DNA of 56,448 bases from the IMG/VR virus record IMGVR_UViG_3300046777_001585, positions 1-56,448 of that record. The stretch is one strand, 5' to 3'. Both the position numbers and the translations under genes were made by a program. This document shows positions 1 to 56,448 of the stretch, piece after piece (position 1 is the first letter of the stretch; each line of letters opens with the position of its first letter). The DNA comes from a virus. Taxonomy: Duplodnaviria; Caudoviricetes. A model generated the notes under the pieces. The model made no database searches, had not been told where the DNA came from, and was given only the letters and a program-made list of their open reading frames with translations.

Positions 1-2553
1 CCCGTTACTCCGCCTGCAACCCCACCGGCCCCGTCTCCCGCGCCGTCTTCGACTCCCCCCAGCGGCGGCATATATACTCCCGGCCCGACACCGCCCCCCA
101 GCGGCGGCATATATACTCCCGGCCCGGCAACGCCGCCTGTCGCCCCGACTATTCCAAACCCGACGGTTACTCCGCCGGTAACACCGCCGGTAACACCGCC
201 TGTCACCCCGGAGACTCCGGCAACCCCTCCGGTAACACCTCCCGTCACTCCGCCGGTAACACCCCCGGCAACCCCTCCGGTAACACCCCCCGTCACTCCG
301 GAGACTCCGGTAACCCCACCGGTAACCCCACCGGTAACCCCACCGGCTACTCCGCCCGCCACGCCGGCTACTCCAGCGTTCAGGCCCGCGCGCGGGAACA
401 CGTTGATCAATGGGGACATGCAGCGTGACAGCGAGGGCCTCATCCTAGACACGCAGGGAAATCGCGTAGCGGCGGGGACGGTCATCGACCTTGGAGCGGG
501 CGGCAAGTTCTACGTAGGCGCTGACGGCAAGCTGTCCGCTAACGACCCAAATGTCGTTCCCCTTGCACCCTCTGGGCAACTTGTTGCACCCACGGGGGCT
601 TACTTATCCACGGCGGCGCAAAAGCAAGCTTTCACGGCAGGAGCCAATGCCGCGGGGATGAAGGAAGATTCCACGGGAAGGCTGTTTTATGCCAACGGAA
701 CGGTTGTTCCAGAGGGAACAGTCATATCGTCTGCCCCCGGATCTTTTGCGGGATCTACGCTTGGCTACAGGGTAGGGGCAAACGGAAGGGCGTCTTTATT
801 CCTAAACCTACCCGGAGTTCCCGGATTTTCAGGACCTCCGGAAGTAAAGCAATATGTCGGACCCGGCATTGCAAAGGCCTTTGACCTTGGGGGTCGTGAC
901 GTTAACCAAGTCCTGAGCGAAACGCTTCCTCCTCTTTACATAGATGGGAAGAAAAACACGAACGTCACGCTTCAGCAAATCGACGACGAGATATTCAGAA
1001 AAACCCTTCGCACGGGGTATGCCCCAGTCGCCGCTGGGACAAAAAAAGAGGAATACGGAAATCTAGGCTTTGGCCAGGCCTTTGCCGGGGGCAATGTTGC
1101 CATCCCAAATACTAAAGGCGCGGGCCTTTGGGCAGCGGGCCTTGATCCAGACGACCCCTCTGTTGGTCTTCGAATCGAGCGTTGGGCGCGTGAAAACCCT
1201 TGGGGCGCTGAAAATGTCAACGATTTCTATAAGACCTTTGGCATTGACAGGGCCACTCTTACTAACGAGGAGAAAAGAAAATATCAGCTAGAAGCGGTTG
1301 ATTGGTATTTTCGAAATAAAGGCCAAATGGCCCCTGTTCCATACGGAAGCGATGAATATGTTGCTCAAAACATAAACAGAATTCATCGCCGTACCGGCTA
1401 CGTACCAATCCCTCAAGGAACCGTCATCAACGGTGTCACGCTTGGCGGCGGCCTTGGAGCGAGCAACGATAACCCCAATACATTAAACGCGACTTATGGC
1501 GGTTTGATTGGAATTGGGATTGACCCATACGACCCCGCGCTGTGGCAAAGGCTTGACCTGCTTGTTCGAAACGACAACAAGATAGGCGGAGAAATCGGCG
1601 GCAAACTTGCCGAGTATTTCAGCAAGAATCCGAGAACGGGGACTAGCGCCGACCTTATCAACGGAGTGGACTGGTACTACCGCGACCTTGGTCGCCGGAT
1701 GGACAAGGACAACTCATTCTTTGGGTCGCTGGTCGGGAAGATTATTGGCATTGGCCTGACAACCGTTGCGGGCGTTATTAACCCGTGGCTTGGTGCTGCA
1801 GTAGGAGCAGGAATTGGCGTGGCCAGCGGCGGCGGATTCTTGGGCGCACTGATGGGCGGACTTGGTGGGTATGGCTGGGGCAACATCCTTGGCAAGGCCG
1901 GGATTAACCTCAACAACATCGTCAAGATTCCGATTATCCAGAAGCTGGGCATCCTGCCCTCCCCATCTACTGCGTTTGGAGTGGAAGCTCTTCAGGCACT
2001 CCTGTCGAGTCCCGTCGAACTTGGGAAGAAGTTTGCAGGAAGTCTGGCCGGTGTTGCGTGGGACGAGTTGACTGAAGAGGACAAGCGTCAGATGTCTGAC
2101 CTTGCCATCGAGATGAACGTCCCAATCGCCCAGTTCAAGGCAGGCATGAGACAGCCTGGCGCTGCATCCCCTGCGCCTTCCCCGTCTCCTTCCCCGTCTC
2201 CTTCCCCGTCCCCCGCGCCGTCTTCGACTCCCAGTGTCGGCCCAAGAGGGATAGTGGACTTATCAAGCTACGCCTTGGCCAATGGCCTTATCAAAAGGGC
2301 AACGGGAGGCGAGGTCACAAGCCCGTGGGCCTCGGACCTTGAGCAGTTGACCAAGGGATGGGATCAAAAGCAGCAGTCTTTGGAAGATAAGTTTTCTCAG
2401 ATGACGAATGACCAGTTCATCCAACAGGCGGACGCAAGCTCGTCGCAGGCTGCTCCCGGCGAGGCGAAAAAGGATTACACTGACTTAATGTCACCGACGC
2501 CTAACGCCATGGCGTCGGCGGGCATTAACTCGTTCATCAAGAGCTACGGATAA
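1..2553 (+). CDS. 5'-truncated large virion-associated/cargo-like protein with Pro/Thr-rich repeats and a glycine-zipper segment
   Basis: Frame 1 is open from base 1 (PVTPPATPP...), so the 403 TTG is probably not the start. It contains (VTPP)n repeats, a hydrophobic GxxxG stretch and a RATGGEV motif, and ends 4 nt before the portal. Confidence 0.65.
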   Translation, partial: PVTPPATPPAPSPAPSSTPPSGGIYTPGPTPPPSGGIYTPGPATPPVAPTIPNPTVTPPVTPPVTPPVTPETPATPPVTPPVTPPVTPPATPPVTPPVTPETPVTPPVTPPVTPPATPPATPATPAFRPARGNTLINGDMQRDSEGLILDTQGNRVAAGTVIDLGAGGKFYVGADGKLSANDPNVVPLAPSGQLVAPTGAYLSTAAQKQAFTAGANAAGMKEDSTGRLFYANGTVVPEGTVISSAPGSFAGSTLGYRVGANGRASLFLNLPGVPGFSGPPEVKQYVGPGIAKAFDLGGRDVNQVLSETLPPLYIDGKKNTNVTLQQIDDEIFRKTLRTGYAPVAAGTKKEEYGNLGFGQAFAGGNVAIPNTKGAGLWAAGLDPDDPSVGLRIERWARENPWGAENVNDFYKTFGIDRATLTNEEKRKYQLEAVDWYFRNKGQMAPVPYGSDEYVAQNINRIHRRTGYVPIPQGTVINGVTLGGGLGASNDNPNTLNATYGGLIGIGIDPYDPALWQRLDLLVRNDNKIGGEIGGKLAEYFSKNPRTGTSADLINGVDWYYRDLGRRMDKDNSFFGSLVGKIIGIGLTTVAGVINPWLGAAVGAGIGVASGGGFLGALMGGLGGYGWGNILGKAGINLNNIVKIPIIQKLGILPSPSTAFGVEALQALLSSPVELGKKFAGSLAGVAWDELTEEDKRQMSDLAIEMNVPIAQFKAGMRQPGAASPAPSPSPSPSPSPSPAPSSTPSVGPRGIVDLSSYALANGLIKRATGGEVTSPWASDLEQLTKGWDQKQQSLEDKFSQMTNDQFIQQADASSSQAAPGEAKKDYTDLMSPTPNAMASAGINSFIKSYG
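163..378 (+). repeat. Degenerate 12-bp tandem repeat encoding (V/A)TPP
   Basis: Repeated ccggtaacacc/ccggtaacccca units. A 39-bp-period duplication (agcggcggcatatatactcccggcccg) also occurs at 61 and 100. Confidence 0.85.
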
Positions 2554-2557
2554 CCCA

Positions 2558-4942
2558 ATGCCTATAGACAAAGCACTGAATCCTGCGCCTTCACTCGAAA
2601 TTATCGCGGTGACGGACGAGGAACCCGATATTGAGATCGTGATTGACCCTGATGGGGGCGCGACGATTGAGATAGGGTCCTCGGACCAAGGACCAAGGGA
2701 CTTTTACGAGAACCTTGCCGAGGTGGTAGACCCTTCAGTGCTGTCCAGGATTGCGTTGGACTTGCTGGATCTGTACGAATCGGACAAGGCTAGCCGGGGA
2801 GATTGGGAGACCCAGTACACGAAGGGCCTTGAGCTGTTGGGTTTGAAGATGGAAGAGCGCACCAAGCCCTTCCGTGGAGCCTCGGGTGCCGCGCATCCCA
2901 TGCTCACAGAGGCGATTGTGCAGTTCCAAGCGCAGGCATTTAAGGAATTGATGCCCGCTGGAGGCCCTGTCAGGACGCAGATTGTTGGTAAAGAGACCTT
3001 GGACAAGGTCCAGCAGGCCGCTCGCGTTCAAGATTTCATGAACTATCAGATCACAACGGTGATGGCTGAGTACACACCGGAGATGGACCAGGCGCTTTTC
3101 TACCTGGGCTACGGTGGATCTGTGTTCAAGAAGACGTATTTCGACGCCACGCGCGGTCGGATGGTTAGTAAATTGGTCTTGGCGGATGATTTGATCATCC
3201 CGTACAACGGTTCGAGCGTGATAAGTGAGTGCCCACGCATTACTCACCGCATCGCGATGTACGAAAACGACTTCAAGAAGCGCGTTTGGTCTGGGGAATA
3301 TCTGGACTACACATTCTTTCCGTCCCCGTCCCCCGAATCTCCGTCAGAAATCCAGTCTGGGATTAACAGACTGGTGGGCATTGAGCCTTCCAGCCGCACA
3401 GACGAACTGTTTCTGCTGGAATTTCACGTCGATCTCGACATTGAGGGCTTTGAAGACGAGGACGAAGACGGAAATTTGACCGGGATCAAGCGTCCCTACG
3501 TCGTTACCGTCGAAGAAAACAGCGGAAAAATTGTTGGAGTTCGCAGGAACTGGGAAGAAGGCGACGAACTCAAGCAACGAATCGAATATTTCGTTCATTA
3601 CGTGCTGGTCGAGGGCCCTGGAGCATACGGCTTGGGCTTTGTGCACCTGATTGGAGGCCTTTCCAAGGCTGCGACCTCGGCACTTCGTCAGCTTTTGGAT
3701 GCAGGAACGCTCGCAAACCTGCCTGCGGGCTTCAAAGCCAAGGGTGCGCGGATCGCGGACGACGATAATCCCATCCAGCCGGGCGAGTGGAGGGATATTG
3801 ACGCGGGCGGCGCGGAACTTTCGGCCTCTCTGCTGCCGCTTCCGTACAAAGAGCCCAGCCAGACGCTATTCCAGCTGCTCGGATTTACGGTCGAGGCCGG
3901 CCAGCGCCTTGCCAGCATTGCTGACATGCAGGTTGGAGACGGAAATCAGCAGGCGGCGGTAGGAACTACGCTGGCGTTGCTGGAACGCGGCTCGATGGTG
4001 ATGTCCGCCATCCACAAGCGCCTGCACTATTCGCAGAAACTAGAGTTTGAGATGCTCGCGCGCGGGTTCGCGCGGTGTTTGCCAGACTCCTACCCCTATG
4101 ACGTGCCGGGTGCAAGCCGCACCATCAAGCGTTACGACTTCAACAACATGGTCGCGGTGCTTCCAGTATCCGACCCGAACATCTTCTCGAGCGCCCAGCG
4201 TCTTACGCTGGCGCAGATGCAGCTTGAAATGGCGCAGAGCGCGCCGCAGATGCACAACCTGTACGAAGCCTACTATCGCGTCTACTCCGCGATGAACGTG
4301 CGGGACATCGATGGCATTCTGAGGCCTCAGAACACGCAGATGCCCAAGGATCCAGCCTCTGAAAACTCCTCTGTCATGGACTTGATGGAGCTAAAGGCGT
4401 TTGCAGGCCAGCACCATGATGCCCACATCATGGCGCACTTGCTGATGGGGATGTCTCCCCTCATCCAATCCATTCCTCAGGCGGCGATCATCTTGCAGAA
4501 GCATGTGTTTGATCACATTCGCTTGAAGGCGGAAGAGGATGCGGAGGCGGAACTCTTTCGCCAGTACGGGAAAGACCCTGAAAGACTTGTCTCCGACATC
4601 CAGAGAGAAGGCCTGGTCGCGACGCTTATCGCCAAGAACCTGCAAGAAGCCAAGGCCCTGCAGGAACAGTTGGCTGGTATGGGCCAGGCGCAGGCTCCGC
4701 AGCAGGACCCGGTGGTCATGCTGAAGGAAAAGGAGCTGGAACTTCGTGCGCAGCAGGATCAAGCGAAGATGCAGATCGAACAGGCGAAGATGCAGCAGAA
4801 TGCACAGATTCAGCAGCAGCGTATTCAGTCCCAAGAGAAGATTGCGCAGGCTCGCGTGGATGTCTCGCGCGAAAGAGCAGCAATGATGAACGAACAAATT
4901 CAAGGAGCACAACAAAATGCCGCTCAAAAAGGGTCGCAGTAA
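2558..4942 (+). CDS. Portal protein
   Basis: 794 aa with HPMLTEAIVQFQAQA, YGLGFVHLIGG and RQLLDAGTLANLPAGFKA motifs and a Q-rich C-terminal coiled coil, typical of P22/HTVC010P-like portals. It heads the head module. Confidence 0.9.
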   Translation: MPIDKALNPAPSLEIIAVTDEEPDIEIVIDPDGGATIEIGSSDQGPRDFYENLAEVVDPSVLSRIALDLLDLYESDKASRGDWETQYTKGLELLGLKMEERTKPFRGASGAAHPMLTEAIVQFQAQAFKELMPAGGPVRTQIVGKETLDKVQQAARVQDFMNYQITTVMAEYTPEMDQALFYLGYGGSVFKKTYFDATRGRMVSKLVLADDLIIPYNGSSVISECPRITHRIAMYENDFKKRVWSGEYLDYTFFPSPSPESPSEIQSGINRLVGIEPSSRTDELFLLEFHVDLDIEGFEDEDEDGNLTGIKRPYVVTVEENSGKIVGVRRNWEEGDELKQRIEYFVHYVLVEGPGAYGLGFVHLIGGLSKAATSALRQLLDAGTLANLPAGFKAKGARIADDDNPIQPGEWRDIDAGGAELSASLLPLPYKEPSQTLFQLLGFTVEAGQRLASIADMQVGDGNQQAAVGTTLALLERGSMVMSAIHKRLHYSQKLEFEMLARGFARCLPDSYPYDVPGASRTIKRYDFNNMVAVLPVSDPNIFSSAQRLTLAQMQLEMAQSAPQMHNLYEAYYRVYSAMNVRDIDGILRPQNTQMPKDPASENSSVMDLMELKAFAGQHHDAHIMAHLLMGMSPLIQSIPQAAIILQKHVFDHIRLKAEEDAEAELFRQYGKDPERLVSDIQREGLVATLIAKNLQEAKALQEQLAGMGQAQAPQQDPVVMLKEKELELRAQQDQAKMQIEQAKMQQNAQIQQQRIQSQEKIAQARVDVSRERAAMMNEQIQGAQQNAAQKGSQ

Positions 4943-5159
4943 AAAGGTCATTGGCGGCAACATCGGCGAGATGGTGCGGAAGTTCAAAAAGACCGGGAAG
5001 ATTGGAACTAGTAGCCCAGGTGGCCTGAAGTCTGCTGTTTCGCAGGCCGCGGCGATTGCGTATTCAAAAGCGGGCAAAGCCAAGACCAAAAAAAGCATGG
5101 GCGGCGCAGTTAGGTCTGTTGTTCGCAGGGACGGAAGGACCCCGACCAAGATTTATTGA
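4917..5159 (+). CDS. Small basic (Lys-rich) virion protein
   Basis: MPLKKGRSKKVIGGNIGEM...QAAAIAYSKAG is a common small basic phage family. SD aggag; overlaps the portal end by 26 nt; contains KSMGGAV. Confidence 0.75.
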   Translation: MPLKKGRSKKVIGGNIGEMVRKFKKTGKIGTSSPGGLKSAVSQAAAIAYSKAGKAKTKKSMGGAVRSVVRRDGRTPTKIY

Positions 5160-5169
5160 GTGATTTTTC

Positions 5170-5252
5170 TTGCCATGGTGCGGCATTCGCTGCACCATGG
5201 CGACGCCTTCAGACGTGGCCTAATTCGTCTGCTTTACATGGGAACTGCCATG
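5170..5252 (+). promoter_or_regulatory. Putative sigma70 promoter inside a palindrome, followed by an H-type pseudoknot leader
   Basis: TTGCCA-17-CACCAT (5170-5198) lies within the inverted repeat 5172-5184/5189-5201. It is followed by GCC/GGC plus CAGACG/CGTCTG (pseudoknot) and a CATGG/CCATG hairpin over the start codon. Confidence 0.45.
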
Positions 5253-5441
5253 CTTGAATTTGCAGAAAGTCTCCTCAAGGAGATACGAAAGCTACAGGCT
5301 GACACGGAAGCGTTTGTCCTTAACGGCAACATTGCCGACATGGAGCGTTATCGCTTCATGATGGGCCGTCTTGAAGGCTTAAAAATGGTTGATGCGATTA
5401 CCAGAGATCTTCTGGCTAAGCGTAGCGACGATGATTTTTAA
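5250..5441 (+). CDS. Small conserved head-module protein
   Basis: MLEFAESLLKEIRK...MERYRFMMGRLEGL; the usual small gene ahead of phage GroES. Confidence 0.7.
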   Translation: MLEFAESLLKEIRKLQADTEAFVLNGNIADMERYRFMMGRLEGLKMVDAITRDLLAKRSDDDF

Positions 5442-5458
5442 CCGGAAGGAGGGCACTG

Positions 5459-5932
5459 ATGACAACTGCATCTGAAGAAAAGCCGATGACGGCGCTTGAG
5501 CAGAAGTGGAAGGAAGCTGGCGAGGGCAAAAGCCCTGCGTTGGACGACGCTTATGACGCTGAAGGCAAGTTTCAGCCGGAAAAGCTTGGGACCGCGCTGC
5601 GAGATTTAGTTCCAACCCCAGTAGGCTGGCGAATTGCCATTCTTCCCTACCGTGGACCCGAAAAAACCAAAGGCGGAATTGTTCTGGCGGACGAAACGCA
5701 GCGTCGAACGCAGCTTGCTACGACGTGTGGTTACGTTTTGAAGCTAGGGGACCTCGCCTACAAGGATGAGTCCAAGTTTCCTTCCGGCCCGTGGTGCGCG
5801 GAAGGTGATTGGATCATTTTCGGGCGCTATGCGGGTTCTAGGATCAGCATTGACGGCGGAGAAATTCGTATCTTGAACGACGATGAAATCATCGGGCGTA
5901 TTAACGACCCCGAAGATATTCTTCACATGTGA
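5459..5932 (+). CDS. groES: Co-chaperonin GroES (Cpn10)
   Basis: PVGWRIAI, KTKGGIVL, GDWIIFGRYAG and RILNDDEIIG match Cpn10 motifs. SD ggaggg. Confidence 0.92.
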   Translation: MTTASEEKPMTALEQKWKEAGEGKSPALDDAYDAEGKFQPEKLGTALRDLVPTPVGWRIAILPYRGPEKTKGGIVLADETQRRTQLATTCGYVLKLGDLAYKDESKFPSGPWCAEGDWIIFGRYAGSRISIDGGEIRILNDDEIIGRINDPEDILHM

Positions 5933-5943
5933 GGAGCATGCAA

Positions 5944-6813
5944 ATGTCAGACGATGAAATGCAGTTTAACGTAGGGGAAGACGAATCCCCTGCCACGGTC
6001 ACCTTGAACCCCACTGAGGGGAACAAGGTTGAGGCGGTTGTTGAGGAGGGCGAGCTTGACCAGTACAGCGATAAGGTTAAGCGGCGCATTGACAAGCTGA
6101 CGGCTCGGTTGCGGGAGACCGAACGCCGTGAACAGGCGGCCTTGGAGTATGCCAAGGGCGCGCAGCAGCGTGCGCACGAGCTGGAGAGGCAGTATCAGCG
6201 CACGGATTACGCGCGGTTGAATGAGGCGAACACTCGCCTAGAGAGCCAGGCTTTGGCCCTGAAGCAGATTATCCGCAAGGCCCGTGAAGAGGGCGACGTG
6301 GATACTGAAACAGAGGCTCAGCAGCGCCTGACATCGATTATGCTCGAGAAACAGCAGGTAGTTAACGTTGCAGCTCAGCGTGAAGCGTATCTGAACCAGC
6401 CGCAGCAGCAGGTCGCGCCGCAACAGCAGACACCGCGGCCCGCGCAGCGTCAGCCCGACCCCAAGGCGGAGGACTGGGCGGAGCGTAACCAGTGGTTTGG
6501 GCGGGACACGGTCCTGACCCACGCGGCATGGGGCGTTCACAAGGAGATGGTTCAAAAGGAAGGATTTGACCCCCAGTCAGATGACTACTATGATGAACTT
6601 GACAAACGCATGAGAGACCTTTTTCCACAAAAGTTTGAAAGTGCGTCAACTAATTCCAGGAGCTATCGGCCCGTGCAAACGGTAGCTCCTGCGGCCCGAT
6701 CAATGGGCGCAGTACATGCACGCCGCACTGTCCGGTTGACTCCGAGCCAGGTTGCGATTGCCAAAAAGTTGGGTGTTCCGCTAGAGGAATACGCCAAGTA
6801 CGTGAAGGAGTAG
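5944..6813 (+). CDS. Putative scaffolding protein
   Basis: Acidic N-terminus, coiled coil, WAERNQWFG, and C-terminal VRLTPSQVAIAKKLGVPLEEYAKY. Lies between GroES and capsid; SD gaggag is 7 nt before the ATG at 5944. Confidence 0.7.
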   Translation: MSDDEMQFNVGEDESPATVTLNPTEGNKVEAVVEEGELDQYSDKVKRRIDKLTARLRETERREQAALEYAKGAQQRAHELERQYQRTDYARLNEANTRLESQALALKQIIRKAREEGDVDTETEAQQRLTSIMLEKQQVVNVAAQREAYLNQPQQQVAPQQQTPRPAQRQPDPKAEDWAERNQWFGRDTVLTHAAWGVHKEMVQKEGFDPQSDDYYDELDKRMRDLFPQKFESASTNSRSYRPVQTVAPAARSMGAVHARRTVRLTPSQVAIAKKLGVPLEEYAKYVKE

Positions 6814-6816
6814 GAA

Positions 6817-7296
6817 ATGTCCGACGCTTTTGATGTGCCAAAATTGAATCGCACCGCTCGCGAGACTCGCGAAGCGACTGCGCGCCGCAAGCCTTGGGCT
6901 CCCCCTTCCCGTCTTGATGCGCCGCCCGCTCCCGCCGGATACAAACACCGGTGGATTAGAGCAGAAGCCGGTGGTCAGGAAGACCGAATCAACATTGCTG
7001 GTAAGCTTCGAGAAGGCTACGAGCTTGTTCGTTCGGAAGAGTACCCTGACTTCACTGCCCCGTCAGTTGAAGACGGTCGTCACGCTGGGGTTCTCAGCGT
7101 TGGCGGGCTCCTTCTTGCTCGAATCCCTGAAGAATCCGTTGATGAACGCAGGGCATACTATTCTTCCCGCACCCACGACCAGCTTAAGGCTGTCGATAAC
7201 GACCTTTTGAAGTCAAATTCGCATTCATCGATGCGGATTGACCGACCGTCGCGGCAGACCAAAGTATCTTTTGGGGGGCCGAAAGGCTCCAATTAG
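6817..7296 (+). CDS. Conserved head-module protein
   Basis: KPWAPPSRLDAP...YKHRWIR...GGLLLARIPEE; a conserved gene upstream of the capsid in this phage group. Confidence 0.75.
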   Translation: MSDAFDVPKLNRTARETREATARRKPWAPPSRLDAPPAPAGYKHRWIRAEAGGQEDRINIAGKLREGYELVRSEEYPDFTAPSVEDGRHAGVLSVGGLLLARIPEESVDERRAYYSSRTHDQLKAVDNDLLKSNSHSSMRIDRPSRQTKVSFGGPKGSN

Positions 7297-7318
7297 TAAC
7301 ATTTTTGAGGAATAGACA

Positions 7319-7897
7319 ATGGCAAATGTCGATAAAGCATTTGGTCTGCGTCCGCTGGGTAATCTTTCTGCGACTGGCGCTCAGAAGCAGTACGGTTATG
7401 AAATTGCGGACAACCAGTCCGGTGCCATCTACCAGGGTGACCTTGTCACCATTGTTGATGGCTACATCGTGAAGTTCGTGCCCGCCACCCACTCGGCGGC
7501 GCTCGGTGTTTTTAACGGTTGCAACTACATTGACCCGTCGTCGGGCAAGCCGACCTGGAAGAACTACTATCCGGGCAGCGTTAACATTACGTCGGGCAAG
7601 ATTACTGCCGACGTTCTTGACGACCCGAACCAGCTTTTCCTTATTCAGGCGGATGAGGACATCGTTCAGGGCGACATTGGCAAGAATGCGGATGTGGTCG
7701 GCACTGGTGGTAGCACCACCACCGGCGTTTCCACGATGGAGCTTGATTCTTCCACGATTGCCGACACGGCTGCCCTTAATCTTAAGATTGTTGGGCTGTG
7801 GAATACTCCCGGCAATGAGCTGGGTAACTACGCAGTTGTCGTTGTGAAGATCAACGAGCACCTGTACGGTTCCACCGGCGTCAAGGCTGTGACCTAA
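7319..7897 (+). CDS. Probable capsid decoration/minor capsid protein
   Basis: MANVDKAFGLRP..., IYQGDLV, DDPNQLF; beta-rich, directly upstream of the MCP, with highly expressed codon usage. Confidence 0.65.
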   Translation: MANVDKAFGLRPLGNLSATGAQKQYGYEIADNQSGAIYQGDLVTIVDGYIVKFVPATHSAALGVFNGCNYIDPSSGKPTWKNYYPGSVNITSGKITADVLDDPNQLFLIQADEDIVQGDIGKNADVVGTGGSTTTGVSTMELDSSTIADTAALNLKIVGLWNTPGNELGNYAVVVVKINEHLYGSTGVKAVT

Positions 7898-7910
7898 GAG
7901 GTAATTACAA

Positions 7911-8819
7911 ATGGCAATTTCACGCGCACAGCTTGTAAAAGAACTTGAGCCGGGTTTGAACGCCCTGTTCGGTCTTGAGTACAAGAACTACGAGAACGAA
8001 CACACGGAAATCTACGACATCGAGTCGTCTGACCGTGCGTTTGAAGAAGAAGTGATGGAAGCCGGCTTTGGCGAGGCTCCGGTGAAGAACGAAGGCGCTG
8101 GCGTCGCTTACGACCAGGCGCAGGAAGTCTACACCGCCCGCTACACGCACGAGACCATCGCCCTGGCGTTCAGCCTGACCGAAGAAGCGGTTGAGGACAA
8201 CCTCTACGACCGCCTGTCGGCTCGCTACACGAAGGCGCTGGCCCGTTCCATGGCTACCACCAAGCAGATCAAGGCCGCTTCCGTGTTGAACGGTGCCTTC
8301 GACACCTCTCTGGGTGGTGACGGCAAGCCCCTCTGCGCGACGGACCACCCGACCCTGTCGGGACCGGACCTGCGCAACGAGCTTGAGACGGCGGCGGACC
8401 TTTCGGAAACTTCCCTTGAGCAGGCGCTCATTGACATCGCGGCGTTCACTGACGAACGCGGTCTCAAGATTGCCGTTCAGGGCCTGAAGCTGCTTATTCC
8501 GAAGGAACTTCAGTTCACGGCGGATCGTATCCTGAAGTCCACACTCCGTGTCGGCACTGCGGACAACGACATCAACGCTATTCGCAACATGGGCATGATT
8601 CCCCAGGGCTACACGGTCAACCATTACCTGACCGACCCCGATGCGTGGTTTGTTAAGACCGACGCACCGAACGGGATGAAGATGTTCCAGCGTGTTTCGA
8701 TCAAGACTGGCTTCGAAGGCGACTTCGACACCGGCAATGTTCGATACAAGGCTCGTGAGCGCTACAGCTTCGGCTTCAGCGATCCGCGCGGCATCTTTGG
8801 GTCGCCTGGTTCGGCCTAA
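7911..8819 (+). CDS. Major capsid protein (HK97 fold, Mu gpT/HTVC010P-like)
   Basis: MAISRAQLVKELEPGLNALFGLEY, TEEAVEDNLY and KARERYSFG; strong SD gaggt; followed by a terminator. Confidence 0.92.
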   Translation: MAISRAQLVKELEPGLNALFGLEYKNYENEHTEIYDIESSDRAFEEEVMEAGFGEAPVKNEGAGVAYDQAQEVYTARYTHETIALAFSLTEEAVEDNLYDRLSARYTKALARSMATTKQIKAASVLNGAFDTSLGGDGKPLCATDHPTLSGPDLRNELETAADLSETSLEQALIDIAAFTDERGLKIAVQGLKLLIPKELQFTADRILKSTLRVGTADNDINAIRNMGMIPQGYTVNHYLTDPDAWFVKTDAPNGMKMFQRVSIKTGFEGDFDTGNVRYKARERYSFGFSDPRGIFGSPGSA

Positions 8820-8840
8820 CCTGGGAGAAATCCTTGAATT

Positions 8841-8867
8841 AAGGGGGCTGTCAAAGCCCCCTTTTTT
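8841..8867 (+). terminator. Rho-independent terminator after the MCP
   Basis: aagggggct-gtcaa-agccccctt followed by a T-run. Confidence 0.85.
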
Positions 8868-8886
8868 CATCTAGACTCTGACTTAT

Positions 8887-8954
8887 CTAGGGTTTTTTTA
8901 CCTGTGCCGACTGTCCTAGCAGACTTTGTAGAGACGGTACAGGAAGTGCTACAA
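8887..8954 (+). ncRNA. Candidate structured RNA: three-way junction with two pseudoknots
   Basis: P1 8901-09/8935-43, P2 8911-13/8920-22, P3 8924-25/8932-33. Loop UCCUAG pairs with 8887-92 and loop UUGUAG pairs with 8949-54. Confidence 0.65.
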
Positions 8955-8968
8955 CACGAGGATAAAAC

Positions 8969-9469
8969 ATGGCTTCTACTACTTTTTCGGGTCCAGTAAC
9001 GTCGACCAACGGCTTTATTGGAAATGTCACGGGCGCTGTTACTGCTACAACCCCGGTCAATGCCACGGCGTCCACTCTTGCCGTCACTGCGGCCACGCAC
9101 GGCGGACGTGTTGTTACCCTTAATCGTGCAGCGGGCATCGCCGTCACCCTTCCGGCTGCTTCTGGCAGCGGCACCGTTTACCAGTTCGTGATCGGCACGT
9201 CCGTCACGAGCAATTCGACCACCATCAAAGTGGCCAACGCCAGCGACACCATGACCGGTTCCGCTTATGTAATCTCGGACGGAGCGGCGGCGGTCCTCGG
9301 CTACAAGACGGGGGCTTCTGACGACACGGTCACCTTTAACGGCAACACCTTGGGTGGCCTAAAAGGAGATACGGTTCGCCTCGTTGATGTTGCGGCGAAT
9401 CTGTATTCGGTACAGGTGCTGTCGCAGGCGACCGGGACTGAGGCGACTCCTTTTAGCGCTACGGTCTAA
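8969..9469 (+). CDS. Virion structural protein (capsid fibre/decoration-like)
   Basis: MASTTFSGPV N-terminus typical of the post-MCP gene in this group; Thr/Ala-rich; SD gagg. Confidence 0.7.
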   Translation: MASTTFSGPVTSTNGFIGNVTGAVTATTPVNATASTLAVTAATHGGRVVTLNRAAGIAVTLPAASGSGTVYQFVIGTSVTSNSTTIKVANASDTMTGSAYVISDGAAAVLGYKTGASDDTVTFNGNTLGGLKGDTVRLVDVAANLYSVQVLSQATGTEATPFSATV

Positions 9470-9480
9470 GGGGCTCACAC

Positions 9481-9783
9481 ATGAGCTTCGCTAGTGACAT
9501 TCAGGCCGTCCGAAAGACGGCCACCGGGGATGCTGTTTCTGGACGAACTCGCCTCGCTGGGCTGTATTTCACCCACACCGCCACACCCGCAACGATCACG
9601 TTGCGGAGTGGTGGCTCGGGCGGAACCACCAAGTTTGCGATCACCAGCCCTGCTGCCGCGGGATCTCAGGACATGATTATTCCTGACAACGGCATTTTGT
9701 TTGAAAGTGGCATTCACATAACCCTTAGCAGCGCGGAAATCACCACGGTTACCCTGCTGTTTGTGGGCGGCGCTGCGGCGTAG
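9481..9783 (+). CDS. Small beta-rich structural protein
   Basis: IPDNGILFESGIHIT motif; tightly packed in the structural operon. Confidence 0.7.
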   Translation: MSFASDIQAVRKTATGDAVSGRTRLAGLYFTHTATPATITLRSGGSGGTTKFAITSPAAAGSQDMIIPDNGILFESGIHITLSSAEITTVTLLFVGGAAA

Positions 9784-9793
9784 GTTTTGGGCG

Positions 9794-10081
9794 ATGGCTA
9801 CCTCTAGAGGCATGGGCATCAAAACCTCGGTTCGCTCCGGTAATTTTCGCGCCACGAAGTCCGGGGCAGGAATGACCAAGAAAGGGGTTGCCGCTTATCG
9901 AAAAGCCAATCCAGGGAGCAAGCTGCAGACAGCAGTCACGGAAGACAATCCCAAAGGGACAAGAGCAAAGCGCCGTAAGTCTTTCTGTGCGCGCTCTGAA
10001 GGTCAGATGAGGATGTTTCCAAAGGCTGCCAACGACCCTAATAGTCGGCTAAGGCAGGCTCGGAAACGCTGGAAGTGCTGA
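9794..10081 (+). CDS. Basic conserved phage protein (DUF6321-like)
   Basis: GAGMTKKGVAAYRKANPGSKL...RRKSFCARS...DPNSRLRQARKRWKC is a widespread phage family. The ATG at 9794 is preferred. Confidence 0.75.
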   Translation: MATSRGMGIKTSVRSGNFRATKSGAGMTKKGVAAYRKANPGSKLQTAVTEDNPKGTRAKRRKSFCARSEGQMRMFPKAANDPNSRLRQARKRWKC

Positions 10082-10084
10082 ATC

Positions 10085-10327
10085 ATGGAACTCATGATCT
10101 GGAATGTAATCCTCACAGCCCTAGTGACGATGATGGGCTTTTTGTTTAAGGAAAAAGTAACGGAACTCAGCCGTATCGGGGTCCTATTAAACAAGACTCG
10201 TGAAGAAATGGCTAGAGACCACATCACTCGCGCGGAGGTCCGCGCGGACATGGAGCGATTAGTTGAACATGTTGATGTTCGATTTAATCGTCTTGAAAGC
10301 AAAATTGACGAACTAAGAAAAGGGTAG
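10085..10327 (+). CDS. Small membrane-anchored coiled-coil protein
   Basis: N-terminal hydrophobic helix followed by a coiled coil (RFNRLESKIDEL). Confidence 0.7.
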   Translation: MELMIWNVILTALVTMMGFLFKEKVTELSRIGVLLNKTREEMARDHITRAEVRADMERLVEHVDVRFNRLESKIDELRKG

Positions 10328-10331
10328 TCCC

Positions 10332-10604
10332 ATGAAAAAACGAGGAATGGGCGCTGCGACCAAGGGTGGTGGCTGCTGCATGGGCGGCATGGCCGTCAAG
10401 AAGTACGCCGAAGGCAGCCCTAAAGAGGGCGTTACCAAGGACATGCTTCCTTGGATGTCTAAAGAACTGGGCAAGAAGTCGTATGGCTCGGCGGAAGGCG
10501 TTACCAAGGACATGCTTCCTTGGATGTCTAAGATGTCGAAGAAAAAAGCGATGAAAAAGCCTTCTCGTAGGCTTCCGTATGAACCGATGGTTCCAAGGAG
10601 ATAA
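10332..10604 (+). CDS. Small Lys/Met-rich protein with internal duplication
   Basis: MKKRGMGAATKGGG...; EGVTKDMLPWMSK occurs twice. Confidence 0.65.
   Translation: MKKRGMGAATKGGGCCMGGMAVKKYAEGSPKEGVTKDMLPWMSKELGKKSYGSAEGVTKDMLPWMSKMSKKKAMKKPSRRLPYEPMVPRR
10428..10531 (+). repeat. 35-bp perfect direct repeat, 69-nt period
   Basis: ggcgttaccaaggacatgcttccttggatgtctaa at 10428-10462 and 10497-10531. Confidence 0.9.
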
Positions 10605-10606
10605 CT

Positions 10607-10768
10607 ATGCCACGTGGAATGGGATGCGCCGTTCGCGGCGGTAAAAAAGGCAAGACCATCAAGGCCACCAGCAAAAAGACTGGTCCGATCATGATGAACA
10701 AAGGCGGGATGGCCATTAGCCCTCGCAAACGCATGGCTATGGGCATGAAGAACGGCGGAATGTGCTAA
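10607..10768 (+). CDS. 53-aa Lys/Met/Gly-rich basic protein (not in ORF track)
   Basis: SD aaggag; MPRGMGCAVRGGKKGK...MNKGGMA...MKNGGMC; its stop abuts the next ATG. Confidence 0.7.
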   Translation: MPRGMGCAVRGGKKGKTIKATSKKTGPIMMNKGGMAISPRKRMAMGMKNGGMC

Positions 10769-11437
10769 ATGGCAACGTCCGGAACGACCGATTTTACGCT
10801 TCAGATTGACGACATAGTCGAAGAAGCGTTTGAGCGTTGTGGCATGCGGGTAACCAATGGTTACCAGCTGAATTCCGCTCGTCGGTCGCTCAACCTGATG
10901 TTCCTGGACTGGGCAAATCGTGGATTGAACTTGTGGACGATTGAGCAGGCAACAGCTCCTTTGAGCGTTGGAACGAACCAACTGACGCTTGCCAGCGACA
11001 CCGTCAATGTTCTTTCCGCCATTATCCGCGACTCTTCTACCTCTCCGTCTACCGACATCACGATTGATCGGATTGGAAGAGAGGAATACCTCAACATTCC
11101 GGACAAAACCACCCAGGCGCGGCCCGCTCAATACTACGTACAGCGCGCGAATACCTTCCAGGTGTTCCTGTACCCCGCCTCGGATACCTCCACGTACACC
11201 TTCGTGTACTATCGAATTCGGCGTATTCAAGACGCTGGGGGATACACGAACACAGCAGATGTAAACTTTAGGTTCCTCCCCTGCCTTGTTTCGGGCCTCG
11301 CTTACCATCTTTCCCTGAAGTATGCGCCTGAAAGAACGGAAGCATTGAAGGGTTTCTATGAGGAAGACTTCAAGCGTGCAGCTGACGAGGATAGAGACAC
11401 CGCAAGTCTGCATCTGGTGCCTGACTTGGGGGTCTAA
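10769..11437 (+). CDS. Head-tail adaptor/neck protein
   Basis: MATSGTTDF...IVEEAFERCG...ARRSLNLMFLDWANRGLNLWTIEQ family; position after the head genes. Confidence 0.65.
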   Translation: MATSGTTDFTLQIDDIVEEAFERCGMRVTNGYQLNSARRSLNLMFLDWANRGLNLWTIEQATAPLSVGTNQLTLASDTVNVLSAIIRDSSTSPSTDITIDRIGREEYLNIPDKTTQARPAQYYVQRANTFQVFLYPASDTSTYTFVYYRIRRIQDAGGYTNTADVNFRFLPCLVSGLAYHLSLKYAPERTEALKGFYEEDFKRAADEDRDTASLHLVPDLGV

Positions 11438-11787
11438 TGGCCTACGCGACAGGGAAATTCTCTTACGGACTCTGTGACTACTGCGGTCAACGGTATCCGT
11501 ATACCGTTTTACGCAAAAATTGGCGTGGCTTTAAGGTTTGTCCGGAAGATTACGAGCCAAAAGAGCCCCAACTTGAGCCCCTCAAGTATAGGGGAGACGC
11601 GATTGCGCTCTACCAGCCTCGACCAGACCGCGTTGAGCCGGTAACTGTCTACGTGGGAGCACCTGGGGACTCTCTTTTCCAGAGTGTTGGAAGCGCCTAC
11701 AACGGAAATAACATGCAACCTCTTCAGGAGGCCCAACCGATTGCTGGTCGTGGGTCTGTTGGAGTCGTCACGGTGACCACGACATGA
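11437..11787 (+). CDS. Zn-ribbon-like neck-region protein
   Basis: CDYCG...VCPEDYEPKEPQL; TAATG coupling. Confidence 0.7.
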   Translation: MAYATGKFSYGLCDYCGQRYPYTVLRKNWRGFKVCPEDYEPKEPQLEPLKYRGDAIALYQPRPDRVEPVTVYVGAPGDSLFQSVGSAYNGNNMQPLQEAQPIAGRGSVGVVTVTTT

Positions 11788-12440
11788 CTTATGACGAGCT
11801 GGTAACCAACATTCGGAACTACACCGAGGTCGATGCCAACGTATTCACCAATGCGGTGATCAATACGTTCATCACTTTTGCCGAAAATCGCATCCTTAGG
11901 GACATCGATTTGGATGTTTTTAAGGTGGAAGTCGCTGGAAACCTGACATCTGGGAATAAATTCCTGTCTACGCCGTCAGATATCTTGACCCATCGCTACC
12001 TGATGGTCACTAACGGCAACGATCAAGTATTCCTTGACTACCGTGACACGTCTTTCATGAAGGAATACTGGCCAAACGGAGCCTCCACGGGCACTCCGAA
12101 GTACTACAGCACGTGGGATCAAAACACCTTTTATGTTGCTCCGACTCCAAACGCTAGTTTTACGGTAGAATTGGGGTATATCGCACGTCCCGCGCAGCTT
12201 TCTTCGGCTAATCCAACCACGTGGATTAGCACCAATTCCCCAGAAGCCCTTTTTTACGCCTGTTTGATACAAGCGTACAGCTACACGAAGGGCCCGAGGG
12301 AGATGCTGGAGTATTTTGAGAAGAGTTACACCCAGGCGTTGCAAGGCCTTGGCCTTGAACAGCAGGGCCGTCGCCGTAGAGACGAGTATCGAGACGGAAT
12401 GACTCGCTTGTACCTGAAGAGTGATAGTCCAGGCCCGTAA
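11784..12440 (+). CDS. Head-tail adaptor/tail tubular A-like protein
   Basis: MTYDELVTNIRNYTE...FAENRILR...PEALFYACL...RRRRDEYRDG; ATGA overlap. Confidence 0.65.
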   Translation: MTYDELVTNIRNYTEVDANVFTNAVINTFITFAENRILRDIDLDVFKVEVAGNLTSGNKFLSTPSDILTHRYLMVTNGNDQVFLDYRDTSFMKEYWPNGASTGTPKYYSTWDQNTFYVAPTPNASFTVELGYIARPAQLSSANPTTWISTNSPEALFYACLIQAYSYTKGPREMLEYFEKSYTQALQGLGLEQQGRRRRDEYRDGMTRLYLKSDSPGP

Positions 12441-12455
12441 GAGAGGGGAAAACAC

Positions 12456-12749
12456 ATGTTTGGAGAGGCATCTACCGTTTCCGTTGGGGTTGCAACTGTC
12501 GTAACCACCAACAACCGTGACCTAAACCCAGAAGAACTGGCCGACCTGGCGCTGAGAAAGATTATTAGCATCTCGGCAGACACGCCAATGCCTTTGCGAG
12601 AGCAGGCACTCGCGTTCCAAGACAAACTGCGGGCCATTCTGGTCTTTTACATGAAGCGTTCAGCTAGATCCGAACGTCTTTCCATTGCCGACCTTCTTAA
12701 GAAGGAAGGACTTGCACAGATTGCCGACAAAATAGTCGATATCGACTAG
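12456..12749 (+). CDS. Conserved hypothetical protein
   Basis: SD gagggg; KIISISADTPMPLREQALAF motif. Confidence 0.65.
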   Translation: MFGEASTVSVGVATVVTTNNRDLNPEELADLALRKIISISADTPMPLREQALAFQDKLRAILVFYMKRSARSERLSIADLLKKEGLAQIADKIVDID

Positions 12750-12760
12750 GAGAAAATGCC

Positions 12761-13213
12761 ATGGGTTCCGTTACCAATGCAATGTGCACGTCGTTCAAGG
12801 TCGAATTGATGACCGCGACGCACAATTTCACTGCTTCTACTGGTAATGCCTTTAAGATTGCGCTCATCAAGGCTTCTCCGACGGGGGACTATGGGGCAGC
12901 GACCACAAACTATTCGAATTTGACCGGCGCTTCAGACGAAACGTCTGGGACGGGGTATACCGCAGGGGGTGTTGCGCTTACAAATGTCACCCCAACGTCA
13001 TCGAGTACCACTGCCTTCACGGATTTTAGCAATGATCCTACGTGGACATCCGCTACCTTCAGTGCAGATGGGGCTTTGATCTACAACACAACCTCTTCTA
13101 ACAGAGCGGTGTGCGTGTTGACGTTCAGCGGAACGAAATCGGTTACTTCTGGCAGTTTTGTTATCCAATTCCCAGCGCCAAACGCAACCGACGCTATTAT
13201 TCGTATTGCATAA
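12761..13213 (+). CDS. Tail structural protein
   Basis: AMCTSFKVELM...GTGYTAGG...GALIYN...AIIRIA; common tail-associated beta protein. Confidence 0.7.
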   Translation: MGSVTNAMCTSFKVELMTATHNFTASTGNAFKIALIKASPTGDYGAATTNYSNLTGASDETSGTGYTAGGVALTNVTPTSSSTTAFTDFSNDPTWTSATFSADGALIYNTTSSNRAVCVLTFSGTKSVTSGSFVIQFPAPNATDAIIRIA

Positions 13214-13269
13214 GCCTCCGCCTCGGGGTTGATAGGGTAGCGTTGATCACGTAATAGAGGGTAACCGTA

Positions 13270-15744
13270 ATGGCGACGATTGTAACAAGGGCTGGAAAGG
13301 GTTCCCCTCTTACCCACAATGAGGTTGACAGTAACTTTATCAACCTCAACACGGACAAAGTAGAGCTTACAGGCACGTCCCCTGTATCCATCAGCGTTAG
13401 CACCGCTGGAAACGCATTGAGCGTTACCCAGTCTGGCGCTGGCAATGCTTTGCTTGTTGAGGACAGCGCCTCACCAGACAGCACCCCATTCATCGTCACT
13501 GCTGACGGCAGGGTCGGCATGGGCGTGCCGAACGCAAGCTATTTTCCAGGGAACATTGGGCTTTACATTACCGCTAATGATGGTAACTACAGGGTTTTGT
13601 TCCAGAGGATGTCGGACGATAGTAGTGGGCCACAATTCTTTTTTCGAAAGGGGCGCGGCACAGTTGAGGTGCGCACGGGGGTCCAGAGCGGCGATAGACT
13701 CGGGACGCTTTCGTATTCTGGTCATGTAGACACATCAAACAATTACGAAGCTGCGTCAATTTTCGCCGAAGTTGACGGCACTCCCGGCATTAACGACATG
13801 CCCGGACGGCTTGTATTCAGTACGACGGCGGATGGAGCCAGCTCTCCGACAGAAAGAATGCGAATTGACAACGCCGGGAACGTTGGGATTGGGGGAACCC
13901 CAACCGTTGACCTGTTGCGACTTACAGGAACCGCTGCGGGTGGCACGACGATCAACGGACTTATTATTGACGAAACGGTGGGGAGCGGGGTTACAGCAAA
14001 TTATCGCAGCGTTCTAAGCCGTCCAATTTTGCAGAACGCAACGTTCACTCTAACCAATCTTTATCATTTTTATGCGAATCCGCAAACAAAACCCGCCGCC
14101 GCAACTCTAAGCAATCAGTACGGATTCCACGCGGAAGCAACCCTAGCTGACGCAACCGCGAACTATGGGTTTTATGGAAACATTGCCTCCGCTGCTGGGC
14201 GTTTTAATTTTTACGCAGGGGGAACGGCTCCGAATTACTTTGCCGGGAATACAACCTGCAACACCGGCCTTACGGTAAATGGAACCACGAATCTTTCCGC
14301 GCTTACTGCAAGCACTGCGCTTGCGCTTGATTCAAGCAAAAACATAGTCAGTGTCACGAATACGGGAAGCGGCGATAATGTGCTAGCCACGAGCCCGACG
14401 TTAATAACCCCTAACTTGGGGACTCCTTCTGCCATAACACTTACCAACGCGACTGGCACCGCTTCAATTAACATCAACGGAACTGTTGGAGCGACGACGC
14501 GGAACACGGGAGATTTCACTACCCTCAGCGCTTCGTCCTTGGGCCTGAATGGATCATCTTCTGGCACAGTCACGGTCAACACCGCAGCCGCTGCGGGGAC
14601 TTGGACGCTTACTCTGCCGACCTCTGCGGGCACTAATGGATATGTTTTGTCTACGGACGGGGCAGGGGTTACTTCTTGGGTCGCTCAGTCTGGCGGCGGC
14701 GGGGGCGTTACTTCTTTTAGCGCCGGAACAACGGGCCTCACCCCAAATACAGCTACCACAGGCGCTGTTACGTTGGCGGGAACTCTAGCTGTTGCGAATG
14801 GCGGGACGGGAGTCACGACTTCAACGGGGACTGGATCGGTCGTGCTATCAACTTCCCCCACGCTGGGAAATATCGGCGTAGGAGGCGGTTCTGCTAGCGA
14901 CTCTAGAGTCAATATCGGAGGGACGTTAACAGGTCTGACTTCGTATAACGGGGTATACGCCGGGCCTACCATTGGTAGCACCGCTACCGGCGGGTATACC
15001 GGCTTTATGAGCAGGCCAGTTCTGCAAGACGCTGTTTTTACCGCCGCGAATATAGTTCATTTTTATGTAATCCCTCAGGCAAAACCAGCCTCTCCGACTA
15101 TCACCGCCCAATACGGATTTCTAGTAGACACAGGCCTTACAGGTGCTTCGACTGTCAATTACGCTTTCTATACCGGGCTAGCCGCTTCGGGAACTACTAG
15201 GTGGGCTTTTTATAGTGCTGGGTCTGCGCCAAATTACTTTAATGGGGTTGTAAGAGTCGGCACTTCATCATCAGCCGGAGACCAAGCCCTTAACGTAGGC
15301 GGCGCGGTGCGGGTAGCAGGCACCACCAGTGCTAACCAAACCTCCGCCGGCACGATGGATTTTAATACTGCGAGCAGCCAATTACGTTTCTTGTCATGGG
15401 GGCCGAGCGGAACCCAAGGCAGCATTACTTGGTGGACAGGAGCTGGCGCAGCGTCTACTACACAGCGCATGACCTTAACTGGTTCCAACAATCTCGGGCT
15501 AGCAACTTCGACATTTGGCACCAGCGCAACCAATACCTTCTCCGTTTTTACTGGAACAGCCCCTACGACCGGCGTGGCCGACACGGTTCAGTTCTATAGT
15601 TCGGACTTGTCCGCTGGTAACACGATCCCGAGCTTTTACACAGAAGGAACCAACGTAGGAACTGGGACACCGACCGCCAACCGAACCATCGCGGTCAGGT
15701 TTAATGGCACTGTATACTACTTACTTGCATCAACCATTCCTTAA
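13270..15744 (+). CDS. Tail fibre/spike protein 1
   Basis: TRAGKGSPLTHNEVDSNFINLN anchor and ERMRIDNAGNVGIG fibre motif; G/T/S/A-rich. Confidence 0.8.
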   Translation: MATIVTRAGKGSPLTHNEVDSNFINLNTDKVELTGTSPVSISVSTAGNALSVTQSGAGNALLVEDSASPDSTPFIVTADGRVGMGVPNASYFPGNIGLYITANDGNYRVLFQRMSDDSSGPQFFFRKGRGTVEVRTGVQSGDRLGTLSYSGHVDTSNNYEAASIFAEVDGTPGINDMPGRLVFSTTADGASSPTERMRIDNAGNVGIGGTPTVDLLRLTGTAAGGTTINGLIIDETVGSGVTANYRSVLSRPILQNATFTLTNLYHFYANPQTKPAAATLSNQYGFHAEATLADATANYGFYGNIASAAGRFNFYAGGTAPNYFAGNTTCNTGLTVNGTTNLSALTASTALALDSSKNIVSVTNTGSGDNVLATSPTLITPNLGTPSAITLTNATGTASININGTVGATTRNTGDFTTLSASSLGLNGSSSGTVTVNTAAAAGTWTLTLPTSAGTNGYVLSTDGAGVTSWVAQSGGGGGVTSFSAGTTGLTPNTATTGAVTLAGTLAVANGGTGVTTSTGTGSVVLSTSPTLGNIGVGGGSASDSRVNIGGTLTGLTSYNGVYAGPTIGSTATGGYTGFMSRPVLQDAVFTAANIVHFYVIPQAKPASPTITAQYGFLVDTGLTGASTVNYAFYTGLAASGTTRWAFYSAGSAPNYFNGVVRVGTSSSAGDQALNVGGAVRVAGTTSANQTSAGTMDFNTASSQLRFLSWGPSGTQGSITWWTGAGAASTTQRMTLTGSNNLGLATSTFGTSATNTFSVFTGTAPTTGVADTVQFYSSDLSAGNTIPSFYTEGTNVGTGTPTANRTIAVRFNGTVYYLLASTIP

Positions 15745-15753
15745 GGAGGGGAC

Positions 15754-15912
15754 ATGGACATTAAACTCACACTTTCCGTAGAAGAAGTAAACGCTGTTTT
15801 GCAGACCCTTGGGCAGTTGCCCACGTCTTCTGGTGCGTGGCCCCTGGTAGTCAAGATCAAATCGCAGGCCGAAAGCCAGATCCCAAAGGCCCCTGAAGGA
15901 GACAACCAATGA
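15754..15912 (+). CDS. 52-aa fibre-associated protein (not in ORF track)
   Basis: SD aaggagg; MDIKLTLSVEEVNAVLQTLGQLP...; ATGA overlap with the next gene. Confidence 0.7.
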   Translation: MDIKLTLSVEEVNAVLQTLGQLPTSSGAWPLVVKIKSQAESQIPKAPEGDNQ

Positions 15913-16241
15913 TCACGTACACGTGGACGGTTACTGCAATGGAAGCGGTTACTGAAGGTAGTTTGGATAACGTAATTGTTATCAGCTACTTTACCTGTTC
16001 AGGAGAAGAAAACGGGCTTAAGGGCGCTGCCTCCAGCGACTGCACGCTCCTTCCCCCGGACCCTGCTAATTTCATTCCGCTTGATCAAATCACGGAACAA
16101 GAAGCGGTAACCTGGACGTTGCAGGCCCTTGGTTCTTCCGGCGTCCAGAAGTACGAAGAGATGGTTGCCGCTCAGATTGAAGGACAGAAAACGCCGTCTC
16201 CGCAGTTCGTAGACTTGCCGTGGCTGCCGCCGCCAAACTGA
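15909..16241 (+). CDS. Tail-fibre-associated (assembly chaperone-like) protein
   Basis: YTWTV...FIPLDQITEQEAVTW...LPW pattern, typical downstream of fibres. Confidence 0.65.
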   Translation: MITYTWTVTAMEAVTEGSLDNVIVISYFTCSGEENGLKGAASSDCTLLPPDPANFIPLDQITEQEAVTWTLQALGSSGVQKYEEMVAAQIEGQKTPSPQFVDLPWLPPPN

Positions 16242-16252
16242 TGGGCGATTAG

Positions 16253-17008
16253 GTGAGCGCCTATTCTGACCAATATGTTGAATACGGATACTGGGTATCA
16301 GGGTATGCGGTAGGAGACATCACCTACGGGGATGTCTCCGGAGCTGAAGGGACTGGCAACTCCGGTACGGTATCGGTTGTCACTGGAAACATTGTTGATG
16401 TTTCTGGGACCTTTGGCACAGGTCAGGTAGGAACAGTTCAAGTAATTGGAAGCGTGACCTATGAGGTCACGGGTGTAGTTGGTTCCGGCCAGGTAGGGAC
16501 GGTCTCCACTGCGCAGAACTTTTCTTTTCTGGCAACCGGAGTCCAAGGGACCACGGCCCTTGGGTCTGTTTCCACCGCCGCCAGCACGTTTGCATCGGTT
16601 ACCGGCACAGAAGCAGCGGGTACGGCGGGGCAGGTTCAGACCTCCCAAAGCGTTGTTTACGAAACAACGGGGGTTTCCGGGACAAGCCAGGTTGGTACTG
16701 CGTCCGCGCTCCCGACAACCCTGGCATCCGTATCTGGGGTAAGTTGCTCTGGAGCGGTGGGAACCGCCTCTGCGTCCACTCTTTCTGGCGTCGTGGGCCT
16801 TGGTCAGTTGGGCTATGTTGTTGTTTGGGCGTCAATAAACGACAATCAAACTCCCGGCTGGGCCGTGGTCAATGACGCCCAAACAGCCAACTGGCTGACT
16901 GTTTCAGACTCACAGACACCCGCATGGGCTGCCGTAGAGGGAACTTCTTCCCCAGGGTGGTCTGTTGTAGACGATTCTCAGACCGCGACATGGTCACGAG
17001 TAGCATAG
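16253..17008 (+). CDS. Gly/Val/Thr-rich repetitive tail protein
   Basis: GxVGTV repeats; C-terminal Trp repeat (DxQTxxW) with 11-aa period. Confidence 0.65.
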   Translation: MSAYSDQYVEYGYWVSGYAVGDITYGDVSGAEGTGNSGTVSVVTGNIVDVSGTFGTGQVGTVQVIGSVTYEVTGVVGSGQVGTVSTAQNFSFLATGVQGTTALGSVSTAASTFASVTGTEAAGTAGQVQTSQSVVYETTGVSGTSQVGTASALPTTLASVSGVSCSGAVGTASASTLSGVVGLGQLGYVVVWASINDNQTPGWAVVNDAQTANWLTVSDSQTPAWAAVEGTSSPGWSVVDDSQTATWSRVA

Positions 17009-17018
17009 GAGCGAGCGA

Positions 17019-19265
17019 ATGGCTACATACACGAATCTTGGCATTAAGCAGATCACCACGGGCGACGAATCCGGCACGTGGGGAGATTCGACCAACACCA
17101 ACTTTGATTACTTTGACACAGCCATTGTCGGCTATGTCAGCGTTACGCTTGCTTCTGCGGGTAGTTCCGGTTCCCCGAACACGCTCAATGTTGCGGATTT
17201 TGCGGCGTCCAATGGGCGGAACAGGATTGTTGAGTTCGTGGACGCGGGTGATCTCGGGGGCACGGCCTACGTCCAAATTACTCCAAACGATTTTGAAGGG
17301 TACTACTTCATCCGGAACGGGCTTTCGGGGAGCCGTAGTATTTTGCTGTTCCAGGGGACGTATGACGCTGCTCGTGACTACGAGATCCCGAACGGGAAAG
17401 ACATCGTCGTACGTTGTTCTGGGGGCGGTAGCACGTCTTACATCTACAATGTGCTAGAAAACCTGCAGGTAGGAAATCTTTCGGCATCTTCGCTGACGGC
17501 CAGTACGGCGCTTGCGCTTGATTCTAGTAAGAACGTAATCAGCGTTACCAATACAGGCACTGGCAACAACGTTTTGGCCACCAGCCCAACGCTTGTTACC
17601 CCTGTCCTTGGAACTCCTACTTCTGGAACGCTGACGAACTGCACGGGACTGCCTGTTTCCACCGGCATTTCTGGACTGGGAGCGAATGTTGCGACGTTTT
17701 TGGCAACTCCTTCCTCCGCAAACCTTATCGCGGCTGTCTCTGACGAGACGGGTACTGGATCGCTTGTTTTTGCAACGAGTCCGACTCTTGTCACGCCCGT
17801 TCTTGGAACTCCTACTTCTGGAACGCTGACGAACTGCACGGGACTGCCTGTTTCTACGGGGATCTCCGGTTTTGGAACAGGCGTTGCAACTGCTTTGGCG
17901 GTAAACGTCGGGTCTTCTGGAGCTTTTGTGACTAATGGAGGCGCGCTTGGTACGCCTTCGTCGGGCACGGTGACGAATCTTACTGGCACCGCTTCAATCA
18001 ACATCAATGGAACTGTTGGAGCGACGACGCGGAACACGGGAAGTTTTATTAGTGTTACTACAAATTATGCAGATCGTGCATATAACGGAGCTTTTCTAGA
18101 AAACTCTCAGTTAGCCTCCGTTAACATCCCAAAAGACCACAGGTCTTTTGGAACAGCTGTTAGCCTGACCGATGCTTCAACTTTAACAAGCTATACGGGA
18201 CTTATTGTAGAAGGGGTTAACATACTGGCGGGGGGAACTGTTACTACTCAATACGGGGTTCAAGTACTTTCTTCTCTTAGCTCCGCCACAACAAACTACG
18301 GCGTTTACTCAAACATCGCCGTATCCGGCACAAGCCGCTATAACTTTTACGCGGCGGGTACTGCCCCGAACTACTTCGGCGGCAGCACAGTAATCAGCGT
18401 CACCGACAACACTAACGCTGCCCTGCGCGTCACGCAGCTTGGCACGGGTAACGCGCTGGAGATCGAGGACACTACTAATCCAGACTCCTCTCCTTTTGTG
18501 GTGGATGCAAACGGGGTTTTGATCAAGGGCCGTTCAACCACGGTATCCACCAAGGTTTTGGCCACTGCAGGGACGCTTGATGTTCAGGTCCATGGGACAG
18601 GTGCCGCCACCTCATCAATGGGCTTGTTCAACTATGCAAACAATGCCACTTTCCCGTCTTTCCTTGTTTTCAATAAAAGTAAGTCGGGAACCAGCGGCAC
18701 ACTAAGCGCGGTCACAGACGGCGACAATCTTGGTCTTATCCAGTTTAATGGCGCAGACAGCGACGCGACCTCGACGTTCAACCCCGGCGCATATATTTCT
18801 GCGCAAGTAGCAGGAGCAGTCGCCGCATCTTCAATTCCAGCCAGACTAAACTTTTCGACTACAGCGGTCGGAGCAACAACTCCAGTCACTACTGTGCAAA
18901 TAGCGTCCACCGGTCTTACCGTCACACGTGACGCAGCCGGCCTCGGGTACGGCACGGGTTCTGGCGGGGCTGTCACGCAGGCCACAAACCGCACAACCGG
19001 CGTCACGCTGAACAAGGCCAATGGCGCTATTACCCTGGTCTCTGCGGCAGGGACGGCAACTTGGCAGAGCTTCACTGTGACCAATAGCACGGTGGCTGCG
19101 ACTGACGTAGTAATCCTCAGCCAGAAGAGTGGGACGGACCTGTACATGCTTGAAGTCACGGCGGTAGCTGCGGGCTCGTTCCGTATCTCATTTGCTACAA
19201 CCGGAGGCACGACGACAGAGCAGCCGGTGTTCAACTTTGCGGTCATCAAGGCGGTGGCGGCTTAA
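17019..19265 (+). CDS. Tail fibre protein 2
   Basis: TGDESGTWGDSTNTNF anchor; ATSPTLVTPVLGTPTSGTLTNCTGLP repeat; C-terminal VTQATNRTTGVTLN domain. Confidence 0.8.
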   Translation: MATYTNLGIKQITTGDESGTWGDSTNTNFDYFDTAIVGYVSVTLASAGSSGSPNTLNVADFAASNGRNRIVEFVDAGDLGGTAYVQITPNDFEGYYFIRNGLSGSRSILLFQGTYDAARDYEIPNGKDIVVRCSGGGSTSYIYNVLENLQVGNLSASSLTASTALALDSSKNVISVTNTGTGNNVLATSPTLVTPVLGTPTSGTLTNCTGLPVSTGISGLGANVATFLATPSSANLIAAVSDETGTGSLVFATSPTLVTPVLGTPTSGTLTNCTGLPVSTGISGFGTGVATALAVNVGSSGAFVTNGGALGTPSSGTVTNLTGTASININGTVGATTRNTGSFISVTTNYADRAYNGAFLENSQLASVNIPKDHRSFGTAVSLTDASTLTSYTGLIVEGVNILAGGTVTTQYGVQVLSSLSSATTNYGVYSNIAVSGTSRYNFYAAGTAPNYFGGSTVISVTDNTNAALRVTQLGTGNALEIEDTTNPDSSPFVVDANGVLIKGRSTTVSTKVLATAGTLDVQVHGTGAATSSMGLFNYANNATFPSFLVFNKSKSGTSGTLSAVTDGDNLGLIQFNGADSDATSTFNPGAYISAQVAGAVAASSIPARLNFSTTAVGATTPVTTVQIASTGLTVTRDAAGLGYGTGSGGAVTQATNRTTGVTLNKANGAITLVSAAGTATWQSFTVTNSTVAATDVVILSQKSGTDLYMLEVTAVAAGSFRISFATTGGTTTEQPVFNFAVIKAVAA

Positions 19266-19276
19266 GGAGTGCGGTC

Positions 19277-21136
19277 ATGGCTCTTCTCCGTTTGGCATTA
19301 AAGCCGGGCATAGACAAACAGAATACAGAGTACGGAGCGGAGGGCGGCTGGACCGACTGCGACTACGTGCGCTTTCGCTATGGCCTTCCTGAAAAAGTAG
19401 GCGGCTGGACGTGGTTCGAGCAGCTTGAAACCTATCTCGTTGGCGTCGTATGTCACTCGAGATCTTGGACTTCCTTGGCGGGTGTCCCTTACATGGTAGT
19501 GGGGACAACAAAGAAGCTGTACGTCTATTCCGGCGGTCTTTGGGACGACATCACGCCGCTGCGGGCAACGACCGCCGCTGGAGACGTTACTTTTGCGGCG
19601 ACCAACGGGTCTCCGACCCTTACGGTTACTGACACCGCTCACGGCGCGTTGGCCGGGGATTTTGTTACGTTTAGCGGGGCCAGTTCTCTCGGGGGAAACA
19701 TCACCTCGGCTATCTTAAACGCCGAATATGAAGTTACCTCAGTTCTGACCGCGAACACCTACACCATAACGGCTCCCGTTAATGCCAATGCTTCTGACAG
19801 TGGTAACGGAGGAGCCTCTGTTGTAGGGGCGTACCAGATTTCGATTGGCTTAGACATCAACTACTTCGACTTTGGGTGGGGCGTTGGAGTGTGGGGTGGC
19901 GGGACATGGGGAACCCCTCGTGCTGCCGGCCTAGGCCTGTTTGCTCGAATTTGGCAGTTTGATAACTACGGCGAAGACATGGTCTGCCAGGTCGTGAACG
20001 GCGGAACATACTACTGGGACACCAGCGCAGGCCCTAGCACGCGCGCTTCTCAGATCTCGGGAGCCCCTACCAAAAGTACGTTCGCCCTTGTCTCTACCCC
20101 TGATCGACACCTAGTGTGTTTTGGGACCGAAACAACGATTGGAACTGCGGCTACTCAAGACCCCATGTTTGTGAGGTTCTCCTCCCAGGAGGACATTGGG
20201 AACTTTGCCGAGACTGCCACCAACACCGCGGGAGGTCAGCGGCTCACGGACGGCAATCAGATTGTCACTGCGCTCCGGTCACGCGGCCAGATACTTATCC
20301 TGACGGACACGTCATTGCACGGCATGCAGTACATCGGGCCGCCATACACTTTCGGTTTCCAGCAGCTGGGCGCAAATTGCGGATGCATCGGGGCCCATGC
20401 AGCGGTAGACATCAACGGCCTGGCGTTCTGGATGAGCCAGGAGGCGTTCTACGTATTCGACGGAACGACCAAAAAGCTTCCCTGCACTGTTCAGGACTAC
20501 GTGTTCGACGACATCAACTCCGTGCAAGGAACCCGCGTTTTTGTGGGCCTGAACTCCGATTTCAACGAGGTCACATGGTTTTACTGTTCGCAGAATTCGG
20601 ACTACATCGACCGCTGCGTGACGTTTAACTACCTTGAGCAGGTCTGGAGCATTGGAACCATGTCTCGGACGTGGTGGGAGGATGCCTCGGTGTTTAAGTA
20701 CCCGACAGCGTTTTCCTACCTGCCAAGCAGCACTGAAAGCACTATTTCGACGGTTTACGGCCTGTCGGCGGGAAGGTCTCCCGCGTACGCGCAGGAGTAC
20801 GGAAAGAATGCGGTTGACGAGGCCATCACGGCCTACATTCGTTCGGGCTATTTTGACATTGGCGACGGAGACAACATGCTCCTCATGAGCAGGTTCTTGC
20901 CTGACTTCAAGGAGCAGGAGGGAGACCTTACGGTCCACTTGTTGCTGCGGGCATACCCGCAGGGCACTGCCTCCCCCAGTTCCCTGGACCCATACACGGT
21001 AACGCCTACGACGACCAAGATCGACACCAGGGCGCGGGGCAGACAAATCTCGCTTCGGATCGAGAGTGACGAGATTGACACCAAGTGGCGGTATGGAACC
21101 CTGCGGGTAGACTTGCAGCCGGACGGCCTTAGATGA
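19277..21136 (+). CDS. Tail nozzle/tubular protein B-like (P22 gp10-like stabilisation protein)
   Basis: LKPGIDKQNT...VRFRYGLPEKVGGW...DPMFVRFS...RARGRQ...DLQPDGLR; 619 aa, directly upstream of the ejection genes. Confidence 0.7.
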   Translation: MALLRLALKPGIDKQNTEYGAEGGWTDCDYVRFRYGLPEKVGGWTWFEQLETYLVGVVCHSRSWTSLAGVPYMVVGTTKKLYVYSGGLWDDITPLRATTAAGDVTFAATNGSPTLTVTDTAHGALAGDFVTFSGASSLGGNITSAILNAEYEVTSVLTANTYTITAPVNANASDSGNGGASVVGAYQISIGLDINYFDFGWGVGVWGGGTWGTPRAAGLGLFARIWQFDNYGEDMVCQVVNGGTYYWDTSAGPSTRASQISGAPTKSTFALVSTPDRHLVCFGTETTIGTAATQDPMFVRFSSQEDIGNFAETATNTAGGQRLTDGNQIVTALRSRGQILILTDTSLHGMQYIGPPYTFGFQQLGANCGCIGAHAAVDINGLAFWMSQEAFYVFDGTTKKLPCTVQDYVFDDINSVQGTRVFVGLNSDFNEVTWFYCSQNSDYIDRCVTFNYLEQVWSIGTMSRTWWEDASVFKYPTAFSYLPSSTESTISTVYGLSAGRSPAYAQEYGKNAVDEAITAYIRSGYFDIGDGDNMLLMSRFLPDFKEQEGDLTVHLLLRAYPQGTASPSSLDPYTVTPTTTKIDTRARGRQISLRIESDEIDTKWRYGTLRVDLQPDGLR

Positions 21137-21825
21137 GCAAGATCCTCAACGTCCGTCTGCCCAACGCTATTCCCCGGGAGTACAGCCCGGAGCAGTTCAA
21201 CCAGCTTGTGCGGTCGCTTGAGCAGGTCATTTTCCAGCTCAACACAAGCTACACCCCGACCACGACCGAGAACACGGACGGGGCAGGGCGTTGGTTTGGG
21301 GGCACGGCGGGCCCCTCCGGCATTTCTGGGCCGCAAGGTGCCCAGCAACTCCTTCTTCCTCATGGGGCTTTCAGGAGTGACCAAGACCAGACGGCGGCAT
21401 CTACGACTGTTGGCTATGCAATCACGTACAACGTGACAGACCTGTCAGAGGGCGTGTATGTCACCAACTCCTCGCGGGTGAACGTGGACTACGCAGGGGT
21501 CTACAACGCCCAGTTTAGCCTTCAGTTGATCAATACGGACAGCCAAATACATGACGTTGATATCTGGTTCTCAAAGAACGGCACTAACATTGCGGACAGT
21601 AACAGCCGGTACAGCGTTACCTCCTCTCACGGAGGCGTGGACGGAGGTCTAATTGCCGCCCTTAACTTCTATCTGGACCTTAATCCGGGGGATTACTTCG
21701 AAATCTACTGGAGCACGACAAATACGGCGATTTCTCTCCAGCAGTTGCCCACGGCGACTTCCCCGACCCGTCCAGCAACGCCTTCTGTCATCCTGACGGT
21801 GGGTTATATCTCATCTTTGAGCTAA
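21133..21825 (+). CDS. Tail-associated structural protein
   Basis: EYSPEQFNQLVRSLE N-terminus plus a C1q-like beta domain; ATGA overlap. Confidence 0.6.
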   Translation: MSKILNVRLPNAIPREYSPEQFNQLVRSLEQVIFQLNTSYTPTTTENTDGAGRWFGGTAGPSGISGPQGAQQLLLPHGAFRSDQDQTAASTTVGYAITYNVTDLSEGVYVTNSSRVNVDYAGVYNAQFSLQLINTDSQIHDVDIWFSKNGTNIADSNSRYSVTSSHGGVDGGLIAALNFYLDLNPGDYFEIYWSTTNTAISLQQLPTATSPTRPATPSVILTVGYISSLS

Positions 21826-21829
21826 AAAA

Positions 21830-22162
21830 ATGGCAAATAAGTACTTCCGGCAGCGGCTTTCCCCCAGTGCTACGACGGAAACCGACCTTTACACGGTTCC
21901 GCCTGCCAATACGGCCATTTTAAACTCGTTGAGGGTGACTAACGCCAATGCCTCTAGGGCCGCGATCACCGTTTCTCAGTACGTTAGCGGGTCGGCCACC
22001 GAATACTACCTACTAAGGTCCTATAACCTTGCCCCTAACAGCACGATGGACGTTTTTAACGGCGTTCCCTGTGTCCTGGAGGCGGGGGACAAGATTTCAG
22101 TGGAAGCCTCAGTTTCGACGGTTTATTTTCACCTGTCCTATCTGGAAGTGGACAGAAACTAG
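21830..22162 (+). CDS. Small tail-associated beta protein
   Basis: MANKY...LYTVP...VLEAGD...SYLE family. Confidence 0.65.
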   Translation: MANKYFRQRLSPSATTETDLYTVPPANTAILNSLRVTNANASRAAITVSQYVSGSATEYYLLRSYNLAPNSTMDVFNGVPCVLEAGDKISVEASVSTVYFHLSYLEVDRN

Positions 22163-22242
22163 GCTTTTGGAGCATTATTAGTGCCATCTTCGCGTCCTTT
22201 CTTGGCGCGCGGCCCACGGGCCATGGCACATTACAGGAAAGG
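22149..22242 (+). promoter_or_regulatory. Putative promoter and pseudoknotted leader that sequesters the SD
   Basis: TGGACA-18-CATTAT. P1 22181-87/22223-29, P2 22191-96/22204-09, P3 22211-14/22219-22; loop CUUUCUU is complementary to AGGAAAG at 22235-41. Confidence 0.55.
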
Positions 22243-22250
22243 TATGAAAC

Positions 22251-24131
22251 ATGGCTGAAGGTATCATGTCCCTGCCCGATTCTCCCGAAATGACGGGGGA
22301 ATTCGATGTCACTAATGGCCCGGAAGTTTCTCCCGAGGACCGTAAGAAGTTCGAGGACGCGGTTCGTGAGTATGCCAACGCCGACCCGGTTCGGTTTGGC
22401 AATGACCTCATGGGCGCGGTTGAAGAGGCCGATCCAGAGACGGTACGCGAATTTCGAGACGTTTTGTCTTCCGTAGACATGCCCGATGAGCTGGTTGATG
22501 CCATGGGGCAGATGGTTGACGCTTTGCTGAGCGAACCAGAGAACTATGAAGAAAACCGTCAGGGATTTATTGCGGAAGGGGTTCCGGAAGAACTCCTGCC
22601 GGTGACGTTTGATGCCGCCTATTTCACCGCTCTAAACATCGCGCTTGACCAAATTTCCGAGCAGAAAAACAGCCGCCCGGAAATGCCTGACAACATGGAA
22701 TTTGCCGAAGGGGGCCTCGCCACCTTGGCTGATATGGGCCGTGGTCCTGACACCATGCTGGCGCACATCACGCCTTCCGAGGCACGATTGCTGCGCCGCA
22801 GGGGCGGAAGTGGAACCATAAACCCTGATACAGGACTGCCAGAGTTTTTCTTCAAAAAAATATTCAAGGCCATTGGGAAGGTCTTCAAAGCCGCGGTAAA
22901 CGTCGTTACAGCCGTCGTCAAACCAATCGTTAACGTCGTCAAGAAAGTAGCTGAAAATCCTATCGGAAGGGTCCTCCTCACTGTCGGGGCAACGATGCTC
23001 CTTGGTCCGGGAAGCGCGCTTTTTGGTGGAGCTGGCTTGGCGGGATCGCTTGGCATGGCGGCCATGCCCAACTTGGCGCTGGCCTTCAATACTGCGGCTG
23101 CAAGCACTTTGGTGAACTGGGCGGGCGGCCAGAAATTTGGCGATGCGCTTAAGGGCGGATTGTTGACTGGCGCTACAGTGGGCATTGGCTCCAAGGTGCT
23201 TAACCTGACCCCGGAGGCATACACCAAGGCGGCAGAGGCCGCGAAAAGTTCTGCCGCAGTAAAGACAGCCGGGCTGGGGGAAAGTTACGCGGGAGAGATG
23301 CCGGAAGCTACTGCACTGCCCGAAGGGGGCGCCAATCAGGCTATCACCTCCGCAAAGGCGTCGGTTCCCGACGCTGCCACCAGTGCGGCGGATATCGCGG
23401 CGAAAGCAGGTTCTCCCACCACAGCGACCAAGGCCGTCGAACAATCGTGGCTTGGCAAGACCTTTGGAAAGCCCGGTGAATGGGTCAACGACAACATTCT
23501 ACCTGGCGGGATTAAGCAGAAGGGCGAGGTTGCGGCCAACGAAGCGTTTGACAGCGCCTACAAAGACGCCATTGCCGGGGGCTTAAGCGACAAGGCCGCT
23601 ACTACTCTTGCCCAAAATGCGTATGACGCAGCTGTCCCCGGACTTCTTCGGACCTACGGCCCGCTTGCTGCCGTCGGGATAGGGGGCGCGTATCTGGCGG
23701 GGGCTTTTGACCCCGCCACGGGAGAAGAAGCAGCGCCCCCGCCAGGCTACGAGGGGATGATCGACGAACGCTACGCTGGAAAGACCGGCTATCAATTGAT
23801 CGAAGAAGACCCCGAGAAATGGGCCTTCAAAAGAGGAGATTATTCCACTGGGTATCACGGGTTTGACCCCTACTCCTCGAACTACCTCTCGGGGTCCGCG
23901 CCTCAGTACGCTGCCAAAGGCGGGGAAATGACGCTTGATGATTTTCCCCGTAAGACTGGCAAGATCGACGGCCCTGGAACCGGGACTTCGGACTCAATTC
24001 CAGCGATGCTTTCCGACGGAGAGTTTGTATTCACCGCAAAGGCGGTCAGGGGCGCGGGCAACGGCTCTCGGCGTGCGGGCGCTGCTCGCATGTATGCCTT
24101 GATGAAGTCGCTGGAGAAGTCCAATGCCTGA
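22251..24131 (+). CDS. Internal virion/ejection protein with membrane-active segments
   Basis: GRGPDTMLAHITPSEA...TINPDTGLPEF and GPGTGTSDSIPAMLSDGEFV motifs; amphipathic and glycine-zipper helices. Confidence 0.65.
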   Translation: MAEGIMSLPDSPEMTGEFDVTNGPEVSPEDRKKFEDAVREYANADPVRFGNDLMGAVEEADPETVREFRDVLSSVDMPDELVDAMGQMVDALLSEPENYEENRQGFIAEGVPEELLPVTFDAAYFTALNIALDQISEQKNSRPEMPDNMEFAEGGLATLADMGRGPDTMLAHITPSEARLLRRRGGSGTINPDTGLPEFFFKKIFKAIGKVFKAAVNVVTAVVKPIVNVVKKVAENPIGRVLLTVGATMLLGPGSALFGGAGLAGSLGMAAMPNLALAFNTAAASTLVNWAGGQKFGDALKGGLLTGATVGIGSKVLNLTPEAYTKAAEAAKSSAAVKTAGLGESYAGEMPEATALPEGGANQAITSAKASVPDAATSAADIAAKAGSPTTATKAVEQSWLGKTFGKPGEWVNDNILPGGIKQKGEVAANEAFDSAYKDAIAGGLSDKAATTLAQNAYDAAVPGLLRTYGPLAAVGIGGAYLAGAFDPATGEEAAPPPGYEGMIDERYAGKTGYQLIEEDPEKWAFKRGDYSTGYHGFDPYSSNYLSGSAPQYAAKGGEMTLDDFPRKTGKIDGPGTGTSDSIPAMLSDGEFVFTAKAVRGAGNGSRRAGAARMYALMKSLEKSNA

Positions 24132-27102
24132 AACTACTTATACCGGCCAAATCGTCAGAGAGGCCCCGGAGGTTGAGGCCCAAAAAGCTGCGGTTATTAA
24201 ACTAGCGCAGGACGAACTTAAAAAAGATTTTCAGCTTCCCGCATACGTCGCAGCAGGACTTTCGCCTACCCAGCTTCAGGCCATGGACCTTGCTCAGCAA
24301 GGTATCGGCCTCTACGAACCCTACCTCGATGCTGCCTCAGATGCCATTACCCAGGGCCAAGACCTGGCGATGCTGGGTGCGCAGGACATCTACGGCATCA
24401 ACATGGACCCGCAGTTCCAAGCTGCGCGAGAAGCCTACCAGCAGGGGATAATCTCGGCTGACCAGCTGGGCCAGTACCAGCAGGACATTGCGGAGGGAAG
24501 CCAGTACATCAAACGTGGTGCCAACGTCGTGGGCCGCGCTGCTGGGATGGCGGACGACTACCTGCAGGCCGACCTTGGGCGTGCCCAAGGCCTGATGGGC
24601 CAAGGGGCGGCAGCCGTTCGCGGCGCGGAACCTGACTTTGGGGCAGCGGAACGTGTAACTAACCGCCTCGGCACCTATGCCCAACAGGCTGGGCAGGGCG
24701 CGGGCAGCGTTACCGGTGGGATTGCCGGAATTAACGAAGCGCAGCGGATGCTTCGCGGCGAAACCAGCGCCGACCTTGGCGCAAGCCAAGCTGCTATCCG
24801 GCAGGGCTTGGCCGCTACGCGAGGCGCGGACACTGATTTTAGTGCAGCAGAACGTGCTGCACAGGGCATTGGTCAGTTTATCAATGCGGCGGACGAGGGA
24901 ATGGGGACCGTGGCCCAAGGCACACGGGGCATGGCCCAAGCAGCACGGTCAGCGGATGAGTACGCGCAGGCGGACACTGCGGCCAGTGAGGCCGCTCTTC
25001 GTCAGGGGCTTACCGCTGCCAGGGCAGTCGACCCGAATTTCGCTGCTTCAGAGCGTATTGCAAGGGGAATGGGGCAGTTTACTAATGCCGCAGACCTTGG
25101 CATGGGAGCTATTGGCCAAGGGATGCAGGGAATGCGTCGCGCCGCACAAGGTGCGGAGGAATACGCGCAGGCGGACCTTGGTCGTTCTCAGGCGTTGATT
25201 AACCAAGCAGCACGTACCTCGCAGCAGGCGGACGTTGACATGGGCTTGGCGAACCGAGCGGTTCGGTCCGGGATCCAAACGGCGGGCAATATTTCAGAAG
25301 CGGCAATGCCCGCGCAGCGTCAGGCGGCCCGAACGATCAACCTCGGCATTGAAGGCCTGCTCCAAGGCGCGGAAGGATATTCTCCTGACGCCGCCCAAGA
25401 ATTCATGAACCCCTATCAGCGTGCGGTCACACGTCAGGCGATGCAGGAGATGCGTCGCCAGGCTGACATTGCGCGTCAGGAAATGGCTTCCCAAGCGGTG
25501 CGTGCGGGGGCTTTTGGTGGTACTCGCGAAGGGGTTCAGCGCGCTGAGTTTGAACGCAACGTTCAAGACCAGATGCAGCAGAAGATCATGCAGGACTACG
25601 CGCAAAATTATTCGCAGGCGCAGCAGGCTGCGATGCAGGGCTTTGAACAGCAGCAGCAGCGTCAACTTGGGCAAGGCACTGCGCTTGGCCAGTTGGGGCT
25701 TTCGCAAAGCGAAATCGGCCAGCGCAGCGCGGCCACTCTTGCGCAGGAGGCCGCGCTTCAGGGCACCCTTGGAACTCAAGCGGGGGCTCTGCAGAGTGCA
25801 GAATCACAGGCGGAACTCGCGCAGGCGGCTCAGTTGGCGCAGGCAGGGCAGGCACTTGGCCAGCAGGAGCTTCAGCAGGCCCAGCTGGGCCAAGCGGCCA
25901 CTGGGCTCGAAGCGAACATCTACCAGAACTTGGTTCAGGCTGGATATGCTCCGGCACAGATCGCTCAGGTTCAGAGCCAGATTGAAGCGCAGCGTGCGGG
26001 TATTCTTAGCGACGCTGAGTCCAGGTCGCTACAGGCTGAGCTTTCGAGGGCGCAGCAGATTGCCCAGACGGGCCAGGCAATGGGCCAACAGGCTATTCAG
26101 CAGGCTCAGCTGGGCCAAGCCGCTACCGGGCTCGAAGCGAACATCTACCAGAACCTCGTCCAAGCGGGGTATATGCCGGCGCAGATTGCACAAATTCAGG
26201 GGCAGATGGCCGCGCAGCGCGCAGGCCTGCTTACCGACGTGCAGTCGCGAGAACTCCAAGGAGAACTTGCGAGGGCGCAGCAGCTTGTACAAGCTGGGCA
26301 GACGCTTGGTCAGCAGGAAATCCAGCAGACCCAGCTGGGGCAGTCCGCTGCGCAGGCGATGGGCGCGTTGTCCGCCCAGGAAGCGCAGGCAGGGACGATG
26401 TATGGCCAGATTGCTGGCCAGCAGGCGAACATCACAAACCAGCAAGCGCAGAACCTAGCCAATATGCAGACCCAAGAGGCTCAGTTGGGTCTTCAGCAGG
26501 GTCAGCAACTGGCGAACATTGGCCAAACCATGGGCGCACAGGAAATCCAGCAGGCCCAGTTGGGGCAGCAGGGCGTGCAGAACATGGCTGCCGCTGGCCA
26601 GGCCCTTGGTCAGATGGGCCTGCAGCAGGGTCAGTTGGGCACGGCCCAAGGAAACCTTGCCACGCAGGAAGCGCAGTTGTACGGACAGCTTGGCCAAGGC
26701 ATTGGCAGTCTTGCCGCCCAGCAGGCGGGAACGACGCTGTCTCAGGGGCAGGCGCTGGCGCAGACTGGTCAGCAAATCGCTTCCATGGGCATCCAGCAGG
26801 GCGCTATTGGCCAACAGGCGCAGGCCGGCGCACAGGCCGACGTGGGTCAGTTGTTCAACCTTGGCGTGGCCGAGCAGCAGAACGCGCAGATGCAGGAAGA
26901 CGCTATCCGGGCAACGGCAGTACAGGAGGCGATGCAGGGGCGTCAGGACGTGGGGTTCATGAGCGACATTGTGAGAGGAGCGCCGACGACCCAGATGTCG
27001 ATGTCCACGCAGGCTGCGCCAAGCGCAAGCACTCTGCAGCAGATCGCTGGAATTGGAACGGGTCTTATGGCCGGAGCAGGCGCCGTAAAAGGGCTTATGT
27101 AA
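24124..27102 (+). CDS. Gln/Ala/Gly-rich ejection (DNA pilot/tube-like) protein
   Basis: Central FMNPY...AGAFGGTR core, helical repeats on both sides, and a hydrophobic C-terminus. Confidence 0.65.
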   Translation: MPETTYTGQIVREAPEVEAQKAAVIKLAQDELKKDFQLPAYVAAGLSPTQLQAMDLAQQGIGLYEPYLDAASDAITQGQDLAMLGAQDIYGINMDPQFQAAREAYQQGIISADQLGQYQQDIAEGSQYIKRGANVVGRAAGMADDYLQADLGRAQGLMGQGAAAVRGAEPDFGAAERVTNRLGTYAQQAGQGAGSVTGGIAGINEAQRMLRGETSADLGASQAAIRQGLAATRGADTDFSAAERAAQGIGQFINAADEGMGTVAQGTRGMAQAARSADEYAQADTAASEAALRQGLTAARAVDPNFAASERIARGMGQFTNAADLGMGAIGQGMQGMRRAAQGAEEYAQADLGRSQALINQAARTSQQADVDMGLANRAVRSGIQTAGNISEAAMPAQRQAARTINLGIEGLLQGAEGYSPDAAQEFMNPYQRAVTRQAMQEMRRQADIARQEMASQAVRAGAFGGTREGVQRAEFERNVQDQMQQKIMQDYAQNYSQAQQAAMQGFEQQQQRQLGQGTALGQLGLSQSEIGQRSAATLAQEAALQGTLGTQAGALQSAESQAELAQAAQLAQAGQALGQQELQQAQLGQAATGLEANIYQNLVQAGYAPAQIAQVQSQIEAQRAGILSDAESRSLQAELSRAQQIAQTGQAMGQQAIQQAQLGQAATGLEANIYQNLVQAGYMPAQIAQIQGQMAAQRAGLLTDVQSRELQGELARAQQLVQAGQTLGQQEIQQTQLGQSAAQAMGALSAQEAQAGTMYGQIAGQQANITNQQAQNLANMQTQEAQLGLQQGQQLANIGQTMGAQEIQQAQLGQQGVQNMAAAGQALGQMGLQQGQLGTAQGNLATQEAQLYGQLGQGIGSLAAQQAGTTLSQGQALAQTGQQIASMGIQQGAIGQQAQAGAQADVGQLFNLGVAEQQNAQMQEDAIRATAVQEAMQGRQDVGFMSDIVRGAPTTQMSMSTQAAPSASTLQQIAGIGTGLMAGAGAVKGLM

Positions 27103-27111
27103 GGAATTCCT

Positions 27112-29160
27112 ATGAAGTCAAAAGTGCTTAATCGTCCGATGTTTCAGAAGGCCATGGACCCCGAAAACGTGGGGATCATGCATGGCTTCAAGGATTCCCT
27201 TGAGGACAACCTCAAGAAGGTCATGTCGATGTCCGAAGAGGACGACGACGAGAACGAGGCCCCGGAGTACGAAAACGAGGATGAGGAGGGCGAATCCGGG
27301 AGGATGATCGGCAGAACGCCCCGCTCTCCGGAAATCCTGATGAACACCTTGCGCGGGGACATGCGGTCCCCTTCCGCGCGCAGGAAGGAGCTGGCTGACC
27401 TGGTGGGCGAAGAGGCCGCCATGGAAACACCTGAGGAGGTGTTGACGCTGCTCCAAAGCAAGCTTGGCCAGGGCATTGCCAGTGTCCCCGGCTCACAGAA
27501 CGCGGGCCCAGCGCCCGGTGGGGCCCCTCCTCCTCCCCTCCCGCCACCGGGCGCTGGTGCACCGCCCTCAGGTCCGATGGGCCTTGAGGCACTTGGGTCG
27601 CAACTTCAGGCGGCGGGGCTTACGCCTCCCGCAGGCGGCGCGCCTGCCCCAGAGGCACCGGCATCTGGACCAGGGCCCGCGGCCCCCGGACCACTGAACA
27701 TGGCCGACGGCGGTGAGGTTAGCTATGAGCGGTACTACGCCGGCGGCGGAGACGTTCAAAAAAAAAGTAATCTGGAAGATGTAGTTTCCCGTTTTGGAAG
27801 CCCCAATACGGAGGATATTAAAAAGCGTATGGGGGAATATACCTCCCTGTACGGCGATATCCTCGGGGATTCTAAGAAACAGAAAGACCTAGACAAGGCG
27901 CTTATGCTGGCGCAGATCGCCCAGCGTGGGTTCAACTTTGCGGCAAACGTTAGCCCTACCGGAACTCCTTTGACGGGCTCGTTCGCGGCCCGCGCTGCAG
28001 GGGCTTTTGGGGATGTTCCGGGGATTCTTGTCGAAGGGACCAAGAATCAGCGCGAGCGAGATCAAAAAATCAAACTCGCGGCACTTGAAGCCGCTCGCGG
28101 AGACGAATCGGAATCTCGCAAGCTCCTGAGTCAGCTATACATTGCAGACATGAAGGGTAAAGGGTCGTCTAAAACCCTTGTTAAAGAGTTTGTGGACGAA
28201 AACGGCCGGTACGTACAAAGAAACGTTGTTTACGATAAAGATGGAACCTACAAAACGACTTTCACCGACGTTTCTGGGAATGAGATCGTTCCAGGAAAGC
28301 TGTATGAACTTGGGGGGAAAGAAGACGGTGCGGGGGGCGCTGGAATATCCGGCCTCTCTTCAAAAGCAAACGAAGGAACTGCTTTTCTGGCTCAAAATGC
28401 AGAAGCCTACTTAAATGGCACCCTTGCTCCTGAGATGAGAAATGTATTTAGATCTCTTATAGCGGAAGAATTCAGGCCCGCAACAGACTCTGAGGGCAAC
28501 GTTTCCTATATTCCGAGTCCTCTTGCAAAGGATTTGATTGCGAGAGACCCCTCGTTGGCTCTCGTGGTTCCGTCTAGTGTTTCTCCTACAGGAAAACCCG
28601 TGTCTGGCGGGCTTTCTGAAGGAGTTCCCGGAGGAGTTCCCTTGGAAACCCAAGACCAGCGAGAGCCGACTCTTTACGAAAACAGTAGAGGCGTAGGGGG
28701 GCTCGGGGCTCTTGAGGCAGGGTTAGCAAGGGTTCCTTTGGTGACAGAATATGCTGGATCACCGGAACTTCTTGCGAGGAAAAATTCGTTTGCGCTTCAG
28801 ACTAGGCAGCTCCTGAACGAACTTAATGCGAATAAGGCTAAGTCCTTTAGTTCCTCCCAAGACCTGAGGGATGCGCTTGGAAATGTCCAAGACCCCAGCG
28901 TAATTACTACGCAAGCATCCCTTGACGCAGCTGTCCGTACCCTAGACGAAGCATATGCTCGGTTAATACAAGAAACCCAGACCATAATGGAAAATCCAAC
29001 GACCAGTAAGAATAGAAGGGAAGCAGCGGAAGAGGCCTTTATTCTTGCAAACGAGCATAGATCCCAAATTGGCTACCAAGCTGGAATAGAAGAAGAAAAG
29101 GCCATCAGGGACAGGGCTGAACTTTCTCGTTTGAGGAAGCAGATGGGAGGAGGACTGTAA
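27112..29160 (+). CDS. Internal virion/ejection protein
   Basis: VLNRPMF N-terminus, acidic and Pro-rich linkers, MADGGEV motif; lies in the ejection-gene block. Confidence 0.6.
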   Translation: MKSKVLNRPMFQKAMDPENVGIMHGFKDSLEDNLKKVMSMSEEDDDENEAPEYENEDEEGESGRMIGRTPRSPEILMNTLRGDMRSPSARRKELADLVGEEAAMETPEEVLTLLQSKLGQGIASVPGSQNAGPAPGGAPPPPLPPPGAGAPPSGPMGLEALGSQLQAAGLTPPAGGAPAPEAPASGPGPAAPGPLNMADGGEVSYERYYAGGGDVQKKSNLEDVVSRFGSPNTEDIKKRMGEYTSLYGDILGDSKKQKDLDKALMLAQIAQRGFNFAANVSPTGTPLTGSFAARAAGAFGDVPGILVEGTKNQRERDQKIKLAALEAARGDESESRKLLSQLYIADMKGKGSSKTLVKEFVDENGRYVQRNVVYDKDGTYKTTFTDVSGNEIVPGKLYELGGKEDGAGGAGISGLSSKANEGTAFLAQNAEAYLNGTLAPEMRNVFRSLIAEEFRPATDSEGNVSYIPSPLAKDLIARDPSLALVVPSSVSPTGKPVSGGLSEGVPGGVPLETQDQREPTLYENSRGVGGLGALEAGLARVPLVTEYAGSPELLARKNSFALQTRQLLNELNANKAKSFSSSQDLRDALGNVQDPSVITTQASLDAAVRTLDEAYARLIQETQTIMENPTTSKNRREAAEEAFILANEHRSQIGYQAGIEEEKAIRDRAELSRLRKQMGGGL

Positions 29161-32100
29161 TGGCCGCCATTCCTTTGAACGAAGAAGAAAAAAAAGAACT
29201 TGAGTACCTGAGAAAACTTGAAGAACTCAAGATACGCGAAGCCTCAACTCTTGATCGTGCGAAAGCTTCAGGAACGGGGGCGTTGGCGGGACTCGGCTCA
29301 GGATCCGCGGTTCTTTCTGGTGCTCTCGCGGGCGGAAGACTTGGGGCCGCAATAGGCGCTCCTTTTGGGGCAGCGGGGGCGGTTCCAGGGGCACTTATTG
29401 GGACAGGCCTTGGCATGGCTGCGGGATACAGTGCCGGGGAAGGCTTTGAATCTCTTTTGCCGGAAGTTCCTCCTGAGCTGCGTTCGTGGTATGAGGGAGG
29501 TAAGACGACTGGCGAAGCGCTTGGAGGGGCTGGCGCGCTTAGGGCTGCAGCGAAAATACCGACGGCACTTCCAAAATTTCTTCAGGGAATGGGCCTTGAA
29601 AAAGGGAGTTCCTCCGCATTCTTTGGAAAAGAAGCTGTTCCCGCTGTAACTTCTGGAGTGGCGGGAGGGGCTGCTTATGACAAAAATCCAGAAGCCCATT
29701 TGAATAGGTTTATTGCCGAAACGGCGGCTGGATTGGCCTCCCCTTCGTCGATCACAGCCAGTGTTGCCCCGCGCATGAAGGACATGGCGCTCAAAGTTTC
29801 TTCTGCCGTGGGATTTGGCGGCCCTGCTGCAGATCAACGGGCAGTAAATATTTTGTCTGAGGTTCTGTACCAGAACGAACAGATTCCGCTGGACGCTGCT
29901 GATATAGAAATGCTTATCAAAAGGCTTGAAGCAGGTACAGCGCTTCCGCCTGGGGTTTCGCCTACCGCCGCTCAAAAAGTATCCAAGTCCACGTTAAAAG
30001 GTGGATCTCGGGCCTCTGACGTTCTAGTAGCTTTGGAGAAAACCCTCGCTAGGGATAATTCCGAATATGCAACCGACGTAAAGGCTCAAGCCGAAAAATC
30101 TGCAAATGCTTACCAAGCGCTTATAAATGCCCTCAAGGACAGCGGCGATCCGGCGGTCCTTGAGGCTGTCGCAAGCGCTCGAAAGTACAGGTTTGAGGCT
30201 CTCTTAGACGCCCAGAGAATGCGTGCGGAAGATCGCGCAGCGCGGGCTGTTTCTAGGATTGGAACAGTAGGCTCCGCTGATGAGGCCCGAAAGATCGCTG
30301 GCACCGTGGTACAGCAGAATATTGAGTCTTCTTTGGCGAATGCTCGTGAATACGAAAGGATGCTTTGGACTCGCGCAGAAAGGGGAAGCCCGAGAACTGG
30401 GATGGTTCAGCGGGAACCGGGCCTTGGTACGGGCATCGTGCCTGCCAAGCCTCAAAAAGGCTCCGGAGGAGTGCAAAGGACCTTTGTGTCTGTTCCCAAT
30501 CTTCGGAGAAAAGCCCTTGAGATAGCGTCCTCTGTTGGCCCTCTTCGTAAAGGAACGGATCTTTCCGCTGGAGGGAAGGTTATGTCTATTCTTGGCATAT
30601 CGCCCAAGGATCTTGACCTTTACAACCAGGGAAAACTCACCGATGAGTATCTCAGCACCGGAGTTGTTCCCAGTGATTACATCAGGGGCGGCAAAGAATT
30701 TTCTGTCAATGACTTGGTACTGATTCGGTCAGATCTTCTTGCCCTTGGCAGGGATGCGGCCTCTCCCAATGACGCTAGAATGTTTGGGTCTTTGTCCAAT
30801 GCAGCATTGGATGATCTCTCAAAGATCAATCTTCCAGGGTATGACGAAGCTCGCGCCTTTTCAAAGGCGCTAAATGATTCCTACACCAGAACCTACGCCA
30901 ATGAAATAGTGGAGGACGCAGTACCCGAGTACCTGGTACAGAAATCGTTTGCAACGGCAAATGACAGAACCGCATCCCGTCTTTCTGAGGTCGAGGACGC
31001 GGTGGGACTCATGTCCCGTATGTATGATGACGCAGTCAAGAACAATCTTCCTTCTGCTGAAGAACTTGCCCCGTATGCTCAAATGTCCCGAGAGGGCGTT
31101 GACTCCATACAGGAAGCCGAAAGAAACATCTACAGACTTGCGGCAAACAAGGCTCTAGGGCCCGATGGGAGGGTCAATCCCGCAAAACTGTCTGAGTTTG
31201 TAAACCAGAACAAGATGATCCTGGATAAGCTTGGGCTTACTGCGGACATGGAAAACGCAGTTTCCGCTGAAAATGCATTGAGGGCAGCAGTAGACCAACA
31301 GAGTGCGATTAACAAGCAGATTGCCTCTCAGTCCTACCTGTCTCCCCTTCTCGGAGGGAAAAGCCCCGTAAAGGTTCTCTCCGAAGCGGTCGCAAAAGGA
31401 TCTACAAAAAGGGTTAGCGATCTATTGAAGGTCGCCAAAAGGGGCGGTGCGGATCGACAGCAGGCAATAGATGGACTTCGGTCAGCTGTTTACGAATATG
31501 CCTACACGAATGCAGGTGGAGATAAAAGCTTCAGTCCAGAAGCGTTTGAAAAAGCCCTTTTTTCGCCCATTGGAAGAGGGCAGCCTTCTCTTGCAAAACT
31601 TCTAAGGAACGAAGGAGTATTCCAGCCTTCTGACATCAAAAATGTCCTTTCACTGACGAGATCAATGCGCCGAATTGAGAATTCGGTTAACAACAACATT
31701 CGCCTTGACCAACTTGATCCGCAGAACTTGATGGAAGAGCTTCTCGTCAGTCAGTACGCCCTGAAACTTGCCTCGGCAACGAGTCCGGGAGGCGCGGGGT
31801 CCTTGAGCTGGGCTTCTAAGTTCAAGGATGTTGCATCCAGATACCTGGACAAAATGCCCGCTAGAAAGATGAGGATTATCCTTGAAGAGGCCAATAGCAA
31901 TCCCCGTCTGATGGCTAATCTTTTGCGTCGAACAGCTCCTATGTCTCCCAAGCAGAAAATGCAGAACCTGCGGGCGCTGAACTCGTACATGTACGCTGCT
32001 GGATTGAACTATTTTCCGGAGGAGCTTGAGTCCCAGCTTCAGGGTATCGAGCCGACGGAACAGGATGAGGTTGAGGCTAACCTTCCAAAAGACGGAACTG

Positions 32101-32369
32101 CTCGTGGGTTTCTTGAAAGACTCTTTCAGGGATCTCCTGCTGTTCCATCCTCCAGAGGGGTCCCTGGCCAAGAAGCAGCACCTGCTGCCCCTGCGCCGGG
32201 GCCCGCGGCCCAAGGAGCACCTGCCCCCGGCCCTGCAAATACGCAAAGCCGAGCGATGCTGGAGTCCTTGTTCCCCGAAGACAGGCTCTTAAAAGGCCTT
32301 ACCCCTCCCCCGCAGCCTCCCGCTCCGGAGGTTCCGCCGGAGGTTCCGCCGGAGGAAGAGGCCGCATAG
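29160..32369 (+). CDS. Large internal virion/ejection protein
   Basis: 1069 aa, N-terminal glycine zipper, mostly helical; last gene of the structural operon. Confidence 0.6.
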   Translation: MAAIPLNEEEKKELEYLRKLEELKIREASTLDRAKASGTGALAGLGSGSAVLSGALAGGRLGAAIGAPFGAAGAVPGALIGTGLGMAAGYSAGEGFESLLPEVPPELRSWYEGGKTTGEALGGAGALRAAAKIPTALPKFLQGMGLEKGSSSAFFGKEAVPAVTSGVAGGAAYDKNPEAHLNRFIAETAAGLASPSSITASVAPRMKDMALKVSSAVGFGGPAADQRAVNILSEVLYQNEQIPLDAADIEMLIKRLEAGTALPPGVSPTAAQKVSKSTLKGGSRASDVLVALEKTLARDNSEYATDVKAQAEKSANAYQALINALKDSGDPAVLEAVASARKYRFEALLDAQRMRAEDRAARAVSRIGTVGSADEARKIAGTVVQQNIESSLANAREYERMLWTRAERGSPRTGMVQREPGLGTGIVPAKPQKGSGGVQRTFVSVPNLRRKALEIASSVGPLRKGTDLSAGGKVMSILGISPKDLDLYNQGKLTDEYLSTGVVPSDYIRGGKEFSVNDLVLIRSDLLALGRDAASPNDARMFGSLSNAALDDLSKINLPGYDEARAFSKALNDSYTRTYANEIVEDAVPEYLVQKSFATANDRTASRLSEVEDAVGLMSRMYDDAVKNNLPSAEELAPYAQMSREGVDSIQEAERNIYRLAANKALGPDGRVNPAKLSEFVNQNKMILDKLGLTADMENAVSAENALRAAVDQQSAINKQIASQSYLSPLLGGKSPVKVLSEAVAKGSTKRVSDLLKVAKRGGADRQQAIDGLRSAVYEYAYTNAGGDKSFSPEAFEKALFSPIGRGQPSLAKLLRNEGVFQPSDIKNVLSLTRSMRRIENSVNNNIRLDQLDPQNLMEELLVSQYALKLASATSPGGAGSLSWASKFKDVASRYLDKMPARKMRIILEEANSNPRLMANLLRRTAPMSPKQKMQNLRALNSYMYAAGLNYFPEELESQLQGIEPTEQDEVEANLPKDGTARGFLERLFQGSPAVPSSRGVPGQEAAPAAPAPGPAAQGAPAPGPANTQSRAMLESLFPEDRLLKGLTPPPQPPAPEVPPEVPPEEEAA

Positions 32370-33048
32370 CGTCATGGTACTGGCTGACTCTTCTCAGCCA
32401 GTTCTCCCTATGCTGATTAAAATCCCTGCCGGTGGTCGTAAACTCAAGCATGGTCTGCTGCTCGTCGCGGCAGGCCATCAACACTACTCCCATCTCGATC
32501 CGCGTTCCGTGGACCATGTCGTGCGCTAAGGCATACGCGGCAAGCTGCTGGAAGTAATTGTCGATCCACCCTCGTTTCTTGGGCTTGTTTGACTGCTTGA
32601 AGTCGATAATGGCCAACTGCCCACGGTACACGGCTACCATGTCGCAGGTTCCCGCATACTTCTCCGGATAGTAGAGCGGCACTTCTGAGCCGTAGATGGC
32701 GTCAATGTTTTTGAAGAACGTGTTGACCAGGCGGTAGCCCATTTCATAGCCTTGGATCATCATCCAGTTAGTAGGCCGCGGTAAGTCCCGCATGGCCACC
32801 ATCCGCTCGATGACCGAGTGCATGTGCGTCCCTACGGTGGCGGCTTCCGTCTTAATCCTATCTGCCTCCTCGTCCCCCACTCGCTTTTGCCAGTCCAGCA
32901 GGGCCGTTTTGTCGCCCGTTGACGACAGGATGTGGGTTACGCTGGGCAGACGTTGGTCCCCGTAGACATACCGACGCCCCTGGGGGCCGTCTTCCCGCCG
33001 AAGTTCTTCGTATTTGAAATCCTTCCTGATAGGTATCAAATCAACCAT
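32299..33048 (-). CDS. PD-(D/E)XK exonuclease (MGME1/Cas4-like)
   Basis: LPSVTHIL, GTHMH, YAGTCD, IIDFKQS and QLAAYA motifs. Confidence 0.85.
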   Translation of the reverse strand: MVDLIPIRKDFKYEELRREDGPQGRRYVYGDQRLPSVTHILSSTGDKTALLDWQKRVGDEEADRIKTEAATVGTHMHSVIERMVAMRDLPRPTNWMMIQGYEMGYRLVNTFFKNIDAIYGSEVPLYYPEKYAGTCDMVAVYRGQLAIIDFKQSNKPKKRGWIDNYFQQLAAYALAHDMVHGTRIEMGVVLMACRDEQQTMLEFTTTGRDFNQHRENWLRRVSQYHDAMRPLPPAEPPAEPPEREAAGEG

Positions 33049-34487
33049 GCTCGAATGTCCTCCCCGAGTACTTGATTAGCGATGTCGATCTTGCTGCGAA
33101 GCGCTTTGACAATCTTCTCGTCCACCGTCCGAGGAGACATTAGGTCCACATAGGTAACGTGGTGCTTCTGGCCGATGCGGTGGGCGCGATCTTCTGACTG
33201 GAGTCGTACCTCCAAGTCAAAGCTGTTGCTGTAGTAGACGACCAGGGCAGCCGCAGTCAGGGTGAGCCCATACCCCCCTGTTCTAGGGTTCCCAACGAAG
33301 AACCTCAGGGGACTGTCCGGGTCTTGGAATTCACGGACCACGCGCCTCCGCTCCTCGTCGTCAGTGTCTCCGTAGTAGGTTCCGACGGCCTCCATCCCGT
33401 ACACCCGCTGGAGTTCCAACTTGATGGACTGAATGTCGTGTCGGTAGGTGGCCCAGATAATCACCTTGCCGTCCGACTCCTCCAGGACATTCAAAAGTTC
33501 ATTCACGCGGTTGTTGGGCAGGCTCACTACCTCACCAGAGTCTAGCTTCAAGTGGCCGCACACAATCTGGTGAAGACGCATTAACTGGGTCAGGGCGTTG
33601 ACGGTACTGGCCGTGTCCTGCTCCATGCTAGCCATCGCCAGGTGTTTCATTTCCATGTAGACCCTACCCTGCTCGTCCGTCAGGTCCACCTCCCGCTTGA
33701 CGTACAGTTTCTCGGGGAGGTCCAAGCATTCCTCCTTGGTGACCCGGAAGCTGAACTTGTCTAGTTTTTCCTGCAACTCATCGAGTTTGCGGTAAGCGAC
33801 CACTTTCTTGAACGAATGGCTGCCAAGGGACTTCTCTACGGTGACCGCGTACCGAGATTGGAAGGCGTAGTAGCTGCTGAACCCGAGGCAGTCATCATCC
33901 AAAAAGGCGCACTGCTGGTATAGGTCCATGGGGGACTTGGTCACTGGGGAGCCGGTCATCACCCGTCGGAACCGGGCTAGTTTGCCCAGTTTTGCCGCGT
34001 TTTTTGACCTGGTTGCCGTGTGGCTTTTGATGGTGGTGCTTTCATCAATCGCCATGAACACCTTGTACATGTTTAAGAAGAACTTCGCGAACGAAGTCCC
34101 TTTGCTCGTGGACAACGCCTCGATGTTCATCACCAGAATCCGCAAATCATCCGTGGAATCCAGCAAATGGTCCATGGCCCGCTGCTGAGCCTTCCGTGGA
34201 GACGGGGACCACAGGGCAACACGATGCAGAACGTGTTCGGGGAGATGCCGAGGCAGCTCGGTGTCCACCCAGTTCCTGTACACCCCTTTCGGGGCGATGA
34301 TCAAAGCCGCATTGATGCGTCCTTGGTCGTACAGCATCGCGATGTTGTTGATCACCATGTACGACTTCCCTGTTCCCATCTCGGCAAACAGAGCGGCGAC
34401 ATGTTTGTTCCAGAACCTGGCCAAATAGGCCTCTTGATGCAGGAACGGTTTATTTTTGTAGGGATAGTTCGCTAAAAATTGTTCCAT
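33036..34487 (-). CDS. SNF2-family helicase
   Basis: EMGTGKS (Walker A), IDEST, MTGSP, GYGLTL and QSEDRAHRIGQ. Confidence 0.9.
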   Translation of the reverse strand: MEQFLANYPYKNKPFLHQEAYLARFWNKHVAALFAEMGTGKSYMVINNIAMLYDQGRINAALIIAPKGVYRNWVDTELPRHLPEHVLHRVALWSPSPRKAQQRAMDHLLDSTDDLRILVMNIEALSTSKGTSFAKFFLNMYKVFMAIDESTTIKSHTATRSKNAAKLGKLARFRRVMTGSPVTKSPMDLYQQCAFLDDDCLGFSSYYAFQSRYAVTVEKSLGSHSFKKVVAYRKLDELQEKLDKFSFRVTKEECLDLPEKLYVKREVDLTDEQGRVYMEMKHLAMASMEQDTASTVNALTQLMRLHQIVCGHLKLDSGEVVSLPNNRVNELLNVLEESDGKVIIWATYRHDIQSIKLELQRVYGMEAVGTYYGDTDDEERRRVVREFQDPDSPLRFFVGNPRTGGYGLTLTAAALVVYYSNSFDLEVRLQSEDRAHRIGQKHHVTYVDLMSPRTVDEKIVKALRSKIDIANQVLGEDIRAWLI

Positions 34488-34504
34488 GAGTATCTCTCTT
34501 TCTG

Positions 34505-34544
34505 ACGAGGCTTGTTTTCCTCGTTGGGAGGAGAGTACACTCTC
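34505..34544. promoter_or_regulatory. Divergent promoter region with inverted repeats
   Basis: TTGTTT-18-TACACT on the + strand; palindromes acgagg/cctcgt and gagagt/actctc. Confidence 0.4.
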
Positions 34545-34570
34545 GACCGTCTTAAAGAAAGGAGAAAGAC

Positions 34571-34897
34571 ATGCCTACGGTATATGTCGTATCAGAGACG
34601 GAACAGCATAACATCACGTCTGCCCTCAACTGGGGGGATGTGAAACCTATTCTTCCGCCGAATGCACAGATTGTGTTTAGCACGGGGCCTACGGTCTCCC
34701 GTGTAAAGCGCATGCTTGCCAAATTTACTGACGACGATTATCTTTTGTTCATCGGTGACCCGACTGCCATCGGCATTGTGAGTGCTGTTGCAGCGCACCG
34801 TAACAAAGGTCGCTTCAAGTGTCTCAAGTGGGACAAACGAGAGCGCCGCTATATTCCAATACAGATAGACTTGTTCCCGAGGTTTGACGATGAATAA
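34571..34897 (+). CDS. Conserved hypothetical phage protein
   Basis: SD aggag; DYLLFIGDP...LKWDK...Y motif. Confidence 0.7.
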   Translation: MPTVYVVSETEQHNITSALNWGDVKPILPPNAQIVFSTGPTVSRVKRMLAKFTDDDYLLFIGDPTAIGIVSAVAAHRNKGRFKCLKWDKRERRYIPIQIDLFPRFDDE

Positions 34898-35435
34898 CTT
34901 GTTTGAGAAAGACGCAGAAGCCTTCCAAATCCAGGATGACGCGCTACAGAGCGTTGGTCTTCTTGCCCACCGGGCCAAGGAGCTGGAGAAGGAACTAGAA
35001 GACCTTGAAGCTTCGATCAAGGAGCGCAAGGACCAGTACCGTAAACTCACTGAAGAATCCATCCCCGAGGCCTTGGCCACGCTTGGGATGAAGTCCTTTA
35101 GGATGAAGGACGGTTCGAGCATTGAAATCAAGCCGTTTTATGGGGCATCAATCCCCGAGGGCCGTCGCGCAGAGGCCTACGAATGGCTCCGTGGTCGGGG
35201 ATTCGACGACATCATCAAGAACGTCGTTTCGGTGCGCTTCGGGCGTGGCGAAGACGAACTATGTGCTCGCCTGGTGCGATTGTTGCGGGAGGAAGGCTAT
35301 CCTCTCGACCAGTCGGAGAAGGTAGAGCCTATGACCTTGAAGGCGTGGGTTCGCGAGCAGATCGAGCGTGGCAACGAGTTCCCCCAGGAACTGTTCGGCG
35401 CATACATTGGCCAGAAGGCCGTTATCAAGTCCTAA
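34890..35435 (+). CDS. Conserved replication-module protein (coiled coil)
   Basis: AYEWLR..G.DDIIKN...VEPMTLKAWVRE family found before the SSB in such phages; SD gagg. Confidence 0.7.
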   Translation: MNNLFEKDAEAFQIQDDALQSVGLLAHRAKELEKELEDLEASIKERKDQYRKLTEESIPEALATLGMKSFRMKDGSSIEIKPFYGASIPEGRRAEAYEWLRGRGFDDIIKNVVSVRFGRGEDELCARLVRLLREEGYPLDQSEKVEPMTLKAWVREQIERGNEFPQELFGAYIGQKAVIKS

Positions 35436-35455
35436 AGAAACACGAGGAAAGACAT

Positions 35456-36223
35456 ATGAGCAAGAATCTTGCAGAAAAGACTGAAACCGCACTAACCACC
35501 GTGACGAGCTTCGAGGAGGATGCTCAGTCCGGCTTTGACGGGATGAACCAAGACGACTTGGCGCTCCCCTTCCTGCGCCTGCTCACGGCCACCAGCCCTG
35601 AAGTCGGCGAAGTGGACGGCGCAATGCCTGGAATGGTGTACAACACCGTGACCGGGCAGCTGTATGACGGCAAGAAGGGGCTTCTTGTTATTCCATGCGC
35701 CTACGTCCGCCAGTACATTGAGTGGGCCCCTCGCGGGAGCGGTAGCGGCGCTCCGGTGACGATTTACCCGGCGACATCGGACGTGCTTAGCCGTACGCAC
35801 CGCGAACCGGGGGACAATCGTGACTACCTGGACAACGGCAACTACATCGAGAACACCGCGAATCACTATGTGATGGTGATTGACGAGAAGGGCTCGCCTG
35901 CGCCTGCTCTGATTGTGATGAAGAGCACGCAGCTGAAGAAATCTCGTAAGTGGAACTCGATGCAGATGAGCGTGAAGCTGCAGTCGTCGCAAGGCGGCCT
36001 GTACACGCCCCCGATGTTCAGCCAAGTGTACCGGCTGACCACGCAGCAGGAGTCGAATGACAAGGGTAAGTGGTACGGCTGGGAAATCGAGCGCGTCGGT
36101 TCTGTGGAGGATATGAGTGTTTATCGTCTGGCGAAGGAATTTGCCAATTCCGTGAAGTCCGGAGATGTGCAAATCAAGCATCAGGACGAGGCCGGAGCCC
36201 CGGTACAGAACGCTCCATTCTGA
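35456..36223 (+). CDS. Putative single-stranded DNA-binding protein
   Basis: DLALPFLRLL...MKSTQLKKSRKWNS...NDKGKWYGW, ending in PF; located before the primase; SD gagg. Confidence 0.6.
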   Translation: MSKNLAEKTETALTTVTSFEEDAQSGFDGMNQDDLALPFLRLLTATSPEVGEVDGAMPGMVYNTVTGQLYDGKKGLLVIPCAYVRQYIEWAPRGSGSGAPVTIYPATSDVLSRTHREPGDNRDYLDNGNYIENTANHYVMVIDEKGSPAPALIVMKSTQLKKSRKWNSMQMSVKLQSSQGGLYTPPMFSQVYRLTTQQESNDKGKWYGWEIERVGSVEDMSVYRLAKEFANSVKSGDVQIKHQDEAGAPVQNAPF

Positions 36224-36229
36224 CCCCCA

Positions 36230-36259
36230 GGGGGAAGACAAGTCTTCCCCCGTTTTTTT
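36230..36259 (+). terminator. Rho-independent terminator
   Basis: gggggaaga-caag-tcttccccc followed by gT7. Confidence 0.8.
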
Positions 36260-36270
36260 GAGAAAGCAGA

Positions 36271-37800
36271 ATGAACGACGCACTCTCGCAATTCATGGCG
36301 ATATTCGAGGGTCTCAATATCGCTTACGGCACCTATCGTATTGAGGGGTCAAAAAGCAATGGAAAACAGGCCGGGAAGGCTGTGGTGGTTCGTCAACCAC
36401 CTGTTCGAGATCTTTGGGAACGTCACCTCAAGGGTGTCGATCCTTCTTTGGGGATTATTCCAATTCGGGCTGATAATTCTTGCACTTGGGGTTGCATTGA
36501 TATTGACCAGTATCCTTTGGATCTCGGCGCTCTTGTTAACCGCGTTCGGTCCTTAAATCTCCCGCTGGTCATCTGCCGCAGCAAGTCCGGCGGCGCTCAT
36601 GTGTTCTGTTTTGTTGCGCAGGCCATCCCAGCTTCTGATATGCAGGAGTATTTGCGTACCTGCGCTGCGCTCTTAGGCGAGTCGGGTCGGGAAATCTTCC
36701 CGAAGCAGGCGGAGATACTGGTAGAGCGTGGAGACACTGGAAACTTCCTGAACCTGCCGTACTTCAATGCCAACGAGACGTTGCGCTATGCCATAAAGGA
36801 CGACGGCGAAGCCGCGACGCTCGAGGAGTTCTTTGCGCTCCACGCTCAGTACGTGCAGACCCCTCCTCTCGCGGTTCCAGAGGCACCTAAGACCTCTTCA
36901 AAGTTCATGGCCGACGGACCACCGTGCCTGCAGGCGTTATGCTTGCAGGGGTTTCCGGAGGGAACCCGTAACAACGGATTGTTCAGCCTCGGGGTGTACC
37001 TCAAGAAGGCTTTCCCCGAGGTATGGGAGAACAAGCTCATGGAATACAACATGAGCTATTTCTCGCCTCCGCTCGGCATTTCCGAACTCCAGATTGTGGT
37101 TAAGCAGCTGGCGAAGAAGTCCTATCACTACAAGTGCAAGGATCAGCCCCTGCTGGCCTTTTGCAACAGCGGGCTGTGTCGCACTCGAAAGTACGGCATC
37201 GGAGCAGAGGGACCGGATAGCCCTCGCCTGTCATCGCTCAGCAAGTACGCCAGTGAGCCGCCGCTGTGGTTCGTGGACGTGAACGGCAAACGATTGGAAC
37301 TGGAGACGGAGAGCCTGTTTAACCAGATGGCTTTCCAGAAGGCCTGCATGGAACGCATCAACATGCTTCCGCCGACGCTAAAAAAGACTGACTGGGAAGG
37401 GGTTCTCAACGGCCTGCTGCACGAGATGGTGGAACTGGAACGAATCCAGGAGGCCAGTGAGGACACGAAAACGACCGGACGCTTCAACGAACTGCTCGAG
37501 GAGTACTGCACGCACCTACATCAAGCTATGGACCGCGATGAGATTCTCATGGGCAGGCCGTGGACTGATGAGGCGCAGCAGTTGGTGTACTTCCGAATGA
37601 AGGATCTGGAAGCCCATCTGAAGCGCAACGCTTTGATCTTGTCTTCACCCAAAGTCGCGCAGCGGCTCCGTGACCTTGGAGGGCAGTCTCATGTCGTGTG
37701 GCTCAAGGGCCGCGCAACACGGGTCTGGCGCATTCCGGCCTTTGCGAAGCAGGAGGCTCCATTCGAGGCTCCGGAAGAGAACCGCGGGGCTCCGTTCTGA
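36271..37800 (+). CDS. Archaeo-eukaryotic-type primase (AEP) with PriCT-like domain
   Basis: WGCIDID, RSKSGGAHVF, EIFPKQ, GNFLNLPY, PPCL, EGTRNNGLF and a Cys cluster. Confidence 0.8.
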   Translation: MNDALSQFMAIFEGLNIAYGTYRIEGSKSNGKQAGKAVVVRQPPVRDLWERHLKGVDPSLGIIPIRADNSCTWGCIDIDQYPLDLGALVNRVRSLNLPLVICRSKSGGAHVFCFVAQAIPASDMQEYLRTCAALLGESGREIFPKQAEILVERGDTGNFLNLPYFNANETLRYAIKDDGEAATLEEFFALHAQYVQTPPLAVPEAPKTSSKFMADGPPCLQALCLQGFPEGTRNNGLFSLGVYLKKAFPEVWENKLMEYNMSYFSPPLGISELQIVVKQLAKKSYHYKCKDQPLLAFCNSGLCRTRKYGIGAEGPDSPRLSSLSKYASEPPLWFVDVNGKRLELETESLFNQMAFQKACMERINMLPPTLKKTDWEGVLNGLLHEMVELERIQEASEDTKTTGRFNELLEEYCTHLHQAMDRDEILMGRPWTDEAQQLVYFRMKDLEAHLKRNALILSSPKVAQRLRDLGGQSHVVWLKGRATRVWRIPAFAKQEAPFEAPEENRGAPF

Positions 37801-39299
37801 TGTCAGTCAACAAGATATTCGGTCCGCCTGGCACCGGCAAGACAACCTACCTGCTCAACGTTGTTGAGCAGGAGTTGGACCAAGGCACGCGGCCCATGGA
37901 CATTGGGTACTTCTCTTTTACCCGCAAGGCGTCTATCGAGGCGCGTGAGCGCTCGATCCAACGCTTCCAGACGCTCAACCCGGAGACCGACTTCCCGTGG
38001 TTCAGGACGCTGCATAGCTTGGCGTACCGATGCCTTGGCCTGTCGTCCAAGGACATGATGAAGCCGGAGCACTTTGCGGAGTTTGCTGCTCAGACAGGGA
38101 TTGAAATCGTCACGGAGGTGATGGACGACGAGTTCGCTGTCCGGGGCAACAATACCATCCTGAACGAGGTGGCGCTTGCCCGGATACGCGGCGATGACCT
38201 ACGCGCCCACTACAACCGCAGCCGACTCGACATCGAGTGGTTTCACTTCGAGTACGTCGCGCGCTCCTATAAGTACTACAAAAACAGCCGCCAGCTGTTG
38301 GACTTTACCGACATCCTGGAGCAGCTTGTGGAGCAGCCTTACAGGCTCCCTGAGTTGGACGTTTTGATCGTTGATGAGGCCCAGGACCTTTCCAAACTGC
38401 AGTGGCGCTTGGTCCGCGAACTGTCCGCCAGGGCCAAACGAACTTACTTGGCAGGAGACGATGACCAGGCGGTCTACAACTGGGCTGGTGCTGACGTGTC
38501 AGAGTTTCTGCGATTCGAAGGCGACGTAGTGGTTTTGGATAAGTCCTACCGGGTGCCTGCAGAGATCCACGAACTGGCCAACAGGGTGGTGAAGCGCATC
38601 CGGAACCGCCAGAACAAGACTTGGGAGCCTCGAGAGGAGAAGGGGCGCATCTACCTGCACAACGACTTCCGGCACGTTGACCTGACATCCGGGGAGTGGC
38701 TTGTTCTCGCCTCCACGAACCACCTGCTGAACGAAACACACTCGTGGCTAAAGAGCGAAGGCATCCTGTTCGAGCGCCACGGACAACGGAGCATTCCAGA
38801 AGCAGTGCTGCTTGCGGTACTAGGGTGGGAGACGTTGCGTCGCGGAGAGCGCGTCACCTCGCAACTTGTAAGAAACATTTACAAGTTCCTCGATTCACGG
38901 TTCGTGGCCCGCGGGCACAAGACCTTGTCGAGCCTGTCAGACGAAGGGCTGTATTCCCTCGCGGACCTGCAGCAGGACCACGGGCTTTTGACGGACGCTA
39001 TATGGCATGAGGCACTGGCTAAGATCGACGCGGCCAAGCGTGAGTACATCATCGCGCTATTACGCAGGAAGACTAAATTGACAGGGAATGTTCGTGTTCG
39101 ACTGTCTACGATCCACGGGGCAAAGGGGGGCGAGGCGGATAATGTCCTGATGATGATGGAACTGTCCACGAAGTTCGCGGACGAGTACCAACGTAATCCG
39201 GATGATGTTAATCGATTACTGTACGTCGGGCTCACCCGTGCCAAGCAATCCTTGCACCTGGTGCAGCCTCGTAACGCACGAAAGGCTTTTTTCCTGTGA
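37800..39299 (+). CDS. UvrD/Rep superfamily 1 helicase
   Basis: GPPGTGKT, DEAQD, GDDDQAVY, TIHGAKGGEAD and YVGLTRA; TGATG coupling at 37800. Confidence 0.9.
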   Translation: MSVNKIFGPPGTGKTTYLLNVVEQELDQGTRPMDIGYFSFTRKASIEARERSIQRFQTLNPETDFPWFRTLHSLAYRCLGLSSKDMMKPEHFAEFAAQTGIEIVTEVMDDEFAVRGNNTILNEVALARIRGDDLRAHYNRSRLDIEWFHFEYVARSYKYYKNSRQLLDFTDILEQLVEQPYRLPELDVLIVDEAQDLSKLQWRLVRELSARAKRTYLAGDDDQAVYNWAGADVSEFLRFEGDVVVLDKSYRVPAEIHELANRVVKRIRNRQNKTWEPREEKGRIYLHNDFRHVDLTSGEWLVLASTNHLLNETHSWLKSEGILFERHGQRSIPEAVLLAVLGWETLRRGERVTSQLVRNIYKFLDSRFVARGHKTLSSLSDEGLYSLADLQQDHGLLTDAIWHEALAKIDAAKREYIIALLRRKTKLTGNVRVRLSTIHGAKGGEADNVLMMMELSTKFADEYQRNPDDVNRLLYVGLTRAKQSLHLVQPRNARKAFFL

Positions 39300-41161
39300 A
39301 GACACTTCCCATGTTCGCGCCCAAGTCCGAGTGGGTTCCTCCTGCTGCATTCCCTGACCTAAGCGAAGCGACTGAGATTGCCATCGACCTCGAGACGTGT
39401 GACCCACACATGGAGACACACGGCCCAGGGTGGCCACGTAAGGACGGCTACATCGTCGGCTATGCCGTCGCCGTCGAGGGGTGGAAGGGCTACTTCCCTG
39501 TCGCGCACGCGGGGGGCGGGAATCTCGACAAGCGCGTGGTCGAGCGCTGGATGAAGAAGGTCTTGGAACTCCCTTGTCCAAAGGTCATGCACAACGCGGC
39601 CTATGACCTGGGCTGGCTGCTTGCCTCAGGGTTCACGGTCAACGGCACGATATTCGATACGATGGTTGCCGCGGGGGTCATCGACGAGAACCGATACTCG
39701 TATGCGCTGAACAGCCTCGGCTTCGACTTCCTGAAAGAAACCAAGTCGGAGATTGGGCTCAAGGAAGCGGCTGCGGACTTTGGGGTGCATCCGAAGAAGG
39801 AGTTGTGGAAGCTCCCCGCGATGTTCGTGGGCGACTACGCGGAGCAGGACGCCGCACTGACACTCAAGCTCTGGCAGTACTTCAAGACCGCACTGAAGCG
39901 CGAAGAGGTTGAGTCGATCTTCGAGCTGGAGACAAGCCTGCTGCCGGTGCTCGTGAATGTCACCCTGAAGGGGATCCGCTTCAACGTGGATCGCGCTGGG
40001 GAACTCATCACGAAGATGGCGGGCGAAGAGCAGAAGATGATTCAGCAGGTATCCGACATCGCGGGGCATAGAGTAGACATCTGGGCGGCTGCCAGCATCG
40101 CGACGGCATTCGACAAGCTTAAAATCAAATACCCGAGGACGGCCACCGGGCTGCCTAGCTTCACCCGTTCCTTTCTTGAGTCCTGCGAAGCGCCCGTGGC
40201 GGGGATGATTGTCTCGGCGCGCGAGTTGAACAAGACCTACGGGACGTTCCTGCGGCCTTACTTGGACTTCGCCAAAAAAGACGGTCGGATTCATCCACAC
40301 GTGAACCAGTTGCGCTCTGACGACGGCGGCACGGTTACCGGGCGGCTGTCCATGGCCAATCCCAACCTGCAACAGGTCCCCGCCAGGCATGAGATTATCG
40401 GCCCTACTGTGCGAAGCCTGTTCCTGCCAGAGGAAGGCGAGCAGTGGGCCGCGATGGACTTTTCCTCCCAGGAGCCCAGGTTGTTGGTGCACTACGCCAC
40501 CCTGCTGGGGCTACCGGGTTCGGAGAACATGGCCAAGGCGTATCGCGAAAACCCGGATACCGATTTCCACCAAATGGTCGCCGATATGGCGGGCATCAAG
40601 CGCAAGGCCGCCAAGACTATCGGGCTTGGCCTCATGTACGGGATGGGCAAGGCCAAGCTTGCTGGGCAGCTGGACCTGCCTATTGAGGAGGCCTCGGAAC
40701 TCATGTCGGTATTCCACCAGAAGGTCCCGTTCCTGCGGGGCACCGTGGACGCTGTCATGAAGCGCATCGAGAGCCCTGCGTCAGACGGATCAATCCGCAC
40801 CCTGCTGGGCCGCAAGTGCCGGTTCCCGCTGTGGGAGCCTATCGAATACGGCATCAACAAGGCACTTCCCAGGGAAGAGGCGGCGGCCAAGTACGGCCCC
40901 CGCATCCGCCGGGCGATGACCTACAAGGGCCTGAACAGGCTCATCCAGGGCTCTGCTGCCGACCAGACCAAGTCTGCCATGGTCAATCTCTCGAAGGCGG
41001 GATTCAACGTCCTGCTGCAGGTCCACGATGAGATTGCCATCAGCGTCAAGACCCGTGAGGAGGCCATGGAGGCGGTCAACATCATGTTGAGCGCTGTACG
41101 CCTCGAGGTTCCCAGCAAGGTGGACCTTGAAATCGGCCCGAGCTGGGGCGAAGCCTGTTGA
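39296..41161 (+). CDS. polA: DNA polymerase family A with 3'-5' exonuclease
   Basis: IDLET, HNAAYD, TGRLS..NPNLQQ, DFSSQEPR, KTIGLGLMYG and QVHDE. Confidence 0.95.
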   Translation: MKTLPMFAPKSEWVPPAAFPDLSEATEIAIDLETCDPHMETHGPGWPRKDGYIVGYAVAVEGWKGYFPVAHAGGGNLDKRVVERWMKKVLELPCPKVMHNAAYDLGWLLASGFTVNGTIFDTMVAAGVIDENRYSYALNSLGFDFLKETKSEIGLKEAAADFGVHPKKELWKLPAMFVGDYAEQDAALTLKLWQYFKTALKREEVESIFELETSLLPVLVNVTLKGIRFNVDRAGELITKMAGEEQKMIQQVSDIAGHRVDIWAAASIATAFDKLKIKYPRTATGLPSFTRSFLESCEAPVAGMIVSARELNKTYGTFLRPYLDFAKKDGRIHPHVNQLRSDDGGTVTGRLSMANPNLQQVPARHEIIGPTVRSLFLPEEGEQWAAMDFSSQEPRLLVHYATLLGLPGSENMAKAYRENPDTDFHQMVADMAGIKRKAAKTIGLGLMYGMGKAKLAGQLDLPIEEASELMSVFHQKVPFLRGTVDAVMKRIESPASDGSIRTLLGRKCRFPLWEPIEYGINKALPREEAAAKYGPRIRRAMTYKGLNRLIQGSAADQTKSAMVNLSKAGFNVLLQVHDEIAISVKTREEAMEAVNIMLSAVRLEVPSKVDLEIGPSWGEAC

Positions 41162-41187
41162 CCGTATCGTATTAGATACGATACATT
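41158..41187 (+). promoter_or_regulatory. sigma70-like promoter with overlapping operator palindrome
   Basis: TTGACC-18-TACATT; perfect inverted repeat gtatcgtat-tag-atacgatac at 41164-41184. Confidence 0.6.
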
Positions 41188-41213
41188 CGCGGCTCAATCA
41201 GGAGGGACCACCC

Positions 41214-41507
41214 ATGCCAAGAAAGAAAGTTCAAAAGTTCGGTAAGACCTACGGTCGGAGACGCAAGCCTCGCCAGCCTGGGGACCCCGTGGTACACGTA
41301 TCGCCAGCCAGGCGTCGCGAACCATGGACCACTATCACCGTTCGTAGCACGCACTACGCGATGATGCGGGAACTTGCGGAGGCATGGAAATGCTCCGTCG
41401 GAATGGTCTGCATGAAGCTTGTGGAAAAGGAATTCCAGAAGACGCTCTGGGAACAGCAGCAAGCGGAGCGACTTAAGCAGGTGGGCGCTCATGCCTCGCG
41501 TGCATAA
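41214..41507 (+). CDS. Putative ribbon-helix-helix DNA-binding protein
   Basis: SD ggagg; TTITVRSTHYAMMRELAEAWKCSVGMVCMKLV fits a strand-helix-helix pattern. Confidence 0.55.
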   Translation: MPRKKVQKFGKTYGRRRKPRQPGDPVVHVSPARRREPWTTITVRSTHYAMMRELAEAWKCSVGMVCMKLVEKEFQKTLWEQQQAERLKQVGAHASRA

Positions 41508-41715
41508 AACTATCCTGCCCTTTGAGGTCGAGGTGGAGTACCAAGAGATGCCTGCCGACGAGGAGTTTGACCTGCCCCCGCAGGTCGAAATCACGGGCGT
41601 TTTTGCCCGTGCTTCGGAGGAATGCACCCATCGGACCAGGCGCGCGAATATCCTTTACGCGCTGAGTGAAGCGGAGATCATCAATCTTGAAGACGAAATA
41701 CTGGGGGATTTATGA
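41491..41715 (+). CDS. Hypothetical acidic protein
   Basis: Packed in the operon; ATG at 41491. Confidence 0.55.
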   Translation: MPRVHKTILPFEVEVEYQEMPADEEFDLPPQVEITGVFARASEECTHRTRRANILYALSEAEIINLEDEILGDL

Positions 41716-41798
41716 CTGGAGACCAGTTCGCCGAGTGGTTCATCATTGTCGTCGGCTCTTTCACGCTCTACTGCTGCTTATGGCTAGATATCTTATAA
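41712..41798 (+). CDS. 28-aa hydrophobic peptide
   Basis: ATGA overlap; single TM-like stretch MTGDQFAEWFIIVVGSFTLYCCLWLDIL. Confidence 0.4.
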   Translation: MTGDQFAEWFIIVVGSFTLYCCLWLDIL

Positions 41799-41941
41799 GC
41801 CTCCTTCGAGGCTCAAAGGAGCGGCTGACACGGGCTGACCGTGAGGAGATTGCGGATGAGATCGAAAGTCTGCTGCTTCGCCTGGATCTCGAGAAACAGT
41901 TAAGGGATGAAAAACCGAGGACCAAGGACCATGGAAGCTGA
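41780..41941 (+). CDS. Hypothetical protein
   Basis: Helical EEIADEIESL; start uncertain. Confidence 0.45.
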   Translation: MARYLISLLRGSKERLTRADREEIADEIESLLLRLDLEKQLRDEKPRTKDHGS

Positions 41942-42131
41942 ACATCCGACACGGTTCTTTTACCAGGGGGCCCAGGTTCCGCAGGTGCCTTTCAGGGTAG
42001 CGGAATTCAGGGGATTTTTTCCTAATGAGAAAGCGTTCCGGCGGGCCATGGAGTGGGCCGCCGAACTTGAGCGACGGAATTGCCCGCGGCGCGCATGGAG
42101 AGTACGATTAGGCCTTGATGGCATATCCTGA
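41931..42131 (+). CDS. Hypothetical protein
   Basis: ATG at 41931 after aagga; fills the operon gap. Confidence 0.45.
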   Translation: MEAEHPTRFFYQGAQVPQVPFRVAEFRGFFPNEKAFRRAMEWAAELERRNCPRRAWRVRLGLDGIS

Positions 42132-42142
42132 GGGCTCAGTCA

Positions 42143-42640
42143 ATGAGGAAAATGCGTCGGCCTCGCCGGTACGCTGATGGCGGTCCAGCTACTTCTGCCC
42201 CTCCGGGCGGAAAAAGCAACGAGGACAAGGAAAAACTCCTGCAGTCCTACTTCAGCAAGAGCCCTGGCATCTCCAAGGAGGAACAGGACAGCTTCCGGCG
42301 TGCGCTCGGGCTTCCCATTCCAACAAGCACGACAAGAAAGCCCCCCTCTCGTTCCCCGAACGCCCAGGCTGCCGGAGAACGCAGGAAAAGGCCGCTAACC
42401 ACTCGCCCCAAAGCGAGGACCGCGGTTCCTGCTCCACGGACTCGAACAGCTCCCCCTCCGCCTCCTCCAGCCCCCGTTCAAGCTCCTGCTCCTGCCCCCT
42501 CACAGGGCGGAATGTTGGGCGGTGCCATGAATGCCATTGAAGAGCGAAATAAAATGCTTCAGGGCCTTCGGGGTGGCGGTCTTGTGAAGAAGAAAAAGCC
42601 AGTGGGCCGCATGCCGCGTCCTCGGCGTACCAAACGATGA
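42143..42640 (+). CDS. Basic Pro-rich disordered protein with two GG motifs
   Basis: RRYADGGPA near the N-terminus and LRGGGLVKKK near the C-terminus. Confidence 0.65.
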   Translation: MRKMRRPRRYADGGPATSAPPGGKSNEDKEKLLQSYFSKSPGISKEEQDSFRRALGLPIPTSTTRKPPSRSPNAQAAGERRKRPLTTRPKARTAVPAPRTRTAPPPPPPAPVQAPAPAPSQGGMLGGAMNAIEERNKMLQGLRGGGLVKKKKPVGRMPRPRRTKR

Positions 42641-42653
42641 AAGGAAATCAGAC

Positions 42654-43916
42654 ATGATCAAGAAGCCGATGATGGCGAAGCGCACCACCAAGGCCGCGCC
42701 CGCTAAGAAGAAGACCGTAGCGGCTAAGAAGAAGACCGTAGCGGCTAAGAAGCCGATGACCGTTGCCGGGAAGACGGTGAAGAAGTACCAGGTTGGCGGC
42801 CCCGCAATGGGCAGCCCTCGTGCCAATCCCACGGCGACCGTTGGAATGCAGCGGCCCACGATAACGCCGGGAATGACTGCCCCACAAATGAGGCAAGCCT
42901 ACGGCCAGAGCGCGGGCATGAATAGGGCGGAGGCCCAGCGGCGAAACGCCAGCATGGCTACCCCTGCAGCGCGTTCCGCCTCCGGCGGTTTCTTGGGTGG
43001 AATGCTGGCGCGCCAAGGCATGACGCCTCGTCCGGGCATGGGCGGCTCAATGATCGCCAACAACGGCGGCGGGCTGATTCCCAACAATGCCGGTGGCATG
43101 GGCCGTGGAATGCCTGTAACTCCCGCTCAGTTTGAACAGTCTCTCGGAGCAGATCGAAATAACTACGTCAGGAACGAGCGAGGAGACTTTTTCCTGCGTC
43201 CGCCTCCGGGCACAACTCCCGCGCAGGCAGAACAGATGTATAGGGCGCAAACGGCCCGACTTCAGGCGATGCAGCAGGGAGCGGGCGGCTCAATGATCGC
43301 CAACAACGGCGGTGGGCTGATTCCTCCCCCGAACTCGCGGCCTAACGTTCCGGGGATTACCCCTCCAATGAATCGCCCCGTTCGCACTCCTCCGCCGCGA
43401 CAGGGGATGCCGCAGGGAATGGACCCCGCAATGCAGCAGTACGCTCAGATGATGCAGCGGCGACAGGGTATGCCGCAGCAAGGGCAGATGCCTTCCATGA
43501 TGCAGGGTATGCAGGGATTGGGCGCGGCGCAGGGTATGCAGCAAGGGCGGGGAGTTCCTTCCCAGATCTCCGACCTGTACGGCGGGCAGCAGAGGCCTCC
43601 CATGATGCAGGGGATGCAGGCGCAGGGGATGCCGGCAATGCCTCCTATGAGGCAACTGGGCGCGGGGCAGCCGCTTAATCGAGCGCCTGCGCAGGGAATG
43701 GACCCATCAATGCAGCAGGAGGCTAACAGGCAGCTGGAGCAGGCTGCGCAGCTGGGTATGCAGGGATTGCAAGCGCCTGCGCGCTTCAGGAAAGGCGGCG
43801 AGGCCAAGAAAAAGGCCGCAGCGCAAGGTCGCATGGCCAAGCCCGCAGGGCGGGGACGCACGACTAAACCTGCAGTGCGTGGCCGCATGGCCAAGCCGAC
43901 ACGAGGGAAGAAGTAA
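42654..43916 (+). CDS. Disordered Gln/Met/Gly/Pro-rich protein with histone-H1-like basic ends
   Basis: SD aagga; (KKKTVAA)n N-terminus, KKYQVGG, GGSMIANNGGGLIP twice, FRKGGEA, and a basic C-terminus. Confidence 0.7.
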   Translation: MIKKPMMAKRTTKAAPAKKKTVAAKKKTVAAKKPMTVAGKTVKKYQVGGPAMGSPRANPTATVGMQRPTITPGMTAPQMRQAYGQSAGMNRAEAQRRNASMATPAARSASGGFLGGMLARQGMTPRPGMGGSMIANNGGGLIPNNAGGMGRGMPVTPAQFEQSLGADRNNYVRNERGDFFLRPPPGTTPAQAEQMYRAQTARLQAMQQGAGGSMIANNGGGLIPPPNSRPNVPGITPPMNRPVRTPPPRQGMPQGMDPAMQQYAQMMQRRQGMPQQGQMPSMMQGMQGLGAAQGMQQGRGVPSQISDLYGGQQRPPMMQGMQAQGMPAMPPMRQLGAGQPLNRAPAQGMDPSMQQEANRQLEQAAQLGMQGLQAPARFRKGGEAKKKAAAQGRMAKPAGRGRTTKPAVRGRMAKPTRGKK

Positions 43917-44101
43917 TGCCAGAGCAGCGAGAACCACGGCCCATGGGCCGTGGTCAGTCGGACGACAGCGTTACAATGAACGAGTACATCTCGTTGCTTC
44001 GATCCCTTCGTGAACGTGGCGCAGACCTTCCGGACTTTCAAAGTCCGGAAGATGTCATCGCGTTCGCCAGGGAGAAAGGCCTTCTGGAGTCACGCGAGTG
44101 A
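43916..44101 (+). CDS. Hypothetical protein
   Basis: TAATG coupling upstream and GTGA overlap downstream. Confidence 0.55.
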   Translation: MPEQREPRPMGRGQSDDSVTMNEYISLLRSLRERGADLPDFQSPEDVIAFAREKGLLESRE

Positions 44102-45180
44102 GTAGAGGGGCTGGTGCCAAGAAGAGTGCTTCGCCGCGCCAGCAGTCCACCAGGGACTTTATCAAATCCGCGCTCGGAAGCACTGAGCGCGAACCTGGCT
44201 GGGAGTACGGTCAGATTCTTCCCGTTCGTGCAAGGAAAAACGAAGAAGGGGGGATGGAGCGGGAGTGGGGGCTAGGCTATAGCAACACTGCGAAGGGCAT
44301 GCTCGATGCGTTTACCCTCCCTCGCCGTGCGATGGAAGGAGAGGAAGTAACGCCAGAACAGGCCATGGAAATGGCCATGAACGTCACCGCGCCTGGCGTT
44401 GCCACCGCGCGGTATGCTCCGGGCGTTCTCAACATGCCCACGGTGTACCACGGCACCCCGCATAGGTTTGAGCCTACTCCTGATAATCCACTTGGGGAGT
44501 TCAGGGCCGCACAGATTGGGACTGGGGAGGGTGCTCAGATGTATGGGCATGGGATTTATCTTGCGGAGAATCCGGCTGTGGCGAAGGAATATGCGCGAAC
44601 ATTATCTGCGGATAGGGAGCAGGCAATTCGTCGCGCGTTGGCCGGATTTGATATGGAAGTGCGAGATTTGGAAATGCTGAAAAAAATTAAGTTGGGAGAA
44701 GCGCCATGGCCTAATAATCAACGCGGGCAACCGGTTTCTCCTGAGTTTATTGATAAACAGATAGCCGAACGGTCAGACAGCGTTAATGTGCTGCAATCAC
44801 TCAAAGAAAAGCTAGATGGGCTTAATAGCGTCTACACCGCTGACCTCCCAGACGAAATGGTCGACCGGATGCTGGACTGGGATAAGCCGCTTACAGAACA
44901 ATCTTTGGACGTTCAGAGAAAAATACAACAGTTAGTTGACAAAGAACTAGGAAAAGGAACGTGGTCGGTTTGGTCTAAAAACAACCCAGATTACCGTGAC
45001 CTTCGCGACAGTTTATTTGAAAACAAAACAGAACCAGAAATATCAGAACTGTTTAGGCAGGCTGGAATCCCCGGCATCAAATACCTAGACGCTGGCAGCC
45101 GCGACAAAGGCAAAGGAACCCGCAACTTTGTGGTTTTTCCTGGGGAAGAAAAGAAGGCAAAAATCCTAAAGAGGGACTGA
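44098..45180 (+). CDS. Putative ADP-ribosyltransferase-fold protein (ART-PolyVal-like)
   Basis: VYHGT...GTGEGAQMYGHGIYLAE...GIPGIKY...NFVVF pattern. Confidence 0.6.
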   Translation: MSRGAGAKKSASPRQQSTRDFIKSALGSTEREPGWEYGQILPVRARKNEEGGMEREWGLGYSNTAKGMLDAFTLPRRAMEGEEVTPEQAMEMAMNVTAPGVATARYAPGVLNMPTVYHGTPHRFEPTPDNPLGEFRAAQIGTGEGAQMYGHGIYLAENPAVAKEYARTLSADREQAIRRALAGFDMEVRDLEMLKKIKLGEAPWPNNQRGQPVSPEFIDKQIAERSDSVNVLQSLKEKLDGLNSVYTADLPDEMVDRMLDWDKPLTEQSLDVQRKIQQLVDKELGKGTWSVWSKNNPDYRDLRDSLFENKTEPEISELFRQAGIPGIKYLDAGSRDKGKGTRNFVVFPGEEKKAKILKRD

Positions 45181-45181
45181 A

Positions 45182-45331
45182 ATGAGCAAAGGTCTGTACG
45201 CCAACATCCACGCCAAACGAGCCCGCATCGCCGCGGGCTCCGGCGAAAAGATGCGCGCTCCAGGGAGTAAAGGCTCCCCGACGGACAAGGCGTTCCGTCA
45301 GTCCAAAAAGACAGCGAAGAAGCGCAAGTGA
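45182..45331 (+). CDS. 49-aa basic conserved phage protein (not in ORF track)
   Basis: MSKGLYANIHAKRARIAAGSGEKMRAPGSKGSPT, a widespread aquatic phage peptide. Confidence 0.75.
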   Translation: MSKGLYANIHAKRARIAAGSGEKMRAPGSKGSPTDKAFRQSKKTAKKRK

Positions 45332-45678
45332 TCGAGACCCTCGGACAGCGGCAGCGGCGCTTCACGCTCTATGTCGGCAAGCTCATCATCTGGGCATACG
45401 ACAACGGGTTTGAGTTGACCGTGGGCGACGCCTACCGCTCTCCAGAGACGGCGAAGATATACGCGGAGCGTGGAATCGGATCGGCCACCAGCTTACACTG
45501 CGAACGTCTGGCCATCGACCTGAACCTGTTCATCAAAGAGAAGTACCAAACCGACACTGCGGCCTATGCGCCGCTCGGCAAGTACTGGAAGTCTCTTCAC
45601 CCTGACTGTGCGTGGGGCGGAGACTTCCGCCGTCAGGACGGCAATCACTTCAGCCTGCGCTACGGGAACATGGCATGA
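45328..45678 (+). CDS. Endolysin, M15-family peptidase
   Basis: SLH...AID Zn motif and WGGDF...DGNHFS. Confidence 0.85.
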   Translation: MIETLGQRQRRFTLYVGKLIIWAYDNGFELTVGDAYRSPETAKIYAERGIGSATSLHCERLAIDLNLFIKEKYQTDTAAYAPLGKYWKSLHPDCAWGGDFRRQDGNHFSLRYGNMA

Positions 45679-46091
45679 TCGCAGACGCAATCGCGGGCGT
45701 CGTCGGAAAAATCATCGACCGTGCATGGCCAGACCCTGCACAGAAAGCCGCTGCGCTTCTCGAGCTGGAGAAGATGAAGCAGGCCGGAGAGTTCAAACAA
45801 CTTGATACAGACATCCAGGCCATGCAGATGCAGGCCGATGTCAACAAAGTCGAAGCGGCAAGCTCAGATCCCTTCACCTCGCGTTGGCGACCTTTCGTCG
45901 GCTGGGTGTGTGGATGTGCGCTGGCCTGGCACTACATCGGGCGTCCGTTGGCGGGATGGGCGCTCCTGCTGGCGGGCAATGAAACGCCCATTCCAGCAGT
46001 TGACCTGGGGGACCTCATCGTAATTTTGCTGGGGCTCTTGGGCCTCGGAGGCCTCCGCTCCTATGACAAACTCCACGGAACGTCCAAATAA
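45675..46091 (+). CDS. Holin (GTA-type 3TM family)
   Basis: VNKVEA...WRPFVGWVCG...LLGLGGLRSYDK; ATGA overlap with the endolysin. Confidence 0.85.
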   Translation: MIADAIAGVVGKIIDRAWPDPAQKAAALLELEKMKQAGEFKQLDTDIQAMQMQADVNKVEAASSDPFTSRWRPFVGWVCGCALAWHYIGRPLAGWALLLAGNETPIPAVDLGDLIVILLGLLGLGGLRSYDKLHGTSK

Positions 46092-46485
46092 AAAGCGCTG
46101 TTCATCCTGCTGCGAAGTCAAGCCCCTCGACCAATTCTACCGACGAAAAGAGCGTCACCAGGCTGTCTGTAAGATTTGCCAAAACCTCTACCGACAAAAG
46201 TATCCGCGCCCCTCTGTGTCCGTGGAGAAGCGCAGAGAAACTCGTCTGCGGAAGTTCGGCATGTCCCTTGATGCGTTCTTCGAACTTCAGGAAGCGCTCG
46301 GCAGACGCTGCCAGATTTGCGGAACGCGGCCCGAGGGCCATCTGAGCGCGGACCACTGCCACTCCACAAACCGCTTTCGAGGCCTGCTCTGCTCGGCCTG
46401 CAACCTGGGCCTCGGACACTTCAAGGATGACATCAAGTCCCTGCGAAATGCTATCTTGTATTTGTTGAAATCAAAGGAGGAGTGA
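46063..46485 (+). CDS. Endonuclease VII-family nuclease
   Basis: CQICG...DHCH...RGLLC..CN.GLG.FKD plus N-terminal CxxC pairs. Confidence 0.85.
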   Translation: MTNSTERPNKKRCSSCCEVKPLDQFYRRKERHQAVCKICQNLYRQKYPRPSVSVEKRRETRLRKFGMSLDAFFELQEALGRRCQICGTRPEGHLSADHCHSTNRFRGLLCSACNLGLGHFKDDIKSLRNAILYLLKSKEE

Positions 46486-46748
46486 CCGTGGTAAAGCATC
46501 AGGGGAGCCCATTTCATGATTCCGTAAACCGCCCCAGCCACTACCAGAGTTCGAGCGGCATCGAATGCATCGACGCTATCCAAGCCGTGGTCGAGCGGCT
46601 GGATGGATTCGAGGCGGTGTGCACCGCCAACGTCGTGAAGTACGTCTGGCGGTGGAAGGACAAGAATGGTGTCGAGGACCTCCGCAAGGCGCAGTGGTAT
46701 CTATCCCGACTTATCAAAACTCTGACTGAGTGTCCCCCTGCCGGGTAG
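46482..46748 (+). CDS. DUF3310/T7 gp1.7-like nucleotide kinase
   Basis: VNRPSHY...IECIDAI...NVVKYVWR..K.GVEDLRKAQWY. Confidence 0.85.
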   Translation: MTVVKHQGSPFHDSVNRPSHYQSSSGIECIDAIQAVVERLDGFEAVCTANVVKYVWRWKDKNGVEDLRKAQWYLSRLIKTLTECPPAG

Positions 46749-46757
46749 CCCGGCCCT

Positions 46758-46781
46758 CGCCCCCTTACGGGGGCGTTTTTT
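46758..46781 (+). terminator. Rho-independent terminator
   Basis: cgccccc-ttac-gggggcg followed by T6. Confidence 0.85.
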
Positions 46782-46784
46782 GTG

Positions 46785-46846
46785 TTGACAGAGGCCTGCG
46801 ACCGGTCGCACAATTCGCTCCACGCCATCCCGGCGTGATACAGGAG
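46785..46846 (+). promoter_or_regulatory. sigma70 promoter with palindrome and 5' hairpin leader
   Basis: TTGACA-18-CACAAT; palindrome tgcgaccggtcgca at 46797-46810; hairpin cacgcc/ggcgtg followed by atacaggag. Confidence 0.65.
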
Positions 46847-46853
46847 ACTGCAC

Positions 46854-47021
46854 GTGGAAGACAGACACTACCCATCACTGTTCGTGGAGGCCTGGGGATT
46901 TCTTCCCTCTGAAGCAAACGTTCGATGGTTCAAGGGCCTCAGCCCTTGGCGCAAACGAGACCATGTCGAAGAAATGCTCGATATGGTTTACGCAAAGAAA
47001 GACAGAAAGGAAAACGCATGA
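46854..47021 (+). CDS. 55-aa hypothetical protein (not in ORF track)
   Basis: SD aggag, GTG start, ATGA overlap with the next gene. Confidence 0.55.
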   Translation: MEDRHYPSLFVEAWGFLPSEANVRWFKGLSPWRKRDHVEEMLDMVYAKKDRKENA

Positions 47022-47326
47022 ACTGGGAAACTGTTGCGCGCGGCGCACTGGCCGAGGGCCGCGGCTCATGGGACAAGCTCCACCGTCAGGAGCAGGCCTA
47101 CATCATCTCCGACTGGACCGAACGCGAGGGCAGGATCGAGATGCTCAACACATCTCCCGTAGACCTCGTCAACATGGTCGCGGACCTGTACGACCCTGAA
47201 CTCAACATGGACAAGAAATCAGGGCTCATGGAGCTTGGGAAAACCATTTGCGCCGGGTTTGCCGTGCATGCACGGCGCTCTGCTGAGAGCCTGTGGAAGC
47301 GTGAGGAGGTGCGTCATGGAGTTTGA
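47018..47326 (+). CDS. Hypothetical protein
   Basis: SD aagga; starts MNWETVARG. Confidence 0.6.
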   Translation: MNWETVARGALAEGRGSWDKLHRQEQAYIISDWTEREGRIEMLNTSPVDLVNMVADLYDPELNMDKKSGLMELGKTICAGFAVHARRSAESLWKREEVRHGV

Positions 47327-47588
47327 CATCACACTGCGCGGCGAGCCCGCCACCGTTGTCGTCACTGCCTACTGCCCGGATCGTCCCGGGCAGTTCTCGG
47401 GCCACCCGGACACGTGGTATCCCGAGGAGCAGGGCTTCCTCGACTTCGAAGTATTTATTGACGGGGAGATGGTTTGCGATTTGACGGACACGGAGATCGA
47501 AGCGATTGAACGAGACGCGCTCGATCTTCTGGAATACGAGGCGGATCGTATGGCGGGGTACTACGAACAGGAGGAGCTGTGGGCATGA
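47316..47588 (+). CDS. Acidic hypothetical protein
   Basis: SD ggagg; GHPDTWYP motif. Confidence 0.6.
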   Translation: MEFDITLRGEPATVVVTAYCPDRPGQFSGHPDTWYPEEQGFLDFEVFIDGEMVCDLTDTEIEAIERDALDLLEYEADRMAGYYEQEELWA

Positions 47589-47863
47589 ACGACATGATTG
47601 AGAAGATTGCGGATTGTTTGCTGCAAAATCATATGGAATTGATGGCGGAGGTAAGTCATCTACGTGAGGAGGTTTCACGTTTGATGTCCTGCAAAGGAGG
47701 GGGCTTGGGTTTAACGCATAAAGAAGTGACTGAAATTATCCGTGGAAATATGAAAATTACCGACCCTTTATTACTTGACGCCGTGCATGCAGTAGCGGTG
47801 GATATAGAGATCGCGGTGCTGGATAAAAATGGACTGCTAGAAAAAGAAGGGGAAGAGGAGTAG
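47585..47863 (+). CDS. Hypothetical protein
   Basis: SD ggag; ATGA overlap. Confidence 0.55.
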   Translation: MNDMIEKIADCLLQNHMELMAEVSHLREEVSRLMSCKGGGLGLTHKEVTEIIRGNMKITDPLLLDAVHAVAVDIEIAVLDKNGLLEKEGEEE

Positions 47864-47868
47864 CAGAT

Positions 47869-48525
47869 ATGCACGCACGACTGATTTCATATACCACCAC
47901 TCCGCTTGGAATTATGGCCCCGGAGCAGCTGATTGCTTACTGCGCGCGGGTGAGTAACCCGCAAAACCAGAACAGCCATGAGACAGCGGACAAGCTGCTG
48001 AGATACCTAATCGATCACAAGCATTGGTCACCCTTTGAAATGGTGAACGTGTGCATGGAAATCAAAACCACGCGCGACATCGCCCGGCAGATGTTGCGGC
48101 ACCGTAGTTTTTCTTTTCAGGAATTCTCGCAACGCTACGCCGACCCGACAGAGCTGGGATACGTATTCCGCGAAGCGCGATTGCACGACCCGAAGAACCG
48201 TCAGAATTCTATCGAGGGCGTCGGCCCGGAGTTGCAGCAGAAGTGGGATGCCTACCAGAACGAAATCATCAAAGCAGCACTCGACGGCTACAAGTGGGCG
48301 CGCGAGCACGGCATTGCAAAAGAAGTCGCACGGGCTTTGCTGCCCGAAGGGATGATGGAGAGCGTGTTGTACATGAACGGGAGCGTCCGTTCGTGGATTC
48401 ACTACTTAGATGTTCGCACCGACTCTTCTACCCAGAAAGAGCACCGGCAGGTGGCATTAGAGTGCGCGAAGATTATTATAGAGTTGATGCCGAGTCTAGT
48501 TAAGAAAGAAATCGAGGAGAAATGA
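47869..48525 (+). CDS. thyX: FAD-dependent thymidylate synthase
   Basis: ThyX motif RHRSFSFQEFSQRY, plus HWSPFE and EVARALLP. Confidence 0.95.
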   Translation: MHARLISYTTTPLGIMAPEQLIAYCARVSNPQNQNSHETADKLLRYLIDHKHWSPFEMVNVCMEIKTTRDIARQMLRHRSFSFQEFSQRYADPTELGYVFREARLHDPKNRQNSIEGVGPELQQKWDAYQNEIIKAALDGYKWAREHGIAKEVARALLPEGMMESVLYMNGSVRSWIHYLDVRTDSSTQKEHRQVALECAKIIIELMPSLVKKEIEEK

Positions 48526-48827
48526 AAATGGCTAACGTGATTATTGATGGTATTGAGTATGCGCCGGTTGTTCGTGCTGCGGGCACGCGCGCGGTTGTCG
48601 TTGTGGATCGCGGTTGGATCTTTGCAGGCGATGTGACGCGCGAAGGTAATAGAATCTTTCTGGACAACGCGGTGTGGGTTTTCAGGTGGGAGTCGATTGG
48701 CTTTGACGGTGTGATCGCAAATCCAAAAGACGACAACGTAACTCTTCGGAAGATGAAGAACCGGGTCGAGATTCCGGCTCAGTCTGAAATTTTCTCAGTG
48801 CCCGTGTCGGACGACTGGGGAGTGTGA
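48522..48827 (+). CDS. Small beta-barrel (Sm-like/DUF6948-like) protein
   Basis: VVVVDRGWIFAG...LDNAVWVFRW pattern; coupled to the Gly/Tyr-rich ORFs. Confidence 0.55.
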   Translation: MKMANVIIDGIEYAPVVRAAGTRAVVVVDRGWIFAGDVTREGNRIFLDNAVWVFRWESIGFDGVIANPKDDNVTLRKMKNRVEIPAQSEIFSVPVSDDWGV

Positions 48828-49093
48828 TGAACTTCCTTCCGGCAGGGAACGGCTCCAACTCCGGCTCCAACTCCGGCTACGGCGATGGCTACGGCTCCGG
48901 ATACGGCGATGGCTACGGCTACGGCTACGGCTACGGCTACGGCTCCTGCTCCGGCTACGGCTACGGCTCCTGCGATGGCTACGGCGATGGCTACGGCGAT
49001 GGCCACGGCTCCGGATACGGCGATGGCTACGATTCCGGCTCCGGATACGGATACGGCTACGGAACGCCGGAGATTTTGAGGAGAAGAGAATGA
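48824..49093 (+). CDS. Gly/Tyr/Asp/Ser low-complexity peptide, copy 1
   Basis: MMNFLPAG-(GxGY)n-GTPEILRRRE; overlaps neighbours at both ends. Confidence 0.6.
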   Translation: MMNFLPAGNGSNSGSNSGYGDGYGSGYGDGYGYGYGYGYGSCSGYGYGSCDGYGDGYGDGHGSGYGDGYDSGSGYGYGYGTPEILRRRE

Positions 49094-49323
49094 GGCCTGA
49101 AGAAAGCGTGATGAACTTCCTACCGGCAGGAAAAGGCTCCGGTGACGGCTCCGGCCACGGCTACGGCTTCGGCTTCGGTGATGGCTATGGCTACGGTGAC
49201 AGCTACGGCTCCGGCCACGGCTACGGCTTCGTCTACGGCGACGGCTATGGATACGGCGATGGCGATGGCTACGGCTACGGCTCCGGATACGGAACGCCGG
49301 AGATTTTGAGGAGGAGAGAATGA
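49090..49323 (+). CDS. Gly/Tyr low-complexity peptide, copy 2
   Basis: Same MNFLPAG leader and GTPEILRRRE tail as copy 1. Confidence 0.6.
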   Translation: MRPEESVMNFLPAGKGSGDGSGHGYGFGFGDGYGYGDSYGSGHGYGFVYGDGYGYGDGDGYGYGSGYGTPEILRRRE

Positions 49324-49421
49324 CCCAAGACGATATTGTCCGCATGGCACAGGAGGCTGGCTATGGCCTGTCACTGGCCGAGCTGCACGGACCAGCGCTG
49401 GAACTGTGTCAGCAGAATTAA
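49320..49421 (+). pseudogene. Truncated MTxDDIxRMAxEAG-family gene
   Basis: MTQDDIVRMAQEAG... stops after 33 aa, without the EREACA part seen in the next gene. Confidence 0.4.
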
Positions 49422-49447
49422 ATTTTTATTGAAGGTGGCAGAAAAAT

Positions 49448-49639
49448 ATGAACGAACGACTACATGACCTGTACAAACAGGCTTTTGGATATTTCCCCTC
49501 GCCCATCGGCGAACCTGAATTAGAAAAGTTCGCCGAGCTTGTCGCCGCTGGTGAACGCGAAGCGTGTGCGAAGATTGCCGAGACAGCGATCTACCGGCAC
49601 GACATTGCCGACGCTATACGTGCGAGAAATGACCAATGA
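49448..49639 (+). CDS. Small EREACA-motif phage protein
   Basis: LEKFAELVAAGEREACAKIAE...ADAIRAR. Confidence 0.7.
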   Translation: MNERLHDLYKQAFGYFPSPIGEPELEKFAELVAAGEREACAKIAETAIYRHDIADAIRARNDQ

Positions 49640-49938
49640 ACAAAATGTCACCGCAAGCTGAACTCACTCTCTGGGTCGGTGCGACACGGTACTACATGGG
49701 GCGCATGACTTATGCTGTGTCCGACTTTTGCAATCTTTTGATTGGCTCGTGGAATGAACTCGGCGAAAACACCAAGGCCATCATCCAGCGCGATGTTGAG
49801 GAAGAGGTTGTGCGGGACGATGAGTCTCGCAAACGGGGAGATTCTTTTCATCCGTTGGGTCACGACTGTGACCGGAAGTCTTGGGAACACGTGATAAAAC
49901 TGTGGACTAAAGTAACCAACGAAGGAGAACAGACATGA
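49636..49938 (+). CDS. Conserved hypothetical phage protein
   Basis: ATRYYMGRMTYAV...LGHDCD...W pattern. Confidence 0.7.
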   Translation: MNKMSPQAELTLWVGATRYYMGRMTYAVSDFCNLLIGSWNELGENTKAIIQRDVEEEVVRDDESRKRGDSFHPLGHDCDRKSWEHVIKLWTKVTNEGEQT

Positions 49939-50354
49939 TCGCATTGACCCCTTTTCAGAAGGACGTGAAGTACTTTTTTGACACCATCTACCGTCCGATG
50001 CTGGCCAGGGTGACAGGAGGCACCGCCGCGCAGGGGTATCGCTTTCCGACCCGAAAGGAGGCCGACGCCGAAGCACGCGAATGTGCGCGCCTGCACGCAG
50101 GCCTGCTGCCCCGGAACGCGGTGTTCAAAGTAGTGGACAGCGCCGAGACTGACCCGTGGCGCGAGTGGCGCGGAAACCCGAACTCGCCGAACCCCAACGA
50201 TCGCAAGAAGGCGGCGGTGCACACTTTCGTAGTCCGCGCGACAACGAACGAGGTCTACGATCATCGCAATCGCTACTTCATCCCAGAGCCCTGGGCCACG
50301 CAGCTGGGGTTCACCAACGCCCGCTTCGCGGCCAACCTGTCTCCAGACTGGTAA
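49935..50354 (+). CDS. Hypothetical protein
   Basis: SD aaggag; ATGA overlap. Confidence 0.6.
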   Translation: MIALTPFQKDVKYFFDTIYRPMLARVTGGTAAQGYRFPTRKEADAEARECARLHAGLLPRNAVFKVVDSAETDPWREWRGNPNSPNPNDRKKAAVHTFVVRATTNEVYDHRNRYFIPEPWATQLGFTNARFAANLSPDW

Positions 50355-50356
50355 AG

Positions 50357-50656
50357 ATGTCGGTGAACGAAAAAATTAAAGAACTATACCTTCTAAGCCA
50401 TATTGAAAGCCGCCGCGCTTCTCGAACTGGAGAAGATGAAGATGGATACTTTGGCAAAATGTTTGATCTTGAGACATTTTTTAACTTAATCAAACAAGAA
50501 ATATACGATGAAATAAAAGAAGAGCTAATTCCAGATGAGTTAGTTGACATAGAACCCGATAGCTTCAGTAGGCAATACCTTAAAGGCTGTAATGGCGGTA
50601 TTACTGATGCATTATATATTGTCAAGAATTTTGGAGTAGATATTGATGAACTATGA
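50357..50656 (+). CDS. AT-rich hypothetical protein
   Basis: ATG at 50357; visibly lower GC than its flanks. Confidence 0.55.
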   Translation: MSVNEKIKELYLLSHIESRRASRTGEDEDGYFGKMFDLETFFNLIKQEIYDEIKEELIPDELVDIEPDSFSRQYLKGCNGGITDALYIVKNFGVDIDEL

Positions 50657-50733
50657 TGATCTTTTGTCGAAGTGCCAAGGTTTTCTATCTCCAATCCTAG
50701 GGTGCGCAAGCAGGCTTCTGTCAGACTGGTGAC

Positions 50734-51009
50734 ATGACGACCTTCATGGCCATCTGCCGGACCTTGAACATCAACCCCTACGCCGTCGACGACGACGGCG
50801 GAAAGGCGTTGGTGCGGTTCGGCCACGACGGCGGACGGGTGACCGGGGCCACGATCTACCGCGGCCCAGACGGGAAACTTTTCTGCATGTCGAAGCGGCA
50901 GCCTGAAGTGGTCGAGGGCCACGGACCGTGGACCATGGCCCGCGAACAACGGTTCTTCAAACTCAAGACAGGCTCTTTGTGGGAGTGTGCGCACGATGAT
51001 GAAGCTTGA
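50734..51009 (+). CDS. Hypothetical protein
   Basis: ORF in the operon with phage-like codon usage. Confidence 0.5.
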   Translation: MTTFMAICRTLNINPYAVDDDGGKALVRFGHDGGRVTGATIYRGPDGKLFCMSKRQPEVVEGHGPWTMAREQRFFKLKTGSLWECAHDDEA

Positions 51010-51256
51010 CGGTTTGGATGAGGCACTCGTAGGCGAGTGCCAGACCTGGGACGGCGGCTCACGGGTCGAGCGACTGGTGTACAGCGGAGAGGCCATCCTG
51101 GACATCCTGATGGAGAGGGACGGGATGTCTGAGGAGGACGCTTGGGAATGGGTGGACTTCAACATCGAGCAGGCGTGGGTCGGACTCTCGACTCCGATCA
51201 TCGTCTGGGAAATCTCCTGGGAGGACCTGGATGAGCAGGAGCCTGACGATGGATGA
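50996..51256 (+). CDS. Conserved acidic phage protein
   Basis: DGLDEALVG...LVY...MSEEDAWEWVDFNI..AWVG..TP, a widespread family. Confidence 0.75.
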   Translation: MMKLDGLDEALVGECQTWDGGSRVERLVYSGEAILDILMERDGMSEEDAWEWVDFNIEQAWVGLSTPIIVWEISWEDLDEQEPDDG

Positions 51257-51398
51257 GTCGCGGCGGGAGCGGCGGCGAGCCCAGAAGCAGGCCGAGAGAG
51301 AACGACGGGCTCAGGAGGGACTCGTCCGGGTCGAGTTCTGGGTGGACAGGGAACACCTGGCCGCAGTGAGGGCGTTCATCGAAAGCCTGAAAGACTGA
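51249..51398 (+). CDS. 49-aa putative DNA-binding peptide (not in ORF track)
   Basis: SD aggag; RERRAQEGLVRVEFWV pattern (RHH-like). Confidence 0.55.
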   Translation: MDESRRERRRAQKQAERERRAQEGLVRVEFWVDREHLAAVRAFIESLKD

Positions 51399-51421
51399 TC
51401 GAATGATACAAGGGAGGACGG

Positions 51422-51955
51422 ATGTTCAAAGCGGAAAAAAGAAAGTGCGACGGGTGCACGCGCTGTTGCGAAGGCTGGCTGCACGCCACGATCACCGGGC
51501 CCACTGGTGAGGCATATCCGATGTACCCTGGCAGGAAGTGCCAGTTCCACAGAAAGGGCAGCTGCAGCATCTATGATAGGAGGCCTGCCGACCCGTGCCG
51601 GGGCTACACCTGCGCCTGGCTGACTGAGGAAATCATCCCGGAGTGGATGAAACCCTCCGAGTCGAACGTTATCTTGACGTGGCACAAGGTGAAGGAGATC
51701 GACCAGATGTACCTGGAGGTGGTCGAGTGCGGGACGCCCCTGACAGCCGAGGTGCTCAACTGGTTAATCCACCTGTACCTGCGCAACAAGGTGAACGTCG
51801 TCTACCGCCTGAGCGGCGGCACAAATCACATCGGCACAAGGGAGTTCATGCAGTGGGCAGAGCGCGTGAGGGTGACCCTTCCGATCTTCCCGTTTTGGAA
51901 GCACGAAGAGCCCGCGGCTCCGGCTCCAGTTCCAGCAGAAGGAGCACAGGCATGA
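51422..51955 (+). CDS. CxxCxxCC (YkgJ-like) Cys-rich metal-binding protein
   Basis: CDGCTRCC...C...CSIYDRRP..C..Y.CAW; SD ggagg. Confidence 0.75.
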   Translation: MFKAEKRKCDGCTRCCEGWLHATITGPTGEAYPMYPGRKCQFHRKGSCSIYDRRPADPCRGYTCAWLTEEIIPEWMKPSESNVILTWHKVKEIDQMYLEVVECGTPLTAEVLNWLIHLYLRNKVNVVYRLSGGTNHIGTREFMQWAERVRVTLPIFPFWKHEEPAAPAPVPAEGAQA

Positions 51956-52170
51956 AGACCTTTGTAGTGGCACTGAGCAAGGTCATCAGGGTCAGGGTGA
52001 CGGCAGGGACCTCGTCAGAGGCTCTCAGAGACGCTCTGGGCGCGGATGACAGGGGAGAACACCTTGTGCAGTGGGTAGACATGTCGGCGCTTGGAGAGGT
52101 CCTGGGGGAGGAAAGCAGGAAGTTGACAGCGGAGGATTGGGGGATGGAGGTGCCGAGGGGGAGGGATTGA
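51952..52170 (+). CDS. Hypothetical protein
   Basis: SD aaggag; ATGA overlap. Confidence 0.55.
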   Translation: MKTFVVALSKVIRVRVTAGTSSEALRDALGADDRGEHLVQWVDMSALGEVLGEESRKLTAEDWGMEVPRGRD

Positions 52171-52228
52171 GGGACAAGGGGGATGGACCATGGGCCACGG
52201 ACCACGGGCCTGGGAGGGCAAAACGCGA

Positions 52229-52460
52229 CTTTCATATAGAGGCTTCCCAAAAAACGAAAAAAAAATAATTTTTTTTTGAAATTAGGCGTAAACCGTGTAA
52301 AGGCGTAATAGTAGAGTGATATCAGGGACTTAGTACATCACAGGGAGAAAAACAGGGGAAGTTAGGCGTAATTGTGGCAAATTATATAGGGGGTACCGCG
52401 CGAAACTTTTTTTTTTCGTTTTTTTTTTTTCGTTTTTCAGAAAGCCTCGTATATGGAAAG
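52229..52460. other. AT-rich non-coding element with long inverted repeats (candidate origin or packaging site)
   Basis: Arms at 52229-52265 and about 52419-52460 are imperfect reverse complements. Internal AGGCGTAA occurs three times, alongside A/T tracts. Confidence 0.55.
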
Positions 52461-52482
52461 GCTGCAAGTGGGAGGTGTGGAC

Positions 52483-53205
52483 ATGTCGAAGAAACCCCTG
52501 GTGCCGGCGGTGCCAAAAAGGAAGGCGAGGGGAAGTGGAAAGCTCGAGGCTCGCCTCGCTGCTCCGGTCAAGCGGGAGGGACTCCGCCCGTTGACCGCTA
52601 AGGAGCAGAAGTTTGTCTATGAGCTGGTGTCGGCGGACGGCGAGATCTCGATGACCGAGGCTGCCATCCGGGCAGGGTACTCCCAGATATCGGCCCGGCA
52701 GACCTCGCAGGACCTGACCAACCCTGCGAAATACCCTCAGGTTGTTGCGGCAATTCAGGACTACCGCGCGGAACTAAACGCTAAATATGGCACGACTTTT
52801 GAAAAGCACCTTCGGGATCTAAAGCGCATCCGAGATGCAGCGCTAGATGCTGGAGCCTTCGGCGCAGCAGTGCAGGCGGAGTACCGGCGCGGCCAAGCCC
52901 TGGGCACGATCTATGTGGATCGAAAGGAGGTCAGGATCGGCACCATCGACAGCATGTCGAAAGACGAGGTCGCGCAGAAGCTTCGCGAGATCAAAGCCAT
53001 GTTCGTGGGCGCGTCGCGCGACATCGTGGACGTGGACCCAGTGGTCCTGGAGCAATCCGTCGAGCGGGAGGCGTCGGCTGAACCGGAGTTTGACGAGGAG
53101 GAGGTACTACGTGAAAGAGGCCCAGCTATACCAGAGACTGAAGATGAACCTGGAGGGGTGCCAGATGACGAGACTGGAGAGTCGGGCGAGCCTTGGGACA
53201 CCTGA
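52483..53205 (+). CDS. terS: Terminase small subunit
   Basis: LTAKEQKFV...TEAAIRAGYS HTH plus AAVQAEYRRG; SD ggaggt. Confidence 0.8.
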   Translation: MSKKPLVPAVPKRKARGSGKLEARLAAPVKREGLRPLTAKEQKFVYELVSADGEISMTEAAIRAGYSQISARQTSQDLTNPAKYPQVVAAIQDYRAELNAKYGTTFEKHLRDLKRIRDAALDAGAFGAAVQAEYRRGQALGTIYVDRKEVRIGTIDSMSKDEVAQKLREIKAMFVGASRDIVDVDPVVLEQSVEREASAEPEFDEEEVLRERGPAIPETEDEPGGVPDDETGESGEPWDT

Positions 53206-53509
53206 TATTCTGGTCGCTTGGCGCGAGGGCATTTTTTCGACCATCGAGACCAAGGTGGTAAAGTCTGGCCTGAAGGTGGCCCTGAGCGCGCATCAGGTCA
53301 GTTGGCACATGCGGACGGCGGAGGTGGGTTGCCCAGCACACCTCATCGTAGCCGCCCTGGAGGCCGCCAAGCGCCCCGCAACGCTCAAGGTGTACCGTGC
53401 AGGGCAGGCACGTGAATTGGCGCTCCACGGGCTCCGTGTGGAGCCCGCGGCAGCCTTCCCCTTATCGCACGTGCCTTGGCACGTGCTCAGGGACTGCCTG
53501 CTGTCGTGA
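53111..53509 (+). CDS. VRR-NUC/Holliday-junction-resolvase-like nuclease
   Basis: MKEAQLYQ...RLE...GTPD...IETK...LSAHQVSWH; GTG after a strong SD gaggaggt. Confidence 0.75.
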   Translation: MKEAQLYQRLKMNLEGCQMTRLESRASLGTPDILVAWREGIFSTIETKVVKSGLKVALSAHQVSWHMRTAEVGCPAHLIVAALEAAKRPATLKVYRAGQARELALHGLRVEPAAAFPLSHVPWHVLRDCLLS

Positions 53510-53741
53510 TCGTGCTGGGGAGGGACACCTCGACCTCGTCGTGGATCATCAGGATGCGGTCCCTGACCGCCCCGAAAACCTGCAGAGGAGAATCCAGCAC
53601 GATAGTGTGCTGGACCTTCCCGCCGTGTTTGACCCTGGATGACTCGATCTTCCCTTTGAACGGGAACCGGTCGAGATAGCGCCCCTCGGCTCGCCATCCT
53701 GTGTGATCCCAGCCATTCGATCCATTGTGTAAGTCGATCAT
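53487..53741 (-). CDS. Hypothetical protein
   Basis: SD ggagg; G.IESSRVKHGG.VQHTI.LD pattern. Confidence 0.6.
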   Translation of the reverse strand: MIDLHNGSNGWDHTGWRAEGRYLDRFPFKGKIESSRVKHGGKVQHTIVLDSPLQVFGAVRDRILMIHDEVEVSLPSTITTAGSP

Positions 53742-53842
53742 CAGTTATCCCTCCGCAGTGCCGCGAGTATCAGGAAAAAGGCGAGCTTGCCGATGATGGC
53801 CAGAACGCCAGGGGACGCTGGCGGCTTGATGTTCAGTCTCAC
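53741..53842 (-). CDS. 33-aa membrane peptide
   Basis: GTG overlaps the MTase stop; hydrophobic VLAIIGKLAFFLILAAL; TGATG coupling. Confidence 0.4.
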   Translation of the reverse strand: MRLNIKPPASPGVLAIIGKLAFFLILAALRRDN

Positions 53843-54567
53843 GTCGTCCCCCTTAAAAGTTGAAATGCATATGCTGCCACTGCCGGAACTTGTCCGTTGC
53901 CAAGGGCTTTGAGTCTGTCCACCCGAGCGGCCACCCCATTAGCCACTCTACCCACGTCGGGTTCAAGGTCCCACGCGCCCACTCCTCCGGGGTGGTCCCG
54001 CGAATCCTTGGGTCGTTCCCAAGCATTCGTTGCATCTTTCCCTTCGGGGTCCCGGCTGCATCCTCGTTCGCCTGCGGAGTGAGCCACAATCCAGATCCTG
54101 TCCCTTTTGTGCGGGGCACCAACGTCGGCTGCTCCCAGCACTCCCCATCTCGCATCAAACCCCAACGAGGCCAGGTCACCAAGGACTGTCTCGAGCCCTC
54201 GCCGAGTAAGCATGGGGCTGTTTTCCACGAACACGAATCGGGGTCGTACTTCGCTAACCACCCGCGCCATTTCTCTCCACATTCCGCTGCGCTTTCCTCT
54301 AATCCCATATTTTTGGCCTGACGTTGATATGTCTTGGCATGGAAACCCTCCAGATACAACGTCAACAACTCCTCGCCACGGCCTGCCGTCAAAGGTTTGA
54401 ACGTCATCCCAAATCGGGAAAGGCGGGAGAATTCCGTCATTTTGTCTGGCGACAAGTACGCTTGCGGCGTAGGGCTCCCACTCGACAGCGCATACGGTTC
54501 GCCATCCGAGCAAGTGTCCGCCGAGTATTCCTCCACCAGCGCCTGCGAAAAGAGCCAGTTCATTCAT
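53839..54567 (-). CDS. dcm: C5 cytosine DNA methyltransferase, alpha chain (motifs I-VIII and X)
   Basis: LFAGAGG, GGFPCQDIS, VENS, PHKRDRIW and LGNGQV; lacks motif IX; ATG at 54567 after GGAGGGAGGG. Confidence 0.9.
   Translation of the reverse strand: MNELALFAGAGGGILGGHLLGWRTVCAVEWEPYAASVLVARQNDGILPPFPIWDDVQTFDGRPWRGVVDVVSGGFPCQDISTSGQKYGIRGKRSGMWREMARVVSEVRPRFVFVENSPMLTRRGLETVLGDLASLGFDARWGVLGAADVGAPHKRDRIWIVAHSAGERGCSRDPEGKDATNAWERPKDSRDHPGGVGAWDLEPDVGRVANGVAARVDRLKALGNGQVPAVAAYAFQLLRGTT
53853..54563 (-). CDS. Overlapping-frame MTase beta chain (TRD plus motif IX)
   Basis: 236-aa ORF nested in an alternative frame; LWLTP...LNPTWVEWLMGWPLGWT supplies motif IX. Confidence 0.75.
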   Translation of the reverse strand: MNWLFSQALVEEYSADTCSDGEPYALSSGSPTPQAYLSPDKMTEFSRLSRFGMTFKPLTAGRGEELLTLYLEGFHAKTYQRQAKNMGLEESAAECGEKWRGWLAKYDPDSCSWKTAPCLLGEGSRQSLVTWPRWGLMRDGECWEQPTLVPRTKGTGSGLWLTPQANEDAAGTPKGKMQRMLGNDPRIRGTTPEEWARGTLNPTWVEWLMGWPLGWTDSKPLATDKFRQWQHMHFNF

Positions 54568-55069
54568 GCCCTCCCTCCAGTATTTCGAATTCGAATGACA
54601 GACAATCGCACGCCAGCCCGCCCGCGTCGTGGTCCGTGCAGAATTCCGGGTCATCATCGCAGCCGATGCACTCGCCTAATTCCGGGTGTGATTCCAGCCA
54701 GCCCGCGATCTCCGTGGACTCCTCATCAGTCAGACCGGACTCATCGCCATATACTAGTGCGCTCACCCAGTGCGCGGGCAACGTGAAGAAAGCCCGCCCA
54801 TCTACCAGCACGCATAGATCCGGATCAGTAGTCGGGATTTCCGTGATGAAATAGCCGACGCGGTTGATGTGAGAATAACCGGAGGACACATACAGACTGC
54901 CGTCGCAGTCTATTAGGGTCCACACTTTGCCCGCGTCGATATCAAGCGCCGTGCGTACGTGCACGATTTCATCGCCGAATGTCTCGAACAAATGACCATT
55001 GAAACCAGCATGATCATCGAGGTGATTCTGCATCGGCTTGAATTTTTCCAGCCAGTCTGAATAGTTCAT
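54560..55069 (-). CDS. Two-domain acidic hypothetical protein
   Basis: FETFG...VWTL...GY..INR.GYFITE and LPAHWVSALVYGDESGLTDEE; SD ggagg. Confidence 0.7.
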   Translation of the reverse strand: MNYSDWLEKFKPMQNHLDDHAGFNGHLFETFGDEIVHVRTALDIDAGKVWTLIDCDGSLYVSSGYSHINRVGYFITEIPTTDPDLCVLVDGRAFFTLPAHWVSALVYGDESGLTDEESTEIAGWLESHPELGECIGCDDDPEFCTDHDAGGLACDCLSFEFEILEGGHE

Positions 55070-55479
55070 GCTGCACCTCCTTCGACAAGATATGCGCGAC
55101 GCACATTAGCAATTGCTAAATCATCTTGCGCGGTAGTCAACATCAGTTTTCTGCCCGGCGTCGAGTTTAGATGCCGCTTAGCTGTTCTCACGTCTGTGAG
55201 ATACCAGCCGTTAGATTTGCGTGACAGCTGCACGATGGTCACGATAACGCTGTATTTGTAAGATGTTGGAAGCCGTGAGCCCGATTGCGCAAAAAAAGCC
55301 GCGCCCGCGCGGTCCTTTTTCGGGATGCCCAGGTCTTCGAGCAGTGCTTCTGCTTCTTCTGCGATTTTCGCTAGTTGAGCAGCGTCCGTAAAAGTGTGCG
55401 AAGCAGCTCGACAGTTTATTGCAGCGAGAGCAGCGTCAATTTTAATATCGTCTGTGATCTTGATGGGTTTCATTCTCAT
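55066..55479 (-). CDS. Conserved hypothetical phage protein
   Basis: IDAALAAIN.RA..HT...LGIPKKDRAGA...YKY; ATGA overlap. Confidence 0.65.
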   Translation of the reverse strand: MRMKPIKITDDIKIDAALAAINCRAASHTFTDAAQLAKIAEEAEALLEDLGIPKKDRAGAAFFAQSGSRLPTSYKYSVIVTIVQLSRKSNGWYLTDVRTAKRHLNSTPGRKLMLTTAQDDLAIANVRRAYLVEGGAA

Positions 55480-55483
55480 GTCT

Positions 55484-55638
55484 TTCTGTATGCGTCGGCC
55501 GACTGCCGACAGCCGCCACTATGTCATCGCGCACAGCGGGCGTCAATCTGTATCGCACGAAAAAACACATGCGCAGCGCTTGCAATCGCACGCGCACGCG
55601 TGCAAGATCCGTCCTGCCCGATTCGGGCGCATACAGAA
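55484..55638. promoter_or_regulatory. Back-to-back sigma70 promoters, each followed by a hairpin and GCATACAGAA
   Basis: Minus strand: TTGACG-17-CATAGT (55546-55518). Plus strand: TTGCAA-17-CAAGAT (55580-55608). An identical 10-mer follows each hairpin. Confidence 0.65.
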
Positions 55639-55652
55639 GAAAGGCTTTAACT

Positions 55653-56417
55653 ATGATCCTCTATTCCGGACCTTCCCTGATCGACGGATCCCCCATTGTC
55701 GCTATCGCCACGGGCGGCAGTAAGAACCCGAAGACAGGCGATATGCTGCAAGTGTGGATCCTTCGCGCGGATCTCTCTCCCGTGGAAGCCGCGCGCACGG
55801 GTGCCGATGCCGCAATCTGCGGTACTTGTCAGCTGCGCCCGCTCGCAGTAGCGGCCCGTCGTGCTGCCGGCGAGCCCGAGGGCGCCCGTTGCTACGTAAC
55901 TTTGATTCACGGGCCGCGGTCGGTTTTCGATAAGTACTCGCGCGGAGGATATGAAACCGCGATTACACCCGACGCGCGCCGACGCGTCGGAGCCGGCCGC
56001 ATGGTTCGGTTGGGGGCATATGGGGATCCGTCAGCCGTTCCCGCTATCGTCTGGCGGCAGCTGCTCGCCGACGCCGTCGGCCACACTGGGTATACCCACC
56101 AGTGGTCGACGCGCGGCAACGCTGCTTTGACGCGCAACTTGCGCGCTATGCGACCGCTTGTAATGGCCAGCGTGGAGACCATCGCCGATGCCGAGCGAGC
56201 GCAGCAAGCTGGCTGGCGTACCTTTCGTGTCCGTCCTGCTCCGGCTCCCGGCGACAGGATGCCCGGCGAGCGCATATGTCCTGCAAGTGCCGAAGCGGGA
56301 CATAAAGTGCAATGCATCGACTGCCGTGCTTGTGCCGGCACAGATGGTCGCGCCTCCCCGGGGATCGCCATTATCGACCATGGTCCCGGCTCCCGAGCTA
56401 CCCGCCGAGCCGCCTAG
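55653..56417 (+). CDS. Cys-rich putative Fe-S enzyme (gp88-like)
   Basis: SKNPKTG, CGTC...CYV, RLGAYGDP, GYTHQW, CPA...C..C..C and a terminal HG; ATG at 55653 after aagg. Confidence 0.6.
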   Translation: MILYSGPSLIDGSPIVAIATGGSKNPKTGDMLQVWILRADLSPVEAARTGADAAICGTCQLRPLAVAARRAAGEPEGARCYVTLIHGPRSVFDKYSRGGYETAITPDARRRVGAGRMVRLGAYGDPSAVPAIVWRQLLADAVGHTGYTHQWSTRGNAALTRNLRAMRPLVMASVETIADAERAQQAGWRTFRVRPAPAPGDRMPGERICPASAEAGHKVQCIDCRACAGTDGRASPGIAIIDHGPGSRATRRAA

Positions 56418-56448
56418 CCGGTATCGTCCCGCCCGCGCCCGCTATGGG

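What the first reader, a model, noticed from the sequence alone, without database searches (positions are those of the whole stretch)
24124..27102. Ejection protein with mirror-matched repeat arms (67-aa and 75-aa period): co-expanded hairpin ruler
Seen: N-arm anchors (A-D-L/T) at 24568, 24769, 24970 and 25171 are exactly 201 nt apart. C-arm anchors (QQxQLGQ) at 25873, 26098, 26323 and 26548 are exactly 225 nt apart. The arms flank the central FMNPY...AGAFGG core. On both arms the two units nearest the core are the most similar pair and the outer unit is more diverged. Inference: the arms pair antiparallel, so a duplication on one arm must be matched on the other. This would set the length of a trans-envelope DNA tube (analogous to phiX174 H or podovirus ejectosomes) and could tune it to host envelope thickness.
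Basis: partly seen in the sequence, partly recalled or inferred. Interest (0 to 1): 0.8.

Follow-up and report, generated by a model that had tools for sequence, protein, structure and literature searches.

The report
Phage ejection protein with length-matched arms
A 992-residue virion protein of an uncultured short-tailed phage carries two unrelated repeat arrays on either side of a conserved core, and across hundreds of relatives the two sides lengthen and shorten together, which suggests that they lie side by side as an adjustable stalk.

Summary
ORF 24124-27102 (+, 992 aa) has four 67-aa units before a conserved core (aa 417-500) and four 75-aa units after it, and all eight anchors are in frame.

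The co-expansion idea is strongly supported by comparison. In 300 complete homologues, residues before and after the core correlate at r=0.96; the phylogenetic-contrast r is 0.86. An independent set of 64 IMG/VR loci gives r=0.96. In 40 of 42 changed sister pairs both arms moved the same way. Matched indels come in pairs of 22-23/25, 49-54/57, 67/75 and 134/150 residues.

Close relatives carry 4+4, 3+3 and 1+1 units. The 3+3 form arose by clean in-register deletions of the core-proximal unit on both arms. The 1+1 form keeps the outermost unit on both arms. Both are mirror-symmetric.

The family is an expanded branch of phrog_4287 ("DNA ejection protein") and lies downstream of the podophage nozzle gene.

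Physical arm contact is not shown: the AlphaFold2 models are all-helical but of low confidence. The "ruler tuned to the host envelope" idea is untested. This is a new variant of a known kind, and interest is fairly high.

The parts
24124..27102 (+). Whole ORF, 992 aa. Its start overlaps the stop of the upstream 626-aa gene (22251-24131).
   Evidence: predicted all alpha-helical by AF2/DSSP
24124..24447 (+). N cap (aa 1-108), conserved across the family (..IVREAPE.E..K.. near the start)
   Evidence: N-cap HMM found in 345 of 384 held proteins; AF2 pLDDT 72-90 for aa 11-90
24448..25251 (+). N arm: four 67-aa (201-nt) units. U1 24448-24648, U2 24649-24849, U3 24850-25050, U4 25051-25251.
   Evidence: hydrophobic periodicity 3.55 residues
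25252..25371 (+). Linker between U4 and the core (aa 377-416); 7% identity to the U units
25372..25623 (+). Conserved core (aa 417-500) with FMNPY and AGAFGG. Invariant residues: P430 R445 A458 G462 A463 G465 G466 R468 E475.
   Evidence: As a 121-aa query (aa 400-520) it finds 2157 50%-identity clusters at E<=0.001.
25624..25782 (+). Post-core segment (aa 501-553), a Q-rich helix before the first 75-aa unit
25783..26682 (+). C arm: four 75-aa (225-nt) units. V1 25783-26007, V2 26008-26232, V3 26233-26457, V4 26458-26682.
   Evidence: U and V units are not detectably homologous (hhalign probability 0.3%).
26683..26838 (+). Degenerate Q/G-rich repeats (aa 854-905) leading into the C cap
   Evidence: 12-20% identity to V1-V4
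26839..27042 (+). C cap (aa 906-973), conserved. Invariant residues: D906 G914 Q922 D948 P954.
   Evidence: AF2 pLDDT 80-90 for aa 881-950
27043..27099 (+). Gly/Ala-rich hydrophobic C-terminal tail (aa 974-992), the only hydrophobic segment of the protein
   Evidence: Kyte-Doolittle 19-aa window 1.31; a similar tail is conserved in relatives
19277..21136 (+). Context: tail nozzle gene (619 aa)
   Evidence: phrog_3287 E 7.8e-93; PDB 8zkk 'nozzle gp16' E 1.2e-8 and 9nwi_Y E 3.4e-15
22251..24131 (+). Context: 626-aa protein with three hydrophobic segments (aa 212-279) and a C-terminal motif shared with tape-measure PHROGs
   Evidence: syntenic in 80 of 81 loci
27112..29160 (+). Context: 682-aa Pro/Ala-rich protein of no known family
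   Evidence: a relative was found in 54 ORFs of the 81 loci
29160..32369 (+). Context: 1069-aa protein with two Gly-rich hydrophobic segments near its N terminus. Its counterpart in phage DSL-LC04 is annotated 'DNA transfer protein'.

Best explanation
This is a virion-borne protein of the genome-ejection module of an uncultured podovirus. It is a greatly expanded member of the family that PHROGs calls 'DNA ejection protein' (phrog_4287).

Its minimal relatives (about 280-300 aa) consist only of an N cap, a core and a C cap that ends in a Gly/Ala-rich hydrophobic tail. In this protein two unrelated helical repeat arrays have been inserted at the two junctions: 4 x 67 aa before the core and 4 x 75 aa after it.

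The most likely arrangement is that the two arrays run antiparallel and side by side. U4 would lie against V1, U3 against V2, U2 against V3 and U1 against V4. The chain then folds back on itself, the two caps come together at one end, and the core forms the far tip of a helical stalk.

Stalk length is changed by gain or loss of one unit, or a sub-module of about 22/25 aa, on each arm. A change on one arm is then compensated on the other.

Shown here: the repeats, the family-wide matched length changes, the mirror-symmetric unit correspondence, the synteny and the family link.

Inferred: physical pairing of the arms, monomeric hairpin versus oligomer, and the role of the stalk in crossing the host envelope.
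For: 1. Length co-variation. In 300 complete of 384 held homologues (269-1016 aa), residues before and after the core correlate at Pearson r=0.957 with slope 1.04, over 150 distinct length classes.
2. Phylogenetic control. Contrasts on a caps+core tree give r=0.86; the maximum of 2000 permutations was 0.27.
3. Sister pairs. Of 94 sister pairs, 42 differ by at least 10 aa in an arm. In 40 of these 42 both arms changed in the same direction, and 30 of 42 have dN/dC between 0.6 and 1.25 (median 0.95).
4. Independent set. For 64 complete of 81 family ORFs from IMG/VR and phage loci, r=0.964 with slope 1.06.
5. Quantised pairs. Matched indels of 22-23/25, 32/36, 49-54/57, 67/75, 100/107 and 134/150 residues lie at similar distances from the core on both sides. 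The mirror predictor gives r=0.80 against 0.06 for a parallel register, with n=9.
6. Unit counts in the close clade. 4U+4V in four proteins, 3U+3V in two, 1U+1V in one.
7. Mirror symmetry. The 3+3 forms (96% and 88% identical to the query) carry a clean U3/U4 hybrid and a clean V1/V2 hybrid. That means two separate in-register deletions at the core-proximal pair of both arms. The 1+1 form keeps a U1-like and a V4-like unit, the outermost on both arms.
8. Unrelated units. U and V units are not homologous (hhalign probability 0.3%), so copying between the arms cannot explain the matching.
9. Secondary structure. AF2 predicts nearly all alpha-helix. The N arm has a hydrophobic period of 3.55 residues.
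10. Family and context. The core and C-cap HMMs built from this clade hit phiM5 gp27 (5.9e-18 and 1.2e-7), HTVC023P gp81 (4.3e-22) and DSL-LC04 (2.1e-37). These hit phrog_4287 (6.5e-91, 2.3e-10 and 6.9e-9). The phiM5 gp27 record says 'detected in phage particle proteome', and the gene precedes three internal virion protein genes. The gene order nozzle - small genes - 626 aa - this family - 682 aa - 1069 aa is kept in nearly all 81 loci.
Against: - No direct evidence of N-C contact. The AF2 models of the query (pLDDT 61.5, pTM 0.29) and of the 567-aa relative (pLDDT 56, pTM 0.34) have low-confidence arms, and no coordinates were returned.
- Foldseek against the PDB found nothing significant (best E 4.1).
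- The C arm lacks a clean 3.5-3.6-residue hydrophobic period. Its strongest periods are 2.5 and 6.25. AF2 breaks each V unit into a roughly 51-aa helix and a roughly 15-aa helix, so the arms may be helix-turn-helix modules rather than two long helices.
- Unmatched forms exist. 23 of 300 proteins lie more than 20 aa off the trend line, for example sister pairs with dN/dC of 0/+132, +54/0 and +110/+57. In the loci set 11 of 64 lie off the line.
- The window's own protein does not itself reach phrog_4287. The link runs through profiles and shorter relatives.
- The ejection role rests on annotation, synteny and one record's proteome note. It does not rest on an experiment with this family.
Confidence: 0.6

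Rival explanations
1. The arms pair antiparallel between chains, not within one chain. The protein would be an extended rod, and two or more chains would pack head to tail with the core at the dyad. The N arm of one chain then lies on the C arm of another.
For: This predicts the same matched lengths and the same mirror-symmetric unit correspondence as the hairpin. AF2 monomer models did not find a confident fold-back.
Against: phiM5 gp27 carries a C-terminal Peptidase_S74 domain (E 2.7e-11). From recalled knowledge, that module sits at the C-terminal end of parallel trimeric fibres, which fits parallel C termini better than an antiparallel dimer. A fully extended rod of about 990 helical residues would be far longer than a capsid holding about 56 kb of DNA; this is inference from 1.5 A per residue.
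Confidence: 0.15
2. The arms do not touch. They are two independent spacers that must each bridge the same distance, or must keep the core at a fixed relative position between two anchor points held by the caps.
For: Length matching alone does not require contact. AF2 gives low confidence for the arms, as expected for flexible spacers.
Against: This gives no reason for the mirror-symmetric, unit-by-unit correspondence: core-proximal units lost together and outermost units kept together. It also gives no reason for matched indels at similar distances from the core. The nearly constant N:C residue ratio over a 3.5-fold length range is easier to explain by packing.
Confidence: 0.1
3. The stalk belongs to an external, trimeric tail needle or fibre rather than to an internal ejection protein. 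The arm-pairing model could still hold.
For: The gene lies downstream of the nozzle gene, where P22-like phages place the needle gene (recalled). Several relatives are annotated tailspike, chaperone of endosialidase or tail fiber domain. phiM5 gp27 has a real Peptidase_S74 domain.
Against: Those annotations come from the added C-terminal S74 domain, which the window's protein lacks. The window's protein ends instead in a hydrophobic Gly/Ala tail, and its neighbours also carry Gly-rich hydrophobic segments, as membrane-inserting ejection proteins do. PHROGs labels the family 'DNA ejection protein'.
Confidence: 0.15
4. There is no structural constraint. The correlation reflects shared ancestry, or a general tendency of low-complexity Q/A/G-rich repeats to expand in some lineages.
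For: The arms are compositionally biased: A+Q+G make up 48% of the N arm and 60% of the C arm. Some lineages show unmatched changes.
Against: The correlation survives phylogenetic contrasts (0.86 against a permutation maximum of 0.27). It holds in 40 of 42 independent sister pairs (sign test p 2e-12). The two unit families are unrelated. Two clean compensatory deletions occurred within 4% sequence divergence. Neighbouring genes do not expand in parallel (Spearman -0.26 to 0.21).
Confidence: 0.04

Closest known systems
phrog_4287 'DNA ejection protein' (for example Sinorhizobium phage phiM5 gp27, Pelagibacter phage HTVC023P gp81, phage DSL-LC04 WJZ48114.1)
   Same: It shares the N cap, core and C cap. 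Profiles from the window's clade hit these proteins, and they hit phrog_4287. The gene position in the virion module is the same in DSL-LC04.
   Different: Those members are 278-468 aa with little or no arm. The window's protein has about 570 extra residues as 4+4 repeat units and does not itself score against the PHROG profile. phiM5 gp27 adds a Peptidase_S74 domain that is absent here.
Podovirus ejectosome proteins: T7 gp14/gp15/gp16, DEV gp72, Pa223 gp53/54/56, cyanophage A4 gp26-29
   Same: These are alpha-helical virion proteins encoded next to the tail genes. They are ejected to build a trans-envelope channel (passages read in PMC12002296 and bioRxiv 10.1101/2025.06.11.659172; abstract of PMC11784390). 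Here too there is a run of large proteins after the nozzle gene, three of them with Gly-rich hydrophobic segments.
   Different: No sequence or fold match was found: PDB profile search best E 0.084 and Foldseek best E 4.1, with A4 pre-ejectosome 9k2v at E 4.3, not significant. In the passages I read, none of these proteins is described as having length-matched repeat arms.
Long antiparallel intramolecular coiled-coil arms: SMC/Rad50/MukB arms, the colicin Ia helical hairpin, hairpins of membrane-fusion (AcrA/MacA-type) adaptors, trimer-of-hairpins of class I fusion proteins and the P22 gp26 needle tip (all recalled, none tested here)
   Same: In all of these, conserved ends and a conserved turn are joined by two helical segments whose lengths must match. 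That is the pattern seen here.
   Different: There is no homology. Here the arms are built of two unrelated tandem-repeat families, with a residue ratio of about 0.9. Copy number varies between near-identical phages.
Phage tape-measure proteins and the phiX174 H tube (length-determining helical proteins; recalled, plus the abstract listing of PMC7354561)
   Same: These are helical virion proteins whose residue number could set a physical length. Tandem repeats change their length.
   Different: Tape-measure proteins are single extended chains without two-sided matched expansion, and they occur in long-tailed phages. This phage has a nozzle-type short tail. No ruler function has been shown here.

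Membership tests
phrog_4287 'DNA ejection protein' | Significant match of the protein itself to the PHROG profile | tested here: not met
   The window protein has no PHROG hit at E<=0.01. The core alone (aa 400-520) has none to phrog_4287 at E<=0.1.
phrog_4287 'DNA ejection protein' | Homology to undisputed members through shared conserved domains | tested here: met
   Core HMM from the window's clade hits phiM5 gp27 5.9e-18, HTVC023P gp81 4.3e-22, Pag-Yong1 1.1e-14 and DSL-LC04 2.1e-37. The C-cap HMM hits phiM5 gp27 at 1.2e-7. These proteins score 6.5e-91 to 6.9e-9 against phrog_4287. Metagenomic relatives P0275, P0267 and P0340 also hit it.
phrog_4287 'DNA ejection protein' | Presence in virions and release during infection | not testable with these tools
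   The only evidence is the GenBank note 'detected in phage particle proteome' for phiM5 gp27. There are no data for this phage.
Podovirus internal core / ejectosome module | Encoded in the virion module next to the nozzle gene, among large proteins with membrane-active segments | tested here: met
   Nozzle homology for 19277-21136. Conserved order in nearly all 81 loci. Hydrophobic Gly-rich segments in the 626-aa, target and 1069-aa proteins.
Podovirus internal core / ejectosome module | Sequence or fold similarity to a solved ejection protein (T7 gp14-16, DEV gp72, A4 gp26-29) | tested here: not met
   No PDB sequence match below E 0.08. No Foldseek match below E 4. The query model was of low confidence, so this test is weak.
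Antiparallel helical hairpin / SMC-like arm architecture (works-like, not homology) | Co-variation of the two arm lengths across relatives | tested here: met
   r=0.957 (n=300), contrasts 0.86, 40 of 42 sister pairs, independent set r=0.964 (n=64).
Antiparallel helical hairpin / SMC-like arm architecture (works-like, not homology) | Mirror-symmetric register of the two arms | tested here: met
   The 3+3 relatives lost the core-proximal unit on both arms, and the 1+1 relative keeps the outermost unit on both. Indel positions: mirror r 0.80 against parallel 0.06, n=9.
Antiparallel helical hairpin / SMC-like arm architecture (works-like, not homology) | Physical contact between N arm and C arm | tested here: inconclusive
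   AF2 pTM 0.29 and 0.34, arms at low pLDDT, no coordinates returned. Coupling analysis had too few sequences (Meff 118).
Peptidase_S74 (intramolecular chaperone) tail-fibre proteins | Pfam PF13884 domain | tested here: not met
   Absent from the window protein at E<=0.1. Present only in the distant relative phiM5 gp27 at aa 391-444.
Tail tape-measure protein | Match to tape-measure families, in the context of a long-tailed phage | tested here: not met
   The target has no tape-measure PHROG or Pfam hit. Only the upstream 626-aa protein shares a roughly 50-aa C-terminal motif with tape-measure PHROGs. The phage has a nozzle gene.

The most novel reading that the evidence does not exclude
The protein is a length-programmable fold-back stalk of a podophage ejectosome, possibly a trimer of hairpins. 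The N arm would form the inner helices and the C arm would wrap outside them, which would explain why the C arm needs about 7-12% more residues for the same length. Evolution sets stalk length in steps of about 22/25 aa by compensatory gain and loss on the two arms. The resulting 3.5-fold length range across otherwise syntenic phages would match the distance that the ejected complex must span in different host envelopes. If so, this would be a natural dial for testing how envelope geometry constrains genome delivery.
Probability: 0.25. Interest if true: 0.85.

Novelty: new variant of a known kind. Interest (0 to 1): 0.68.

Why it matters
Ejection proteins of short-tailed phages are poorly understood outside T7, P22 and a few recent cryo-EM cases. 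This family is large: 2157 clusters at 50% identity. It is almost confined to uncultured aquatic phages, with 1 record found among 50,697 phage genomes using the window protein and 12 using a short relative.

The two-sided, mirror-symmetric, quantised length changes are a clear evolutionary signature of a structural constraint. They give a concrete, testable model of the fold where structure prediction fails.

If the stalk length has a functional target, such as the periplasm or envelope layers of the host, the family offers dozens of natural length variants in an otherwise constant gene module. These could be used to test that directly.

The family is also a clean example of compensatory indel evolution. 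Rare mismatched forms, such as +54/0 or +110/+57, are candidates for intermediates.

Tried and rejected
- Complex prediction on the N half (1-214) and C half (299-567) of the 567-aa relative P0006, with alignment A2. It gave no verdict (ipSAE 0.22 and 0.05, mark 0.32; controls not run). It counts neither for nor against binding.
- AF2 of the query (A1, 50 rows) and of P0006 (A2, 104 rows). The models are all-helical, the arms have low confidence, and no coordinates or contacts were returned. Topology could therefore not be read.
- Foldseek of the query model against the PDB. 8 matches at E<=10 and none at E<=0.001.
- PDB profile search with A1. The best hit was tropomyosin at E 0.084, taken as a coiled-coil composition effect.
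- Mean-field coupling analysis on caps+core (296 distinct sequences, Meff 118). The top pairs were local gap artefacts and there was no usable N-cap/C-cap signal.
- Pfam and PHROGs on the whole protein: no hit.
- ESM Atlas: only unnamed viral clusters.
- Neighbour-gene lengths as a co-varying partner: none found.
- A first version of the loci table picked the wrong HMM domain and gave a spurious negative correlation. This was corrected.
- Family scans of the whole alignment A2 exceeded the size limit. Ten diverse members were scanned instead.
- Literature. Searches for DSL-LC04, pre-ejectosome, HTVC023P, 'ejection protein + antiparallel + coiled-coil + podovirus + tandem repeat' and tail needle/gp26 found no description of matched repeat arms in an ejection protein.
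Full report
**1. What is there**

The region 24124-27102 is a single ORF on the + strand encoding 992 aa. Its start overlaps the end of the upstream 626-aa gene. A-D-L/T lies at aa 149, 216, 283 and 350, spaced 201 nt. QQxQLGQ lies at aa 584, 659, 734 and 809, spaced 225 nt.

Printed in registers of 67 and 75 residues, the protein shows four clear units on each side. U1-U4 cover aa 109-376 and V1-V4 cover aa 554-853. They flank a non-repetitive core with FMNPY (427-431) and AGAFGG (461-466).

The periodicity is far above chance. The best offset is 67 aa with 32% identity against a shuffle maximum of 18%, and 75 aa with 39% against 24%. At the DNA level there are four copies at 225-nt spacing and a 201-nt-spaced pair. 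Tandem Repeats Finder alone saw only 2.2 copies of the 225-nt unit.

The most similar pairs are the core-proximal ones on both arms. U3-U4 share 46% aa identity and V1-V2 share 72%. One correction applies: the two arms are unequally diverged.

U and V units are not detectably related to each other (hhalign probability 0.3%).

**2. The family and its architecture**

The protein has no Pfam or PHROG hit of its own, but it has very many relatives:
- 551 proteins of 545-1736 aa.
- 1109 proteins shorter than 545 aa.
- 2157 clusters at 50% identity when the core (aa 400-520) is the query.

All have the same plan:
- a conserved N cap with a motif like IVREAPEIEAYK near the start;
- the central core;
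- a conserved C cap ending in a Gly/Ala-rich hydrophobic tail.

The complete held proteins run from 269 to 1016 aa, and ORFs up to 1094 aa occur in IMG/VR loci. The shortest forms (about 294 aa, with 86 residues before and 126 after the core) have essentially no arms. The arms are therefore insertions at the two junctions between caps and core.

**3. Do the arms co-vary?**

Yes, strongly.
- For 300 complete proteins of the 384 held, residues before the core (N) and after it (C) correlate at r=0.957. The slope is 1.04 and the intercept 41, over 150 distinct (N,C) classes.
- 277 of 300 lie within 20 aa of the robust line C = 1.07N + 31.
- On a tree built only from caps and core, independent contrasts correlate at 0.86; the maximum of 2000 permutations was 0.27.
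- Of 94 sister pairs, 42 differ by at least 10 aa in either arm. In 40 of these both arms changed in the same direction (sign test p 2e-12). In 30 the ratio dN/dC is between 0.6 and 1.25, with a median of 0.95.
- A second data set was read directly from 81 loci (80 IMG/VR loci and phage DSL-LC04), of which 64 family ORFs were complete. It gives r=0.964 and slope 1.06.

Pairwise alignment of close relatives shows that the changes are quantised and paired. The N/C pairs are 22-23/25, 32/36, 49-54/57, 67/75, 100/107 and 134/150 residues.

Neighbouring virion genes do not scale with arm length (Spearman -0.26 to 0.21, none significant).

**4. Is the register mirror-symmetric?**

Within the window's own clade, unit HMMs count 4U+4V in the query, P0001, P0003 and P0005. 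They count 3U+3V in P0002 and P0004, and 1U+1V in P0006. Unit-by-unit comparison gives one-to-one orthology among the 4+4 proteins.

In the 3+3 proteins the third U is an exact U3 head joined to an exact U4 tail, with the crossover in the shared EYAQAD motif. The first V is an exact V1 head joined to a V2 tail, with the crossover inside a 25-residue stretch identical in V1 and V2.

P0002 is 96% identical to the query, while U3 and U4 are only 46% identical. The 3+3 form therefore arose from a 4+4 ancestor by two separate in-register deletions. Both removed one unit length at the core-proximal pair. The event was not a recent duplication in the query.

The 1+1 protein keeps a unit most like U1 (61%) and one most like V4 (72%). 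These are the outermost units on both arms.

Both cases are what antiparallel pairing predicts (U4 with V1 through to U1 with V4). They are not what a parallel register predicts.

Across nine sister pairs with one matched indel per arm, the distance of the N-arm indel from the core predicts that of the C-arm indel (r 0.80). A parallel-register predictor does not (r 0.06). This last test has small n, approximate arm starts, and gap positions that are ambiguous within repeats.

**5. Exceptions**

Mismatched forms exist. Examples among sister pairs are dN/dC of 0/+132 (P0069/P0062), +54/0 (P0031/P0015), +110/+57 (P0043/P0011), 43/3 and -112/-361. Overall 23 of 300 proteins and 11 of 64 loci lie more than 20 aa off the line.

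In the 583-aa clade one sees (0,0) in many clusters, (1,1) in three clusters, (1,0) in two and (2,1) in one. This looks like stepwise change with tolerated intermediates. Repeat mis-assembly in metagenomes cannot be excluded for the single-arm cases. Mis-assembly cannot create the matched cases.

**6. Structure**

AF2 with a 50-row alignment gives an almost entirely alpha-helical model of the query. Mean pLDDT is 61.5 and pTM 0.29. The caps, the core and units V1/V2 are confident, and the N arm is poor.

The 567-aa relative with 104 rows gives pLDDT 56 and pTM 0.34, with confident caps and core and unstructured arms.

No coordinates are returned, so N-C contacts could not be read. Foldseek and PDB sequence searches gave nothing significant.

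The N arm has a hydrophobic period of 3.55 residues, as in helical bundles. The C arm shows only harmonics of a 25-residue repeat. DSSP on the model splits each V unit into a helix of about 51 residues and a helix of about 15 residues. The stalk may therefore be a chain of small helical modules rather than two uninterrupted helices.

Physical pairing remains an inference from evolution.

**7. What kind of protein is it?**

The window is an IMG/VR virus record of 56,448 bases, estimated 91% complete. Its genes include:
- portal;
- HK97-type major head protein;
- tail fibres;
- primase, helicase and family-A DNA polymerase.

The 619-aa gene two kilobases upstream of the target matches solved podophage nozzle proteins: 8zkk 'nozzle gp16' at E 1.2e-8 and 9nwi_Y at E 3.4e-15. 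8zkk is named as the VP1 nozzle in passages of PMC13730344.

The order nozzle - 230 aa - 110 aa - 626 aa - this family - 682 aa - 1069 aa is kept in nearly all 81 loci. It is also kept in the metagenome-assembled phage DSL-LC04, where the family member is only 294 aa and the last gene is annotated 'DNA transfer protein'.

According to passages of PMC10611076, DSL-LC04 has no close cultured relatives and its terminase groups with pelagiphages.

Short relatives reach phrog_4287 'DNA ejection protein':
- DSL-LC04: 6.9e-9
- HTVC023P gp81: 2.3e-10
- Pag-Yong1: 2.1e-19
- phiM5 gp27: 6.5e-91
- P0275: 1.2e-14

HMMs built from the window's clade hit those same proteins. The window protein is therefore an expanded member of that family, although it does not score against the profile itself.

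The GenBank record of phiM5 marks gp27 as detected in the particle proteome, and the gene is followed by three putative internal virion proteins. gp27 also carries a C-terminal Peptidase_S74 domain. From recalled knowledge, that module belongs to parallel trimeric fibres. This hints at trimers in the family and explains the 'tailspike/chaperone' labels on some relatives.

The target's only hydrophobic segment is its C-terminal tail. The 626-aa and 1069-aa neighbours also carry Gly-rich hydrophobic segments. This fits a membrane-active ejection module like those described for T7, DEV, Pa223 and A4 (passages of PMC12002296 and bioRxiv 10.1101/2025.06.11.659172; abstract of PMC11784390).

**8. 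Most likely mechanism**

The chain folds back at the core. The N and C arms pack antiparallel. The caps, with the hydrophobic tail, sit together at the other end. Length is adjusted by compensated unit changes.

If the arms were continuous helices, one 67/75 unit would add at most about 10 nm. This is inference from 1.5 A per residue, and helix-turn-helix modules would add less.

The roughly constant excess of C-arm over N-arm residues would follow if the C arm takes the longer, outer or more kinked path. The excess shows as a slope of 1.04-1.07 and unit ratios near 0.9. This is also inference.

My probabilities are:
- about 0.6 that the arms are physically paired within a chain;
- about 0.15 for intermolecular antiparallel pairing;
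- about 0.1 for non-contacting matched spacers.

The stronger claim, that the length is a ruler tuned to host envelope thickness, is untested. I put it at about 0.25.

**9. Novelty and verdict**

In five literature searches, and in the passages read, I found no description of matched repeat arms in an ejection protein.

The kind of protein is known by annotation (a phage ejection protein), and the design principle (matched antiparallel arms) is known from unrelated proteins. The combination is new. So are its quantised, mirror-symmetric evolution and its 3.5-fold length range in a constant gene module.

I rate it a new variant of a known kind, with interest 0.68.

Noticed in passing
window 19277-21136 (+): The 619-aa 'virion structural / stabilization protein' (phrog_3287) matches solved podophage nozzle proteins (8zkk gp16 E 1.2e-8; 9nwi_Y E 3.4e-15). 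It also has a weak endosialidase beta-barrel hit (PF12195, 21.5 bits, below the cutoff). This fixes the phage as short-tailed.
   Followed up: partly
window 22251-24131 (+): The 626-aa upstream protein has three hydrophobic segments (aa 212-279). It also has a C-terminal motif of about 50 aa (aa 554-606) shared with several tape-measure PHROGs. That motif is why its DSL-LC04 counterpart is annotated 'tail tape measure protein', although the phage has a nozzle-type tail.
   Followed up: partly
window 24001-28000: The target gene region is richer in G+C (0.615-0.617) than its neighbours (0.51-0.57). This is probably a consequence of the Ala/Gly/Gln-rich repeats.
   Followed up: no
proteins P0346 (957 aa) and P0300 (823 aa): These family members depart from the usual plan. 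P0346 gives many weak helix-turn-helix and UBA-like Pfam/PHROG matches inside its arms. P0300 has 511 residues after the core against 227 before it. The arms can apparently host other inserts.
   Followed up: no
L084 5848-7251 (Sinorhizobium phage phiM5 gp27): This distant family member carries a C-terminal Peptidase_S74 intramolecular-chaperone domain (aa 391-444, E 2.7e-11) in place of the plain hydrophobic tail. This suggests parallel trimerisation in at least part of the family.
   Followed up: partly
window 5459-5932 (+): A GroES-like co-chaperonin (phrog_3188, E 6.7e-17) lies between the portal gene and the head genes.
   Followed up: no
window 32299-34487 (-) and 35183-36223 (+): A PD-(D/E)XK nuclease and an SNF2-type helicase lie on the opposite strand directly after the virion module, as in DSL-LC04. 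They are followed by a Pam3 gp34-like protein (PF23977, E 4.9e-66).
   Followed up: no
window 1-2553 (+), 42654-43916 (+), 44098-45180 (+): These large ORFs have no Pfam or PHROG match. No terminase large subunit was identified in the window; the 5'-open ORF upstream of the portal gene is the obvious candidate.
   Followed up: no
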